This document shows, piece by piece, positions 1 through 64,000 of a stretch of DNA of 64,000 nt. Both the position numbers and the translations under genes were made by a program. Positions within the stretch are counted from its first letter, which is position 1. Each line of letters begins with the position of its first letter. The DNA is from Leucoraja ocellata (taxonomy: Eukaryota). The notes under the pieces were generated by a model. It searched no databases. It was not told the origin of the DNA and saw nothing but the letters and a program-made list of their open reading frames with translations. The stretch lies in contig JAWMAR010000034.1 in assembly GCA_036785375.1 (NCBI GenBank), positions 10,602,001-10,666,000 on the forward strand. Reading direction: 5' to 3'.

Positions 1-119
1 TAATAACTGTAAGCAATATGAATTCAAGTTAATCAATAGAAGGATTGAATGAGTATTGACTTTTTTTTCACATGGTTAACAGGGATCTGAAACTTGTTAT
101 CTGAAAGGCTAGTGGGTGT

Positions 120-320
120 AAAAACATAGAAAATAGGTGCAGGAGTGGGTCATTTGGCCATTCAATATGATCATGGCTGAAATTCCAAAATCAGTGCCCT
201 GTTCCAGTTTTTCCTCATCTCAGTCCTAAATGGCCTTATACCCCTTATTGCTACACTGTGACCCCTGGTTCTGGACTTCCCCAACACGGGGAATATCTTT
301 CCAGCATCCAGCCTGTACTA
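120..320 (-). mobile_element. CR1/HER1-type LINE 3' end fragment
   Basis: Reverse complement of the GATCAGCCATGATCATATTGAATGGC...CTCCTGCACCTATTTTCTATG tail also seen at 5661-5830. Confidence 0.7.
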
Positions 321-499
321 AGTTCTGACATAAAGGGCATCCATCCAGGCTGAAGGGATGCCTGCATTTTTTGCCAATATCAACATCCTCAATTGTTTAA
401 AATCAAATTATATCAACAATCGTCCTTTGTGATTACAGAATCGACCAACTTGAGTCAAGTTCCAGTTGGAATCAGTGTAAATTTAAGTAGACGGGGAGT

Positions 500-1265
500 T
501 GAGTGACTCCTGTACAGCATCTTGTCTTATTTACAAATGGGCTTGCCAGTTCCAGACATCTCTGGATAATGATGGCGGTGGAGGTATAATAAGGCATAAG
601 GTAGCCTAATCGGACAAAGACTAGAATAAGCTGGATAGAGGTGAAAAGAAATTAAGAAAAACTAAAAGAAGTGGCAACATTGCTGTCAGATAAAATTAAA
701 TTGAATTTCTGACTATATTAAGAATAGGATGATTGGTATGGAAAAAAAGTAGTGTCTGTTAGGACCAAAAGAATGTGGGTGAGTTCTCAATGAATATAAC
801 TGCACGATAAAGGGCTATTGTGACAATGGTATTTAGGAAATATGTGGCAAATTGGATGGGGTGAGTAAACGAGGACCTATTAGGTGGAGTTTCTTTGAAA
901 ATGGATAAATTGCCAGGCCTAGAATTATATGTGAAGCATGTTAAAAGAAGCAAGAGCAAATTGCTGAGGCTCTGATCATTTTGCAGTCATTTCTGCCTGC
1001 AGGAGTGGTGCCAGGGAATTGTCAGGCTGCTAATATTGTACTGTTGGTATAACAGGGAGGAATGGATAACCCCCCCCCCCCCCCCAAAGTGCAAGGCTAT
1101 TGTTTTAGCTTTGGTTATGGGCATATTCTTGGATCATTTGCGAGGGATGATATAAACCTTCATTTAGATGGTCATAGATAAATTAAGGACAGTCAGCAGG
1201 GATTTAAGATTGTGTCTACTTTAATTTCAAGGAGTTCTGCGAGGACAATGCAGTAGATATGATGT
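500..1265 (+). mobile_element. Degraded CR1 ORF2 fragments
   Basis: Recognisable CR1 RT-region pieces (GCTAATATTGTAC, AAGGACAGTCAGCAGGGATTT, GCAGTAGATATGATGTATGTGATT); no open frame. Confidence 0.5.
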
Positions 1266-1284
1266 ATGTGATTGTAATTAACAT

Positions 1285-1490
1285 GACAGTGCAGCATTTG
1301 TTGCTGCAGCCTCACAGTTTAGATGAGTTGGGTTTGATCCTGAGCTCTGGTGGTGTCTGTATGGAGTTTGCCCTGTGCATGTTTCCTTTGTCTGCTCTAC
1401 AGTGTCCCATATCCTAAAGATGTGCTGGTAGGTTAATTGGCTAATGTAAGTATAAATTGCTCAAAGTGGGTAAGTGGTATAGAATTGAGG
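1285..1490 (+). mobile_element. HE1/V-SINE-type tRNA-derived SINE, diverged
   Basis: GGGTTTGATCCTGA B-box-like motif, TGTCTGTATGGAGTTTG, AAAGATGTGCTGGTAGGTTAATTGG. Confidence 0.65.
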
Positions 1491-2375
1491 GATGAGGGTC
1501 AGTTATAGGACCGCTGGGAAATAAGAGTGGATGAATGACACTGATAGGATTGTTGTGTGGGAACTTGTTTGACTCTGGACCATATCTTAAATGAACTAAG
1601 CAACTAATTTGGCAAATTTAACAAAGACCCTCGCAGCAGACTGGTTTGAAATGTCATTGGAGCAAAACTTGTACATGTTGGTATTCTGAAAATAACCCGT
1701 CAGAAGGACATACAGGTCCAGCAGCATCTGTGGTGAATGAAATAGTTAGTGTATGAGTCGAGGGTCTTTTGAATGCTTCCAGCATTTTCTGTTTTGGTCA
1801 AAGAATGTAAATTTCCATTGGATTTGAAGAGTAATGTCTTGATCCAAATTTGGATCAGTGGCATAAAGCAGAGAGTAAGGATTGACAGATTTATTTAATA
1901 ATTAGAAGGCTCGTTGCATTGGGATTCGCCAAAGCCTTTCATTTTATACATATTATTGACAGATTTAAGTATATGAGAGAAAGCAAATAACTTTCCCAAT
2001 GATACAAAAATTGGCCATAAAGTTCAAGAAATAAATTACTTTACCTGCCGAGTTCTTCCAGGAGGGTCTATGGAGGTAAAGGGATGGTTGCCATTTCAGT
2101 TGAAGGACATTGTCAAAGAGCAGTAAGAAAGGGACTTTCATTGAAGAGAAGTGAAGAGTTAGATGAGTTATGGGAATTTCCAGTTAAATGGTGTACCCAT
2201 ATAATACCCTTTATCTCACTATGTATAGATTTGAACCTGATTTAATAGGAGTGTTATTTGGTGCTTGCTAACACAATAGTCATTTGGTGATTGTGGTTAA
2301 TTCATGAGTTGAGACATAGTAACTGCTGTCCCCGCTTCAGGTATCTGACTTGAAGCATTAATTTTGTGTTTCAAT

Positions 2376-2800
2376 GGTCCTTTAATGTCACGTGTTCCGA
2401 GGTACAGTGAAATTTGATTTACCATATATTCATTCAAAAAAAAGCAACAAGGTACATAACTACATAAAGATTAAACATACACTTAAACAGCCACCACAGC
2501 GGCGTGTGAGAATCTCTAAGCCATCAGTTCAATGTCCGGGCTACTCACATGCTCGTTCATCGTGATGTGACCAGAGTTGTACCAACTGCTGCCACTCTCT
2601 CTGCAGTCCCTGTCTGCCCGAACAATCAGAAAAGCTGTCTGCACTCGCACCAGACGGGATGTCCTCATGTGGCGATGTCCCTGCAAAACGCCGAGATCAC
2701 GGCACTCGCGGCACTCCCTCCGAGTCCTCACCAGTGCAGGCAGCCGTTCATCTTGTTTTCGGTGACCTCACATTCCCCACTGTGATGGAAGGCAAATAAC
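2376..2800 (-). mobile_element. Rex1/Babar-type 3' tail joined to a CpG-rich repeat segment
   Basis: TTTAATGTCACGTGTTCCGAGGTACAGTGAAA is the reverse complement of the tail at 9765-9800; the adjacent 2500-2765 segment is CpG-rich and unassigned. Confidence 0.45.
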
Positions 2801-3642
2801 GTATACCTTCTTTCCAGAGCTGTTGCTTGGCCTACTGTGTGTTTCCAGCATTCTATTTTTATTTCAGATTTGTGACTTCTGCAAAGTTTTTAAATTTTCA
2901 CTACTTGACACTTGAGGCCTTGTGGGCCCTGCAGTAATAGTGGTAATAGGCAAGTAATAGTGACCAAATCTGAGACAGACTCAGCCAACATTTCAGAATT
3001 GTCCATTTTCAGATTGCTCTTTCACAGTTCCCTGTTTTCCGAAAGAATGGGGTTTTCTTTGGAGTGTATGTGCATTCTATTAGATGAATGCCCTTTTACT
3101 TGTTCAAGTGCCTAATTTTCATAAGATACTGGGTACGTAATGTTTGGGAGCAGGATGCTTCACAGTAGCACTGTTTTCCATTCTGATTTTGAGGGAAGAG
3201 GAGGCAGTGTCAAGCACTGGATGTTCAGCCTAGGGTTGTTTTTGCTGTGACAGAAATTGGGGGTTGACTTTTAATGGGAAGCACTGAAGTGTTATACTCT
3301 TGGTCTGAGATATTCAGGTCGGAGCAATAATCAAAGTCACAGTTGAAAATTATAACTAGCTTCAGTATAATGTGAAATATATACGGCTTTAACTTTTTAA
3401 ACCCCTTTTACCATCATTACACAATGTCTTGGTTGTTTTGCATTGCATCCCTGTTATTATTTCTGCCTGGAATTGATGATTGATGCTGGACTGTAGATCT
3501 AAATGGCATTCAATGCCTCTTTTGGTTATTGATGGGTTATTTGATTGTGGAAAGTGGGTCTATTTTTATCCAATGTCCTATGACAAATCTTCCAGCAGAG
3601 GGAGCAATGTGTATGTTTGTTTATCTCACAGTGAAGCTAACT

Positions 3643-3774
3643 TTCTGAAGAAGGATCTCGACCCAAACGTCACCCATTCTTTCTCTCCAGAGATGCTGCC
3701 TGTCCCGCTGAGTTACTAAAGCTTTTTGTGTCTATCTTCGATTTAAACCAGCATCTGCAGTTCCTTCCTGCATA
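3643..3774 (+). mobile_element. Penelope-like pLTR repeat (hammerhead core mutated)
   Basis: CTGAAGAAGGATCTCGACCC-AAACGTCACC...CCAGAGATGCTGCCTGTCCCGCTGAGTTACT; CTAACT direct repeat at 3637-3642 and 3775-3780. Confidence 0.75.
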
Positions 3775-4149
3775 CTAACTATTTTGACTTGTCTTTGATT
3801 AGGTACCTTGAGTTTGCTACATGTAAAACATCTTTCTGGTTTGTAAGATTCTATATTCATGCTTACCCACTTAACCTTGGAGCACCCCTATTTTGCAGAA
3901 GAGATCCTTCCATGGTGTTTTACAAGCTTCACAATTTAACTGCTTTGTTTGTGTGAGCACTGAGTTACTTGGATGAAACATCCCCTTTTCTGTTCTTTGC
4001 TCACCATTCACTGATATTTGCAATGAGAGTAACTTTTGGATGGCATTAAAGTGCTCAATACAACTTCGGAATAAGAGATTGTCCTTGGTGGTACAGCATG
4101 TCCCTGTTAGGCAGAAATTGTAAATTCAAACACAAATATTAGAGACGAA

Positions 4150-4400
4150 ATAACATATTTTCTGAATTCAATACTGGTCATGGAGCGTGGAAATGTTCTG
4201 ATTCTCGGTTAAGAGTTGAAGCAGAGTTGCTGCAAATGTGCTCAAATGGGCATAAGGGTCCATGGTGCTTTTGAAGAGTGGTAGGTTATGTTGTTCTACC
4301 CATGTTTTCTTGTTCAATAGACGTTAAAAGAATGACAATTTGCCATCTTGTTGTGCATTTGTGGATCTACATTGTGTATATTTGGGCTGTTGCATTTGAA
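4150..4400 (+). mobile_element. Ancient Deu-domain SINE remnant (SacSINE1/AmnSINE1-like)
   Basis: Diverged match to the recalled Deu domain (AAATGGGCATAAGGGTCCATGGTGCTTTTGAAGAG...); similar remnants at about 40290-40600, 46490-46660 and 57990-58140. Confidence 0.45.
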
Positions 4401-4599
4401 AATAATTTCTCATCTATAATCAGTTTAAAATGAACCTTTCTGGACTTATTTATAAAATACATGCTTAATTTGTATCCTGGAGTCTATTTTCCGTATTAAG
4501 CATGAATGTTAGAAATAAGTTCGGAGTAATGATCATTTAAAATCTACTTGAGGAAGAATAGTCCTGTTAAATTACAATCTGGTTAGAAATTAGTAGGCT

Positions 4600-4975
4600 G
4601 GGGGGGGGTGACCTTACTGTGGTATCAAGATTATAAGGGGCATGGATAAAGTGAACGCTTAGTCTATTTTCCAGAGTAGAGGATTCTAAAACTAGACGCC
4701 AGAGGTATAGGTGAGAGAGGTGAGATTTAAAAGACACCTTAGGGGAGATCTTTTCACTTGGAGGATAGTCCGTATCTGGAATGTGTTGCTAGAGGAAGCT
4801 ATAGAAGGAGATGTAATTGCAACTTTTAAGATATCTGGGCAGATTTATAGATATTGAGGGTTTAGAGATATGGGCCAAATGGGACTAGCCCAGAATGGGT
4901 TACTATGGGACTAGCCTAGTTGGCATGGGCAAAGTGCGCTGAAATGCCTGTTTCTGTACTGTACAGCTCTATGGA
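4600..4975 (+). mobile_element. CR1 LINE 3' fragment
   Basis: GGGGTGACCTTACTGTGGTATCAAGATTATAAGGGGCATGGATA...GCCTGTTTCTGTACTGTACAGCTCTATG. Confidence 0.75.
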
Positions 4976-5616
4976 TTGAGCTGAGATATAGACTGAAATA
5001 TTCCCATGCAGTTTTTGATATGTCGTTATTTGAGTGGCGAATGAGGCTGGAAACCGGAGATTCAGCTAAAAGTGAATATTCTAGTCATCTGTCAGGTGGA
5101 ATTTATGTAGAAGCATACATTTAAGTTGTTGCAATATGATTCATTGATTTGTTCAGAATTTGCAGAAGGAATGGTCGGGTTGAGTTTGGTGGCAATGGGC
5201 TTAAATTGCTCAATGCATTAAATAATGACTAATTAGTTTTCAATTTTGGTCAATGGACATTTCTGGCTATGTGTAAGAGCTAAAACGTAGTCTAGCCCGG
5301 ATTAGTGTAGGTTTAAGTGTAAAAGGCACCTAATATTGATAAACTTGTAATTTGTGCCTTTAGTGCTCTCTACCTGATGGCAGAATCTCGTGAGGAACAG
5401 TGGCCCTCTCCTACCTTGTCAAAGTTATCTGACTATCAATGACATTCTGTTTAGAAAAGGAAAGTTGGAGGAGTAGGCTTTTTTTTTAGAGTGAATAGCA
5501 AAAATAACCTTGGTGCTTAATCTCTTGATCCCTTTTTGTCTGTTTCCCCCAAATGATGCAGCTCTCTGACGAATCTACTATATGGACAAATAAAATAATT
5601 CATCACCAACAAGCTT

Positions 5617-5914
5617 GGTCTGAATATGGGTCTTGACCCAAAACGTCACCTATTTCTTCTTTAAGAGGGAGTTAGATGTGGCCCTTGTGGCTAAAGGGAT
5701 CAGGGGGTATGGAGAGAAGGCAGGTACGGGATACTGAGTTGGATGATCAGCCATGATCATATTGAATGGCGGTGCAGGCTCGAAGGGCCGAATGGCCTAC
5801 TCCTGCATCTAATTTCTATGTTTCTATGTTTCTCTCCAGAGATGCTGCTTGACCCGCTGAGTTACTCCAGCTCTTTGTCTTGTGTAAACCAGTAACTGCA
5901 GTTTCTTCTTACAC
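5617..5914 (+). mobile_element. Penelope-like pLTR repeat split by a CR1/HER1 3' end (5661-5830)
   Basis: GGTCTGAATATGGGTCTTGACCCAAAACGTCACC, then a CR1 tail ending (TTTCTATG)2, then CTCCAGAGATGCTGCTTGACCCGCTGAGTTACTCCAGC. Confidence 0.75.
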
Positions 5915-6683
5915 GGTTTGGGAATAAACTAATTTGCATATATCCCAATACAGAACTAACAACAGGAGTTCAAACCTAACCTATTGGGAGGAGAAAAGCT
6001 ATACAGTAGCTTACACGAAGAGCCAGTAAAGGAGTTCTGCATTTTAAAAGGTATTATGGGATTTTACTTGGAGAAAGTGTACTTAGTCACAACTTATTAC
6101 TCTTCAGTTATATATCAGCAGCAGATGCATAGTGGACCAGATCTCCTAATAGCTGATTGTCAGCCATTTGTTGTAATGAACCGGACAGGAAACATAATTT
6201 ACAATGCACTTGGATGACGTTCCAAGAACTCCTAATGCTCTTGGTCTTAGAGGAAGTACCGATGCTGCTGTGAATCTGCCTCGTCATTTTATAAAAGAAC
6301 TCTCCTTCCTCTACATAGAGATAAGTGCAGGCAACATGGCTATCAAGGAAGTCACCTGATTTGTGACCAAGTTCATTAAATTTTGCATATCAAATTGAAT
6401 AATCACTTTGCATTTTGTTTTTAATGTTTGTACAAATACTCGTAAAGAATGGTCCGTCTTATTAGTACTGCTCAATTTAGTTGTTCTGCTCTACATTTTG
6501 TACACTATTTCTCTCCTTTGCTGAAGTCCACAAAGTGCAATTCTGATACGTCACTACTGGAGGATTAATTGTGCCCACCAAATCGTATGTACTGCCTTGC
6601 ACAAAGTACAGTAAGGCTGACACTGGCACAGCTGGTAACGCTGTTGCCTCAGTGTTGGAGACCCGGTACAATCTTAACCTTGG

Positions 6684-8216
6684 GTATAGTATAGTATATC
6701 TTTATTGTCATTTTCCTGAGTACTCACATTCCCAGAGGAAACAAAAAAACGTTGCTCAACCAGTGTCCATTCAGTGTGCAGTTAAAAATAAATAGAAATA
6801 AAAATACATATATCATGAACAAATTAAACACTCTACTCTCTACTAAACATCAACAGGCGTTCCGATCGGCAGCGGCTCTGCTGCAGTGTGTCCAGGTTGG
6901 TGGTTGGTGCGCGATACTTTGGCAGGGGGCAAAGTCCGTTTATCAGTCTTATAGCCTGCGGGAAGAAGCTGAGGAACATCCTGCTGGTTTTGCAGCTAAT
7001 GCTCCTGTACCTCTTCCCAGATGGCAGGATGGGGAATATGTGATGCGATGGGTGGTAGGGGTCTTTGATGATGGAGATGGCTCTGCTGATACATCTCTTC
7101 CTGTATATGTCCAGCAGGAAAGGGAGTGGAGCACCAATAATCCTGCTGGCGGTCTTCACAATCCTGTCCAGTTGGTGCCGTTCGTACGCCTTGCAGCTCC
7201 CGAACCAGGAAGTGATGCCGTAGGTTAATGTGCTCTCGATTGTCCCCCTATAAAAAGTTTGTAGTGGGGAGACCTGCTTTCCGTAGTCTTCGGAGAGGGT
7301 GTAGTCGCTGCTGGGCTCTCTTGACCAGAGCTGTGGTGTTGGTCGTGGACGTCAGGTCATCTGACAGGTGTAGTCCTAGGAACTTCACGCTGCTGACCCT
7401 TTCCACATCAGCTCCATCTTTTATGTGCAGAGGTGTTGTTTTCCCACCCTCCTGAAGTCAACCACCATCTCCTTAGTTTTTCCCACGTTGAGAATGAGGT
7501 TGTGGGATTTGCACCATCCTGTGAGCAACTCCACCTCTATCCTGTACGCCAACTCATCATTGTCACTGATGAGACCCACCACTGTTGTGTCATCAGCGAA
7601 CTTGTTGAAGAAGTTGTTGTTGAGTCTAGCAGTACAGTCGTGTGTAAGCAGACTAAACAGCAGGGGGCTTAGGACACAGCCTTGGGGCGAGCCAGTGCTC
7701 ACGGCTATGGTTTTTGATGTCCTACTGCCCACCCTGATTGTCTGCTGCCGTTGCGATAGAAAGTTCTGGACCCAGTTACATGTGCCAGCATCAACCCCCA
7801 ATAGCTCCAACTTCTCCACCAGCTGCTGCGGAATGATTGTGTTAAAAGCAGAGCTGAAGTCTATGAAGAGGATCCTGGCATAAGTATTTTTCCGATCGAG
7901 GTGTGACAGTACGAGGTTCTGTGTTGTTGAGACTGCGTCCTCTGTGGATCGGTTGGCTCTGTAGGCGAACTGCAGTGGGTCTAGGTCGGCAGGTAGACTA
8001 TTTTTGATATGCTGCATAACCAGTCGCTCAAAACACTTCATTACTATGGGTGTTAGAGCCACTGGTCGAAAGTCATTATGACAGGCTGGGTTTGGTTTCT
8101 TCGGGACAGGGACGATGGTGGCACTCTTAAGACAGTTGGGCACTACTGCCTGGCTGAGTGAGATGTTAAAAATGTCTGTGAAGACATCTTTCAGTTGCTC
8201 GGCGCACTCTTAAAAC
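6684..8216 (-). mobile_element. Rex1/Babar non-LTR retrotransposon, 5'-truncated and frameshifted
   Basis: ORF 7421-8143 has RT motifs ([30 protein letters not shown]); ORF 6833-7159 is the C-terminal part; AATAAA and (TATAC)n tail at the 6684 end. Confidence 0.92.
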
Positions 8217-8479
8217 GCATTCTGTGTGGAGTTTGTACATTCTCCCTTTGACCATGTGGGTTTCCTCATGATGCTCCCATATCCCATGATTTCCTCCCAT
8301 ATCCCAAAGAGGTGTAGATTTGTAGGTTAATTGGCCTCTAATTTGTACCTTTAGTGCTTTCTACCTCTGCCCGTCGGAAACCAGCACCACTGCGTCGCTA
8401 ATGTTTTCAAAGATAACAATGAAAAATAATAATAAAATTGCCTTTAGCGTGTATGCGAAAGTGGGATAATATAGAACTA

Positions 8480-8600
8480 AAGATAGACACAAAAAGCTGG
8501 AGTAACTCAGCGGGATAGGCAGCATCTCTGGAAAGAAGGAATGGGTGAGGTTTAGAGTCGACACCCTCCTTCAGACTGGTTAGGAATAAGGGAAATGAGG
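8480..8600 (-). mobile_element. Penelope-like pLTR repeat
   Basis: AGACACAAAAAGCTGGAGTAACTCAGCGGGATAGGCAGCATCTCTGG...CCTTCAGAC. Confidence 0.75.
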
Positions 8601-8992
8601 GATAACTAGTATGAACAGATTGGCGTGGATTTTCTTGGCTGAAAGGCCCGTTTCCGTAATGTTTCTCTAAATTTGAAAGCATAATTTCAAAAGTTTAAAA
8701 TTCACCAGGTGGATAAACAAACACAAGGCGGTAATTACTTAATGAGATTAGGTGGTGGCAGTAAATTCCATTGCAGATGCTTGTAGCAATTTTTTTATTT
8801 TTTGTCAAAAGGACAGTGACTCTGGCAATGCTGTTCACATAATACAAAATCCTGCAGTACCATTCTGTAAAAGTACAGCTGGGAAGAAAATGTTCTAAAG
8901 GTTATAATCAGAGTCGTCTTTGTTAATGGTCTTTGCCAACTTGAGTGTTTGGTTTTATCATCCTTTTCATATGAACACCGGAACCCCACATG

Positions 8993-9806
8993 GATGTGTT
9001 CTAGTTCCCCTACTATATTCCCAATACACCCAAATTTAGCTCTAACTTCATCTTACAAGATTGTAGATGACACTGTGGTGAGCCAGATCACAAACAATGA
9101 TGAGATGGAGTAGAGAACTTAGTAACATGGTTCAAGGCAGTAACCTCTCCCTCAGTATCAACAAGACGAGGAAGCTAGTGGTGCCGAAATAGAAATGGCT
9201 GAGAGCTTCTAGATGGTAAATATTACCAACTGTATGTCATGGATCAACCACCATGAAGTGACAGCCAAGAAGGCATACCAATACCTTTACTTACTCGGGA
9301 GAATGAGGTAATTAGGCACATCTCCAATAACTCTTACAAACCTCTACAGATGAACCATAGAAAGCATACTGTTGGGTTGCATTACCGCTTGGTTTAGCAA
9401 CAGCTCTGCCCAAGACCACAGAAAATTGCAGAGTTGCGGATATAGCCCAGTCCATCGCACAGACCACACTTCCCACCATTGACTCCATCTACTCCTTCAT
9501 GCTGCCTCTGGAAAGTAGCCAACATCATCAGAGACTTGCCCCACCCAAGCATGGTCCTTCCATAAACGTCCGTAAACTGTCCAATTCGCCTCTATCCCAT
9601 CGCGGACATTGGATTTTGTCTCTGCAACTGCTGCGTAATAATGCTGAGAACTATTTTCTGCACTCGGTATCTTTCCCATTGCTCTTCACGTCATACTTCA
9701 GTTTGACTTGATTGTATTTATCTATAGAATTATCTGATTTGATTGGATAGCCTGCAAAGCAAAGCTTTTCACTGTACCTTGGTACACGTGACATTAATAA
9801 ACCTAA
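8993..9806 (+). mobile_element. Rex1/Babar LINE 3' fragment, degraded
   Basis: GGATGTGTTCT (GCVL), GTAGATGACAC (xDDT) and ACCATAGAAAGCATACT remnants; tail TTTTCACTGTACCTTGGTACACGTGACATTAATAAA. Confidence 0.8.
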
Positions 9807-10578
9807 GACAGTGGAAGCAAATGTTATTATTTTACTTGGTTTGAAGACATGCACCTTCATTGCAACTACAAAACATCGCCAGCCAAGCCATTTGTTTTAA
9901 TTAGTCTTGGACAAAGGAATGCAAGAATTGTCAAATGCAGTGCATGCGCTTATAGTGCTTATAATTAAACTGAGCCTTACTGCAGTTGGATGACCTGGCC
10001 TGTTCTGATGCAGACAGTGAGCAAGTTACCTGAAGTGATAGAAATTATACAATATGAAATTGAGCCATAAGCACATGTGGCAGTTGGAGCAGAGGAAGAC
10101 TACTCAAGCGCACTCAGCATCCTCAAGACTGCCCTGGTATTGATTGTGATCATAGGTGCTCTGTCCCAGGCCTATCCTCTTGCAGTTCTCCATAGCTTCC
10201 AATTCACTAATATATCAAAAAATGTTTCTTTTTCTGTTTTTTAATAATTACTTCAGTAAACTATCGCTGTAACATGATGAAGAGCTGTTTCTTAAGATTA
10301 TGTTGGACCATATTATAACTATATAGGAGGCCACAAAGAGTTCAGAGTATGAAAATGAATTGAAGTGGCATTCAAAAGGAAGTTTAAATCCCTGCATTCT
10401 GAATGCAGGTTGAATTTCTGTTTTATTGTGTACATTATATATTAAATTGCACTGTATACTAAATACTGTACGCTAAATTGGAAGAAGGGCAAGTAAGTTG
10501 CTGCTCTGCCCGGAAGGACCATTTGTCTCACTGGATGGTGTTAAGGGATGAAATAAAAGAGGTGTTGCATTTCAGACC

Positions 10579-10717
10579 TTCTTCTTTTGTGTGGTGCGCA
10601 CAGCCTAAAGTTGTTAGACAACTTGTTTGTTGTTGTTGATCTTCCGTTTGTGCACGTCGAGTTGATTGCATTAGTAGAAACAGGGCGGACCACGTGAAGG
10701 TTGCAATCTTCCACCCC
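10579..10717 (-). mobile_element. 139-bp non-autonomous retroposon with ribozyme head and (AAG)n tail
   Basis: Perfect 12-bp TSD GCATTTCAGACC at 10567-10578 and 10718-10729; minus strand ends AAAAGAAGAA; no tRNA A/B boxes seen. Confidence 0.9.
10664..10717 (-). ncRNA. HDV-like (CPEB3-type) self-cleaving ribozyme motif, minimal P4
   Basis: Minus strand reads GGGGUGG AA GAUUGCA ACC UUCACGU GGU CCGCCCU G UUUCUA CUAA UGCAAUC: P1 7 bp with G1.U, P2 7 bp perfect, P3 3 bp, L3 UUCACGU, J4/2 C-U-A-A; structure read by eye. Confidence 0.8.
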
Positions 10718-10829
10718 GCATTTCAGACCAATCATTAAACATTTAAGTACTACTATTCGTAAATCAGTGAAATCGATACAGAGACAAACCGGCCAGTCAG
10801 CAGCCTGCCGACAAACTCTACCTGACTCT

Positions 10830-12275
10830 TAGTGTCAGTTGCAAACTTACTAATTGTGCCTTATACATTCTCATCCAAATTGTTGCTATAAACCACAAAA
10901 ATAAATGGGCCTAGCACCAATTCCTGAGGCATTCATGAGTCACAGGCCTCCATTCTGAACAAACCACGTTGCATCACCACCCTCTGCTTCCTTCCATTGA
11001 GCTAATTCTGTGTCCTGTCACAGACCTCCAGTCTGAAAAAACAACCTTCCACCACCACCCTTTGCTTCCTTCCATTAAGCAAATTTTGTAACGGGTCAAG
11101 TCAAGAGAGTTTATTATCATGTGTCCCAGATAGGATAATGAAATTCTTGCTATATATATATATATATATATACATATACACACATAAATAAACAGATAAA
11201 GTGCAATAGGCTGTTATAGTTCAGAGTTTGAAGTTGTGTCTAATAGTCTGATGGCTGTGGGAAAGAAGCTGTTCCTGAACCTGGATGTTGCAGATTTCAG
11301 GCTCCTGAACTTTCTACCTGATGGCAGCGGAGAGATGAGTGTGTGGCCAGGATGGTGTGGGTCCTTGATGATGCTGGCAGCCTTTTTGAGGCAGCCACTG
11401 CAATAGATACCCTCGATGGGAGGTCAGAGCCGATGATGGACTGGACAGTGCTTACAATGTTTTACAGCCTTTTCCGCTCCTGGACGCTCAAGTTGCCGAA
11501 TCAAGCCGTGATGCAACCGGTCAGCATTCTCTGTACTGTGCAACTGTAGAAGTTCGAGAGAGTCCTCCTTGACATACCGACTCTCCGTAATCTTCTCAGG
11601 AAGTAGAGGTGCTGATGTGCTTTCTTTATACTTGCATCAGTGTTCTGGGACCAGGAGAGGTCTTCGGAAATATGCAAGCCCAGGAATTTAAAGTTGTTGA
11701 CCCTTTCCACCATGATATAAACGGGACTGTGGGTCCCCATCCTACCCCTTCCGAAGTCCACAATCAGTTCCTTGGTTTTGCTGGTGTTGAGAGCCAGGTT
11801 ATTGTGCTGGCACCATTTGGTCAATCGGTCGATCTCACTTCTATACTCTGACTTGTACCCATCAGTGATACGTATCACAACAGTGGTGTCGTCGGCGAAC
11901 TTGATGATGGAGTTCGCACTATGTCCGGCTACGCAGCCATGAGTATAGAGTGAGTACAGCAGGGGGCTGAGCACGCAGCCTTGAGGTGCTCCCGTGCTGA
12001 TTGTTATCGAGAATGACACATTTCCACCAATGCGGACAGACTGTGGTCTGTGAATGAGGAAGTCGAGGATCCAATTGCAGAGGGATGCGCAGAGACCCAG
12101 ATCTAAGAGCTTGCTAACCAGCTTGGAGGGGATGATGGTTAGCTGTCCCTGGATCCCATGCAATCATGCCGTCCAGAGCAGCCTATCACGTGGAGCCTAA
12201 TCAAAGGCCTTGCTGAAGTCCATATAGAAAACATCTAAGGCCTTTCCCTCGTCATTTTTCCCCATTACTTCAAAA
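10830..12275 (-). mobile_element. CR1 RT fragment interrupted by Rex1 (11095-12139)
   Basis: CR1 sequence (TCATCCAAAT...CCTAGCACC...GTCACAGGCCTCCA) on the left continues as AGCTGTCCCTGGATCCCATG...AAAGGCCTTGCTGAAGTCCATATAG on the right. Confidence 0.7.
11095..12139 (-). mobile_element. Rex1/Babar non-LTR retrotransposon, 5'-truncated
   Basis: ORF 11501-12163: [41 protein letters not shown]; (CTTGA)n tail; (TA)n tract at 11151-11171. Confidence 0.92.
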
Positions 12276-12599
12276 AAGCCAAAATCCCTAACAACATCTG
12301 TTTATCCAAATATATATATATATCTTGTTCACAATATTGATATAAATTTGTTTACAATGCATGTAATAATACCCCAAAATTGAATTAAAGCAGAATTTAT
12401 TTAAAAAGGGGTGCTTTTTCAACTAGGCAAAAAAGTACATCTTCCACATTAGGAACATTGAATTCTGCCTGGGTAACTTAGCCTGTTTTTCATGGTTGAC
12501 TGCTTCAAGTGCTTCTTAACTAAAACTATAAATATTCACTCTTATTAAAGTGAAGATATAAATATACAATTGTGGGTGGACCTACTTCTTTTTGGGGAA

Positions 12600-12890
12600 A
12601 AAAAAATTCTGGAGTAATTTAGCTGGTCAGGCAGCATCTCAGGAGGACATGGATAGGTGATGTTCTGGGTCAACTCTGCTGAAGTGGGCGAGAGATGTTT
12701 CGGATGTGGGTCGGAAGGGGCTGGACAAGTGAGGACAAAATGTAAATTAGTTTTGAGATTAGGTCGTTGGGGAAGGAGCAGGCAGCAACAATGCATCTGC
12801 CAGGGCAGTTCTGTCTGGATTTTGAGAAGGTAGTAGGAACCGTCAGTACTGGATAGGGGAACTATAAGATTGGAGGCTGTAGAAGGGAGG
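12600..12890 (-). mobile_element. Penelope-like element remnant: RT fragment + pLTR
   Basis: Minus strand translates with frameshifts to LPSTASNLIVP..SYYLLKIQ / NCPGRCIVAACSFPNDLISK / LSSLVQPLPTHIRN, resembling the PLE RT motif FYxLPKIHK...RPIVS, directly followed by the pLTR repeat. Confidence 0.7.
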
Positions 12891-13914
12891 TGAATTTTCC
12901 TCTCTCCTCAGCAACCCACAATCATTTTTTGTAACTTTTTGTCAGTTGTTTGTCTGGTTGATCAGTATTAAGCTTATTCAGCCGTTGATTGGTCCCAAGT
13001 TATTCAAGATAATGTGACACCAGTCAATTTGTTTACACATTAAGTTTTGTGAATTTCTTAAGCTGCCCATTGCTGTTATTTATGGCCATTTAGTTGCATA
13101 CAAATATAACTGGCCATGCTCTCAGAATATGTGGTTTTACATGGCATAACTTGGAATCATGTGACATAATGGGGAACAGGTTATAAACAAATGCAACAGG
13201 GGAATACAATCGAGTAAAACCAGAAATAAACTTTGGCAAATGAAAATTTGTAACACCTAGACCATACTGAAACCATGTAATTCAGTAAAATATGCTTGAT
13301 AATCTACCCAAACTTGCAGTTCACATGTTTAGCTGCCCTTTTCAAAGTTTTTTCTCTAAAATGCTTGTGGATTTAGTATGTTATCGAAAATTTAAAAAAA
13401 ACTTATGTCTACAGAAAATCCTATTATTTTGCAAGTACAAGCCACAAAGAAAAATGAGTTGGAACAGGAAAGAAAATGTGATCATTTTTCTTTGTGGCTT
13501 GTACTTGCAAAATAATAGGATTTTCCCACTGGCTAGGTGTCGTTTTTAAAAAGAAATTCTCTTGCACTCTGCACAACTGTTAACTCCACCTATTGAGCTA
13601 GAATAACAGCAATCATAAGGTTATTTTCAATTTTATAGTTGAAGGCCATGCATGTTTTCTTCAAGGTGGTTCTACTGAATAGTATCCAAGAACAGCAATT
13701 TTCTAAACTGAATTTGGAAAGGAAGATGGCTCTTGCAAACCTTTGGTCATTTCAAATCTCATCACAAATAATGAATATCTGATTTGAAGTATACAGTCAT
13801 ACCTGGATTGCTCAGCATGCCAAAACTACACAGGCTGGGAATATATCAATGAGCATAATGCTAGTGAATGGGAAGCCACTATAATGAGGAACCTGTCTAA
13901 CCAATGAAAAGGTG

Positions 13915-14256
13915 GATATATAAAAATTATAAGAGGCATCGATAGGGTAGACGGTCAGAATCTTTTTTCCAGGATGGAAAAACCAAATACTAGAGGGCAT
14001 TGATTTAAGGCGAGAGGAGCAAAGTTTAAAGGAGTAGAGTGTTATTTTAGAGGGTGGCGAGAGCCTGGAATGTGCTGCCGGGTGTGGGGGTTGAAGCAGA
14101 TCTGTTAGTAGCATTTAAATTACTTTTGGATAGGTATATGGATATGGAGGGATATGGATTATGTGCAGGTAGATAAGTGTTGGTCTTGGCATCATGTTCA
14201 GCACACACATTGTGGGCCGAAGAGCCTGTTCTTTTCCTGTACTGTTCTTTGTTCTA
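13915..14256 (+). mobile_element. CR1 LINE 3' fragment
   Basis: TATAAAATTATAAGAGGCATCGATAGGGTAGAC...GGGCCGAAGAGCCTGTTC...TGTTCT. Confidence 0.8.
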
Positions 14257-14379
14257 CGCTTGGACTCTGCCAGACAATCCAACAGTTAAACAAAGTTGTT
14301 ACCATTAAAATTGATCCAAGTGAAATCAGCGTTTAAAAAATGTGGATATTCTGATTTTTTTTTTCTTTCTTTCTTTCAG

Positions 14380-14458
14380 GATGAACAGTTTTTGGGTTTC
14401 TGCTCGGATGATAACAGTGTACGGAGCCCGGCAAGGTGTAATTTCAGAGCCCTGCGAG
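14380..14458 (+). CDS. KMT2A: KMT2A exon 2 (DEQFLGFCSDDNSVRSPAR...)
   Basis: Polypyrimidine tract + TTTCAG acceptor and CGAG|GTAATT donor; peptide matches MLL1 DEQFLGFGSDEEVRVRSPTR; 79 nt, phase 0->1, joins exon 3 in frame. Confidence 0.9.
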
Positions 14459-14570
14459 GTAATTGTCATCTTTTCTATATTATATTAACATAATGCAGAT
14501 CCCTTCAAAGTATAAACAGTAAAGTTTGTTTTGAACTTGGGAATTAATTTTTAACGCTCAAGTTAGACAT

Positions 14571-14736
14571 TTTAAATCACTTCCTAATGTTCCTTTGGTT
14601 GATGTAAATCCTGATTACTACTCAGTAAAATCTCATAAGTATCAGCAGCTCACACTGATGCTTACGGAATTTAACTCAGTAGTAATCAGGATCTGCATCA
14701 AGCAGAGACCAAAGGAACATTAGGAAGTGATTTAAA
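14571..14736. repeat. 166-bp imperfect palindrome (foldback/MITE-like)
   Basis: Outer 29 bp are perfectly inverted (TTTAAATCACTTCCTAATGTTCCTTTGGT / ACCAAAGGAACATTAGGAAGTGATTTAAA); inner arms pair imperfectly around a loop of about 9 nt. Confidence 0.9.
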
Positions 14737-15319
14737 CTGGAAAGCTTTACAAAAATGAGACTGCATTTGGTTTCTGCACGTCTGTTTTCTAATGTTGCGG
14801 CCACACAAGTACTTGAAATTTCAAGCACAGTTTTGATATTGCACCTTTAGGAATTCTGGTTAAATATCATAGCCTCTGCAAATCGATGGCAACAGTTATC
14901 AAACACAAATAGACTTTCCGCCTTTTGATTTCACAATTTCCTAACTATGTCTTCTAAAAGTAAAACAGGAATTGTTTGTGCGATTTGTGCAGTCGCTTAA
15001 ACGCCCCACTATTCAGGATGATCAATGTTGGAAGTAGTTGTGTGCTTGAGGACATTTTATAAAGGCCAGCTCCAACATGTTGCTGGCATTTGGTGAGGGA
15101 TATAGCATAATTTTCATGTTGCCATTGGAATCATTCACAGTGGTTGCTGCACTCGTGTTATAGGGGATAAATGTAATTACTCTAAGCACTTGACTCCTGT
15201 TAAACCTAAACACAGTGGTTATAAATCTTTGGAATTTGACACATGCAGTTTTTTGAGGTTGCATCTTGGATATACTTTATACATTTTGTCTCTGGAACTA
15301 AATAAATTGAAATTGCTGT

Positions 15320-16315
15320 TGGTTTATTAATGTCATGTGCGCCAAGATAGGGGGCAAAATCTTATTTCCTATCCAGGTTAATCATAGCATACATGAGTGC
15401 GTCAGGTTGTGCAAAAGTGAAAAGAGTGCAGAATATCATGTTACAACAACATAGAAAATGCAGATATATTTTTTAAAAAGTGCAAGGGCCACAGTGAGGT
15501 AGATTGGACGATCAAGGCTTCATTCATATCGTATGAGAAATCCTCTCAAGAATTTGATACCAGCGGGGAAGAAGCAGTTCTGGATTCTGATGGCATGTGC
15601 TTTCCAGGAAGGAAGAGAGAAATGACCAGGGTGTGAATGGTCCTTCATGATATTGGCTACTTTGTCGAGGCAGCGTGAAATACAGGTGAAGTTGATGGTG
15701 GGGAGTCTGGTTTGTGTGATGGACTGTGCTGCAATTTCTTGGGGTCTTTGCAGAGCAGTTGCCATATCACGTTGTGATGCGTCTAGACTATAAATCGCCT
15801 GTATGAATTGGTAAGAATTGGCTACATGCCGAATTTCCCTTGCCCTCTGAGGAAGGAGAAGCGTTGATATGCTTTCTTACTCTTTGATACTTTCAAGAGA
15901 GAGCTAGATAGGGCTCTTAAAGATAGCGGAGTCGGGGGATAATGGGAGAAGGCAGGAATGCGGTACTGATTGGGGATGATTAGCCATGATCACATTGAAT
16001 GATGGTGCTGGCTCGAAGGGCCGAATGGCCTACTACTGCATCTATTGTCTATTAGCCTCGGCATCAATGTGGTTGGACCAGGATGAATTGTTAGTGATAT
16101 TTACACCCAGGAACTGAAGCTTTAGACCATCTCCTCTTCAGCGCCATTGATTCAGACTGGGATCTGTACTGCACCCTGCTTCCGGAAGTCGACGACTAGC
16201 TTCTTTGTTTTGTTAACTTTGAGGGAGAGGTTGTTATATTGACAAGTTCTATATCTGCTTCCTGTATTTTGTCTTGTTGTATGAGATGCAGCCTACTATG
16301 GTAGTGTTATCTGTC
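15320..16315 (-). mobile_element. Rex1/Babar fragment with a CR1/HER1 3' end (+, about 15885-16052) inserted
   Basis: ORF 15520-15765 resembles the Rex1 C-terminus (IMKDHSHPGH); TTTATT tail at about 15323; internal CR1 tail GGCTCGAAGGGCCGAATGGCCTAC. Confidence 0.75.
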
Positions 16316-16864
16316 AACTATCTATCGTTGCTTGGGAAAATAGATTTTGAGCAGCCAGTGATTAATATTAAGAGTAGGATTACATTGGTAGCTTCCATTA
16401 ATCGAGCAGGTTTTAATAACAATGCATGATTCTGACTACACTTAACTGAATTTAAGGTAGTTTTTTGAAAGACAACTTTGTCATTACCATTGTGATGGTT
16501 ATCACATCAAATCCATAATCTGCTCTTGCTTTATCTCTAACCCCATCTCCTTAATCTCGATAGGATCTGACCTATTTGCAGCAAAAGTAATATTTGCAGT
16601 AAAAGTAAATAGTTTTTTATGATCTATTTTCCTGACCTTTGCCGCAATTATTTAATTTGTTGACACAGTGATGTGTCTTCATGTATATTTGTATCCTGGA
16701 TTACCTTTTCGTCACTCCTAGTTACCGTGCCAGTACTTCAAATAGCTAGACTGCGATAAATGAGTAGCATCTATCAATGGTAAAGCAGAGGGATTGAACC
16801 GGATGGTTAATCTCTTCATCTTTGTCGGTGGTTCTCTTCCTAAATGTGTGTAGTCTCACTGTGT

Positions 16865-17117
16865 CAACATAGCACAGTACAGCAGCGGAACGGGCCTTTC
16901 GGCCCACAATATTTGTGCCAAACATGATGTCAAGTTAAACTGATCTTATCTGTCTATACATGATCTATAACCCATCATTCCCTGCGCTCCCGTGTGTTTA
17001 AAACCCTTTTAAATGTCACTATCGTATCTGTCTCCACCACCATCTCTGGTGATGCCTTCCAGGCACCCACCATTATCTGTTAAAATAACCTGTTCAGCAC
17101 ATCGCCATTAAACTTTC
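16865..17117 (-). mobile_element. CR1 LINE 3' fragment
   Basis: ACAGTACAGCAGCGGAACGGGCCTTTCGGCCCAC...TCCACCACCATCTCTGG. Confidence 0.75.
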
Positions 17118-17987
17118 CTACTCTTGCTGAGTAAAGAGGTTAATACACAAAGAGACTGCCAAAAATGCTGAAACAGCTGAAGAGAGTGATTTGTGAGGAA
17201 ATTCTTGCTCTAACAAACTACTGATAAGGAACATTTCTAAAGATGGCTGTGCAAAGCACATCTGGGCAGAATCAATGAGAATCAAACTATGGATGGAATT
17301 GTGGGTATTAATCAAAAGACTCTAAAAGCCATGCCTTTTCGCATTTTTAAACAAAACTACCAATTGTTGAGTTAACCAAGCAGCCATCTGAGGCTTTTGA
17401 GACAAAACCTGAACCCTTGACGTCAGAGTAAAACTGTCAGACAGGACTGTTGGAGGAGAAAGGTGATTCTAGACTTTTCTCAGGGGTGTGTTTAGGCATC
17501 TTCTGCATACGCTCTTCTGCCTGACTTTAAAACTGGGTAATGTTGCCTGATGCCTGAGTGTGTTGGGAACTATGACTTGAAATTTAACCTTGTGTCCCCA
17601 AACTATATTGGTGTCAGTTTGTACAGGTAATTTTAAAGGGGGCCATCAAAATGTAATATGGTTAGATGTATATGCTGTGGTGCGGACCAAGGGACCATGA
17701 ATGGTCATAATAATCATCCACTTTGTTCATGACTCCCCCCCCGTCCTTCTGACCCTGGCTATCAACATCCTGCTGCGAACTACAGATCGATCTCTCCCTG
17801 CAATTAACATAATTAAAATGTTCCAGTATTGCAACTTCAATTATCAGTTGTCATCTTCTACACTGACTTTCAACAGCTCTGATGTTGGCTCTTGTTGCCT
17901 TTATTTTTTAATCTAAATGTGATAGGTTCTTGCCTTAATTTACATGATAAGTAAAATATTTCTGTTCAAATCATATTACTTACTCAT

Positions 17988-18100
17988 CTGGGGAACGGCT
18001 GGAGAATGGGGTTAGGAGGGAGAGATAGTTCAGCCATGATTGAATGGCGGAGCAGACTTGATGGGCCAACTGGCCTAATTCTGCTCCTATCATTTTTGAC
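17988..18100 (+). mobile_element. CR1/HER1 3' end
   Basis: GGAGAATGGGGTTAGGAGGGAGAGATAGTTCAGCCATGATTGAATGGCGG...CTAATTCTGCTCCTAT. Confidence 0.8.
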
Positions 18101-18271
18101 CTTGGCTGCTTACTTCTGATTTTGGGGACATTTACAACTTGTGTTTACGCTGTATTTACAGCACTGGTGTGTGTAATTAGTACTGCACTGGTTGTGAACA
18201 AAATTATTTACATTGATTAGATTACAATGGTTTTTTACTATTTCTAATTTAAAATTATCTTTAATTTATAG

Positions 18272-20925
18272 TTGAATCTCCTCAAAGGAAGCTTCGGGGA
18301 CGACAACGGACATTTTCTTCGCAAAGCTCGGATGTATTATCAGATTCATCCTCTGCACTGTCACCTCCAAACAAGGTTGAGTCGAAGCCTGTTGATAAAG
18401 AAAAGAAGCAAGAATTAAACACCAGTGAGAGGAAGAGGGGTCGGCCTCCAGTGTTGAGCAATCCAAAGCTTCACGTTGCACAAGATAAGAAGGAAACAAC
18501 AAATGGGAAAACAGAGAAACAAAAAAATGAAAAAGAAAAGAAAGAGAAGAAGAAACCTGCATTATTGCAGCAGGTGACAAAAATAAAGAAACTGAGAGTA
18601 GTTAAACTGTCACCTTTGCAGTCCAAATTGAAGAAAGCTAAACTACAGATTAATAGCAATGGGGGAAAGATTGAACGGAAGAGAGGGAGGCCACCATCTT
18701 CGGAGCGTTTGAAGACTGTTCCAAAACTCCTTGTTCCAACACAAACTAAGAAACAAAAGAGGCTATGCAAGGAGAAAGATGGAACACCAACACAAAAGTC
18801 GCCAGTGACAAAAGAGATGAAGTCTTCTGTCAGACAGAGGCCCCGCAGGATAACCAAGCCAGTCAGAGTTGTTCCTGTCACTAAAAGGACTGATGCAGCT
18901 ATTGCAAAACAGCTCTTACAGAGAGCCAAAAAAGGAGCCCAGAAACGCATGGCTTCACCTCAACTGAAAAATATTCGTCAGTTTATCATGCCAGTCATCA
19001 GTGCCATTTCTTCAAGGATAATTAAGACTCCAAAAAGATTTATTGAAGATGACAGCTATGTACCTCCTGTCAAAGCTCCACGCCTAGAGTCAACTCCAAC
19101 TAGTCGGTTCAGCTCAATATCTTGTGGGTCTAGTGAGAAGTCCAGTGCTGTTTCACAGCATTCATCACAAATGTCTTCTGATTCTTCGAGATCAAGCAGC
19201 CCCAGTGTTACCTCCACTGATTCACAGGTATCTGATGAATTGCAGACTCTTCCTCAAGTACCAACTCAGTCTCCAGATTTGCACAGTTGTTTAAATGCCT
19301 CACAGTCCAGTGAACCAGGAGGGGCAGATAAAAAAGGTCACCGATTTTCAATGCCAGAAAGAAGCAATACTACAAGCAAGAAATTGCCAACTTCTTCCCC
19401 ACAGCCAACATCCTCATCTCCACCACCACCATTGCTTTCTCCTCCTCCTCCCCTACAGCAAACCTCAAACGTATCTGATCATTCTCCCTGGCTGATGCCT
19501 CCAACCATACCATTCATTTCACCACCAACAGGCTTGCCAGAAAAACGGAAGTCTATCTTAAGAGAACCAACATTCAAATGGACATCTCTGAAAAACCTGA
19601 GGCCAGAATCGCATCAGTACTTCTCCTCAGCAAAGTACGCCAAAGAAGGACTTATCCGCAAGCCAATATTTGATAACTTCATAACATCACCACTAACGCC
19701 TGAAGATGTTGGTTTGCCAACCAGGTTTCATTCATCTCCCAGCACACCACCACCACCTCGACTTTTCTCCTCGCTTCATCCTGCCTCCAGGTTTGATACT
19801 CACAAAAGAAGTCCACTGCTCCGCGCTCCGCGATTCACTCCTAGTGAAGCCCACTCCAGGATTTTTGAGTCTGTTACTGTATCACCACGGAATCTGCTTC
19901 GATCTTCAGTTTCTTCCTCGGGTAAAGGGCATTCTTCTAAAAGGAAGAACAAAGAGTTGCATATTTCAAGCCGTATTGATCCAAAATCTCCATCACACTC
20001 CATGAGAACCAGAAGTGGGCGACTAATATCTGCTGATCTGTCACCTATCACTCCACAGACACCCGTAACGTCCTCATCTCCTGTAAGCTCCATAATAACT
20101 GGTGCCTTAACTCCCCCTCTTGGTAGTTTGGTGCAATCTGAAGGAACAGCAAAGGATAAAGATGGTAGAACAAAGTTATCATCTCGACAGACCAGCACTC
20201 CAGGGGACAGCTTCTCTGCAGACTCGTCCAGTCCAACATCTCCATTGTATCCAACAGTCACATCCAGTGCTCAAAAGGACAAAGGCAAAAGCAAGGATAG
20301 GCAAATTGAAGGCATGGTCAAAGAGAGAGATTCTGAGAAAGGGTCAGAGAAAGACAGAGAGCGAGATAAAGAAAAGGAAAATAAACGCGAATCAAGGAAA
20401 GAAAAGAAATTGCAAAGTAAGGGGACAGAGCCTCAGAGTCCTCCACCAATGTTCCTTTACCCAGTTGCAGTGGCTGAAGACCAAACTGTTGGAGAGGATG
20501 TGGTTGCCTCATCATCAGTGAAAAAGGTTTCAGGGAGAGCCAAAAGGTCGAATTCAACTGATAAAGGTGCAGGGAGTTTGGGAGATGGGTCTTCCTCAAC
20601 GCTTTCTGATGGGAAGAATAAGAACTCAAAGAAAGGCAGATTGGGAACTGAAGAGGTGGTGCCCGTAACTGGTGGGTCAGAGAGCAGTACAGCTACATCC
20701 ATAGGCAACAAAGACAAGCCTCCTCGCCATCCTTCTATAACTTCTATGCTCTCATCTGGCACTCTTAAGCATTCTGCACCTGCTATCAGTAGTATGTTAG
20801 CACAAGCAGACAAAATGCCAACAACTGATAAGCGAGTGGCAAACCTATTGAGAAAAGCTAAAGCACAGCTTTGCAAGATTGAAAAGAACAAATCATTAAA
20901 AATTGCTAACCCAACAAAATCTCAG
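18272..20925 (+). CDS. KMT2A: KMT2A exon 3 (AT-hooks, SNL1, Ser/Pro-rich region)
   Basis: TTATAG acceptor, CAG|GTATGT donor; contains most of the 844-aa ORF with MLL1 motifs RKRGRPP x2, KNIRQFIMPV, KSILREPTF, SSAKYAKEGLIRKPIFDNF, RAPRFTPSEAHSRIFESV, LRKAKAQLCKIEK; 2654 nt. Confidence 0.97.
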
Positions 20926-20935
20926 GTATGTACAA

Positions 20936-21250
20936 CAAGGAACTGCAGTTGCTGGTTTACAAAAAAAGACAATGTGCTGGAGTAACTCAGCAGGTCAGGT
21001 AGCATCTCTGGAGGACATAGGCAATGTTTTGCGTCTGGACCTTCAATCTGATTGGTTGGGACGAACAAGAAACATGGAGGAAAGGGGAGATAGGACAAAG
21101 CCTGGCACCTTCTCCGCGATCAATCTGAAGAGGGGGCCCCCACCCAAAATGTCACCTATCCATTTTCTCCAGAGTTGCTGCCTGATCTGATGAGTTATTC
21201 CAGCATTTAGTGCCAATCTTTGGTATAAGCCAGCATCGGCAGGTCCTTTT
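20936..21250. mobile_element. Inverted pair of Penelope-like pLTR repeats
   Basis: Minus arm AAGGAACTGCAGTTGCTGG...TGCTGGAGTAACTCAGCAGGTCAGG; plus arm TCTGAAGAGGGGG...CCTGATCTGATGAGTTATTCCAGCA. Confidence 0.75.
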
Positions 21251-22019
21251 TATTATATTAACTAGCTGTTTATGTTGTGTAAAGTATTGTCTCTACCCCA
21301 AGGCCTTCCAAAACTCTCTACTCACTGAGATCTTGACAGCCCAGCATTTGGAAAGAGATGGAGCGCACTTTGCTTGAGTAACATTTTCCCATGGTTAGTA
21401 AGCGGTTATTCACTCAGAGCATGAAGGCAGTTCTTGCTAGATAGCACCATCTTATATTCTAACAAGGCACTTAGGTCCATGTTAGTACTCAGGAGAAATT
21501 CCATTCTCCCTTCCTTATTTCCCTCTGCCCTGCAATCAAGCATTGGATTCTACCTTGCCTTGAAGGACTTAGCCCAATTGGAATTATATTTCAATCAAAT
21601 TGATGAAGGGGATTATAGGGAAAAGCTATTGTTTGAAGTGTAATCCATTCTATTCCATTTGTTGTTTTTATAGTGTTTAGGAATGCTGGTATTCAAGCAA
21701 TGTCTTGGAAGTAAATTTTGCAGCATCCTATTTTCAACCAAATCTGGTTAAATGTTGCGTGAATGTGCAGCAACACAGAGTGCCTCGCGGGGTTAGTGAG
21801 GTGTTGCTTTATATTTTGCAGCTATAAGTAGGCTTTGTCCTTGGCCGAACACTGCCTGGTCCATTTTTGGATTGTATGGTTGTGGAGATTCTGATCAGAT
21901 GGTCAGATGAAGATTAACGAGCACAGGATCTGATTTGCTGGGCTGTTCTTGTGTACTCCCTCCTTTGGCAGCTTGAATTTGTGAGCGTGTTTTTTTCCTC
22001 CTTGTTCCTCCTCTCCCGA

Positions 22020-22840
22020 GTCATGATGGTACAGTATGTACATAGGCCCTTTGGCCCAACTCAGCCATGCTGACTGAGATGCCTCTCTATACTCATCCTA
22101 TTTTCCTGCATATGGCCCATACCCCTCTGTTCTTTTCCTATTCATGTACCTGACCAAATGCTTTTTGAACACCGTGGTTCAACCTGCTTGTACCATTGCC
22201 ATAGGCATCTTGTTCCATGTGCCCACCATTCTCCATGTTAAAAACGTGCCCCTCAGATCGCCTTTAAATATTTTATCTCTCTTCTTAGAACAAAGTCCTC
22301 TAAATATAGACACGCCTACCCATAGAAAATACTGCAACTATCTACCCTATTATGTAGCCTCGTCATTTTATGGTTGCCCATCAGCCTCTTGCACGTCAAG
22401 GGAACAATTCCAGCCGATTCCATCTATCCTTGTACCTCAAGCCTCCATTCCAAGCAACATCCTGGTGTATCTCTTTTGCATTCTTTCTTGCATCAGCCCA
22501 TTTTGTTCCTATAGAGTGATGACCAGAACCACACACATTATTCCAAGGGTGACCTAACCATTGTCTTGTATCGTGCGTCATTTGCATCTGCATCATAATG
22601 TCCCCATTGCAGACGACAGCCTCACCAGCCTGTTGTTTTCTCGGCTTATCCCAAGCATTCTTCTTCAATTGGGAACAACATTAGCTTCCCTCTGGTCATT
22701 GACAAAAAATCTCCATTAGAGCCCAACCAACCCTTCAAGCAAAGGGATCCATATCACCTAAGGTTTATCTTGCCCTGGGGATTTGTTGACTTTATTGTCC
22801 TTCAGTATCTCTAATACTTGCTCTTTCCTGAGACACACGT
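22020..22840 (-). mobile_element. CR1 LINE fragments
   Basis: AGGCCCTTTGGCCCAACTCAGCCATGCTGAC tail followed by degraded ORF2 pieces. Confidence 0.7.
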
Positions 22841-23686
22841 CCCAGACTCAGCGTACCCCTCACCTACTTCTCCCACATACAGATTTTGCCTACAGATGCA
22901 CCCCATGGGTAGTTCTCGCCAAGGGTGTTCCTTCACTCGATACCACACGCTGCGCTACTTGCATGTTAATGGATTTATTCAAATTCATAGTGAATATTAA
23001 ATGTTGCTCATTCCAATGTGTTGAGCTTTATATAGATGCAGCTTGTGTAATTATGATGATAGAATCTTGTCACTTTTGTCTTGCTGGGGCTAGTAGGATG
23101 AAGACAACAGTTCTACAAATTCTCTTCCATGTCATAGGCCATCAATATACATTGCCAATCCTACATTGACTCCGAGATAAAGTCCAGAATTTCTCAACCT
23201 AACAACACTAGTGTTTCTTCAATACAAAAGCTCTAGTTATTTAAGAAGGCACATCGCAAACATTTTCTCCAGGCCATTTTCAGGATAAGGAATAAATGCC
23301 GACCTTTGCAATGCCGCCCATACCCTGAGAATGAATATTACAAAAAATAAATTACTGATATTGCCAGAAATTTACAACAAATTATAACACATGCAACTGT
23401 TGGAATCTTGAGCAAATCACAAAGTGCTGTAGGATCTGCTGAGTTCCTCAAGCATTGTGTGTTTAGAACAGACAATTACAGGATAAATAGATGTTGTCAT
23501 TCTGATGTATTAATATTTCTGTATCATATGTTCAGAAACCATTTTTGACGATTGGAACAAGGTGTTTATTGTTATGGATGATTATTACCATGTAAAGTTT
23601 GTGCAGGCAAAGTAATCGATCCAGAGTTCTCCTTTTTTCTATGTATCTCTGATGAATGATCTGTTATATTTTGTTGATTAATTTAG

Positions 23687-23864
23687 GGTCAAGAGAGTGA
23701 TTCTTCAGAAACATCAATACCAGGCCCTCGCATTAAACATGTTTGCAGAAGGGCTGCTGTTGCACTTGGTCGGAAAAGGGCGGTATTCCCTGACGACATG
23801 CCTACCCTGAGTGCCTTGCCATGGGAGGAGAGAGAGAAGATACTCTCTTCAATGGGAAATGATG
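23687..23864 (+). CDS. KMT2A: KMT2A exon 4 (SNL2 region)
   Basis: TTTAG|GGT...GATG|GTAAGC; GQESDSSETSIPGPRIKHVCRRAAVALGRKRAVFPDDMPTLSALPWEEREKILSSMGND; 178 nt. Confidence 0.97.
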
Positions 23865-24384
23865 GTAAGCAACTCAAATACTTAATGTTTATCTGATAGT
23901 GTTGAGTCGGACTTTACTATTTGGAGGTAGAATTAGACCTCTGTGCAATTGTTTTCAGGCACAATTGAAAAAAAAACCTGGTTCTGCATAAATGCAGTTT
24001 CTAAAACATGGATTCGTAAAAATATGACGCGATAATTGATGTGGTTATTTCAAATTGGAATTTCACTCTGTGACAAAGGATTATTTCAAACTATTATGTT
24101 AATTCTTCAGTAAAAATTGGATGAGAGCATAGTATTTGAACTAAATAATGCACACCTAACAAGAAATATTAATGCAATCACCAGTAGGTAATCTTCTAGG
24201 TCACCTTAACAAGTGATATTGTCTAGAAAATGCTGTTTACACATTTGTTCTGTGAAATATTAACTGCACTTGAGGTATAAATTAATTGACTGATGTGGTT
24301 TGACTGATTTCTAATTAGATAATTACTTTCCGGGCAAGGAGACCTGCACCCAGAGAATATAGGGCTGTTAAAATAGACATGAAG

Positions 24385-24690
24385 TCTTAGACTTAGTCAT
24401 GCATCATGGAAACAGTCCCTTCGGCCAAACTCATCCATGCTGACCAAGCTGCCCCATCTAAACTAGTCCCATATTCCCGCATTTGGCCATATCTCTCTAA
24501 ACGTATCCGTGCACCTGTCCAAATGTCTTAATTGCTGTTACAGCACCTTCCTGAACTACCTCCTCTGGCAGTTCGTTCCCTATATCCACCACCCTCTGAA
24601 GAGAAAAAGTTGCCCGTAGGTTCATATTAAATCTTGCCCCTCTCACCCTAAACTTACGTCATTTGGTTGTTTGATTCCCCTACCATGGGA
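24385..24690 (-). mobile_element. CR1 LINE 3' fragment
   Basis: GGAAACAGTCCCTTCGGCCAAACTCATCCATGCTGACC...CCCTACCATGGGAAAA. Confidence 0.75.
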
Positions 24691-25394
24691 AAATTAATTG
24701 TATAAACTCAAATTAATTGTATAAAAATGCTGACATTCTATTAACATTTGTTAGAAAGCCTCAAAGTTTGTTTTAATCGTTTAATGAACAGTTTTAAAAG
24801 GACACAGTATTTATTACATGCTTAGAAAAAACACTGGTTCTTCTTCCTTTGTAAGAAAGCCCTGTTATGCGATGGTATCTTTAATGGATTACCACAGTGA
24901 GTGTGTAGTATGAGGAAGCCAGTGCTTCATTTGTTGAATGAAAGACATATTGTAGCTTGGACGTTAAAAAAAACGTAATAACATTCCAACCGTGGAATGG
25001 GGAGCATGCGAACTTTACTACAAAAATGTGATGGTAGTGAAATAGAATGGTGAGGCAAGCAAAAGTCTGTAGCAACTATTTGGTTTACAGCCGTAGTTTA
25101 TTTGTGAGTTGGAAATTGCTTTGCAATTATTGTTCCACCCAGGTGGAAAAGAGTTCTCAGTGTCTGACTGAAATTTAACAGCCATTCCTGTGCATGTTTG
25201 AACACAGCTGTCTTCCAGCAGCTGAAGATTTAAATATTTGAGATGCTGCACTCTAAATATTTAAACTATGGTTTGATGTGTTTACGACGTTCTTGGAAGG
25301 GTTTGTAAGGCAGGTTTGAGATTTCTCTCCCTGTGATGAAGTTGTGAGGCTGCTCTTCTACAGAGTTGCTGCTTTGGAATTGGTTTGGATAGTA

Positions 25395-26601
25395 CAGTGC
25401 CCTCCATAATGTTTGGGTCTTTACCCATCGTTTATTTATTTGCCTCTGTACTCCACAATTTGTGATTTGTAATAGAAAAAATTCACATGTGGTTAAAGTG
25501 CACTGTCAGATTTTATTAAAGGCCATTTTTATACATTTTGGTTTAACCATGTAGAAATTACAGCTGTGTTTATACATAGTCCCCCCCATTGCAGGGCACC
25601 ATAATGTTTGGGACACATGGCTTCACAGGTGTTTGTAATTTCTCAGGTGTGTTTAAACGCCTCCTTAATGCAGGTATAAGAGAACTCAGCATCCAGTATT
25701 TCCTCCAGTCTTTCCATCACCTTTTGGAAGCTTTTATTGCTGTTTATCAACATGAGGACCAAAGTTGTGCCAATGAAAGTCAAATAAGCCATTATGAGAC
25801 TGAAAAAGAAGAATAAAACTGTTAGAGACTCCAGCCAAACCTTAGGCATACCAAAATGAACTGTTTGGAACATCATTAGGAAGAAAGAGAGCACTGGTGA
25901 GCTTACTGGTGGACAGATGAGACGAAGATTAACTTATATCAGAGTGATGGCAGGAGCAAAGTATGCAGAAGAAGGAACTGCCCAAAGCATACCACCTCAT
26001 CTGTGAAACACGGTGGTGGGAGTGTTATGGCCGGGGCATGTACGGCTGCTGAAGGTACTGGCTCACTTATCTTCATTGATGTTACAACTGCTGATGGTAG
26101 TAGCATAATGAATTCTGAAGTGTATAGACACATCTTATCTGCTCAAGTTCAAACAAATGCCTCAAAACTCATTAGCCGGTTGTTCATTCTATATCAAGAC
26201 AATGATGCCTAACATACTGCTAAAGCAACAAAGGAGTTTTTCAAAGCTAAAAAATGGTCAATTCCTGAGTGGCAAAGTCAATCACCCGATCTGAACCCAA
26301 TTGAGCATGCCTTTTGTATGCTGAAGAGAAAACTGAAGGGGACTAGCCCCCAAAACAAGCATAAGCTGAAGGTGGCTGCAATACAGGCCTGGCAGAGCAT
26401 CACCAGAGAAGACACCCAGCAACTGGTGATGTTCATGAATTGCAGACTTCAAGCAGTCATTGCATGCAAAGGATATGCAACAAAATACTAAACATGACTA
26501 CTTTCATTTATATTACATTGCTGTGTCCCAAACATTATGGTGCCCTGAAATAAGGGGACTATGTATAAACACTGCCGTAATTTCTAGTGACCGGAAATGT
26601 A
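25395..26601 (+). mobile_element. Tc1/mariner DD34E DNA transposon (IR/DR type), defective, right TIR truncated
   Basis: TA|CAGTGCCCTCCATAATGTTTGGG left end; inner DR at 25591-25617 and its inverse at 26522-26546; transposase remnant 25752-26491 with WTDETK, KHGGGSVM, QDND-34aa-SPDLNPIE, internal stops and a deletion. Confidence 0.93.
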
Positions 26602-26743
26602 AATACTGTCGAGCAATGAATCAATGAAAACATGTTCTCCAGTGATTCACCACTGCGTGGAGGATACAGCAGAAATTTATTAGATCAGATTTTATCCACT
26701 TGTGCATAAGGGAACAATTAATATGTAACCATTTGTCTTGCAG

Positions 26744-26969
26744 ATAAATCATCAGTGGCTGGGTCAGAGGATGCTGAGCCACCCACACCAGTAATTAAAC
26801 CAGTAGCCAAGCACAAAGTCCCACAGGAGCCTATTGTTCGTAAAGGGAGGAGGTCACGTAGGTGTGGACAGTGTCCGGGCTGCCAAGTTCCAGATGACTG
26901 TGGCCAGTGTACAAATTGCTTGGATAAGCCCAAGTTTGGTGGTCGAAATGTAAAAAAGCAATGTTGCAA
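26744..26969 (+). CDS. KMT2A: KMT2A exon 5 (CXXC zinc finger)
   Basis: TTGCAG acceptor, AA|GTGAGT donor; RRCGQCPGCQVPDDCGQCTNCLDKPKFGGRNVKKQCC with KFGG motif; 226 nt. Confidence 0.97.
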
Positions 26970-27030
26970 GTGAGTAAAATTTCATATGCACCTATTTGAA
27001 AGGAAAAATTAGTTAAATTAGTTAATGAGT

Positions 27031-27232
27031 AAAAAAAAAAAAAATTTTCTATAGCACATTTTTAGTCAACTTGCATTGACCCCAAAGTGCTTCACATAAT
27101 TACATTACATTTTACACACAGGCAAAGGTTGGTGAAGTATCTTGCCCCATGGACACAACGACAGTATGCACTCCAAGCGGGATTCGAACCGGCTACCTTC
27201 CGGTTGCCAGCCGAACACTTAGCCCATTGAGT
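27031..27232 (-). mobile_element. Young tRNA-derived SINE
   Basis: Minus strand has A-box-like TGGGCTAAGTG, B box GGTTCGAATCC and CORE-like GTGTCCATGGGGCAAGATACTTCACC; CpGs retained. Confidence 0.8.
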
Positions 27233-27665
27233 AGAATTAGACCATTCCGCCTGTTGTCTACTCCGCCATTCAATCATGGCAGATCTATCTCTCCCTCCTA
27301 ACCCCATTCTCCTACTTTCTCCCCATAACCTCTTGACACCCATACTAATCAAGAATATATCTATCTCTGCCTTAAATATCCACTGACGACCTCCACAGCC
27401 TTCTGTGGCAAAGAATTCCACAGATTCACCACCCTCTGACTAAAGAAATGTCTCCTCATCTCCTTCCTAAAAGAACGTCCTTTAAATCTCCAGTCCTAGA
27501 CACTCCCACTAGTGGAAACATCCTCTCCACATCCACTCTATCCAAGCCTTTCACTATTCTGTATGTTTTAATGAGGTCCCCCCTCATTTTTCCAAACTCT
27601 AGTGAGTACAGGCCCAGTGCCGAAAACGCTCATCATTTGTTGACCCACTCATTCCTGTAATCATG
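27233..27665 (-). mobile_element. CR1/HER1 3' fragment
   Basis: Reverse complement of the copy at 58165-58592. Confidence 0.85.
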
Positions 27666-29350
27666 GTAGGACTATATACACACACCTATCCGATAAATAT
27701 TTCACATGGTTTACAAATAACTTTTAAAGTGTGGAGCCTTGCTGCATAGGGATATGTGGTTTCTAATTTGTTCAGAATATGTGTTCTTAAACAGTAAAGG
27801 AGATGAATTATTGGTTTTGTGGTTTAGTAGAGAGATGAATTTGTGGTAGAAAGCACAAGATTCTTTAAATAGAACCACAGTATCTTTGATGCCCAACTGA
27901 ACATGCTTGGCATGGACCCTCGTTAATAATGAATTCCCTATTTACTTAGTGAAGGTGTTGGATGATGAATTTAAACATCAGTTGGCAGTAAATTATTTGT
28001 GTAGAATGCAGGAAACTTCCAAATTTTATTTATTTATTCCTCAACCTGCTCAGGAAAACTGTCGCACGGAAACATTTTGTTTCGCAACACTGATTAGGTT
28101 GGGATAAAGTCAACAATGGGTTCTTTCCTTGATTATTGAACTTGGGTGAAAATGGCACATGGATGTTTGGATTTGGTCAGATCTTGGATTTTATTATGCC
28201 CTTTTCTGGCTGAATGGCATCCCAGCTTTATCTTTGCCAGTTGTATGGACACTTGAATGAGTTATTTAGAAGTTGCTGGTGCCCATGGTTCCCCCCCGCC
28301 CCGCCAGTAAAAGTTGATGTTAGGCAAAACGAGGACTGATAACATGAATGGTATGTTCAGAATAAAGTGTTGTTCTGGGATAGTTTTCTTCAGCCAAATA
28401 GAGAACAGGTTTTACTGGATGTGATATTGAATGTTGGCTGGATTAATTAATGACATCGTATGAAGGTGTCCCATGGTAACAATGATGTCAATATGATGGA
28501 ATGTCACTTTGAGCGAAAGAAGAATGTGTCCATGTAAGGGCGATTATGAGGCCATTAGCACTAGCTAAAGTGAACTAGGGGATAGATTAGTCGAGAAACC
28601 GTGACAGATATTTAAGTCGCAGAGCAGATGCAGTCCAGTGAGAGAGAGAATATTCAATAATGGACCTCCGATCTGTAATTAACTAAAAAGTTAAATACTG
28701 AGCCTAAAGAAAAAGCAAATCATTGTGCAAAGATTGATGGCAGGTGTGAGGAGTGGATAAAATGTAAATAACTGTACAGAATGATTAAGGTTAATAAAGA
28801 AGGAATTAAATGTGAGAAAGCAAATCTGAGGGATTAATGTGAAAATGATATTAAATTGGGCATGAATCTTCATCGCCTCGGGCATTGAGATTAAACGACA
28901 GCGAGTCATGTTGTAGTTGTATAATACTTTGGTTCAGCCACATTTGGAGTTTTCTGTGCAGTTCTAGTCATTACATCAGAGACAGGATGCGGAAGCTTTG
29001 GAGAAGGCAAAGAGGAAGTTTACCACGACAATGCTGCATTTGAGTGTTTTATAGAAGAGATTTGACAAACTTGGGATTTTTTTCTGTGCTGCGTTGGAAG
29101 CTGAGGAACACGCTGATAGAATTATGTAATATGAGAAGCATAGATCGGGCAGAACCCTTTCCCAGGATGGAAACATTGAACAGGAGAGGGCATAGGTTTA
29201 ACGTGAGGGGGGGAGGAGGTGTTTTAAAGGAGATGTGAGAGGTAAGATATTCTTCACAGAGTGTGATAGGTGCCTGAAACATTCTTCCAGGGAAGGTGAT
29301 ATCGCAAGGAAAGTGGTACTCAGTAAATTTGTTGGATTGTGGACTTCATC

Positions 29351-29448
29351 CAGGGTCTGAAGAAGGGTCTCGACCCGAAACGTCACCTATTCCTTCTCTC
29401 CAGAGATGCTGCCGGTCCCACTGAGTTACTCCAGCTTTTTGTGTCTAT
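29351..29448 (+). mobile_element. Penelope-like pLTR repeat with intact hammerhead
   Basis: Flanked by a CTTCATC direct repeat (29344-29350 and 29449-29455). Confidence 0.8.
29353..29388 (+). ncRNA. Minimal type I hammerhead ribozyme motif in Penelope-like repeat
   Basis: GGGU CUGAAGA A GGGU-CUCG-ACCC GAAA CGUC ACCU: intact core, stem II, stem I and ACGU palindromic stem III. Confidence 0.7.
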
Positions 29449-30621
29449 CTTCATCTTAAAAGCATGATAGTTAATGTGTTTGTTCCACATTTTCAGGAAA
29501 AGTTCTGTTCGTTAGAAGATTGGTAAATGCAACTCTTTCATTCAAAAAGGGATGGAGATACAAAAATATATACCACAGGCTTGTCAGTTTATCATCTATC
29601 ATAGAGAACAAATTAGTAGCTAAAGTATTACTGCAGGGCACTTGGAAAAATTCAATATAATCTGGCAAAGTCGATGTGGTTTGTCCATTTTATTGGAGTT
29701 ATTTGAAGAAGTGCTGTAAAAAGGAAAGCTGGTGGATATGCTGCACTTGGATTTATGAACACATTTGATAAGGTGCTTTGAAGTTTATTTAAGAAAATAA
29801 AAATTTATGGTGTAAGTGGCAATGATTTGGTATGGATGGAAGATTGGCTGGCTAGCAGGAAACATACCAGGAATAAATGAGCTTTTTCTAATTGGGAAGT
29901 AATAAATGACGTGCTGCAAGTATTGGTACGTGGGCTTCAACTATTTACAATTTGTCTAAATGACATTGAAGGCACCAAAAATATCACAAAGTTTGATGCA
30001 GAAATATGTTGGAAGGTAAATAATGAAACGGGCAAAACTTGGGCAGGAACAAATAACAGTGTATCAGTGAAATAACGAGATTATTAAAATATTTTCTCTC
30101 AGATGGTCTTGAGCGGTTATAACTCTTCTGAAATCTTGGCGCTCATAGTAAGCACATCAGCCTTAAACATTTTGAATAGCAGAACAAGCTTAAGAGATCA
30201 AATGACCTGAACCTATTCTTAATTCTTGTATTTGTATGTATGCATGTGCCATCGCATTTACCTATAGACAGCAATCCATAGGCTAGAGATGTCTGTCTTG
30301 ATAGCATAGAATGATCAGATCAAAATAACTTAACTCCAGGCCCTTTTGAGCTTTCAGGTTTCCCAAATACACTTCTTGTGGGATCAGTGTATATTTATGT
30401 ATAACCCCTGACATGAAGTCATTTGATATGATTTGTAGTGTTACTGAGGTTTTAGGCAAACTCCATGTAAGTGGTCCTGTTGATTGTACACAGTCAGAAT
30501 TGAGACCAAGCTATAAAAGGTGTCGTGTCTGTAAATGTAAGTGAATGCCACAGCTCATTAACCTGGTCCCTTTTGTGCCATATCTATAAAACATCTCACT
30601 TTAAACTCTTTTTAAATGCAG

Positions 30622-30686
30622 AATGCGGAAATGTCAGAATCTTCAATGGATGCCTTCTAAAGTACCTCCTCCAAAATCTGTTAAAG
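30622..30686 (+). CDS. KMT2A: KMT2A exon 6 (end of CXXC)
   Basis: TGCAG|A ATG CGG AAA TGT...AAAG|GTGAGT; MRKCQNLQWMPSK; 65 nt. Confidence 0.95.
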
Positions 30687-30931
30687 GTGAGTATCTGTCC
30701 AGAGCTGGACTCTTGAGTTGATGGGTTAAGCTGTTGAATTAGGGGGTTAACAGAAAATGAATGCATGTACCTGGCAAAAATAATAACTGTTTGAGTATGG
30801 TATCTGATGCACATGAAACTATATTGCATCTTTGATCACTGCCTTCAGGAGAGAATAAGGAATTCAGGTGAGCTTGACTAGTATTGTGTCAGTTCATAAT
30901 TTGGCTTATGAATTTTAACTTTCAATTTTAG

Positions 30932-31294
30932 TGAAGAAAAAGGAAAAGAAAACAAAAATACACGAGAGAAAGGAGGTGCCACCAGAAAAACAACAGACTG
31001 ACATCAGCCATAAAAGCTCTCCACAGAGTGTTTCACAAGAGCACTCACAGAAAGTAAACCAGGTTCCTCATCAACACAGTGACCAGCCGTTTGAGGAAGG
31101 CAGCTCTTCCCCACCCTCTGAAGCTCGGCAACAGGCTACAATAGTTTCACCTCTGCGGAAACCTAGCAAACAACCTCCTCAGCCACCTGAACCCAGTTTG
31201 CCTCTGCAGCCAGGTCACGTGCAATTAAAGAAAGAATCAATCAAGCCTGTTCTGAATGACTCAAAGAAAAAACAGCCACCGCAAACGGAATCAG
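30932..31294 (+). CDS. KMT2A: KMT2A exon 7
   Basis: TTTTAG acceptor, TCAG|GTAATC donor; VKKKEKK...KKKQPPQTES; 363 nt, phase 1->1. Confidence 0.92.
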
Positions 31295-32818
31295 GTAATC
31301 TGAACATGACTAGGTCACGTTTACACACTTTGTTGCTGGGTGTTTGTGCTGAGTACAATTTCTTATGAAGCTCGTCCATCTTTTCCAAGAAGCTGCCAGC
31401 TCAGTTGGAAAAAAAAAGGATATTTATCAATATTGCAGGGCTTAGACTTCATCATATGCTGGCACTTCCCTCCACTCTTATGTGGCATAGTGGGCTTGCA
31501 GCTTGCACATCTGCTGATAAACCTTGTTGTAAGTTGGATATGAGGCTGATTCCTTGCGGGAGGGGTGGGGTGTTGCAGTGAGCGTGAATAGAGTGAAGCT
31601 AGAATCAGATCGACCACCTCTGCAAGCAGCATTGTAATTTGCTAGCTTGTGTCCCTCTGCCTAGGGTTGCCTGGTCATCTGTCACATTATAAAACTGATT
31701 GGTGCTGTGTCTTATGTCTTGCAAGGTAAATATCCTGTGTTACAGTGTAAAGCTGGAGATAGCTATCCTTGCAGGCAGGTACTGGGAAATTCTGTAACAT
31801 GTTTGCATAACAATCAGATTTATTTAATTTTGATAACTCTCCTTCTAAAGAGTAATCATCTCCGTGTTGCTGCCATAATTATTTATCTCCAAGCAAGAAA
31901 TCTTCCATACACTTATTCTGTCTGCTGCTATTCGTTAGTGCATTTGCTGTGGGGGAAATATGCTGAACACAAAGTGGCCTTCTGTGATTGATGTGAAATA
32001 TAGAATTCATTTTCCATATTTATTTATTTTATTTAATTGTCTCGCTTGGGGTCCTTGATCAACATACTGCCTCCTAACAAAAATGAAGGCAAGCAGGCTA
32101 TTTGCTTAAATATTGTAATTCCTGTCTTCAGTGTGCATCTTGGGTGACAATGTGGCTTATTTCCTATTCCATGGGAGCGCTTCCTAATAAAATTGAGCCC
32201 CTGCCATGAGAGAAAATAGATTTACACTTATTTCCTGTTGTGGGTATGTATATTGCTCATCCCTTACTGGCCTTGAGCGGGTTGATGGTGGGTTACCTTA
32301 TTGAATTATTGCAGTCCACCCTGCGTATGAGGGTGCAGTCCACCGTAAGGCTGTTGGGAATGGTCGAGGATTTAGATCCAGTGATACGGAAGGAAAGTTG
32401 ATACTTTTCCAAGTCGGAAGGGTTTGCGACTTGGAGGTGATGTTCCTGTGCTGTTCCTATGTTGAGTCACTGAAGCTGGAGTCTTGCTTGATTTCTGTTC
32501 TCTTTTCTGGAGTGCTGAAACCATTCATAGAGTCCAAAATGCTGCACTGGGTGAGATTTTAATTAAACACATTACTGTGTGACCATTGTGTTTTTATAAC
32601 TTTAATTGTTAGGATGCTCCATTGTGCTGACATTCATTGAAGGTTCCACAAAATCCTCAATATTTTCAGTCATAAAAGCCAGCTGTGCCTTCTGTCAGAT
32701 ATCAGGATTTTATTGCATTTATCGTATTTAGTGGGGAAAATGCCTCCTAAAGTGTGAACCTGTTGTCAGTGCAAGGTTCATCTTGGCTTGTCACTTAATA
32801 AAATCTTTGTTTCCCCAG

Positions 32819-32895
32819 CACTAGAGCTGAACAAGCAGAAGAAACCCCCTGCTCGTTTCAATATTCAGTTAAAAACTAAAAAGCCGAAAGAAAAG
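32819..32895 (+). CDS. KMT2A: KMT2A exon 8
   Basis: CCCCAG acceptor, AAG|GTGAGA donor; ALELNKQKKPPARFNIQLKTKKPKEK; 77 nt, phase 1->0. Confidence 0.9.
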
Positions 32896-35800
32896 GTGAG
32901 ATTTAAACTTTCATCCTAGGTTTTTAATTCTACCTTAAAGATCAACTCCAAAACATTCTGGTGCAGACATGTTCTGCTAGGTTATTCTGGTGACATTAAA
33001 AAGTATGCCACTGTATCAAAGCTTTTGGTGATTGCGTTTGTCTAAGATGTCTTCTGTAGGTCCCTGAAATCAGTTGGTCTTTTTACAATGCTATTCTATT
33101 TCAGCTGAATGGTAGAACAGTGTCATCAAACTTTCTTTCATGTTGAGGCCAAACCGTTATTTCTGTGTTACCCTGGCTAAATTTCACATTTAGAATTTCC
33201 AATGTAAACTGGGAATTCAGGTGTGCAATAGTCCATGTGCCAGATACTTTTACTGTGATTTTCCATCTAGTAAGGTTATTACAGAAAACTGTGTAGGCTA
33301 CAAATCAGGTGTGTACTCGCATTCATAGACCACACTTGTGTTGAGGAATGCCCAATTGTAAATCTTACATAGCTGTGCATCTCTTGCCTTGTAGTTACTT
33401 CTTCCGCCACCTATCTCTTTTTCTTCATGCCATGCACAAGTGCAACATGTGGTTCAAGAGGACTATGGGATATCAGAGTTGTCCTAGATATACAGAAGAA
33501 GCCTGTTGTTGATTCTCCTTGGGACTTTATTTGCTATTGGAAGGAAAGCATCATGTCTCTTCCTGATGTCTTCCTTAGTCTTTCCCACCTGTGTAGAATC
33601 ATTTGATGGGATTGGGGAAACTTGTGGTGTTGTTGATTTTGGTTCACGTAGAAGTTAATGGTTTGAAAGGGAGATTACCTTGTTTTAAAATGAATTCCCT
33701 TATTTCCTCCCCACCTCCTACTTTGTGCAGGTACAATTCCACTAAGGCTGGCAGTTTCCTGGTGCATTGCCAAATGTGCATTTTAATGTATGCGAATCCA
33801 GACAGTGAGTGTCACAAACTCCTTGACTGTATGGAGCATTACAGACATTTTACTTGATAATTTTCTTTTTACATATGTACTGGATACTGAGACCATTTGT
33901 AGCATCAACTGTTGCCCCGATTGAGAGCTGTTGACAGCACATTCTGGGCCCGTATGCCTTAGTCCAGTATTAAGTAGTGCCTTTTACCTATGTGGACAGC
34001 TGTGGGTAGCTTTGGAATAAAATCCAGTGTTGGCTAACCTTTTTGAGTTAATTTTACAAATTAACCAGAGACCAAGACTTACTGGCTGGGAGCAGCACAT
34101 AGTAAGACATTGGAAGCAAACTCTCCATAATGGAAGATCATGGAAACTAAATCTATAATTTCCCAGTCTGGGCTCTGCACGTGATCAAGCTCGCCACAAG
34201 GAATGCTATTGCTTGCAACATTCTCCTTGGTTTTATTACTTTAATAGAAGCATTGTCAATTCTAGCTGTTCAGTAAGACTTTACTTCATTGCTGGACAAA
34301 TGATGATTTCTTTCCTGATCTTGTTAAAATAGACAAATCAAAACCTAAATAGACAAATTGTTAAAATTTGCAATTTCTTCTCTAGCTTCCCACTGTGTCC
34401 TTGGATATGTCAAATCAGACTCGAGAGCTTTTATCTACCTTCATGCATCTTGGAATGCACAGCATCCCTTGCCTGTAATACAGACTGCCCTCAGTTAACT
34501 GTCACAAGTTCCCATAGCTGACCTCTTTGGTCTTTGAGTGGCCCCATTTTCTCCCTAGTTACCCTTTTTGCCTATAATACACTTATAAAATCTCTGGTTC
34601 TCCTTAATTTTATCTCCTGAGATACATCTCATGCCCCCCTTTTTGTCTTCCTGATTTCCTTCTTAAATATGCTCCTCAATACCCTATACTCCCACTGGGA
34701 AACACTTGATCTGAGCTACTTATACCTGACTTGTGCCTTCTTTTTCCTGACCAGGTCCTTTTGTGTAGGATTCATCTGTTTTAGACAGGATCGCTGACAT
34801 TTCCATGCTTCTGCTGATTTAGAACCTGAAGTTTGAATTAATGCTAAGGTTATCATTTTATAAACATTCAGGCTTTATTGCAAACTGTAAACGTGCTACT
34901 AACATGGCAGTGGTTTGAAATATCTAGAAGAACTGCTCCATCTGGGCTGCTTTAGCTAATATCCACGTTTCATGAATTTTGAAAGAAAACATTAATTCAT
35001 GTATTTATAAGAGTGGTGCTTCTCCCTTTCATCTTCCTGTCAGGACAGAACTATTTCAACTCTGTTGGAGCTGCCCTGTCATTCTGTAAGCAGGTGTAAC
35101 TTGGGTTGATTTTGCTGTTCAACATTCCTACACTCTTAGGATCTATGACACCTGCAGCTTGGCTTGGGTGTAACTGGGACCTTTTATTTGATAAAATAAA
35201 CCTGAACACCTGTCCTACCTGTTTTATAAGGCAGTGCGTCTGCACAACATCTGATTGGACTGCCTGGCTACTTCATGAAAAGTTTCTGTTTAGCAGAAGA
35301 GGGAGTACTGAAATAGAGCATGAATCAAGGCATTTAGAGGAGAAAACTGAGGCAGGGAAAATAAGAAGAGTGGAGGTTGAGGAAGGTTAGTGATGAATTA
35401 GAAAGTTTCAACTGAGACATAAATGCATGGAAGTGTGAAAAAGGAAAAAAGGACATATAAACAGTGAGGCACAGGAAAAAAATAGAAGAGAGTGATATGG
35501 AAATATTAATCACCAAAAGTATTTTGCAAGGTGTAACACTGCTGTAAGTACTGGAATCGGTATGTATTGTTCCATTTACTGGAGTCTAAGATGGTCTTTT
35601 CATTTCCACCTGTTCATGAAGTGAAGCTACCTTTTCTGTTCTGCATTAGGATTATATAGCATGTACAATTCCTTGAACATGATGCTATCTGAGCTTTTTC
35701 TCAATAATGTTTTCCAACACTTTGTTTATTTCCTTTGTTAGGCGGGACCAGCTCTAACTTAGTTTTATTCTCAAAATCCCATTCCACTGTTGGTTTATTG

Positions 35801-35927
35801 TTGCTCCCAATGGCAAGAATAAGTCCGGGGTATTGGTGATAAAAATGTTAATACTTCACTGGTTTGGAACAATGAAGTTTATATTTTCTTTGCTCCGAGG
35901 TAATACAAAATGTTACTGTTGATATAT

Positions 35928-36258
35928 TTACATAGAACAGGATAGGAACAGGCCCTGGGCCCACAATGTCTGTCCCCAACAAGATGCCAAGACTAACCCG
36001 AATCTGCCTGCACACAATCCATATTCTTCCATTCCCTGCATATCCGTGTGTTTATCCAAAAGTGGCTCAAATGCCACTATTGTATCTGCTTCCACAACCA
36101 CCACCCCTGGCAGCACTTGCCACGCTCTGTGTTGTAAAACAAAAAACAACTTGTCCCGCTCATCTCCTTTAAATTTTGATCTCCCAACTTGAAGCTCTGC
36201 CCTCGAGTATTTGATATTTCCATCCTGGGAAAAAGATTCTGCCTACCATATCTATGCC
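35928..36258 (-). mobile_element. CR1 LINE 3' fragment
   Basis: CATAGAACAGGATAGGAACAGGCCCTGGGCCCACAATGTC...CATCCTGGGAAAAAGATTCT. Confidence 0.8.
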
Positions 36259-38385
36259 AACTACTATAGCTCTATAATTGGATTTTGGCGTTGAGCCCCC
36301 GTTCATCAAGAGTCAGCATTAATGCAAACATATATTAGGGGTTAAATCACCTGATTCGCAATTAAATGATTTGCCCTCCCTATCATAAATAATTTTTCAT
36401 TGGCTTGTTTAATGTCCATTGAATTGAAATGGATTGAACTACATTTGATACAGATTCATGACAACCTAGATGCTTGGCCTTGGAAAGAAAATGTATAGGT
36501 TATTAATTAATGATAATTGGCCTAGTTTATTACTGTTAACACTGGATCGGTGAGTGCCAGTGTACTTAATTTGGGAGTTGCCTTGTTAGATTATCATACT
36601 CTTTCTACAGTTGAGTTATTCACTAAGTTTTGCTTGAGAGCACAGTACTCCGTTCAGGGTTATTGAGCATTTTTCTGTGGAACGCTATAATGTGCTCAAT
36701 GTAAGAGTGATTGGTTGTGGACGTGCTGGGTTTCCCCCATATGGGTCGGTACAAATTTGAATTTGGCCTCTGGATATTTGTTCTCTGAAACATCTCCATT
36801 GAAAGAAAATACAAAATACAATGGCAAGTAAATCTGTTTTCACAAATTTTGACAAACACTTGCTTTGGTTGATACATACATAACTATATTGAGTCCATTT
36901 TTGGTTTCCATCCACCACAGGATAGGATGTAAGGTGAGAGCAAAAGCATATGGAAAAAGTTACCTTGGCTACTGGTGAAAGACATGCATGGTTATTCTTG
37001 AGGCATTATAATAATTCCAAGCCTTCCGTTCATATTACTGGATACAATGTAGTGCGCACCTTGAACCTGATTTCATAAAATGCTATTGCATCCTCGTAGC
37101 TCCTCGATTCTGATTCCTAACCTATTGATTCTCAGATTGAGGTATCCACACCTTTGCACCCTTGCGAGGAATCTCCTTTTAAGTGGGCGAAACTGCAATA
37201 GCAGATTAATAATGTCAGGGTGATCTATATTTGCGGGGTTAAGGCAAGGTTTGGAGAGACAAGTCTCATTGGTGGTTTTCAGAACATTTGGGAGGGTATG
37301 GACATGGATGGTATTGGAGAGAAATCGTTTAGATTGGAGAGTTGGAAGAACAAGAGACTACAGTTGCTGAACAAAAATAGACCACTGGTTTATTTGGTGG
37401 TAAAGCAGCATATGTGAAGGTAAAGGGAAAGCCAATGTTTCAGGGGTTAACCCTGCATCAGGGTTGAAATGTTGGCTATACCTTTACCTCCACAGATGCT
37501 GCGCGATCTACTGAGTTTCTCTGCCAGTTTGCTGATTGGGGAGTTTTTGGGGCAAATGATGATGTTTAGGTAGGTTTCCTCCATGATGGTTAACATTTAA
37601 ATGATTAACGTACAAAACATGATGGTAATGGTATACAGCTAACAAATTTGTAACAGTGCATAGTATAAAGAATCTTTGGCACCTTGTTCTACCCGAAGGC
37701 ACTAAAGTGATCGGCAGTAGAAGTGTGTTGTGCTTGAGGTAGCTCTCAATGGACTACCTGTTTGACATAGCCTCTCTCCCCAGTATGTATTCTGAAATGA
37801 TTCACAAATTTTCTAGCTGTTGAAATTTTTACTAAAAGGGTATACATGCAGTCTGTTTGGTTTGAAATTGGAGGTTTCCATTTTGTTTTACTCAGTTTTG
37901 AAACATAATTCCCTACACCAATTGCGTCAGTTCCATTCCACCAATGCTCCCCTGGATGAAACGGTATTTTGTAACACTTAGTCATGCAAATGATAAGCTT
38001 TCAATTCCTCATGGATGCTGATTGAGCTGATCTCAGCTGGGACAGCAACTGAACCTCTGCAGATGGTCTCAACTCCTCTCGACTAGGATAGGAAACATTA
38101 ATTGGTCGGGGGAGGGGTTTGAAATACCACATTCCAGTGACATTCCTTTTATTTATTGTACAGAAAGTAGTATGCATAGAGATCCGTTGTATTTGAACTT
38201 GCTTACAGAAATGTTATGCTTTGAAAATGTTGACCCCCCCCCCCCCCCCCCAAGTAAAGGCTTTCATTTAGAAATATTTTGATTTTTTTAAGTAGTGTTA
38301 CCTACACAGGCACTGCTGTTCTATTTGGCAACAGATACAGCCTTACACAAAACAATTGTATTGATTTCATGCTTCTTATTTTTAG

Positions 38386-38514
38386 GACAAAGTGATTCCT
38401 CCCAGTAAGTTTGAACCCAGTACTCTGAATCTACTCACCACGTTCACAAACGTCAGTTGTGGAAAACAGAAGCCGTTATTGGATGGAGTCCACAGGATCA
38501 GAGTGGATTTCAAG
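38386..38514 (+). CDS. KMT2A: KMT2A exon 9
   Basis: TTTTAG acceptor, AAG|GTAGAA donor; ends DGVHRIRVDFK; 129 nt. Confidence 0.95.
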
Positions 38515-39482
38515 GTAGAAACAAGAACTCTGAGGCTTCACATTTGCACACTTGACCACATTGGCTCTGGGAAATAGCGGCTGCAATACTCATTTACGTT
38601 ACCTTCCCGCCATTAACCATCATTTCCACAAGCATGCATTCAAAGTTCTAAACATTTAAACATGTTTATGTGACTGTGAATCCAAGGACAATAGTCTAAA
38701 ACACTAACATCTTGGAGAGCACTATTTCATAAGGGACACATCAACATATTCTCATTCCATGGGTGTATGGAGGTGTAATGAAGACTCGTTATTTTATTAT
38801 TTTCCCACTATACCTCCAAGTTGCTACTTTGTAGTATATTGCTTGGCTAACTTGTAGAACTGATTGTGTAACAAACTTATATGTATCCAGGCTATGCCAA
38901 CAACCCCATCAATCTTCAGGACAGTTTTGATCCACATTGAGCTTATTTCTGACTTTGAAGGGAATTGCAGGCACACTATTGGTGTGTGTCTTAAATTTTC
39001 ACAATAATACAAGGAATATTGCTGATAGTGTTTCTGGGATTATCATGTAAACCACTGTAATCTGAATTAAAGATTGAGGTAAATCCTATTAGCTCCAGTT
39101 AGTGCCAGAGTTTAACAAAACACCGCCTGTAATGAACTTGTATGTTCTGTGACGGTTATGATACTATTTACTCTATATCAATGTTCTCCATGTGGATGTA
39201 TGTTCATCCTGGCATTCATTGCTTCATTTTCATCATATTATATCTAGAATGTTGTGTGTTATTTATTGTAAATTGCATATAATGTTCTCCTTCTGAAGAA
39301 CTGAGTAAAGTTATTCCCAACTGTATGAAGCAATGTATTCAGAAACCAGTTGCATGAATGTTGACTTGAGTTAGATGTCCATGTACTTGATGCAATTATC
39401 TGCAGAACTCTAACTGAATTTGATCCAAAAAGAATAACTAGCTTGCTGTTTATTTTCTGATATAATTCTATTGACTTTTTAG

Positions 39483-39596
39483 GAGGACTGTGATGTGGAG
39501 AATGTGTGGGAATTGGGTGGACTTAGCATCCTGACCTCTGTACCCATCACTCCCAGGGTGGTGTGTTTCCTCTGCGCCAGCAGTGGACATGTGGAG
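39483..39596 (+). CDS. KMT2A: KMT2A exon 10 (start of PHD1)
   Basis: EDCDVENVWELGGLSILTSVPITPRVVCFLCASSGHVE; AG/GT bounded; 114 nt. Confidence 0.97.
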
Positions 39597-39914
39597 GTAT
39601 GGTTCCCTGCTAATGTTCATTTAATTCGAGGTCTGTTTGGATGTAATATCAAATATCACTGCATTGAGGGAAGCTAATTTCTGTTTTGGGCAACTTATCT
39701 CAATTCGGGTATGAGAGGAATCTCACTGCACCTACTTTAGTCTTTTGGTTTAAACAGCAAGCAGCATGAAGGCAAATTGGAATGTTGAATAGAATGTTTA
39801 AATTTATTGGGAGCATTAAAAATCTTAGAAGTGATAGCGTGAAATCTTCAAAGTTGGCAGTTTCTCTTAACGGGACACATATTCTCTGATCCTGTTTGCT
39901 GCTACAGTATAACA

Positions 39915-40010
39915 TTCAGATTCAGATTCAATCTTTATTGTCATTGTGCAGTGTACAGTACAGAGACAACGAAATGCAGTTAGCATCTCACCCAGAAGAG
40001 CGAACATAGA
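39915..40010 (-). mobile_element. Rex1-type 3' tail with (TGAATC)n end
   Basis: TTCAGATTCAGATTCAATCTTTATTGTCATTGTGCAGTG; near-identical inverted copy at 43455-43543. Confidence 0.75.
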
Positions 40011-40689
40011 TATATGTACAAACAGTAGCAACATTTGAACTGCTATTCGCATTGGAGAGGAAAGGTCTGACTTAATTTTATCTGTTAATCTCAGTGAACT
40101 TTATAATAGTTTGTACACCAGAATATCTAACTAAGATGTGGATCTTGTAATAATGTTGAATAAGACTTTCTGCTTAATTCATGCTATTGCAGTGGTGATG
40201 TGTTTACTTCAGATCCAGGATATGCTCTGCAAATTCTCTTGCATGGATTTGGATTCAGAACCTAAGCAGACTCACCAACTGCAATCCTGTGGGAATACTA
40301 TACTGTCAGGAGTCACTGCGTTATGCACGAGATGTGGACATGGTGTTCTGTTTATACATAGGTGGATTTATAGGATGCCAAAGCACTGTTTTGAGGAAGA
40401 TCTACAGTGTAATTCCCCAGTCAATATTTATCTCTCTGTCATCATCACTAAAATAGATTATATGTTTATCTATAGGAGATATGTTTGTTATCTCCTTATT
40501 AATTGAGACAACTTTTGTTGTGTGTGAATTGGGCCTTGTTCCTTACAATGCACCAATGAACACCATAACAGGTTTTTATTAGCAATAAAATGCTTTAGCA
40601 CTTTGTGCAAGTGCTGTATCTGTGCAGATACTTATTTTGTTTCATGTGTGCTGTTTGCTCATTTGTTCTCCGTTTCAATTGTTTTGCAG

Positions 40690-40836
40690 TTTATTTACTG
40701 TCAGGTTTGCTGTGAGCCCTTCCACCTCTTCTGCCTGGAGGAGAGTGAGCGCCCTCTGGAGGAGCAGTGGGAAAACTGGTGTTGCCGGCGCTGCAAGTTC
40801 TGCCATGTCTGTTGCCGACAGAATAAATCTTCAAAG
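40690..40836 (+). CDS. KMT2A: KMT2A exon 11 (PHD1/PHD2)
   Basis: FIYCQVCCEPFHLFCLEESERPLEEQWENWCCRRCKFCHVCCRQNKSSK; AG/GT bounded; 147 nt. Confidence 0.97.
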
Positions 40837-41047
40837 GTAACGGTATCAGATAATGAGCTACCCTTTGAATATTTCCGATGAGTCATTGCAGTAACACTAG
40901 TGCAACATTTGTGCGGGCGTAATCCGGAATTTAGGATTGCCTACAAGATTAATTTTGAGTCGTGCATTCCTAGAAAGATTGTCATTGTCTGCTCTGGTGG
41001 TACCAGACTTTTATTCCTTTCCTATCCCCTCCATCTTGAACATTATA

Positions 41048-41328
41048 GAGACCTGGAGGAAGAAACTGCAGATGCTGGTTTACACTGAAGATAGACATAA
41101 AATGTTGGAGTAACTCAGTGGGACAGGCAGCATCTCTGGAGAGAAGGAATGGGTGATGTTTAGGGTCGAGACCCTTCTTCAGACTGAAAGTCACAGTAAA
41201 GGGAAACGAGAGTCCCTTTCCCGTGACTATCGGTCTGAAGAAGGGTCTCGACCCGAAACGTCACCCTTTCCTTCTTTCTAGAGATGCTCCCTGTCCCACT
41301 GAGTTAGTCTAGCATTTTGTATCTATCT
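41048..41328. mobile_element. Inverted pair of Penelope-like pLTR repeats (long hairpin)
   Basis: Arms at about 41091-41207 and 41215-41328 are reverse-complementary; ACATTATA direct repeat at 41040-41047 and 41329-41336. Confidence 0.85.
41232..41265 (+). ncRNA. Minimal type I hammerhead ribozyme motif in Penelope-like repeat
   Basis: GGU CUGAAGA A GGGU-CUCG-ACCC GAAA CGUC ACC; core intact. Confidence 0.68.
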
Positions 41329-42160
41329 ACATTATAATACTACAGAAATTTGGAATGTGGATCTTGAAGTGGATGTTACAGTTTTATTTAAAAAAACATA
41401 GTGAGAATAAATCAACTCTAACTCAAACTCAGACTTATTAGGATATTCTGCCTTCTCAAACATGCCAACAACAAGAAAAATCATCAGTTTCTTTCAGTAT
41501 CAGTTATTTCTGTCAAAGAACATATTATAAAAAGGTACGTATATTCTCCCATTTTAAGTTAAGCTGTTATCTTCACCCTTCTACATGTTCCTGTTTGTGA
41601 ACATTAGCTCTGGTAAATGACCTGTCTTCATTCCATGCTGTTGCTACTGAGGGACAAGGCCAAGAGATACCAAAGACTGAGGCTCAGCTGAAATCAGGAG
41701 ATATTGTGTGTAATCGGACAGATGACTCACCTGTTACATGAACTGTCATAACATCTGTTTGAAGAGAATGTGTCTTATCTTGATTGACCATTGCATGAAT
41801 GCACTATCTATTTAGTATCAATATGTTATTCAGATAAAGATCACCCATTTAAATTTCCTTTAGATTATTTTTTTGCTTGGCTAGTTTTTGCAAGAGCTCT
41901 GGTGCTTCCCCATACAATAGTCAGTTTGGAATTTACATTTCAAACCTCAGCTTGTCTTTGTTTTTACAAGCTGATGAACTGTAACCAGCAGTTGTTTTAA
42001 TTATTTCTCACTGTGTTAATGAGGATGGAGGTAGGTTGCAAGTGGAACTGAATAATGCTGAATTTTCCCAAGGGAGAGAGGGGTTCTGAATAATTTGTTT
42101 CTTGTGCTGAATCATGTGAAAAGTAAAACATCAATTCTTAAAACATTTATTTTAACACAG

Positions 42161-42256
42161 CAGCTTCTTGAGTGTGGCAAGTGCAGAAACAGCTATCATC
42201 CAGAGTGCCTGGGACCCAACTACCCAACAAAACCAACTAAGAAAAAGAAAGTCTGG
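42161..42256 (+). CDS. KMT2A: KMT2A exon 12 (PHD2)
   Basis: QLLECGKCRNSYHPECLGPNYPTKPTKKKKVW; CAGCAG acceptor, TGG|GTAAAT donor; 96 nt. Confidence 0.96.
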
Positions 42257-42926
42257 GTAAATTTTGTTAATTCGCGCAAAGTTGTGACTGTTGAACCATT
42301 TAATTTCTTCATTATGTGGGCATATCTATGACCTGCCTCTATTTTAATGTAGAATTCACACTGATCAAACTAACAATGCAATTCATTATTAATATGGTTA
42401 TTCATTATGGAACACATAATACAGGATCAGCCCAAGCTCTCTGAGAGCAACATTTAATGGATGTGTGCTTAATACTTCAATTCAGGATTGAATTGACTCT
42501 TCCTCCTCAAACATCTGCAGATACCCTTCTGCCCCATCTCCACCACCCTCTGCTCATCACCTTCCCCGACCCCCTCTGGGTTCCCTTGATCTCCCAACTG
42601 AACACAGGAAAATTAATAACCTCTCCAGCGGGTTTAAATTGGTATATTCATGTGCTCAGGATTTGTTAAAAATAAAAAAAAGTCCAGAAATTTGAACTGA
42701 AAGCACAAAAATGTTGTAAATACACAGCAATCTCTTCAGAATGTGAAAGATGAAGGCCAACATTTCAGTTTGGATTCTTTATCAGAACAAATTGTTTATC
42801 CTTTAGATGTCACTATTTTCCTGTCCGCTTCTATCTCTTTCTGTTGGTGATCTTTTTCTCTTCTTATTTTCTGTTTTAATTTGACATCACCTTAATGTCT
42901 TCTAATAAAGATCTCCTCCGCTGTAG

Positions 42927-43047
42927 ATATGCACCAAATGTGTACGCTGTAAAAGTTGTGGAGCGACAACACCAGGGAAAGGCTGGGAAGCACAGTGGTC
43001 ACATGATTTTTCTTTATGTCACGAATGTGCAAAACTCTTTGATAAAG
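42927..43047 (+). CDS. KMT2A: KMT2A exon 13
   Basis: ICTKCVRCKSCGATTPGKGWEAQWSHDFSLCHECAKLFDK; AG/GT bounded; 121 nt. Confidence 0.97.
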
Positions 43048-43294
43048 GTAGGTGTGTGTATTTTGGGCATCAAACTGTCATTCCTGGACACCAGTTGTAA
43101 TGCAGCAATTTAATTAATGTCATTTTCAAGCAAAGAAATACAGATTTCTAGTAAATCTTTGCCCACAACAAGTTAGATGATGAGAATCATGGTTGTCATT
43201 TGTTAAAAGAAAATAGAATATTTGATTCTCATGTGAAAGGGACTTTACAATTATGGAAAAAAACATGATGTTTGGCAGAAGACATGAGTGTAAA

Positions 43295-43615
43295 AACAAG
43301 AAACTGGGGGTGCTGATTTACTGAAAAAGACACAAAGTGCTGGAGTAACTGCAGAACATGGGTAGATGACATTTCAGGCTGGGACATTCCCAACCTGAAA
43401 CGTCACTTGCACTACTACTACTGTATGTACGTATATATATTTATTGCTCATTATTCTATGTTTGCTCTTCTGAGTGAGATGCTAACTGCATTTCATTGTC
43501 TCTGTACTGTACACTGCACAATGACAATAAAGATTGAATCTGACCTATCCTTATTCTCCAGAGAATCCTCCTTAAGAGACCTGCAGGGTTACTCCAGCAT
43601 TTTGTGTCTTTTACA
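43295..43615. mobile_element. Inverted pLTR pair with a Rex1-type tail (+, about 43408-43543) inserted
   Basis: ACACAAAGTGCTGGAGTAACT...CCTGAAACGTCAC [insert ending AATAAAGATTGAATCTGA] CCTATCC...TTACTCCAGCATTTTGTGTC. Confidence 0.7.
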
Positions 43616-44730
43616 GCTGTAGTTTTTTATTTTTTAAAGAAAACCTATTAGTAAATATTTGCTGGGGTTGTGGGAGGGGTCTTGTACATCACAAAATTAC
43701 TTTAGCTGTCAATATATGTTTGTGTGTTCTACAAACTTGCATGTTATAGATGTAAAACAATATTATTAACAGCCAAACAGAGAAAGAAGAATGCTGAAGT
43801 TGTCGTGCAAACTAAACAACAATCCCTGGATGATCTATAATTTCAAATCTCTTCACATGGCTTTGGTTTAACTTTCAAGTTTCTACCTAGTAAAAGACCA
43901 GCTTGTCTGGAGGAACTTCCACGAACAGCATCAGTAACTTGTACAGCTTTGACACTTGAACTCTTTCTTGATTTTGAGTCATTTTCCGGGTTAGGTTTAG
44001 GGGGCTCTGATTGTCCTTCTGACCCTTGCACTCCTCACAAGGAGCCGGAAAGATGCCAGGCCATTTCATAGCAGGATAATCCTGATTCTGATGTGGACCA
44101 TGCATAAACGATAAGGTGATGGGAAATGCAATGAGATGAGAGCTAACTTGGGAGACTGAGATCTGGTTTGATTGGTGGCGACAGCTGCTTAATGCCTATA
44201 TCAAATTTGGGATGCATTTGTTGACCCTTTAAAAATTGAAATCAATTTGTCACTACTGTCGTATTCACTGATTAAATTGTGTGATTACCACGTCACTGTT
44301 GAGAGACAACATTCATCAGTTGGTATGCTCTGCTCGAATCAGCTGAAACCCAAGAAAAGATAAAATCGGTTTAACCATATTCATGAGTCCCTTTGTTTTC
44401 TGGCAGCAGAATAAGTACATTTCTGATTTAATTAAATCCAATTGGGCGAATTTTGGTCTGTGATTCTCTTCTATTTGTTCATGAATCCATTTAAAAAGCT
44501 ATTTTTGTTTTACTCAGTGCATTGTTGGTTGGTGGTGTAACCTAGCAGCTGCATGATTAGCCTCCATTATGTATGCTTTATGTTATTATGTTTCCAAATG
44601 TATTGAGCAATAGAATGCAAACACATTTTCATAAAATTATGACCAGGCGCGTGTCCAGCAGTGTTGTGCGTTGTCAAGAGTACTGGAAGGATACATGGTA
44701 TATTGATGGTCATTTCCTGTTTATTTTTAG

Positions 44731-44844
44731 GAAACTTTTGTCCACTGTGTGACAAGTGCTATGATGATGATGATTATGAAAGCAAGATGATGCAGTGTGG
44801 AAAGTGTGATCGTTGGGTTCATGCTAAGTGTGAAAGCTTGTCAG
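44731..44844 (+). CDS. KMT2A: KMT2A exon 14 (PHD3)
   Basis: GNFCPLCDKCYDDDDYESKMMQCGKCDRWVHAKCESLS; TCAG|GTATTT donor; 114 nt. Confidence 0.97.
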
Positions 44845-45190
44845 GTATTTGGAAGAGCAGACTTTGTATTCTGGATGAAAACTGACAGCCCATTTAAAAA
44901 GATACAATTGCTGGTTGATGTGTTTTTGCTTTGTTTAGATTTAATTTGTTTTGAGCTCTCAGTGCGAAGTATAAATGCAGAATGCTTTCTATCACAGTAG
45001 CTTATCAAGTTCACGTTTAGTTTTTCATGTAACTATTTCTGGCCAAATGTTTTTGGAATCCCTAATTATTTTTTCTAGCCTTAATGCGACACTACTGTTG
45101 CTTGTACTTTCCTCCCATTTCCACGACCCCCCCCCCCCCCCCCGATTTTCTTCCACAACCGAACAAGTATTTGTGCCCCAATAATATGGC

Positions 45191-45392
45191 GCAAAGTGCT
45201 AGAGTAATTCAGCAGGATAGACAGCATCTCTGGAGAGCATGGACAGGTGATGTTTTGGGTCGGGGTCCTCCTTCAGACTCTTCACCTGAAAGGTTACCTG
45301 TTCATGTTCTCCAGAGATGCTGCCCAACCCACTGAGTATTCCAGCACTTTGTGTCCTTTTGTGTAAACCAACATCTGTAGTTTCTTGTTTCT
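45191..45392. mobile_element. Inverted pair of Penelope-like pLTR repeats
   Basis: CAAAGTGCTAGAGTAATTCAGC...CAGCATCTCTGGAG versus CTCCAGAGATGCTG...TATTCCAGCACTTTG. Confidence 0.75.
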
Positions 45393-45963
45393 GTCCCAAT
45401 AATTTGGATAGTTAATTAAAATCATTCGTATAGGAACAGAGAGAATCGTGCATCATTAAGTTAAGCTTCAGTTACTCATTGTTAAGCTGCCCATCCATGT
45501 AAGAAATTGCCTACCGTAAGAAGATGCATACTGTATAATTGGCAGATGGCACTTTGTTTAGTTACACATTTGGAGAGATGATAGTGATCAGCTTTGAACT
45601 TGTTTCAAATGTAATCTATTTTATCCAGCTTGCTCTCTTCTGTAGGAGGGCTCTACTTTTCCACTTCCTCTCCTGCCCACGAACACTGAATCTAAAACAA
45701 AACCAATTTGAAGGAGTGGCATTAGTTTGATTGTCTAGCTGATTCCACATTTATGATTGGCAGGAATTTGCTCAATTCAGATGTTTTGTTTAGTGCAACA
45801 TGTATCTTCATTAGTGCTTTGCACCCTTTACTCTGCACAGTTTTCTCCATTCATAAATATTCTTCATATTGATGATAAAATTACACAGAATCTGTTCTAT
45901 TAAAATCAGAAAAATGTCTTGCTATGCATGACAATTTTTACCATTGATTTTATCTTCACCCAG

Positions 45964-46148
45964 ATGAGATGTATGAAATCTTGTCAAATCTTCCAGAAAG
46001 TGTGGCATACACATGCATAAATTGCACGGAGCAACACCCTGCAGAATGGAGGCTGGCATTAGGCAAGGAGCTGCAAATCTCTTTAAAGCAAGTCTTGACT
46101 GCATTGCTAAACTCTAGAACAACCAGTCACTTGTTGCGATATAGGCAG
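45964..46148 (+). CDS. KMT2A: KMT2A exon 15 (PHD3 end / bromodomain start)
   Basis: DEMYEILSNLPESVAYTCINCTEQHPAEWRLAL...HLLRYRQ; CAG|GTAAGT donor; 185 nt. Confidence 0.97.
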
Positions 46149-47857
46149 GTAAGTCTAAGCTGCTCATTCATCACTATGTCAAAGAAATCATTAACAAAAG
46201 CATATTAATAATTTCACCTGTGGTTTTCATGCATTGATTGCTGTTATCGATTCATGTTATTAAGCATGGTTTTTACGTAATCAGAAATGAATCAAACCGA
46301 TAACTCTGGAAGAAGGATTTTAGCCTTGAAGTATGAGTTTTGGCTTGATTTGATGAATGCTGTTTCCATTTTCCATTCTTTTCCTTGGTAGGGAGAGAAT
46401 GCAAGTGAAACAATGGTCTTTCTGGGTCTGTTTTGATGCCCATCTTTTAAAGCGCGAGATAGCCTGAGGATTTGCTTAGGACAGGACCATACATCTAGGT
46501 TGTGCTGGTCCAGGCATTACCATGTTGATGAAATTAAATCCTCGAGTTTGTCTGATTAAATGGATAAAAATAATGATTTGGCATAATTTGAAGAGTTGGT
46601 TAGTATTTGTGGGGAGGGGAGCAGTGGTTCTGATGCCATACTGCCCTGGCCAGCATTCTGTAATTAATTGCTCAAAGTTCATAGATATTTGTGAGACTTA
46701 TTTATAACCTGGCTGCTATATTTAACTCCACGACAACAGTCATGCACTTCAAGGAACAAACTTGTTAAATATGGATGCCCATTGATTCCCTGAGGGCAAG
46801 GAAATGAATTGTTTTATTGCTCTTTTGTGTATTCCTGGGAGAAATTACTTTCATTCCAATGGCTTCCTGATGGAGATCAGGAATTTTCAATATTGTATTA
46901 TGTACACAGTGTCAAAACACTCCATCACTGAACACTTTCAAATTTATGAAAATGCTGCATGCTGAAGAGAACATCTAGTAGTATTAACTATGATAGGAAC
47001 TGTACAATTGAAGGCAAAGAAATTCATTGCCCACAAAGGTACAGCATTAGGAAGCAAAGGAAAACCATGTTTGGTTGTGGACTCATCACTAAGAAATCAT
47101 TGGTGTCTAAGGTGGTGGATGCTGCTGAATTGGCCTTGCTCTATGCACAAAGAGCACCAAATTAGATGAGTAAATTGGGGAAGGGGCCAATTTGTGGGGT
47201 TCATGAAGGTTAACGGCCAATGGTTTGGTAAGATTATTGATTGGACTGTGGTGTGAGGGTGGGTTGAATGCTGGTGAACCTTGAGTTAGGTGTCTCTGAT
47301 TATGCTGGTAAATCAAGAGGCTGTAGTTAGGGGAGGGGTGTGGGGCAGGTTTGGTTATCAGGGCCTGGGGGTATGACATTGTGTGTTTACCAAAAGGAAT
47401 TAATTAATTATGATTCATGACATAACTCCAAAGTCATATTTCCTGAGTAGCATAAATCAACCAGAAACATTCACAATTGCATTCCTCTCTGGGGAAATAT
47501 CAATTCTTACACATCCGTCTCAGAAAAGAAAACAGCCCTGCCTGATTGAACTTTAAGGCCTTGTTGTTTGTTGTAAGAGACTAATTTCATTTAAATTTGT
47601 ATCTTGAAATTCAATGAATTTCTTTTTTAAAAAGCTAAGCTGCTGGTTGCGATATATAATTTGCAGAAATTGCACAAAAGATGTGCTCTCCATAACAATA
47701 TATGTGAATGAGAATCTCAGGAGGAGCATTGTAAAATAAACACATATTTGAGATTGTCCTGTCTTTGTTTACATGTTCTGTTATTCGGATATCTACATTT
47801 GATTTGGATTATAAAATAGTGAGGAACTTTTTTTCTTTGTCAAGCAGACCACAGTTC

Positions 47858-48071
47858 TGGCTCGGATTTGTTCTGTTCATACCTTTCATTCATTTGTTCT
47901 TTGCACCTTTACATACCTCTAGTTTCCCTCTCCCCTGACTCTCAGTCTGAAGAAGGGACTCAACCTAAAATGTCACCTACTGCTTTTCTCCAGAGATGCT
48001 GCCTGACATGCTGAGTTATTCCAGCATTTGTGTTTATCTTTGATGTAAACCAGCATCTGCAGATCCTTCCT
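47858..48071 (+). mobile_element. Penelope-like pLTR repeat (longer copy, degenerate hammerhead)
   Basis: CTCTCAGTCTGAAGAAGGGACTCAACCTAAAATGTCACC...CCAGAGATGCTGCCTGAC...AAACCAGCATCTGCAG. Confidence 0.75.
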
Positions 48072-48179
48072 CCAGAGTTGATAATGCGATTTGAAGTTTT
48101 CACAACATAGAAATTGAGATGGTCTGTAAGTGATGTGAAAGATTTTCCAGCTGAATTCCATTTGCTGTCTTTCTACCAG

Positions 48180-48350
48180 GCTGCTAAACCACCTGATTTA
48201 AATCCAGAGACAGAAGAAGCTGTCTCTGTTAGAAGTTCACCTGAAGGTCCTGATCCTCCCGTTCTTACGGAAGTAAATCAGCAGGATGAGCAACCTCTTG
48301 ATCTGGAAGGTGTGAAGAGGAAGATGGAACAGGAGAGATATAATTCGGTG
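48180..48350 (+). CDS. KMT2A: KMT2A exon 16 (bromodomain)
   Basis: AAKPPDLNPETEE...PLDLEGVKRKMEQERYNSV; GTG|GTAAGT donor; 171 nt. Confidence 0.96.
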
Positions 48351-48612
48351 GTAAGTTTGTCATTAAATTACTTGCCTCGAATTAATAGAGATGCACTTTG
48401 ATTAATTTGTCTGCATTGGGCCCATATCGCCTCTAAACCTTTCCTTTCCACCCTTATCTATCTAGGCCGGTCCTATCCCTAAGAAAAATGTAAGACTATT
48501 CCATGTACTGCATCTTATGTTCTCCATGAAATGAGTCGAGATCCTCTCACTAAAGTATACTATCTGTTGCCAAACACTTTAGTGGCTGATTATCTCCCTA
48601 TTCTGTGTTCAG

Positions 48613-48723
48613 CTCGAGTTCAGCGATGACATTGTGAAGATCATCCAAACAGCGATGAACTGCGATGGTGGGCAGCCTGAAAACAAAAAAGCCAATAGCA
48701 TGGTCAAGGCTTTCTTTATACGG
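48613..48723 (+). CDS. KMT2A: KMT2A exon 17 (bromodomain)
   Basis: LEFSDDIVKIIQTAMNCDGGQPENKKANSMVKAFFIR; AG/GT bounded; 111 nt (not in ORF track). Confidence 0.96.
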
Positions 48724-49996
48724 GTAAGAGGGAAAAAAGAGCAATTTCTCTGGGATTTTCACTGCCTATTTTATATCGATACAAAATAATGGTGCAACAT
48801 TAAAGTGTTAAGATGCAATAGTGCTGCAAAAATTCTGTCTTCAAGTACCAACAGTCATCGACGGTTAATCATAGCAACCTATGTGTTGTTTCTCTTGCTG
48901 AATGATCAAATGTTCATCTTAGATCTAATGTTCTTGGTCGGAATATTTCAGCAGTTTTGAAATAATTCTGTTCCCGAGATCCACTTAAGTTTTCTTTTAA
49001 GTTTTAAAATTGTAGTGTTGAGATCAGGTTTTTTTTAAATCTGTGTATCTCCTCTCATGCACATCCTTTCAATGTGACACAACTCCTGAATCCCTAGACT
49101 GCATTTCCACTAAAATGCTGACCAACTAGCTTCCCTTCCTGGCCTCATGGATTCCTCTCTGCAGGTACTGTTTCCGCACTGAAATGTATTGTCATCGGCC
49201 TCTCAGAAATAAGTTCCTCTACTCCTCTCACCACCACCCTGCTTTTCCCCTTCCCCTCCCTCTCACCCCTCAATCTTTGACAATTATTTTTTGGAGGATA
49301 AAGGAAAGAGAAGTGATGTTTCTCAATTTATTTTTGTTTCTTTCCCATAGTTTGAGTTCTTCAGGACATAATTTAACATTAGTTGTTTCAACAAACAATA
49401 GCTTGCAAGTGAAGAAATGACAGAAAACATATAGATGGCAGTGAAAGTTTTAATATTTGGAGCATGTCAAATCTAATGGCTTTTTTAAGCTTTTGAATGC
49501 CTTTGTAGGTTTTCAGACCCATATTTGAAATGGAAACGGGGACAGTTTACTTAGTAAGAATTATGCTGAAAGCGAGGAGGTTTGAAACATTTCTACGCAT
49601 GTAGGAAGATTAAACACAGCTTTTGAACTTGTTTATATACACAATTTGGAACATACATATACATTTTACCAATTTTGTTATTAACATAAAACATTAAACT
49701 ACAAAGGAGTGCATTCAGACTTTTTTTGCATATTTCAAATATTTAATAAAATAAATTAATTTTGGTGTCTCCTATCTGAATATCAGAGCACTATTCTGCA
49801 GGAAAATCCCCTACACAAACAATAATTAACCTAAGAGTTAAGGTCAGTACGCAATTAAACCCAACTTCTGTTTGCTTCTGGAAGTTATTATGAAATGTTA
49901 CCTCACTCAAGAAATATTAAGCCTGGATGGTGAAGCAGTATTAGTAGTATAACAATGTGAGCTTCCTTCTTCACAATTGAACCAATCACCTTACAC

Positions 49997-50197
49997 CAGG
50001 AGTTCCCAACCTTTCTTGTCCCGTTTACCCCAGGCAACTTTAATAGCACATTACAATGTTATTTCATTTATTTATGAACAACTAATGATGAACAGATACC
50101 GGTATGCCAGAACCAAACACAGTCAGTCAATGAGAAACAATATGTACAAATCCAGAATCAACAAATTTACCCCCTGGGTAGGCAACATTTACCCAGG
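49997..50197. mobile_element. hAT (Charlie-like) MITE lacking its right TIR
   Basis: Starts CAGGAGTTCCCAACC (Charlie-type TIR); subterminal TTTACCCC repeats at both ends. Confidence 0.55.
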
Positions 50198-50359
50198 TAA
50201 TTTTTCTACCGAAATGTATAAAAATGGCCTTTATTAAAATCTGTCAATGTGCACTTTAACCACATGTGATTTTTTTTCTCTTACAAATCTCAAATTGTGG
50301 AGTACAGAGACAAATAAATAAATGATGGGTCTTTGTCCCAAACATTATGGAGGGCACTG
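50198..50359 (+). mobile_element. Solo outer right TIR of the same Tc1 family as 25395-26601
   Basis: Reverse complement of 25395-25545, ending CCCAAACATTATGGAGGGCACTG|TA. Confidence 0.9.
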
Positions 50360-50610
50360 TACTCAAGTGTGTAACAAACTAATGATTGTACTTTTCCACA
50401 GGCATTATCCTAATCTGCTGAGTTGTTTTTTTTGCAGCATTGTTTTTGTTCAGTTCTAGTGAATAGGCCATTTGCTTGGTTTATTTATACATAATTGCTT
50501 GGCTCAAATTTAAGATATGGGATGATAATTGAAAGGATAACTTTACAAATTACAGTTGACCTCTTGGACAGCCTTCCATCTAACTTGACCTGTGTTTGCA
50601 CCTTACATAG

Positions 50611-50684
50611 CAAATGGAACGATTCTTCCCATGGTTTAGTGTGAAGGAGTCCAAGTTCTGGGAGCCCAATAAGGTCACTCCAAA
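50611..50684 (+). CDS. KMT2A: KMT2A exon 18
   Basis: QMERFFPWFSVKESKFWEPNKVTP; AA|GTGAGT donor; 74 nt. Confidence 0.95.
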
Positions 50685-51269
50685 GTGAGTATTATTAGTA
50701 TTATTGGCCATTGTGTAAAATAAGGTAGTATGTTTCTTGTTTTAATTTTGATTTGTGACACTAAAGCCTGAAGCTGTGAAACTACCCAATCTCTGAAATG
50801 TTGAGCTTTTCATTATTCCTGCCGGTGGAGACTGACTACAATATGCACAAGCAAGGATCCATCAGACATTTGCATTATGACCACATTTGAACTTCCAATG
50901 CCATTCTGTCAACCTTACCCCCCCCCCCCCCCCCCATCAATTACATACGTTTGAGATTTGCATTCTTATTTGAGACAAATGACAATTTGAATGAATTATG
51001 GATAAGAACAATCAAAACTTGATTTGGGGATTTAGAAATGTACACACGAGCATCTTAATTTAACAGCAATATGGGTCTGAATCAAAAAGATAGAAGTTCA
51101 AGATGTGGAGGATGGGATGGGAAAAGACTTGTGGCAATGCAGATTACTTTCATCGCATCATCTGTTTTTGAGGCGCTTTTTTGTAATTAGGGTCTGGGGG
51201 TGAGGTGGTTTGAAGATAACAACTAAACAGTTTTGGAAGATGTTGGACGGAAGGGGGAGATTGCCTCTT

Positions 51270-51615
51270 AGAGAGAAACCATAGCAATCTGGTCAGTGCC
51301 ATCTCGACAGGCTCGGTTGTTCAGATTCAAGTGTATGTGAGCGCCAGAGATAGGGGGTTCTCTAGCCAGTGACACAAATAGACTGTCTGGGGCCAGACAA
51401 GACTCCAGGATGGAACACACTGCCAGGGAGGTGGTGGAAATACATATGATAGCAGCATTTGAGAGGCATTTGAGAGGCATTTAGACAGATGCATAAACAG
51501 ACAGGGCATAGAGAGACAAAGGCCATGTACAGGCTTATGTCGATTAGTGAGGTTGGCATGGTCAGCACAGCCATGGTGGGCCAAAGGGGCAGACGTTGTG
51601 CTGTTCTATTTTCTA
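51270..51615 (+). mobile_element. CR1 LINE 3' fragment
   Basis: TGGAACACACTGCCAGGGAGGTGGTGGA...GGCATTTAGACAG...GGTGGGCCAAAGGG; internal 12-bp tandem duplication. Confidence 0.7.
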
Positions 51616-52962
51616 TTGATACCAATTAGGGACAGGATTGGAGACTTAATAGAAGTGGGACTTCAATCACTGACAGAAATGAAATTGTATTTCTTAACAT
51701 GGGACAATAATGGAAAGTGGTATCAGAATTGAGGACAGGACGGTTGATTTGAATCTTCAGTGAGGTAGAAGGACTGGAATGATAATTGGAATTTTAGCCA
51801 GAGAGGAATGCATTTTTATATCCTACATTGGCACAGAAATAAAGAATGGCTTTTAGTCAGGCACTGGCAGGATTGTAGATTAAAATGTGGAACTAGGTCA
51901 GGAATGCAGATTGAATGTTTCTGGCATTGACGGCAGGAAAACTGATTTCCCAGCAGCTTTTTTTCGTGCTTCATTTTAGTGCTTCCTGTTCAGAATTACA
52001 AAATGCCTCAAAACAAGTTTAAAAAAATCAATATTGAGAATATGATTTAGTCACAGGATTTAAATATGTATCAATGTATAGTATCATGTAAAATCCCCAC
52101 TCTGTCAACAGAAGTTTGAAAACCAGTTCTGCGTGTCGTGTTTCAGCTTAATATTTCTATTATATGAGATTCTATTGGCTTTCTGCTGACTGGTTAGCAC
52201 GCAACAAAATGCTTTTCACTGTACCAATACACGTGACATTAACCTAAACTAAACTGAACTCTTGACTGGATTTTGGCACTGTAATTTCCTGTAAAGGATT
52301 AATAAAGGTTATTATATTATATGGTTAATTGTCAGACAATTCAATGAAACATAATTGGCTTAGTAACAGCAGTATGACATTTGACTTTACACTAGCTGAA
52401 TACTGAACTACTTCCTTCAAGATAGTGTTAAGTCATTCCCATTCCATGTTACTTGTGTGGTAGTTTCCTTTTTTTGGGCCACAGAGCTAGGAGTGGAAAT
52501 TACAAGTTTCTGCTCTTGCTGGAAATGCGTTTGTGCAAAGGTCTGATAAGGATTGGAGTGAATTTAGTTGTAATGCCCATGCGGCATTTGGCGTCGTTTA
52601 TGCTTGTGCCCTAATACTGGCTATTGCAATGGTATATGAATTTGCATTTAGTGGAAATATATTGCAGAGATAAGTAACCAACTCATGTGAATTGAAGTGA
52701 AGAAAATTGGCCAAAAAAGGAGAATACAGAGATGGGATATGGCCCATTCAGTTTGTATTATCATGAACTGAACTTAATTTCTTCCCTGTGACGTCTTTTC
52801 TTTAAAATGTGGAGATAATTACCTGTATTTGGTGGTTTGTGGATGGGCCATCAGATCTTCCTAACAGACTGCTGGGCACACCATTAACATACCACAAAAT
52901 AGATTAAAGTGCTTCTGAGTTCAATAGAGCAAATATTAATTGTTGAATCTAATGTATTTCAG

Positions 52963-53159
52963 TAGCGGAATGCTTCCCAATGCCGTGTTGCCACCATCAT
53001 CTGATCACAACTATGCTCAGTGGCAAGAGAGGGATGACTGCACACGTACTGAACAGCCTGCGCTTACTAAGAAGATTATCCCAGCACCGCAGCCAAAAGG
53101 ACCCGGAGATCCAGACTCGCCGGTTCCTCTCCCCGCGCCCCCACTTGCAATAACAGCAG
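52963..53159 (+). CDS. KMT2A: KMT2A exon 19 (HCF1-binding DHNY motif)
   Basis: SGMLPNAVLPPSSDHNYAQWQER...KKIIPAPQPKGPGDPDSP; CAGTAG acceptor, GCAG|GTATAA donor; 197 nt. Confidence 0.93.
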
Positions 53160-54041
53160 GTATAACTTAAATCTTAATACCATGCTACATTTTTTCTTTG
53201 CATAGAGATATGAAACAGAGCATGGTGAATGGAGTTAAGATGGTTCGGGTGCAATTTTACTGGATGAAGAAAATAAAGGGGTTGAATGGGCTATTGTTAT
53301 TGTTTAAATGAATTCCTGGCTGCAAAGGAGCTTGGGGCCGGTGATTAGTCTCCTTGGTACTGGAGTTTGAATTACATGGCATTTCTCTTGTCTCCCTCGC
53401 TCCAAGATCTGCTTGGTATAAAATTAAAATCTGTCCCAGCCACAGCCAATCTGAACCTGAGCCAAACCCAAGGATGTAGCATTTTCTGGATAACTGAGCT
53501 AGACTCTGCTCACTACATTCTGAAGGTTTCAAACAGTCTTCAACAGACTGTTTAGTTGGCCGTTTGGGATGGGCTCAAGGTGTTTGTGGTGTCTCGTAGC
53601 TTATTTTGAAAGCATGCAATTCTAGTTTTGTGGTATGAGCTGCATATTGTAAATGACACGCTGGAGCATTTACTGTGCACGTTGGTCATCTAGTGGTCTG
53701 TAATGGTATTGTATTTTCAAAACAAGCTGTGAATGGAGATTTTCAAATTACAGAAAAAGACTTCTAATGCAAAATCTAGATTGAATGTTATCCTGCCGTC
53801 AACGCTGAGGGTTTTCTGCCTATTTGTTTTTAGTGAGCATAGTATATTAAAATTGTAATTTTCACATACTATCCTAAAACAAAGGGTGCATCAAAGGAGA
53901 GGGTATTTAAGAAAATGGAACCTTGTGTCTTCAATGCACCAAACACCAATGTTGGAACCACAGTCAATGTGGTTAGTAAAACCAGATCCCAGTTTGCTCG
54001 CTCGTGGCTGTGACATAATTTACAACGATGCTGCAGAAATT

Positions 54042-54143
54042 CTTCAGCAGTCTGAAGAAGGGTTTCGGCCCGAAACGTCGCCTATTTTCTTCGCTCCATA
54101 GATGCTGCTGCACCCGCTGAGTTTCTCCAGCAATTTTGTGTAC
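54042..54143 (+). mobile_element. Penelope-like pLTR repeat, 102 bp, with TSD
   Basis: 11-bp direct repeat CTGCAGAAATT at 54031-54041 and 54144-54154. Confidence 0.85.
54050..54082 (+). ncRNA. Minimal hammerhead ribozyme motif (UUCG-loop variant)
   Basis: GU CUGAAGA A GGGU-UUCG-GCCC GAAA CGUC GCC; core intact, stem I weak (2 bp). Confidence 0.6.
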
Positions 54144-54699
54144 CTGCAGAAATTAATGCCTGCTGAGCCCTGGTTGTGTTCTGCTCTTATGTTAGTGTGA
54201 TCACACTGATAACTGGTCAACAGATAAGTGAAAATGCAATTGCCCCAATAGAAGACTGATTGTTTCTGATTAAGGTGGCTGGTTGTCCCCTTTTGTCCTG
54301 CAATTTAAAAGACATTCTTCTATTCAACCTTTGGAAGAATCACAGTGTGGTGTAGGCAGGAGCATAGCCGATAAAGATGCTGGAACCCGTAATGCTATAA
54401 TTACAAGCTAGTAAGAGTATTGGAGCTTGACTCCAGTGGAACTCACAGATCTTAAATAGCAGCCCATTTGTCTTTCTGTGTGAAACTCGATTAAAACCCG
54501 CAAATTACACTCAATTCAAAGCCTGGAACTAAATATAGATCAAATCATAACACAGCTGGTATTTATTTTGTGATTCTTTCATTTTATCTTCTTTCTGCAT
54601 CCATTGACCGGCAAATGCCCATGAAATCTAAATGCAAAAAATTGCTTTGCATTAAGAGTGAGTCATTAAATATTTTTCTAAGAATGAGGCGAGTCCTGA

Positions 54700-55210
54700 T
54701 CTCACTCCCCAAAGCCTTTCCAGCGTTTGCAAGGCTCAAGTCGGAAGCATGATGGAATAGTCTCCACTTGCCTGGATGAATGAAGCTTAAGAAGCTCTAC
54801 ACCCTGCAGGATGTAGCAGCCCTTGCGATTAGCACCCCATTCACTCACTCCATTGCCGATTCACGGTAGCAGCAGTTGTACCATCTACAGAATGCACTAC
54901 AGCAACTTGGCAAGATTCCTTACATGGCATCTTCCAAACTCACCAGGCCTTTACCAGCTAGAAGGAAGAGAACACCATCACCTGGATGTTGCACTCCAAG
55001 CCACACACAATTCTAGCTTGGAGATATATTGCTGTTCCTTCCCCAGTGCTGGGTCAAAATCCTGGAACACTCTCCCTAACAGTGTTGCAGGTATACCACA
55101 CCTTGAGGGATGCACTGTTCAAAAAGGACGTTCACTAGCACCCTCTCAAGGACATTAGGGATGGTCAATAAAATGCTGGCTCAGCCTACAAAGCCAATAG
55201 CCCTTTCATG
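54700..55210 (+). mobile_element. Old CR1/L2-group LINE 3' fragment
   Basis: CAAGGCTCAAGTCGGAAGCATGATGGAATAGTCTCCACTTGCCTGGATG...TCCTGGAACACTCTCCCTAACAG...AATAAAATGCTGGC; related minus-strand piece at about 32230-32460. Confidence 0.6.
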
Positions 55211-56059
55211 TAAGAAAAACTCCCCTGTGGGCCCGCGGATAGATATTCTTATTTTTGATATACAAAACATTGTCCTTTTGAAAGTTACTGCAGAATCAGC
55301 TTTCCCAGCACCCTACCAGTCAGCATGTACTGATCATCATTAAATTATTATCCTCAGGTTTGCAAAAAAATATTGATCTTCAATCTATCATCTGGTTACC
55401 AGTCCTTTTATTTCAAGATGATGTTGGTGCTTCACTTTCAGCATCTTTGTTAAATGTCTGCCATCTCCTTGGAAGAACAATCAGTGACCTTTAACTTTCA
55501 GTACTATATCAATTGCCACTAAACAACTGAGAAGCAATTGCTGCTATCAGTCCAGATCTGGAAGAAGTGGACGGAATACATACTTATCTTCCATCCCAGC
55601 ATCTTGCCAACAGAATTTATTTGTTCTTGTCACTTAACTGAATTAATGGAAGATCCCTGCAGTTAATTCTGTTAAAACACTAGTTACCTACCTTCAACCC
55701 TTACGCCCAGTCCTGAGACCACCATGACATTGAGTGCTTCTGTTGCCTGCAGCTGGCATTTTTCTGTAGTAAGGAGTCCTTGCCACTAAGTGATGATCCC
55801 TTCTTTCATCTCCAACACTGTGCCGCCTGAGTTTGTCCATATTTTGTGGGGGGGTTTTTGTCTCATGGATTTTGAGTGTACCCAGGCAAATACCAATTCT
55901 GACCAACAGTTGACAGAATATTTTGGTCAGTTCATTTCAAACTTGGTAGCATCTTGTGGAAGTTTTGAAAGTGTCAAAGAGAGGAACATTTGGGATTAAT
56001 CATTGGCAATGTTAATTAAGTGAAGTATGAAGAAATAAAGTGCTTGTTTTCTTGGTAAG

Positions 56060-56166
56060 GCACGGACAGAAGTCGAGAAGAAAGCCCTGATATCGACCCT
56101 CCACCAGATGTCGAAGACAACAGGCAGTGTGTACTTTGCCTGAAGTATGGCGATGACAACAAAAAC
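56060..56166 (+). CDS. KMT2A: KMT2A exon 20 (ePHD4 start)
   Basis: GTDRSREESPDIDPPPDVEDNRQCVLCLKYGDDNKN; AAG acceptor, AAC|GTGAGT donor; 107 nt. Confidence 0.9.
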
Positions 56167-56318
56167 GTGAGTATCTGCAACCAATTTAAATTGAACAGTA
56201 TTTCATGAGAGTTATCGCAAAGAATATTTTAGATTGCACTAACTTACTATTGGGACACAGAGATTCCAGTGGTATTGTAAACCTAGAATTCAAGTATTGA
56301 TATAGCTGAACTTTCCAG

Positions 56319-56456
56319 GATTCTGGGCGTCTTCTGTACATCGGTCAGAATGAATGGACGCACATAAACTGTGCCTTGTGGTCAGCGGAAGTCTTTGAGG
56401 ATGATGACGGCTCGTTGAAGAATGTGCACATGGCTGTGATCAGAGGCAAACAACTG
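56319..56456 (+). CDS. KMT2A: KMT2A exon 21 (ePHD4)
   Basis: DSGRLLYIGQNEWTHINCALWSAEVFEDDDGSLKNVHMAVIRGKQL; 138 nt. Confidence 0.97.
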
Positions 56457-56713
56457 GTGAGCTATTATTGGTTTATTGTACAGAGATCCAGTGGAAAAAC
56501 TTTGCTTTGCCAGCTATCCAGCCAAATCGTACCGTATAGGAGTACAATCAACAGGTAGCGCTAAAAGAGAAAGGAACCCAAAGGTGCACCTCAGCACCAA
56601 TCCCCAAAAATACTCCGTCTGGATTAAATAAAGGGTCAAGGACTGATGTTCTCGCATTGATCTGTAAAGAGGACTGCTCAGACAAATAAACAGTACAACT
56701 GAGAGGATAAAAT

Positions 56714-56798
56714 AGTCACAAAGTGCTGGTGTAACTCAGGTAGCATCACTGAAGAAAATGGATAGATGACGTTTTGGGTCGGGACCCTTCTTTAGACT
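56714..56798 (-). mobile_element. Penelope-like pLTR repeat
   Basis: CACAAAGTGCTGGTGTAACTCAG...GATGACGTTTTGGGTCGGGACCCTTCTTTAGAC. Confidence 0.7.
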
Positions 56799-57329
56799 CG
56801 GAGAATAAAGTTAATTTGATTGTTGAAGAAATTCTTTATATTTCACTGCATATACTTTATATCCACAAAGGGTGCTTTTACGCTAGTGATGTTCCTTGTC
56901 ATCCTTTCCAATCTGTAGGGTGCAATATAATAGATTAGTTAGTAATTGCATTATAATGATATAAATAACAAAATGAACAGTAAATAACAAAAACATGTTT
57001 TTAACCAAGTCTTGAGCAATGAAGTATAAATCTCCTAAGAAGAGAACAGTTACTATCTGGAATCTTATTAATCTTGATTACTAATCATTCTCTACATATG
57101 CTGTACAGATAAATCACTCTGGAACAAAAAAAAGGCGGTATTTAGCACAGAGCACTCATGGGGAACAAGTTCAAAGGAGCAACCTTTGTCTCTGATGGTG
57201 ATTTTATACCATTGCCCCAGAGTCAAACTTTAGCAAGCTATTTCATCACAAATGACAGTCCAAAGTTTCCAATAATGCAACAAAGATCTGATGTTTAATA
57301 GCCAATGTCAATTCATCCTTTTGTTTCAG

Positions 57330-57488
57330 CGTTGTGAACGATGTCAGAAATCCGGGGCGACTGTTGGCTGCTGCCTTACATCTTGCCAGAGCAACTATCA
57401 CTTCATGTGTGCTCGAGCAAAGAACTGTGTCTTCCTGGATGACAAGAAAGTATATTGTCAGCGACATAAAGATCTGGTCAAGGGAGAG
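57330..57488 (+). CDS. KMT2A: KMT2A exon 22 (PHD4)
   Basis: RCERCQKSGATVGCCLTSCQSNYHFMCARAKNCVFLDDKKVYCQRHKDLVKGE; 159 nt. Confidence 0.97.
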
Positions 57489-58164
57489 GTAGGTTCAAGG
57501 TATATGAGCAATTTACCTCAATAATTCCGTCCATCAATGGAAGCATCTACTGGCAGTGCAAGTCCCAAAGAATAGTATGATGGAGTAGGGCTGATCATGA
57601 ATTGGGGCTGTAGAAAAGTGTTTTTCCTCCATTTGTTAAAGGAAAACCCTTCTGAATGATTGAATTTGTTTCAACCAAGAAATTAACATAGCTTTTAAGA
57701 CCAATTTGCCATCAAGCTGGTGCTACTGGATCTTTCATGAGAAACTAAAATATGTTCTACACCCCCTTATGAGATCATTTGATTCTCATAGTGCTCAGAG
57801 TATAGGATATTGGTATAGGATGGAGAAGGCCTGTTGATGTTAGACATTCATATTTGATCTTGGTCTGAAGAGGTGACTACACATTCTCGTATTTCCTTTG
57901 TCCTTATGGGCCATCAATATCTTCATCAGACATTGCTCATTGGCCAGCACTCTGGTCTGAGTCATGGTGTTGCGTTTGTCCCATTCAAACCTAACCATCA
58001 AGGTTGGCATTCCAGTACAATACTGAGACCATGCAGCATTGATAGAGGATTAGTTATTAAATCCTCTCTCTCTCTGGTAGGCATTAAATATCCCTTGATC
58101 TGTTCTTGCAGAATGGCACTAAAAACAGTTATGGTCATTATGACAGAGTTGAAAGCTTGCTGAG

Positions 58165-58592
58165 AATGCTAACATATGATGAGCGTTTGACAGCATTGGG
58201 CCTGTACTTGCTGGAGTTTAGAAGGATGAGGGGGGTGGCCTCATTGAAACGTACTGAATAGTGAAAGGCTTGGATAGAGTGGATGTGGAGAGGATGTTTC
58301 CACTAGTGGCAGAGACTAGGATTAGAGGTCACAGCCTCAGAATTAAAGGATGTTCCTTTACGAAGGAGATAAGGAGCAATTTCTTTAGTCAGAGGATGGT
58401 GATTCTGTGGAATTCTTTGCCACAGAACACTGGAGGCCAAGTCAATGAATATTTTTATGGTTCTTGATTAGTACGGGTGTCAGGGGTTATGGGAAGAAGG
58501 CAGGAGAATAGGGTTAGGAGGGAGAGATAGATCGGCCATGATTGAATGGCGGAGTGGACTTGATGGGTTGATTGGTCTAATTCTGCTCCTAT
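58165..58592 (+). mobile_element. CR1/HER1 LINE 3' end
   Basis: ORF 58261-58467 KGLDRVDVERMFPLVAETRIRGHSLRIKG...FFSQRMVILWNSLP is the CR1 ORF2 C-terminus, followed by the 3' UTR. Confidence 0.9.
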
Positions 58593-60049
58593 GGAGAAGC
58601 TACTTTGTGTATAGTACAACAGTGATTCTAATCAAAACTACTTGAGCCTGCAACAGTGTCCTTGTTGAACAAACATTCTGTGACATCAGTTTTGAAAATT
58701 TCCATCTTAATAACTTTTAGGAGGGAGTGTTCCAGATTTCCAGTATTCATTAGATGAAGCACTCATTTCTGAACCCCCCCTGGCCTACCATTTCTGATTT
58801 TAAGCATGATTTTGGATTATCCTCCCTGTCAACCTCAATCAATTCAAGCATTCATAGACTTTACCAACATGCTCAATGTTACTTTAAAAGATTCAGCTAG
58901 ATTTGTTAGACAGGACTTTCCCATTACTTTCTGATCAGCAGACATTTGTTCAAATACTTATCCACCTGTCCCAAATAAGAATTGGGAAAATAGGGATGTG
59001 ACTACTTCGGGTCAGGCAGCATATCTGGAGATAACCGGCTGAGTTACTCCAGCATATAATGTCCATCTTCAGTGTAAACCAGTATCTGCTGTTCCTTCCC
59101 ACACAGGGATATCATTTATGATATTTACAACTTTTCAATCTAGGGGATAATTCCTAATCAATATGGATTTGAGGATGGTCATAACTAGCATGTGAACAAT
59201 TGTCTCAGCTGCTTCCAGCACTTTAATATTGAAACTGATGTTCCATTAATTCCTCCACTTTTGATCTCAATAGTTTCTCTTGGCATTAACGATTTATTTC
59301 TAAACTTGTGTTGAATCTAATTAGATTCTCCCTTAGATTTATTTTTAGTTTCCTTATATCAAGGTTTTTTTTTATACTCTTACTCTTAAAATGAGGATTG
59401 CTAGAAATGTAGTTATTTAACAAGCCTACCTACTTTTGAATTTTAGAATACTTCAAATACCTTTAGGAAATCCACATAACTTTGTTTTTCTCTTGATATA
59501 TTTGTAAATTGTTTAGTGGGGGCTTGATATTCAGAGCAAGATGTTTTTGCAGTTCTTATCATCTTGTATACCGTTCGTTATTTATATCTCCCAATTCAAT
59601 TCCTGCTGCATTTTTTGAAAGAGCTACTCAGTTGGTCTCACTTTTCCATTGCTGAAATTGATTGTAACCATTTGTGACAGTGGAGACAAATAAAGTGACA
59701 CACGTGTACATGCCAATATCACTCTGAAGCAGCTAGTGCAAGATGTCTGAACTGTTTCTGTGGTTGAAGCTGATTTGTTTTCATTCATATTTTGAGAAAG
59801 GGTTTGACCACTGATAACAGGGTAATCGTAACTTGCCTTAATTGTGTTGTTTAAAAAATACACCACAGCTTGCGTGATTTTTTTGTCGGAGAAGTCTGAA
59901 TAGTAATTTTAGAGCCTTGAGTGAAACCTTATTATTTGGTTTGCAAGATGAATGTGGCGTTTAAATCTATTATTTTCTGTGTGGAGTGAAATGCTATGTG
60001 ATTATATGTTCCCACTCATTTCTAATGTAACATGCGATCTTTGTTGTAG

Positions 60050-60167
60050 ACTGTCGCTGAGGATGGATTTGAGGTGTTAAGGAGGATTTTCGTTGACTTT
60101 GAAGACATCACTCTAAGAAGGAAGTTTCTGACGGGCCTGGAGCCAGAGAGTATTCACATGATGATTG
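60050..60167 (+). CDS. KMT2A: KMT2A exon 23
   Basis: TVAEDGFEVLRRIFVDFEDITLRRKFLTGLEPESIHMMI; 118 nt. Confidence 0.96.
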
Positions 60168-60520
60168 GTTAGTATAACGGCAAAACATTGCATTTAAACA
60201 ATGACAGTATGTGAATATTAGGCAGGTGAGCAAATGGATGAGAGCACTTGTGTGAGTTAGGCTGGTCATCATTGTGACCACAGCTGATCTCAGATTTGAC
60301 TTGGTGTATTCTATGGGTCCACGCTGCAATTCCCAGATGTCCGATATGTACCATCTGGAACTTACTTAATTTTACGATGAATCAGTGAATGCTTGCACAG
60401 CACAAGGGGAAAAAGGCACCTGTGACTGGCTGACTTCTTGCAGCAGAGTAAACAACTGTTTTAACTATTTACTGATGAAGATTTCCCATAATATTAATTT
60501 TGTTCCATCCTTTAATCTAG

Positions 60521-60599
60521 GTTCCATGACAATAGATTCTTTGGGGATACTCAATGATCTTTCTGATTGTGAAGCAAAGCTTTTTCCCATTGGCTATCA
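60521..60599 (+). CDS. KMT2A: KMT2A exon 24 (FYRN)
   Basis: GSMTIDSLGILNDLSDCEAKLFPIGYQ; CA|GTAAGT donor; 79 nt. Confidence 0.96.
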
Positions 60600-61483
60600 G
60601 TAAGTTTTCTTTATGTTCTTAAGGCATGAAGTGCCACAGGATGTTTTCTGTGCACAATTCCTCAATGTGGTTTACAATCCTGTTCCTAAGTTCAGCAGCA
60701 TTTGTTACTGCATGATACACCGCATGTCCAAAGCTGCTCTGGCATTTGTCAATGAAGATGTAAATAATTAATGTAGAAATGTCACTTTGTTTTTGGTTCC
60801 TTTGGATAGTTCTTATCTACACAAGCAGACCGGATTTAGATTGCTATTGTGAAAGGAAATACTGCAAAATGCAAACATTTAAATTGAGAATTATTCTTCT
60901 AAATTTGAAATGTTGTAAATATTTTTTTGTGTTGCTGATTTATAAATGAAATTAAGAATTTAAACTTGTAAATGAGTTATGATACATGAACATTAGTTCA
61001 CGTTAAGTGCAGAGGCCCCATTTGAAAGAAATGGTCTGAATTTGGAGATGGAACACCGTATCCCTTATTTCCAGTCCTGTGATCTCTATCAGATCTGTGG
61101 GAGTAGTACGTTGTTGCAAAATTGTCCTCAATTGCTTAATTCTTTATCATCACTTCTGTCAATTTTTTAAAAAGATTTTAGTCATGGAAAATAAATCTGG
61201 AATAAGAGTTGAAGGGGTGTGGGACTTTTAAGTTTGGTATCAACTATCATCTGCCTCATGAATTGGTTCACCATTTTCCACTATTTTCAACCTAGTAGAG
61301 TTGGTTATGTTGGACTTTAAGAATTCACCTTAATTGATGAACTATAAAACATTTCAAATATGAGTTGAAAGAAATTAAAGTTAGCTCTTTTATTTCATTG
61401 TTGGCTAACACTGATTCTGGCCTGCTTTGATTTTCTCTCACATGTGCTTCTGATAACTGTTGTCATGTTATGTACATTTACAG

Positions 61484-61644
61484 GTGCTCAAGGGTCTACT
61501 GGAGCACAACTGATGCTAGGAAGCGATGTGTGTACACCTGCAAGATCCTGGAACATAGACCTCCTCCTGTGGCCGCAGAAGAAAACAGCACTTTAGAGCA
61601 CAGTGAAAACAGAACCGTTGTACACAGTCCGCACAGTCCAGCAG
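61484..61644 (+). CDS. KMT2A: KMT2A exon 25 (FYRN)
   Basis: CSRVYWSTTDARKRCVYTCKILEHRPP...ENRTVVHSP; 161 nt. Confidence 0.96.
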
Positions 61645-61794
61645 GTACACAAATGGTGCAAGCAGAGAACATTGTGTGTAGGAAAGAACATAGTTAGGAT
61701 ATGATGTATGCTGTAACCACACTCGGTAGGATCTCAGAGCCTAGAAGGAAAATATTCTTTGATAACTGACCTGGAATGTATCACTACGATAGAC

Positions 61795-61888
61795 CAATCT
61801 AAAGCAGGGTTCCAACCCGAAACGTCAACTATTCCTTTTCTCCAGAGATGCTGCCTGATCTGCTGAGTTGCTCCAGCATTTTGTGTCG
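61795..61888 (+). mobile_element. Penelope-like pLTR repeat (core mutated)
   Basis: CTAAAGCAGGGTTCCAACCCGAAACGTCAAC...CCAGAGATGCTGCCTGATCTGCTGAGTTGCTCCAGC. Confidence 0.72.
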
Positions 61889-62924
61889 AAGTATGGTAGC
61901 TCATCCGTTTCCTGTTTCAGAGTAATGGTTGCAATGTGCTCTCTGCAACTCTGTAATCTCTTTATTTATTCCTGGCTGAGATGGGCCATCTTTCCTCTTG
62001 TACGTGCTGCTCCAAGCCCTCTTGTCTTTGCTCACTGGGGAAATGTGACCTACCCTTGTGATTATTGATAACTCCAGCATTATAGGTAGCTCTGCCCAGA
62101 AAGATAAACTTTCCTCAAGCTCTCAGGAGAAGGCTAAATACTTGAATACCCATTGTTATAAAGGAATGGGGAAAGAAAAATAGATGCTTTCGGCAAGGTA
62201 GAGTTTATTTTAATTGTGCCCTTGGAATCTGAATAGCATCAAGTTACTTTGCATTGTTGATTAAATAATTTCCAAATGCATTCAATTGTCAAAAGGTATG
62301 CACTACTGACTACTTTTAATGCTTGTACCTTGTGTTTGTCTCAACCAGGAACCTCCTTCAGGTTCTTTCATTGTTCTGAGCTAGTCCGTACAGGCAGACT
62401 TTATTTGTAAATTGTATTTTCTTGGAACATATGGGTAGTTCATTGAGTCAGTGATTGTTTTCAGAGCAGTCCTATTTGTCCAATCTCCCGACTTATTTCC
62501 ATATAGCCTATTCTCTCTCATGTGCCCATTAACTCCATTGTGATTCTCCCACCACCCACCTGCACCAGCACACAAGCCAACCATCACATCTCTGGGATGT
62601 GGGAGGAAGCTGGAGCAACTGGGGAATCTCTTTCAATCACAGGGAGAATATGTAAACTCTAAATTGACAGCACCCAGAGTAGGGATTGAATCCAAATCGC
62701 TGTGCCATTTGTCAGCAGTACTACTGCGCAGCCTTGTGCTGATTTATGTAGAGATTCAGAGAGTGAATGCAGAGCACCCAGCTCGGAATATAACATTTTC
62801 CAGTTTAATGACAGTCAAAATGTGATGGAGAGTTTGATTTTGTAGATGGAAGTGGTGGAGCCACTGCCTCACTGCAAGTCTTTATACTTGAGAGATACAG
62901 TGTGGAAATGCCCTTTGGCCTACC

Positions 62925-63178
62925 GTCTGCACTGTAACCTAACACTATCCGAAACAGTAGGAACAATGTACATTTCCAGCAGCCCATTAACTTACAAAAC
63001 TGCACGTGTTTGAAAAAAAGAAAACCTGAAAACCAGTGGGGAACAAAACAGAGCACCCGGAGAAAACCCACGCAGTCACAGGGGGGGCGTGCAAACTCCA
63101 TGTAAACTGCACCCACAGTTATGATCAAACACCCGTCTCTGGCGCTGTAAGGCAGCAGCTCTACCACTGTGCCGCCAA
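62925..63178 (-). mobile_element. HE1/V-SINE
   Basis: Minus strand GGCGGCACAGTGGTAGAGCTGCTGCCTTACAGCGCCAGAGAC...GGAGTTTGCACG...GTGGGTTTTCTCCGGGTGCTC; an older minus copy lies at about 62560-62740. Confidence 0.85.
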
Positions 63179-63194
63179 AACTTTAAACAGTGTC

Positions 63195-63460
63195 TGGTTT
63201 CAGTCCTGACCTGAGATACGGTTTGTCTTCCTGTGACCGTCTGCTTTTACCCCCAATGCTTTGGATTCCTTACGTGTCCTCTAAACCATGCCAGGTGGTA
63301 GGTTAATTGCCCCCCATGGCTCGATGAGTGGCAGAAACTGGGGAGTTGATGGGAGCGTGTGCAGAACAGAATAGGATGCATGTAGGATTGTAAATGGGTG
63401 CTTGATGATAGCCCTGGACATGATGGGCTGAATGGCCTGTTTCTGGATTGTACGACTATG
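63195..63460 (+). mobile_element. HE1/V-SINE, diverged
   Basis: CCTGTGACCG...GGTAGGTTAATTG...GATGGGCTGAATGGCCTGTTTCTG. Confidence 0.65.
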
Positions 63461-63708
63461 ATGCTTCCTGTCTGTCCATTGAAACCCCCATTGTTTATGT
63501 TCACGAGTGTGGCTAGTATAGGAAAATTTAGATCTGTACCTCTTTGAAGTATAGTCAGTTGTAATGTAATGAGATATCTATCTTAGCGGGAGGATTTTGA
63601 CCATTCATGGACTGTGCAGCGAGATGGCTTTATTGCTATGGTACTAACATGAAGTATCCCACTTCCATTGGTCAAATGCTAACAATTAACTTGGTTTCTC
63701 CTTGACAG

Positions 63709-63888
63709 AAATTGACACAACAGAGAATCAAAACACAGGTTTATCTGAAATACCAGATCATCATCCAGCCTCACATGCTCCTGGGCCAATACCTCCAAGA
63801 TCGCAGCCTGGAAGCAGAACTCAGATATCTAGTTTTTCCCCGTCACGTCGAATCACAAACACAGGATCAAGACCACTTCCATCACCAG
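63709..63888 (+). CDS. KMT2A: KMT2A exon 26
   Basis: TTGACAG acceptor, CCAG|GTAACC donor; ends GSRPLPSP; 180 nt, phase 1->1. Confidence 0.9.
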
Positions 63889-64000
63889 GTAACCATGTTG
63901 CATTCCACACACAGGTCATTCGGGAACAAGGAAGCGGGAGTTGGCTATTGATCCCGTCAAGCCTGCCTCGCTATCCAATATGATCATGGCTGATCTGACC

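Follow-up and report, generated by a model that had tools for sequence, protein, structure and literature searches.

The three intact hammerhead cores found in introns of the KMT2A gene of Leucoraja ocellata are very probably passengers, carried by 3′-end fragments of a Penelope-like element (PLE) whose weak or protein-aided hammerhead would serve the element's own RNA, the intronic copies themselves being inert. The window analysed here is a stretch of 64,000 nucleotides (contig JAWMAR010000034.1, hereafter C34, positions 10,602,001 to 10,666,000, forward strand), and positions are those of the window unless a contig or locus is named.

A hammerhead-bearing repeat family in the introns of KMT2A

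The whole window lies inside KMT2A, which is encoded on the + strand, with exon 2 onward at 14377-63893. The long ORF at 18265-20985 corresponds to exon 3 and matches a KMT2A protein from a skate at 97% identity; tblastn searches placed exon 1 5 kb upstream and exon 8 near 32833. An initial annotation, made from the sequence of the window, had described a dispersed intronic repeat at 13 loci or more, some of whose copies carry minimal hammerhead ribozymes. Our analysis confirms this family: with a profile HMM derived from 8 copies in the window, we obtained 29 matches at E ≤ 1 in the 64-kb window (17 on the + strand and 12 on the − strand), including all 13 named loci, and none in the reversed window. 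Further copies were found at 2799, 23425, 37400-37531, 43538 and 59008-59104. The features discussed below are the following:

3636-3775 (+): decayed copy with tail, KMT2A intron 1
5614-5914 (+): decayed copy in two parts, separated by another repeat that was inserted later (about 5663-5826)
8476-8582 (−): profile match, decayed copy with some native upstream UTR
12601-12679 (−): profile match, decayed older copy
20936-21255: decayed inverted pair, 20936-21057 (−) and 21117-21255 (+), beginning ~10 nt past the exon 3 donor
29351-29459 (+): short PLE copy (hammerhead plus tail to about the first 3′ end), carrying the 29353 hammerhead
29353-29388 (+): intact minimal type I hammerhead of subfamily A, helix I GGGU/ACCU with a non-native 5′ strand, KMT2A intron 5
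41048-41204 (−): PLE copy in inverted orientation, its tail complete and its core decayed by changes at G12 and G16.2; it forms the left arm of a 125-bp inverted repeat
41213-41337 (+): PLE copy with intact core 41235, KMT2A intron 11, right arm of the 125-bp inverted repeat
43295-43609 (− then +): decayed copies, KMT2A intron 13
45190-45393: inverted pair of decayed copies, KMT2A intron 14
47858-48075 (+): decayed copy keeping a native pyrimidine-rich UTR that ends in CAG, plus tail, KMT2A intron 15
54046-54143 (+): subfamily B (youngest) copy with intact core 54052, KMT2A intron 19
56710-56801 (−): profile match, decayed copy
59008-59104: short inverted pair of tail fragments, absent from the initial list
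61792-61898 (+): profile match, decayed copy

A strict core pattern matched at three positions and no others (29357, 41235 and 54052), each time on the + strand, with no match on the − strand of the window; exon mapping places these cores in sense orientation in KMT2A introns 5, 11 and 19, as had been proposed. The initial description also holds for the predicted cleavage positions (C17 at 29384, 41262 and 54079), for stem II (GGGU/ACCC, with GGGU/GCCC in the 54052 copy), for the additional A that follows A9 and for the ACGU that lacks a loop, with which monomers indeed cannot close stem III. Closure of helix I by the four base pairs GGGU/ACCU stands for 29353 only, helix I amounting to 3 bp at 41235 and 2 bp (U.G, G-C) at 54052.

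The core residues C3-U4-G5-A6-N7-G8-A9, G12-A13-A14-A15.1 and U16.1-H17 are present in all three copies, and in 24 of the 96 near-consensus copies of an unselected 464-kb sample composed of the window, 200 kb of its flanks and 200 kb from 20 other places. Every subfamily consensus that has an intact core harbours the ACGU palindrome (15.2-16.2) without loop 3. All have the extra nucleotide after A9 and the 10.1-11.1 pair that closes helix II, which is G-C in the young families and A-U or G.U in the old one. An Rfam scan of the window returned no hammerhead family even at E ≤ 5, and 9 unrelated weak hits; the identification therefore rests on the motif together with its element context. On these grounds the repeat was rightly called a PLE fragment with a minimal type I hammerhead of the kind described in PMC4209133.

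The three copies with intact cores are flanked by TSD-like repeats of 7-11 nt, observed directly: CTTCATC at 29344 and 29449 for the copy at 29351-29459, ACATTATA at 41040 and 41329 for the one at 41213-41337, and the 11-nt TSD CTGCAGAAATT at 54031 and 54144 for the one at 54046-54143. The sequence just upstream of the first of these copies (29343-29352) partly mirrors its core. All window copies are dispersed or inverted, with none of the head-to-tail tandem hammerhead units that define non-LTR retrozymes.

Other elements populate the same introns. A 166-nt near-perfect inverted repeat (14571-14736), a MITE-like hairpin, begins about 110 nt after KMT2A exon 2 and gave rise to the top Rfam match, a miRNA, which we rejected as spurious. 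Fragments of non-LTR retrotransposon RT ORFs, which we take from their motifs to be L2/CR1-like, lie on the − strand in intron 1 (6833-8209 and 11501-12163), and a 103-aa frame at 25901-26212 (+) resembles a fragment of a Tc1-type transposase. A second dispersed family, resembling LINE 3′ ends, is present at 5741-5819, 15974-16052, 17997-18097, 27256-27583 and 58232-58592; the PLE copy at 5614-5914 was split by the insertion of one of its members. The head of a SINE may be represented by a tRNA-like stretch at 27169-27243 (−), and a 78-nt tandem duplication, 81% identical, occupies 10939-11094.

The parent element

The structure of the parent element can be read directly in longer copies. In loci L002, L004, L026 and L021, the repeat is immediately preceded by a GIY-YIG coding sequence followed by a pyrimidine-rich UTR. 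Searching the genome at the protein level yielded 150 scored matches out of 74,144 candidates, with open frames of up to 1,190 aa, and 20 loci picked among the scored matches for their long ORFs were retrieved. The full element consists of a partial copy (pyrimidine-rich UTR, hammerhead and tail), an ORF of ~1,160 aa encoding an RT, a CX4CxxC linker and a GIY-YIG domain, and then a second UTR, hammerhead and tail. The start codon is found ~160 nt after C3, and L121, L129 and L136 harbour a hammerhead at both ends of the ORF, i.e. in each pseudo-LTR (pLTR). Pfam RT scores are 26-28 bits, just below the cut-off; in L123 both RVT_1 (E = 8e-6) and GIY-YIG (E = 0.009) fall under it. The ORFs display the motifs ADKG, YIDD, CX4CxxC and LIYCxxCxxC..YIGE, with RFAEH in L123, and in three of three ORFs the linker between RT and endonuclease (EN) reads CNRKRCNTC or CGRRRCNTC, an instance of the CX2-5CxxC motif common to Neptune and Nematis.

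By its sequence features, the repeat is thus the pLTR 3′ end (hammerhead plus tail) of a Neptune-type PLE. The element has a single ORF with an RT and, at its C terminus, a GIY-YIG domain, partial tandems, inverted 5′ copies and a tail, and under the definitions of Craig et al. 2021 (PMC8557442) it classifies as an EN+ PLE of the Neptune or Nematis type. Among the 20 loci selected for long ORFs, identity is 97.5-99.3% for partial tandems and 99.6-100% for inverted 5′ copies; the element has evidently been active recently in this skate genome. Three exact subfamily B motifs on C1 (8664501, 8668486 and 8672471, − strand) are spaced 3,985 nt apart and probably represent a head-to-tail array of full-length elements, which would be the natural setting for a dimeric ribozyme.

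The ends of the dispersed copies were collected from the 464-kb sample. Their 3′ ends are bimodal, with 37 of the 96 near-consensus copies ending 90-99 nt and 24 ending 120-139 nt after C3, matching the PLE 'tail' of PMC11167929 and PMC8557442, which the former traces to two RT start sites. The 96 copies divide into 31 in inverted pairs, 11 that keep native UTR and 54 short ones, and 41 of the latter end within 8 nt of C3, a 5′ boundary at the ribozyme itself. Extrapolating from the Anolis Poseidon element, reverse transcription would start at one of two tail sites and would usually stop, or fold back into an inverted copy, at the 5′ edge of the hammerhead. Aborted copying of this kind would leave 100-135-nt fragments with target-site duplications throughout the genome, introns included, which would decay neutrally once inserted. 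The role of the hammerhead, present or past, would lie in the tandem RNA of the element itself, where it would probably act as a weak dimer dependent on the element's protein.

Abundance and subfamilies

The core pattern, in which helix I is not required, has 117,806 matches genome-wide, compared with 3 for the reversed pattern. Exact 36-mers of subfamily B number 14,620, and those of subfamily A 4,071 in the CAGU form and 346 in the GGGU form. Several single-copy genes were found twice (C34:8.03 and 8.20 Mb; C29:3.18 and 3.52 Mb; L154-L156). The assembly thus holds duplicated stretches, probably haplotypes, so these core counts are inflated, perhaps up to twofold. With 2.19 intact cores expected per 64 kb and a probability of 0.37 of finding at least three, the three cores in the window are unremarkable. 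Clustering by k-means separated subfamilies A and B from each other but did not separate the old family; in seven of eight clusters the consensus retains every catalytic residue, the eighth being disrupted by a junction.

Helix I, covariation and core decay

The initial annotation had taken the 4-bp GGGU/ACCU helix I at 29353 as its key support, and this helix turned out to be an accident of a junction. The native 5′ strand of helix I is CAGU, which forms U-A and G-C pairs in subfamily A, or U.G and G-C in subfamily B, followed by an A x C mismatch; in the family consensus, A2.3 (66 of 88 letters) faces C1.3 (95 of 98). The consensus helix is therefore just 2 bp long, and the absence of consensus stem I pairing, initially named as a finding that would speak against the ribozyme, is largely what we found. 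Of the 24 intact copies, 15 have a helix I of 2 bp, 6 have one of 0-1 bp, a single copy has 3 bp and two have 4 bp, so that the skate copies lie at the weak end of the lengths published so far (2-6 bp, mostly 3-5). Read by eye, 30 GGGU copies comprise 19 inversion junctions and 11 flank or partial-duplication junctions, never the native UTR; as a counter-example, one long copy, L021, has CAGGGU straight after native UTR. We rejected CAGGGU as the mark of a spliced or special active subfamily: it is found in only 2 of these 30, and what lies upstream is either unrelated or inverted sequence.

In the old, decayed family, helix I is AGUU/AACU, with at least 4 bp in 12 of 16 copies collected by a pattern that itself required 3. 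A GUU/AAC helix I has 28 matches, mostly in the old family (of 20 retrieved, 16 are of the old type and 4 of the young type). The native 3-bp GUC/GAC form with an intact core has a single match genome-wide, and one copy has CAGUC/GACUG. Between the old family and both young subfamilies, helix I shrank from 4 to 2 bp.

When the old and young families are compared, both partners of pairs 2.2-1.2 and 10.1-11.1 differ, in a selected set that makes this illustrative. In the covariation count, 87% of cells are paired and six of eight pairs show two-sided changes, a result reached in 0 of 500 shuffles; these figures come from 19 hand-picked copies, partly chosen by a pattern that demands pairing, and are likewise illustrative, being informative at 2.4-1.4 and 10.1-11.1, the pairs that the selecting pattern did not force. 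The covariation between old and young cores indicates that the fold was under selection in the history of the element. As a pattern among sequences, it shows selection acting on the mobile element rather than on the intronic copies. Core positions at CpG sites do decay (G12 is kept at 0.68 and G16.2 at 0.64), as would be expected for inserted copies without constraint. Core identity at non-CpG positions is 0.94, compared with 0.86 in the tail (p = 0.058), in pooled copies where subfamily differences are mixed with decay.

These data bear on whether the hammerhead of the young subfamilies is catalytically dead and kept as a structure or as an RT-binding site, a possibility that we consider doubtful and that is compatible with the fragments being inert passengers. 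Helix I dwindled from 4 bp to 2 weak bp precisely in the most expanded families, and hammerhead mutants of Anolis Poseidon left insertion in vitro unaffected (PMC11167929). Moreover, strands 1.1-1.4 and 11.4-11.1 mirror each other in subfamilies A (ACCC/ACCY) and B (GCCC/GCCU), making for a competing hairpin with the 5′ strand of stem II. However, the unchanged catalytic residues in seven of the eight cluster consensuses and the higher identity of the non-CpG core relative to the tail argue against loss of catalysis, as do the forms with a 2-bp helix I known from Culex, D. virilis and Oikopleura (PMC4209133, Fig. S3).

The short native helix I might also reflect a ribozyme switched by splicing. 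The pyrimidine tract with a CAG, ending inside the 5′ strand of helix I, would then be a real 3′ splice site, and splicing, by swapping this strand, would determine whether the element's hammerhead folds; we regard this as improbable. In all seven long copies inspected, which represent A, B, old C and L181, pyrimidines make up 65-82% of the 40 nt preceding the CAG that abuts helix I, and six of the seven lack any other AG in this stretch. The young families retain A2.3 despite its mismatch with C1.3, and an intron of D. virilis Penelope ends at helix I (PMC4209133). PLE UTRs are generally U-rich, however, and no GT..AG joint was present among the joints listed for related-species RNA reads on L121, where the candidate upstream donors, identified by eye, would not lengthen helix I. 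In addition, the UTR is kept in just 11 of the 96 dispersed copies and in none of the three intact copies of the window. Less probable still, and in our view very unlikely, is that the hammerhead is stored incomplete, with its 2-bp helix I, behind this 3′ splice site and activated by splicing, by the element's protein or by both. If true, copies that keep the acceptor or have by chance a longer helix I, such as that at 29353, could act as protein-triggered cut sites or exon traps, and tens of thousands of such candidate sites would exist in host pre-mRNAs genome-wide when the element is expressed.

Could the intronic copies cut KMT2A RNA?

The initial annotation had further proposed that introns 5, 11 or 19 could be cut through ACGU pairing between sense copies. 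We found no support for this idea, given the weak native helix I and the hairpin in which the core at 41235 is caught. The inverted repeat around 41080-41337 spans 125 bp, is 86% complementary and has an 8-nt gap; its predicted MFE is −196 kcal/mol over 308 nt, and it buries the 41235 copy by 58 kcal/mol. With 170/110 nt of flank, the fraction of hammerhead-compatible folds was estimated at 3e-5 for 29357, 1e-41 for 41235 and 2e-7 for 54052, by folding models that omit core tertiary contacts and proteins and are uncalibrated on a known active hammerhead; the older form with a 4-bp helix I also scored unfavourably in them. The three intact KMT2A cores are young copies that most likely do not cut the pre-mRNA to a meaningful extent.

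In our estimate, it is extremely unlikely that sense copies, whether from a single KMT2A pre-mRNA or from two RNA molecules, assemble into a double hammerhead and cut the introns. The cores are intact and in sense orientation, and a fourth intact sense core with some native UTR lies in KMT2A downstream of the window (L151:1948, C34 about 10667948, +). Helix I forms between partners, and 29357 with 41235, the best pairing modelled, could give 5 and 3 bp; some cleavage in vitro, though low, was reported for S. mansoni dimers (PMC4209133). Against this, the ACGU duplex contributes just −1.7 to −3.1 kcal/mol, and for all six pairings within the window the free monomers are favoured by 1.9-7.5 kcal/mol, as calculated without flanks or a positive control. 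The best partner, 41235, is the copy buried in the hairpin, the three sites are separated by 12-25 kb and 6-14 exons, and sense copies are tolerated in KMT2A and in UBE4A.

If the copies affect KMT2A RNA at all, they might do so through double-stranded RNA rather than catalysis, inverted pairs such as that at 41080-41337 forming long hairpins. We consider this unlikely, if less so than a splicing switch. The length, complementarity and predicted stability of the hairpin around 41235 fit this explanation, as does a second inverted pair (20936-21255) beginning ~10 nt after the exon 3 donor. Like inverted Alus, such long hairpins could be editing substrates and affect splicing or back-splicing; still, a hairpin need not have any effect. 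The pair at 20936-21255 could itself form a hairpin beside the exon 3 splice donor.

We then considered traces of cleavage in the genome and in RNA reads. The 5′ ends of 284 tail-anchored copies fall mostly at the edge of the ribozyme (94 at −8 to +2) or shortly after it (76 at +3 to +25), with 12 at +26 to +30, near the cleavage site, versus 31 at +31 to +49. No pile-up at the cleavage site is thus observed among these 284 copies, a weak test of cleavage, which suggests that uncleaved RNA is copied, as in PMC11167929. RNA reads of a related species deeply cover the motif (~5,900 reads at L121:2480 in run X24). Across L121:1500-4000, in four of 24 listed runs, with reads from many copies, there is no site where many molecules begin or end, in data of a type nearly blind to 5′-OH and cyclic-phosphate ends. 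The single-cell run X23 has a strand bias of ~4:1 in favour of the − strand, whose interpretation would require the library type and a control gene.

Depletion of intact cores from sense introns had been put forward as a further check, and we found none in the genes mapped around KMT2A. Three + strand genes harbour 13 sense and 7 antisense copies, of which 5 sense and 0 antisense copies are intact, indicating that intact sense copies are not depleted in these genes. IFT46 maps elsewhere on C34, outside the KMT2A neighbourhood. Over C34:10502001-10766000 (264 kb), intact cores are distributed 12+/2− and decayed ones 20+/27− (Fisher p = 0.006, post hoc); the lean of intact cores to the + strand has p = 0.065 without the window, and the distribution is 4+/6− in 200 kb of random places. 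All genes mapped in this 264-kb region are on the + strand. If anything, this lean counts against the intronic copies being inert.

Relation to known systems and significance

The minimal hammerheads of metazoan PLE pLTRs (Cervera & De la Pena 2014, PMC4209133) share with the skate motif the CUGANGA-H and GAAA-C-G-U-H strands, the G10.1-C11.1 pair and the loop-less palindrome. They likewise occur in both pLTRs and mostly as dispersed single truncated copies and inverted pairs. Helix II of the skate copies is short, at 4 bp, and their 2-bp helix I, closed by U-A or U.G, is weaker than the 2-bp G-C cases of that study, in which a dimer cleaved weakly. The skate count of ~1e5 cores, obtained in a duplicated assembly and without requiring helix I, exceeds the 4,000-9,000 given there for coelacanth and Xenopus. 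Cartilaginous fish are absent from Table S1 and Fig. S3 of PMC4209133.

The Poseidon element PAc of Anolis carolinensis (Frangieh et al. 2024, PMC11167929) has the same tandem pLTR-ORF-pLTR organization with a hammerhead next to where the ORF begins, two 3′ ends with a tail between them and, as reported in that article, no sign of cleaved templates. The skate element belongs to a different clade and has the CX2-5CxxC linker that is absent from Penelope/Poseidon; its ATG is ~160 nt after C3, whereas that of PAc is at stem II. Protein-assisted cleavage was demonstrated for PAc and would apply to the skate element by analogy. Neptune EN+ PLEs as described by Craig et al. 2021 (PMC8557442) have in common with it the C-terminal GIY-YIG domain, CCHH-type cysteines, the CX4CxxC linker and DKG, as well as partial tandems, inverted 5′ copies and a tail of 30-40 nt.

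Non-LTR retrozymes (PMC7229834; bioRxiv 10.64898/2026.07.22.740005) are also PLE-related short units with type I hammerheads, and the bioRxiv study describes them in its one chondrichthyan species. Unlike the skate copies, which are dispersed 5′-truncated ends of an autonomous element, retrozymes form head-to-tail arrays, in the cases of PMC7229834 with canonical hammerheads and circular RNA. The domesticated hammerheads of amniotes (RECK and others, PMC6155905) are likewise intronic, of type I and ultimately retroelement-like, but according to that source they are few and highly conserved, whereas those described here are 3 of about 1e5 motifs in neutral decay. Our search of the openly accessible literature returned no paper on this hammerhead in skates or sharks and, beyond D. 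virilis, none that describes a splice acceptor as a general feature of helix I in PLEs.

The finding says little about KMT2A, and would matter more if the acceptor at helix I were real or if host introns were cut. It extends the known PLE minimal hammerheads to a skate lineage, at very high copy number. The accumulation of 5′ ends at the edge of the ribozyme, and not at the cleavage site, provides genomic support for the uncleaved RNA template seen in vitro. A recently active vertebrate element of the Neptune type with dated subfamilies is well suited to the question of what role PLE hammerheads play in vivo.
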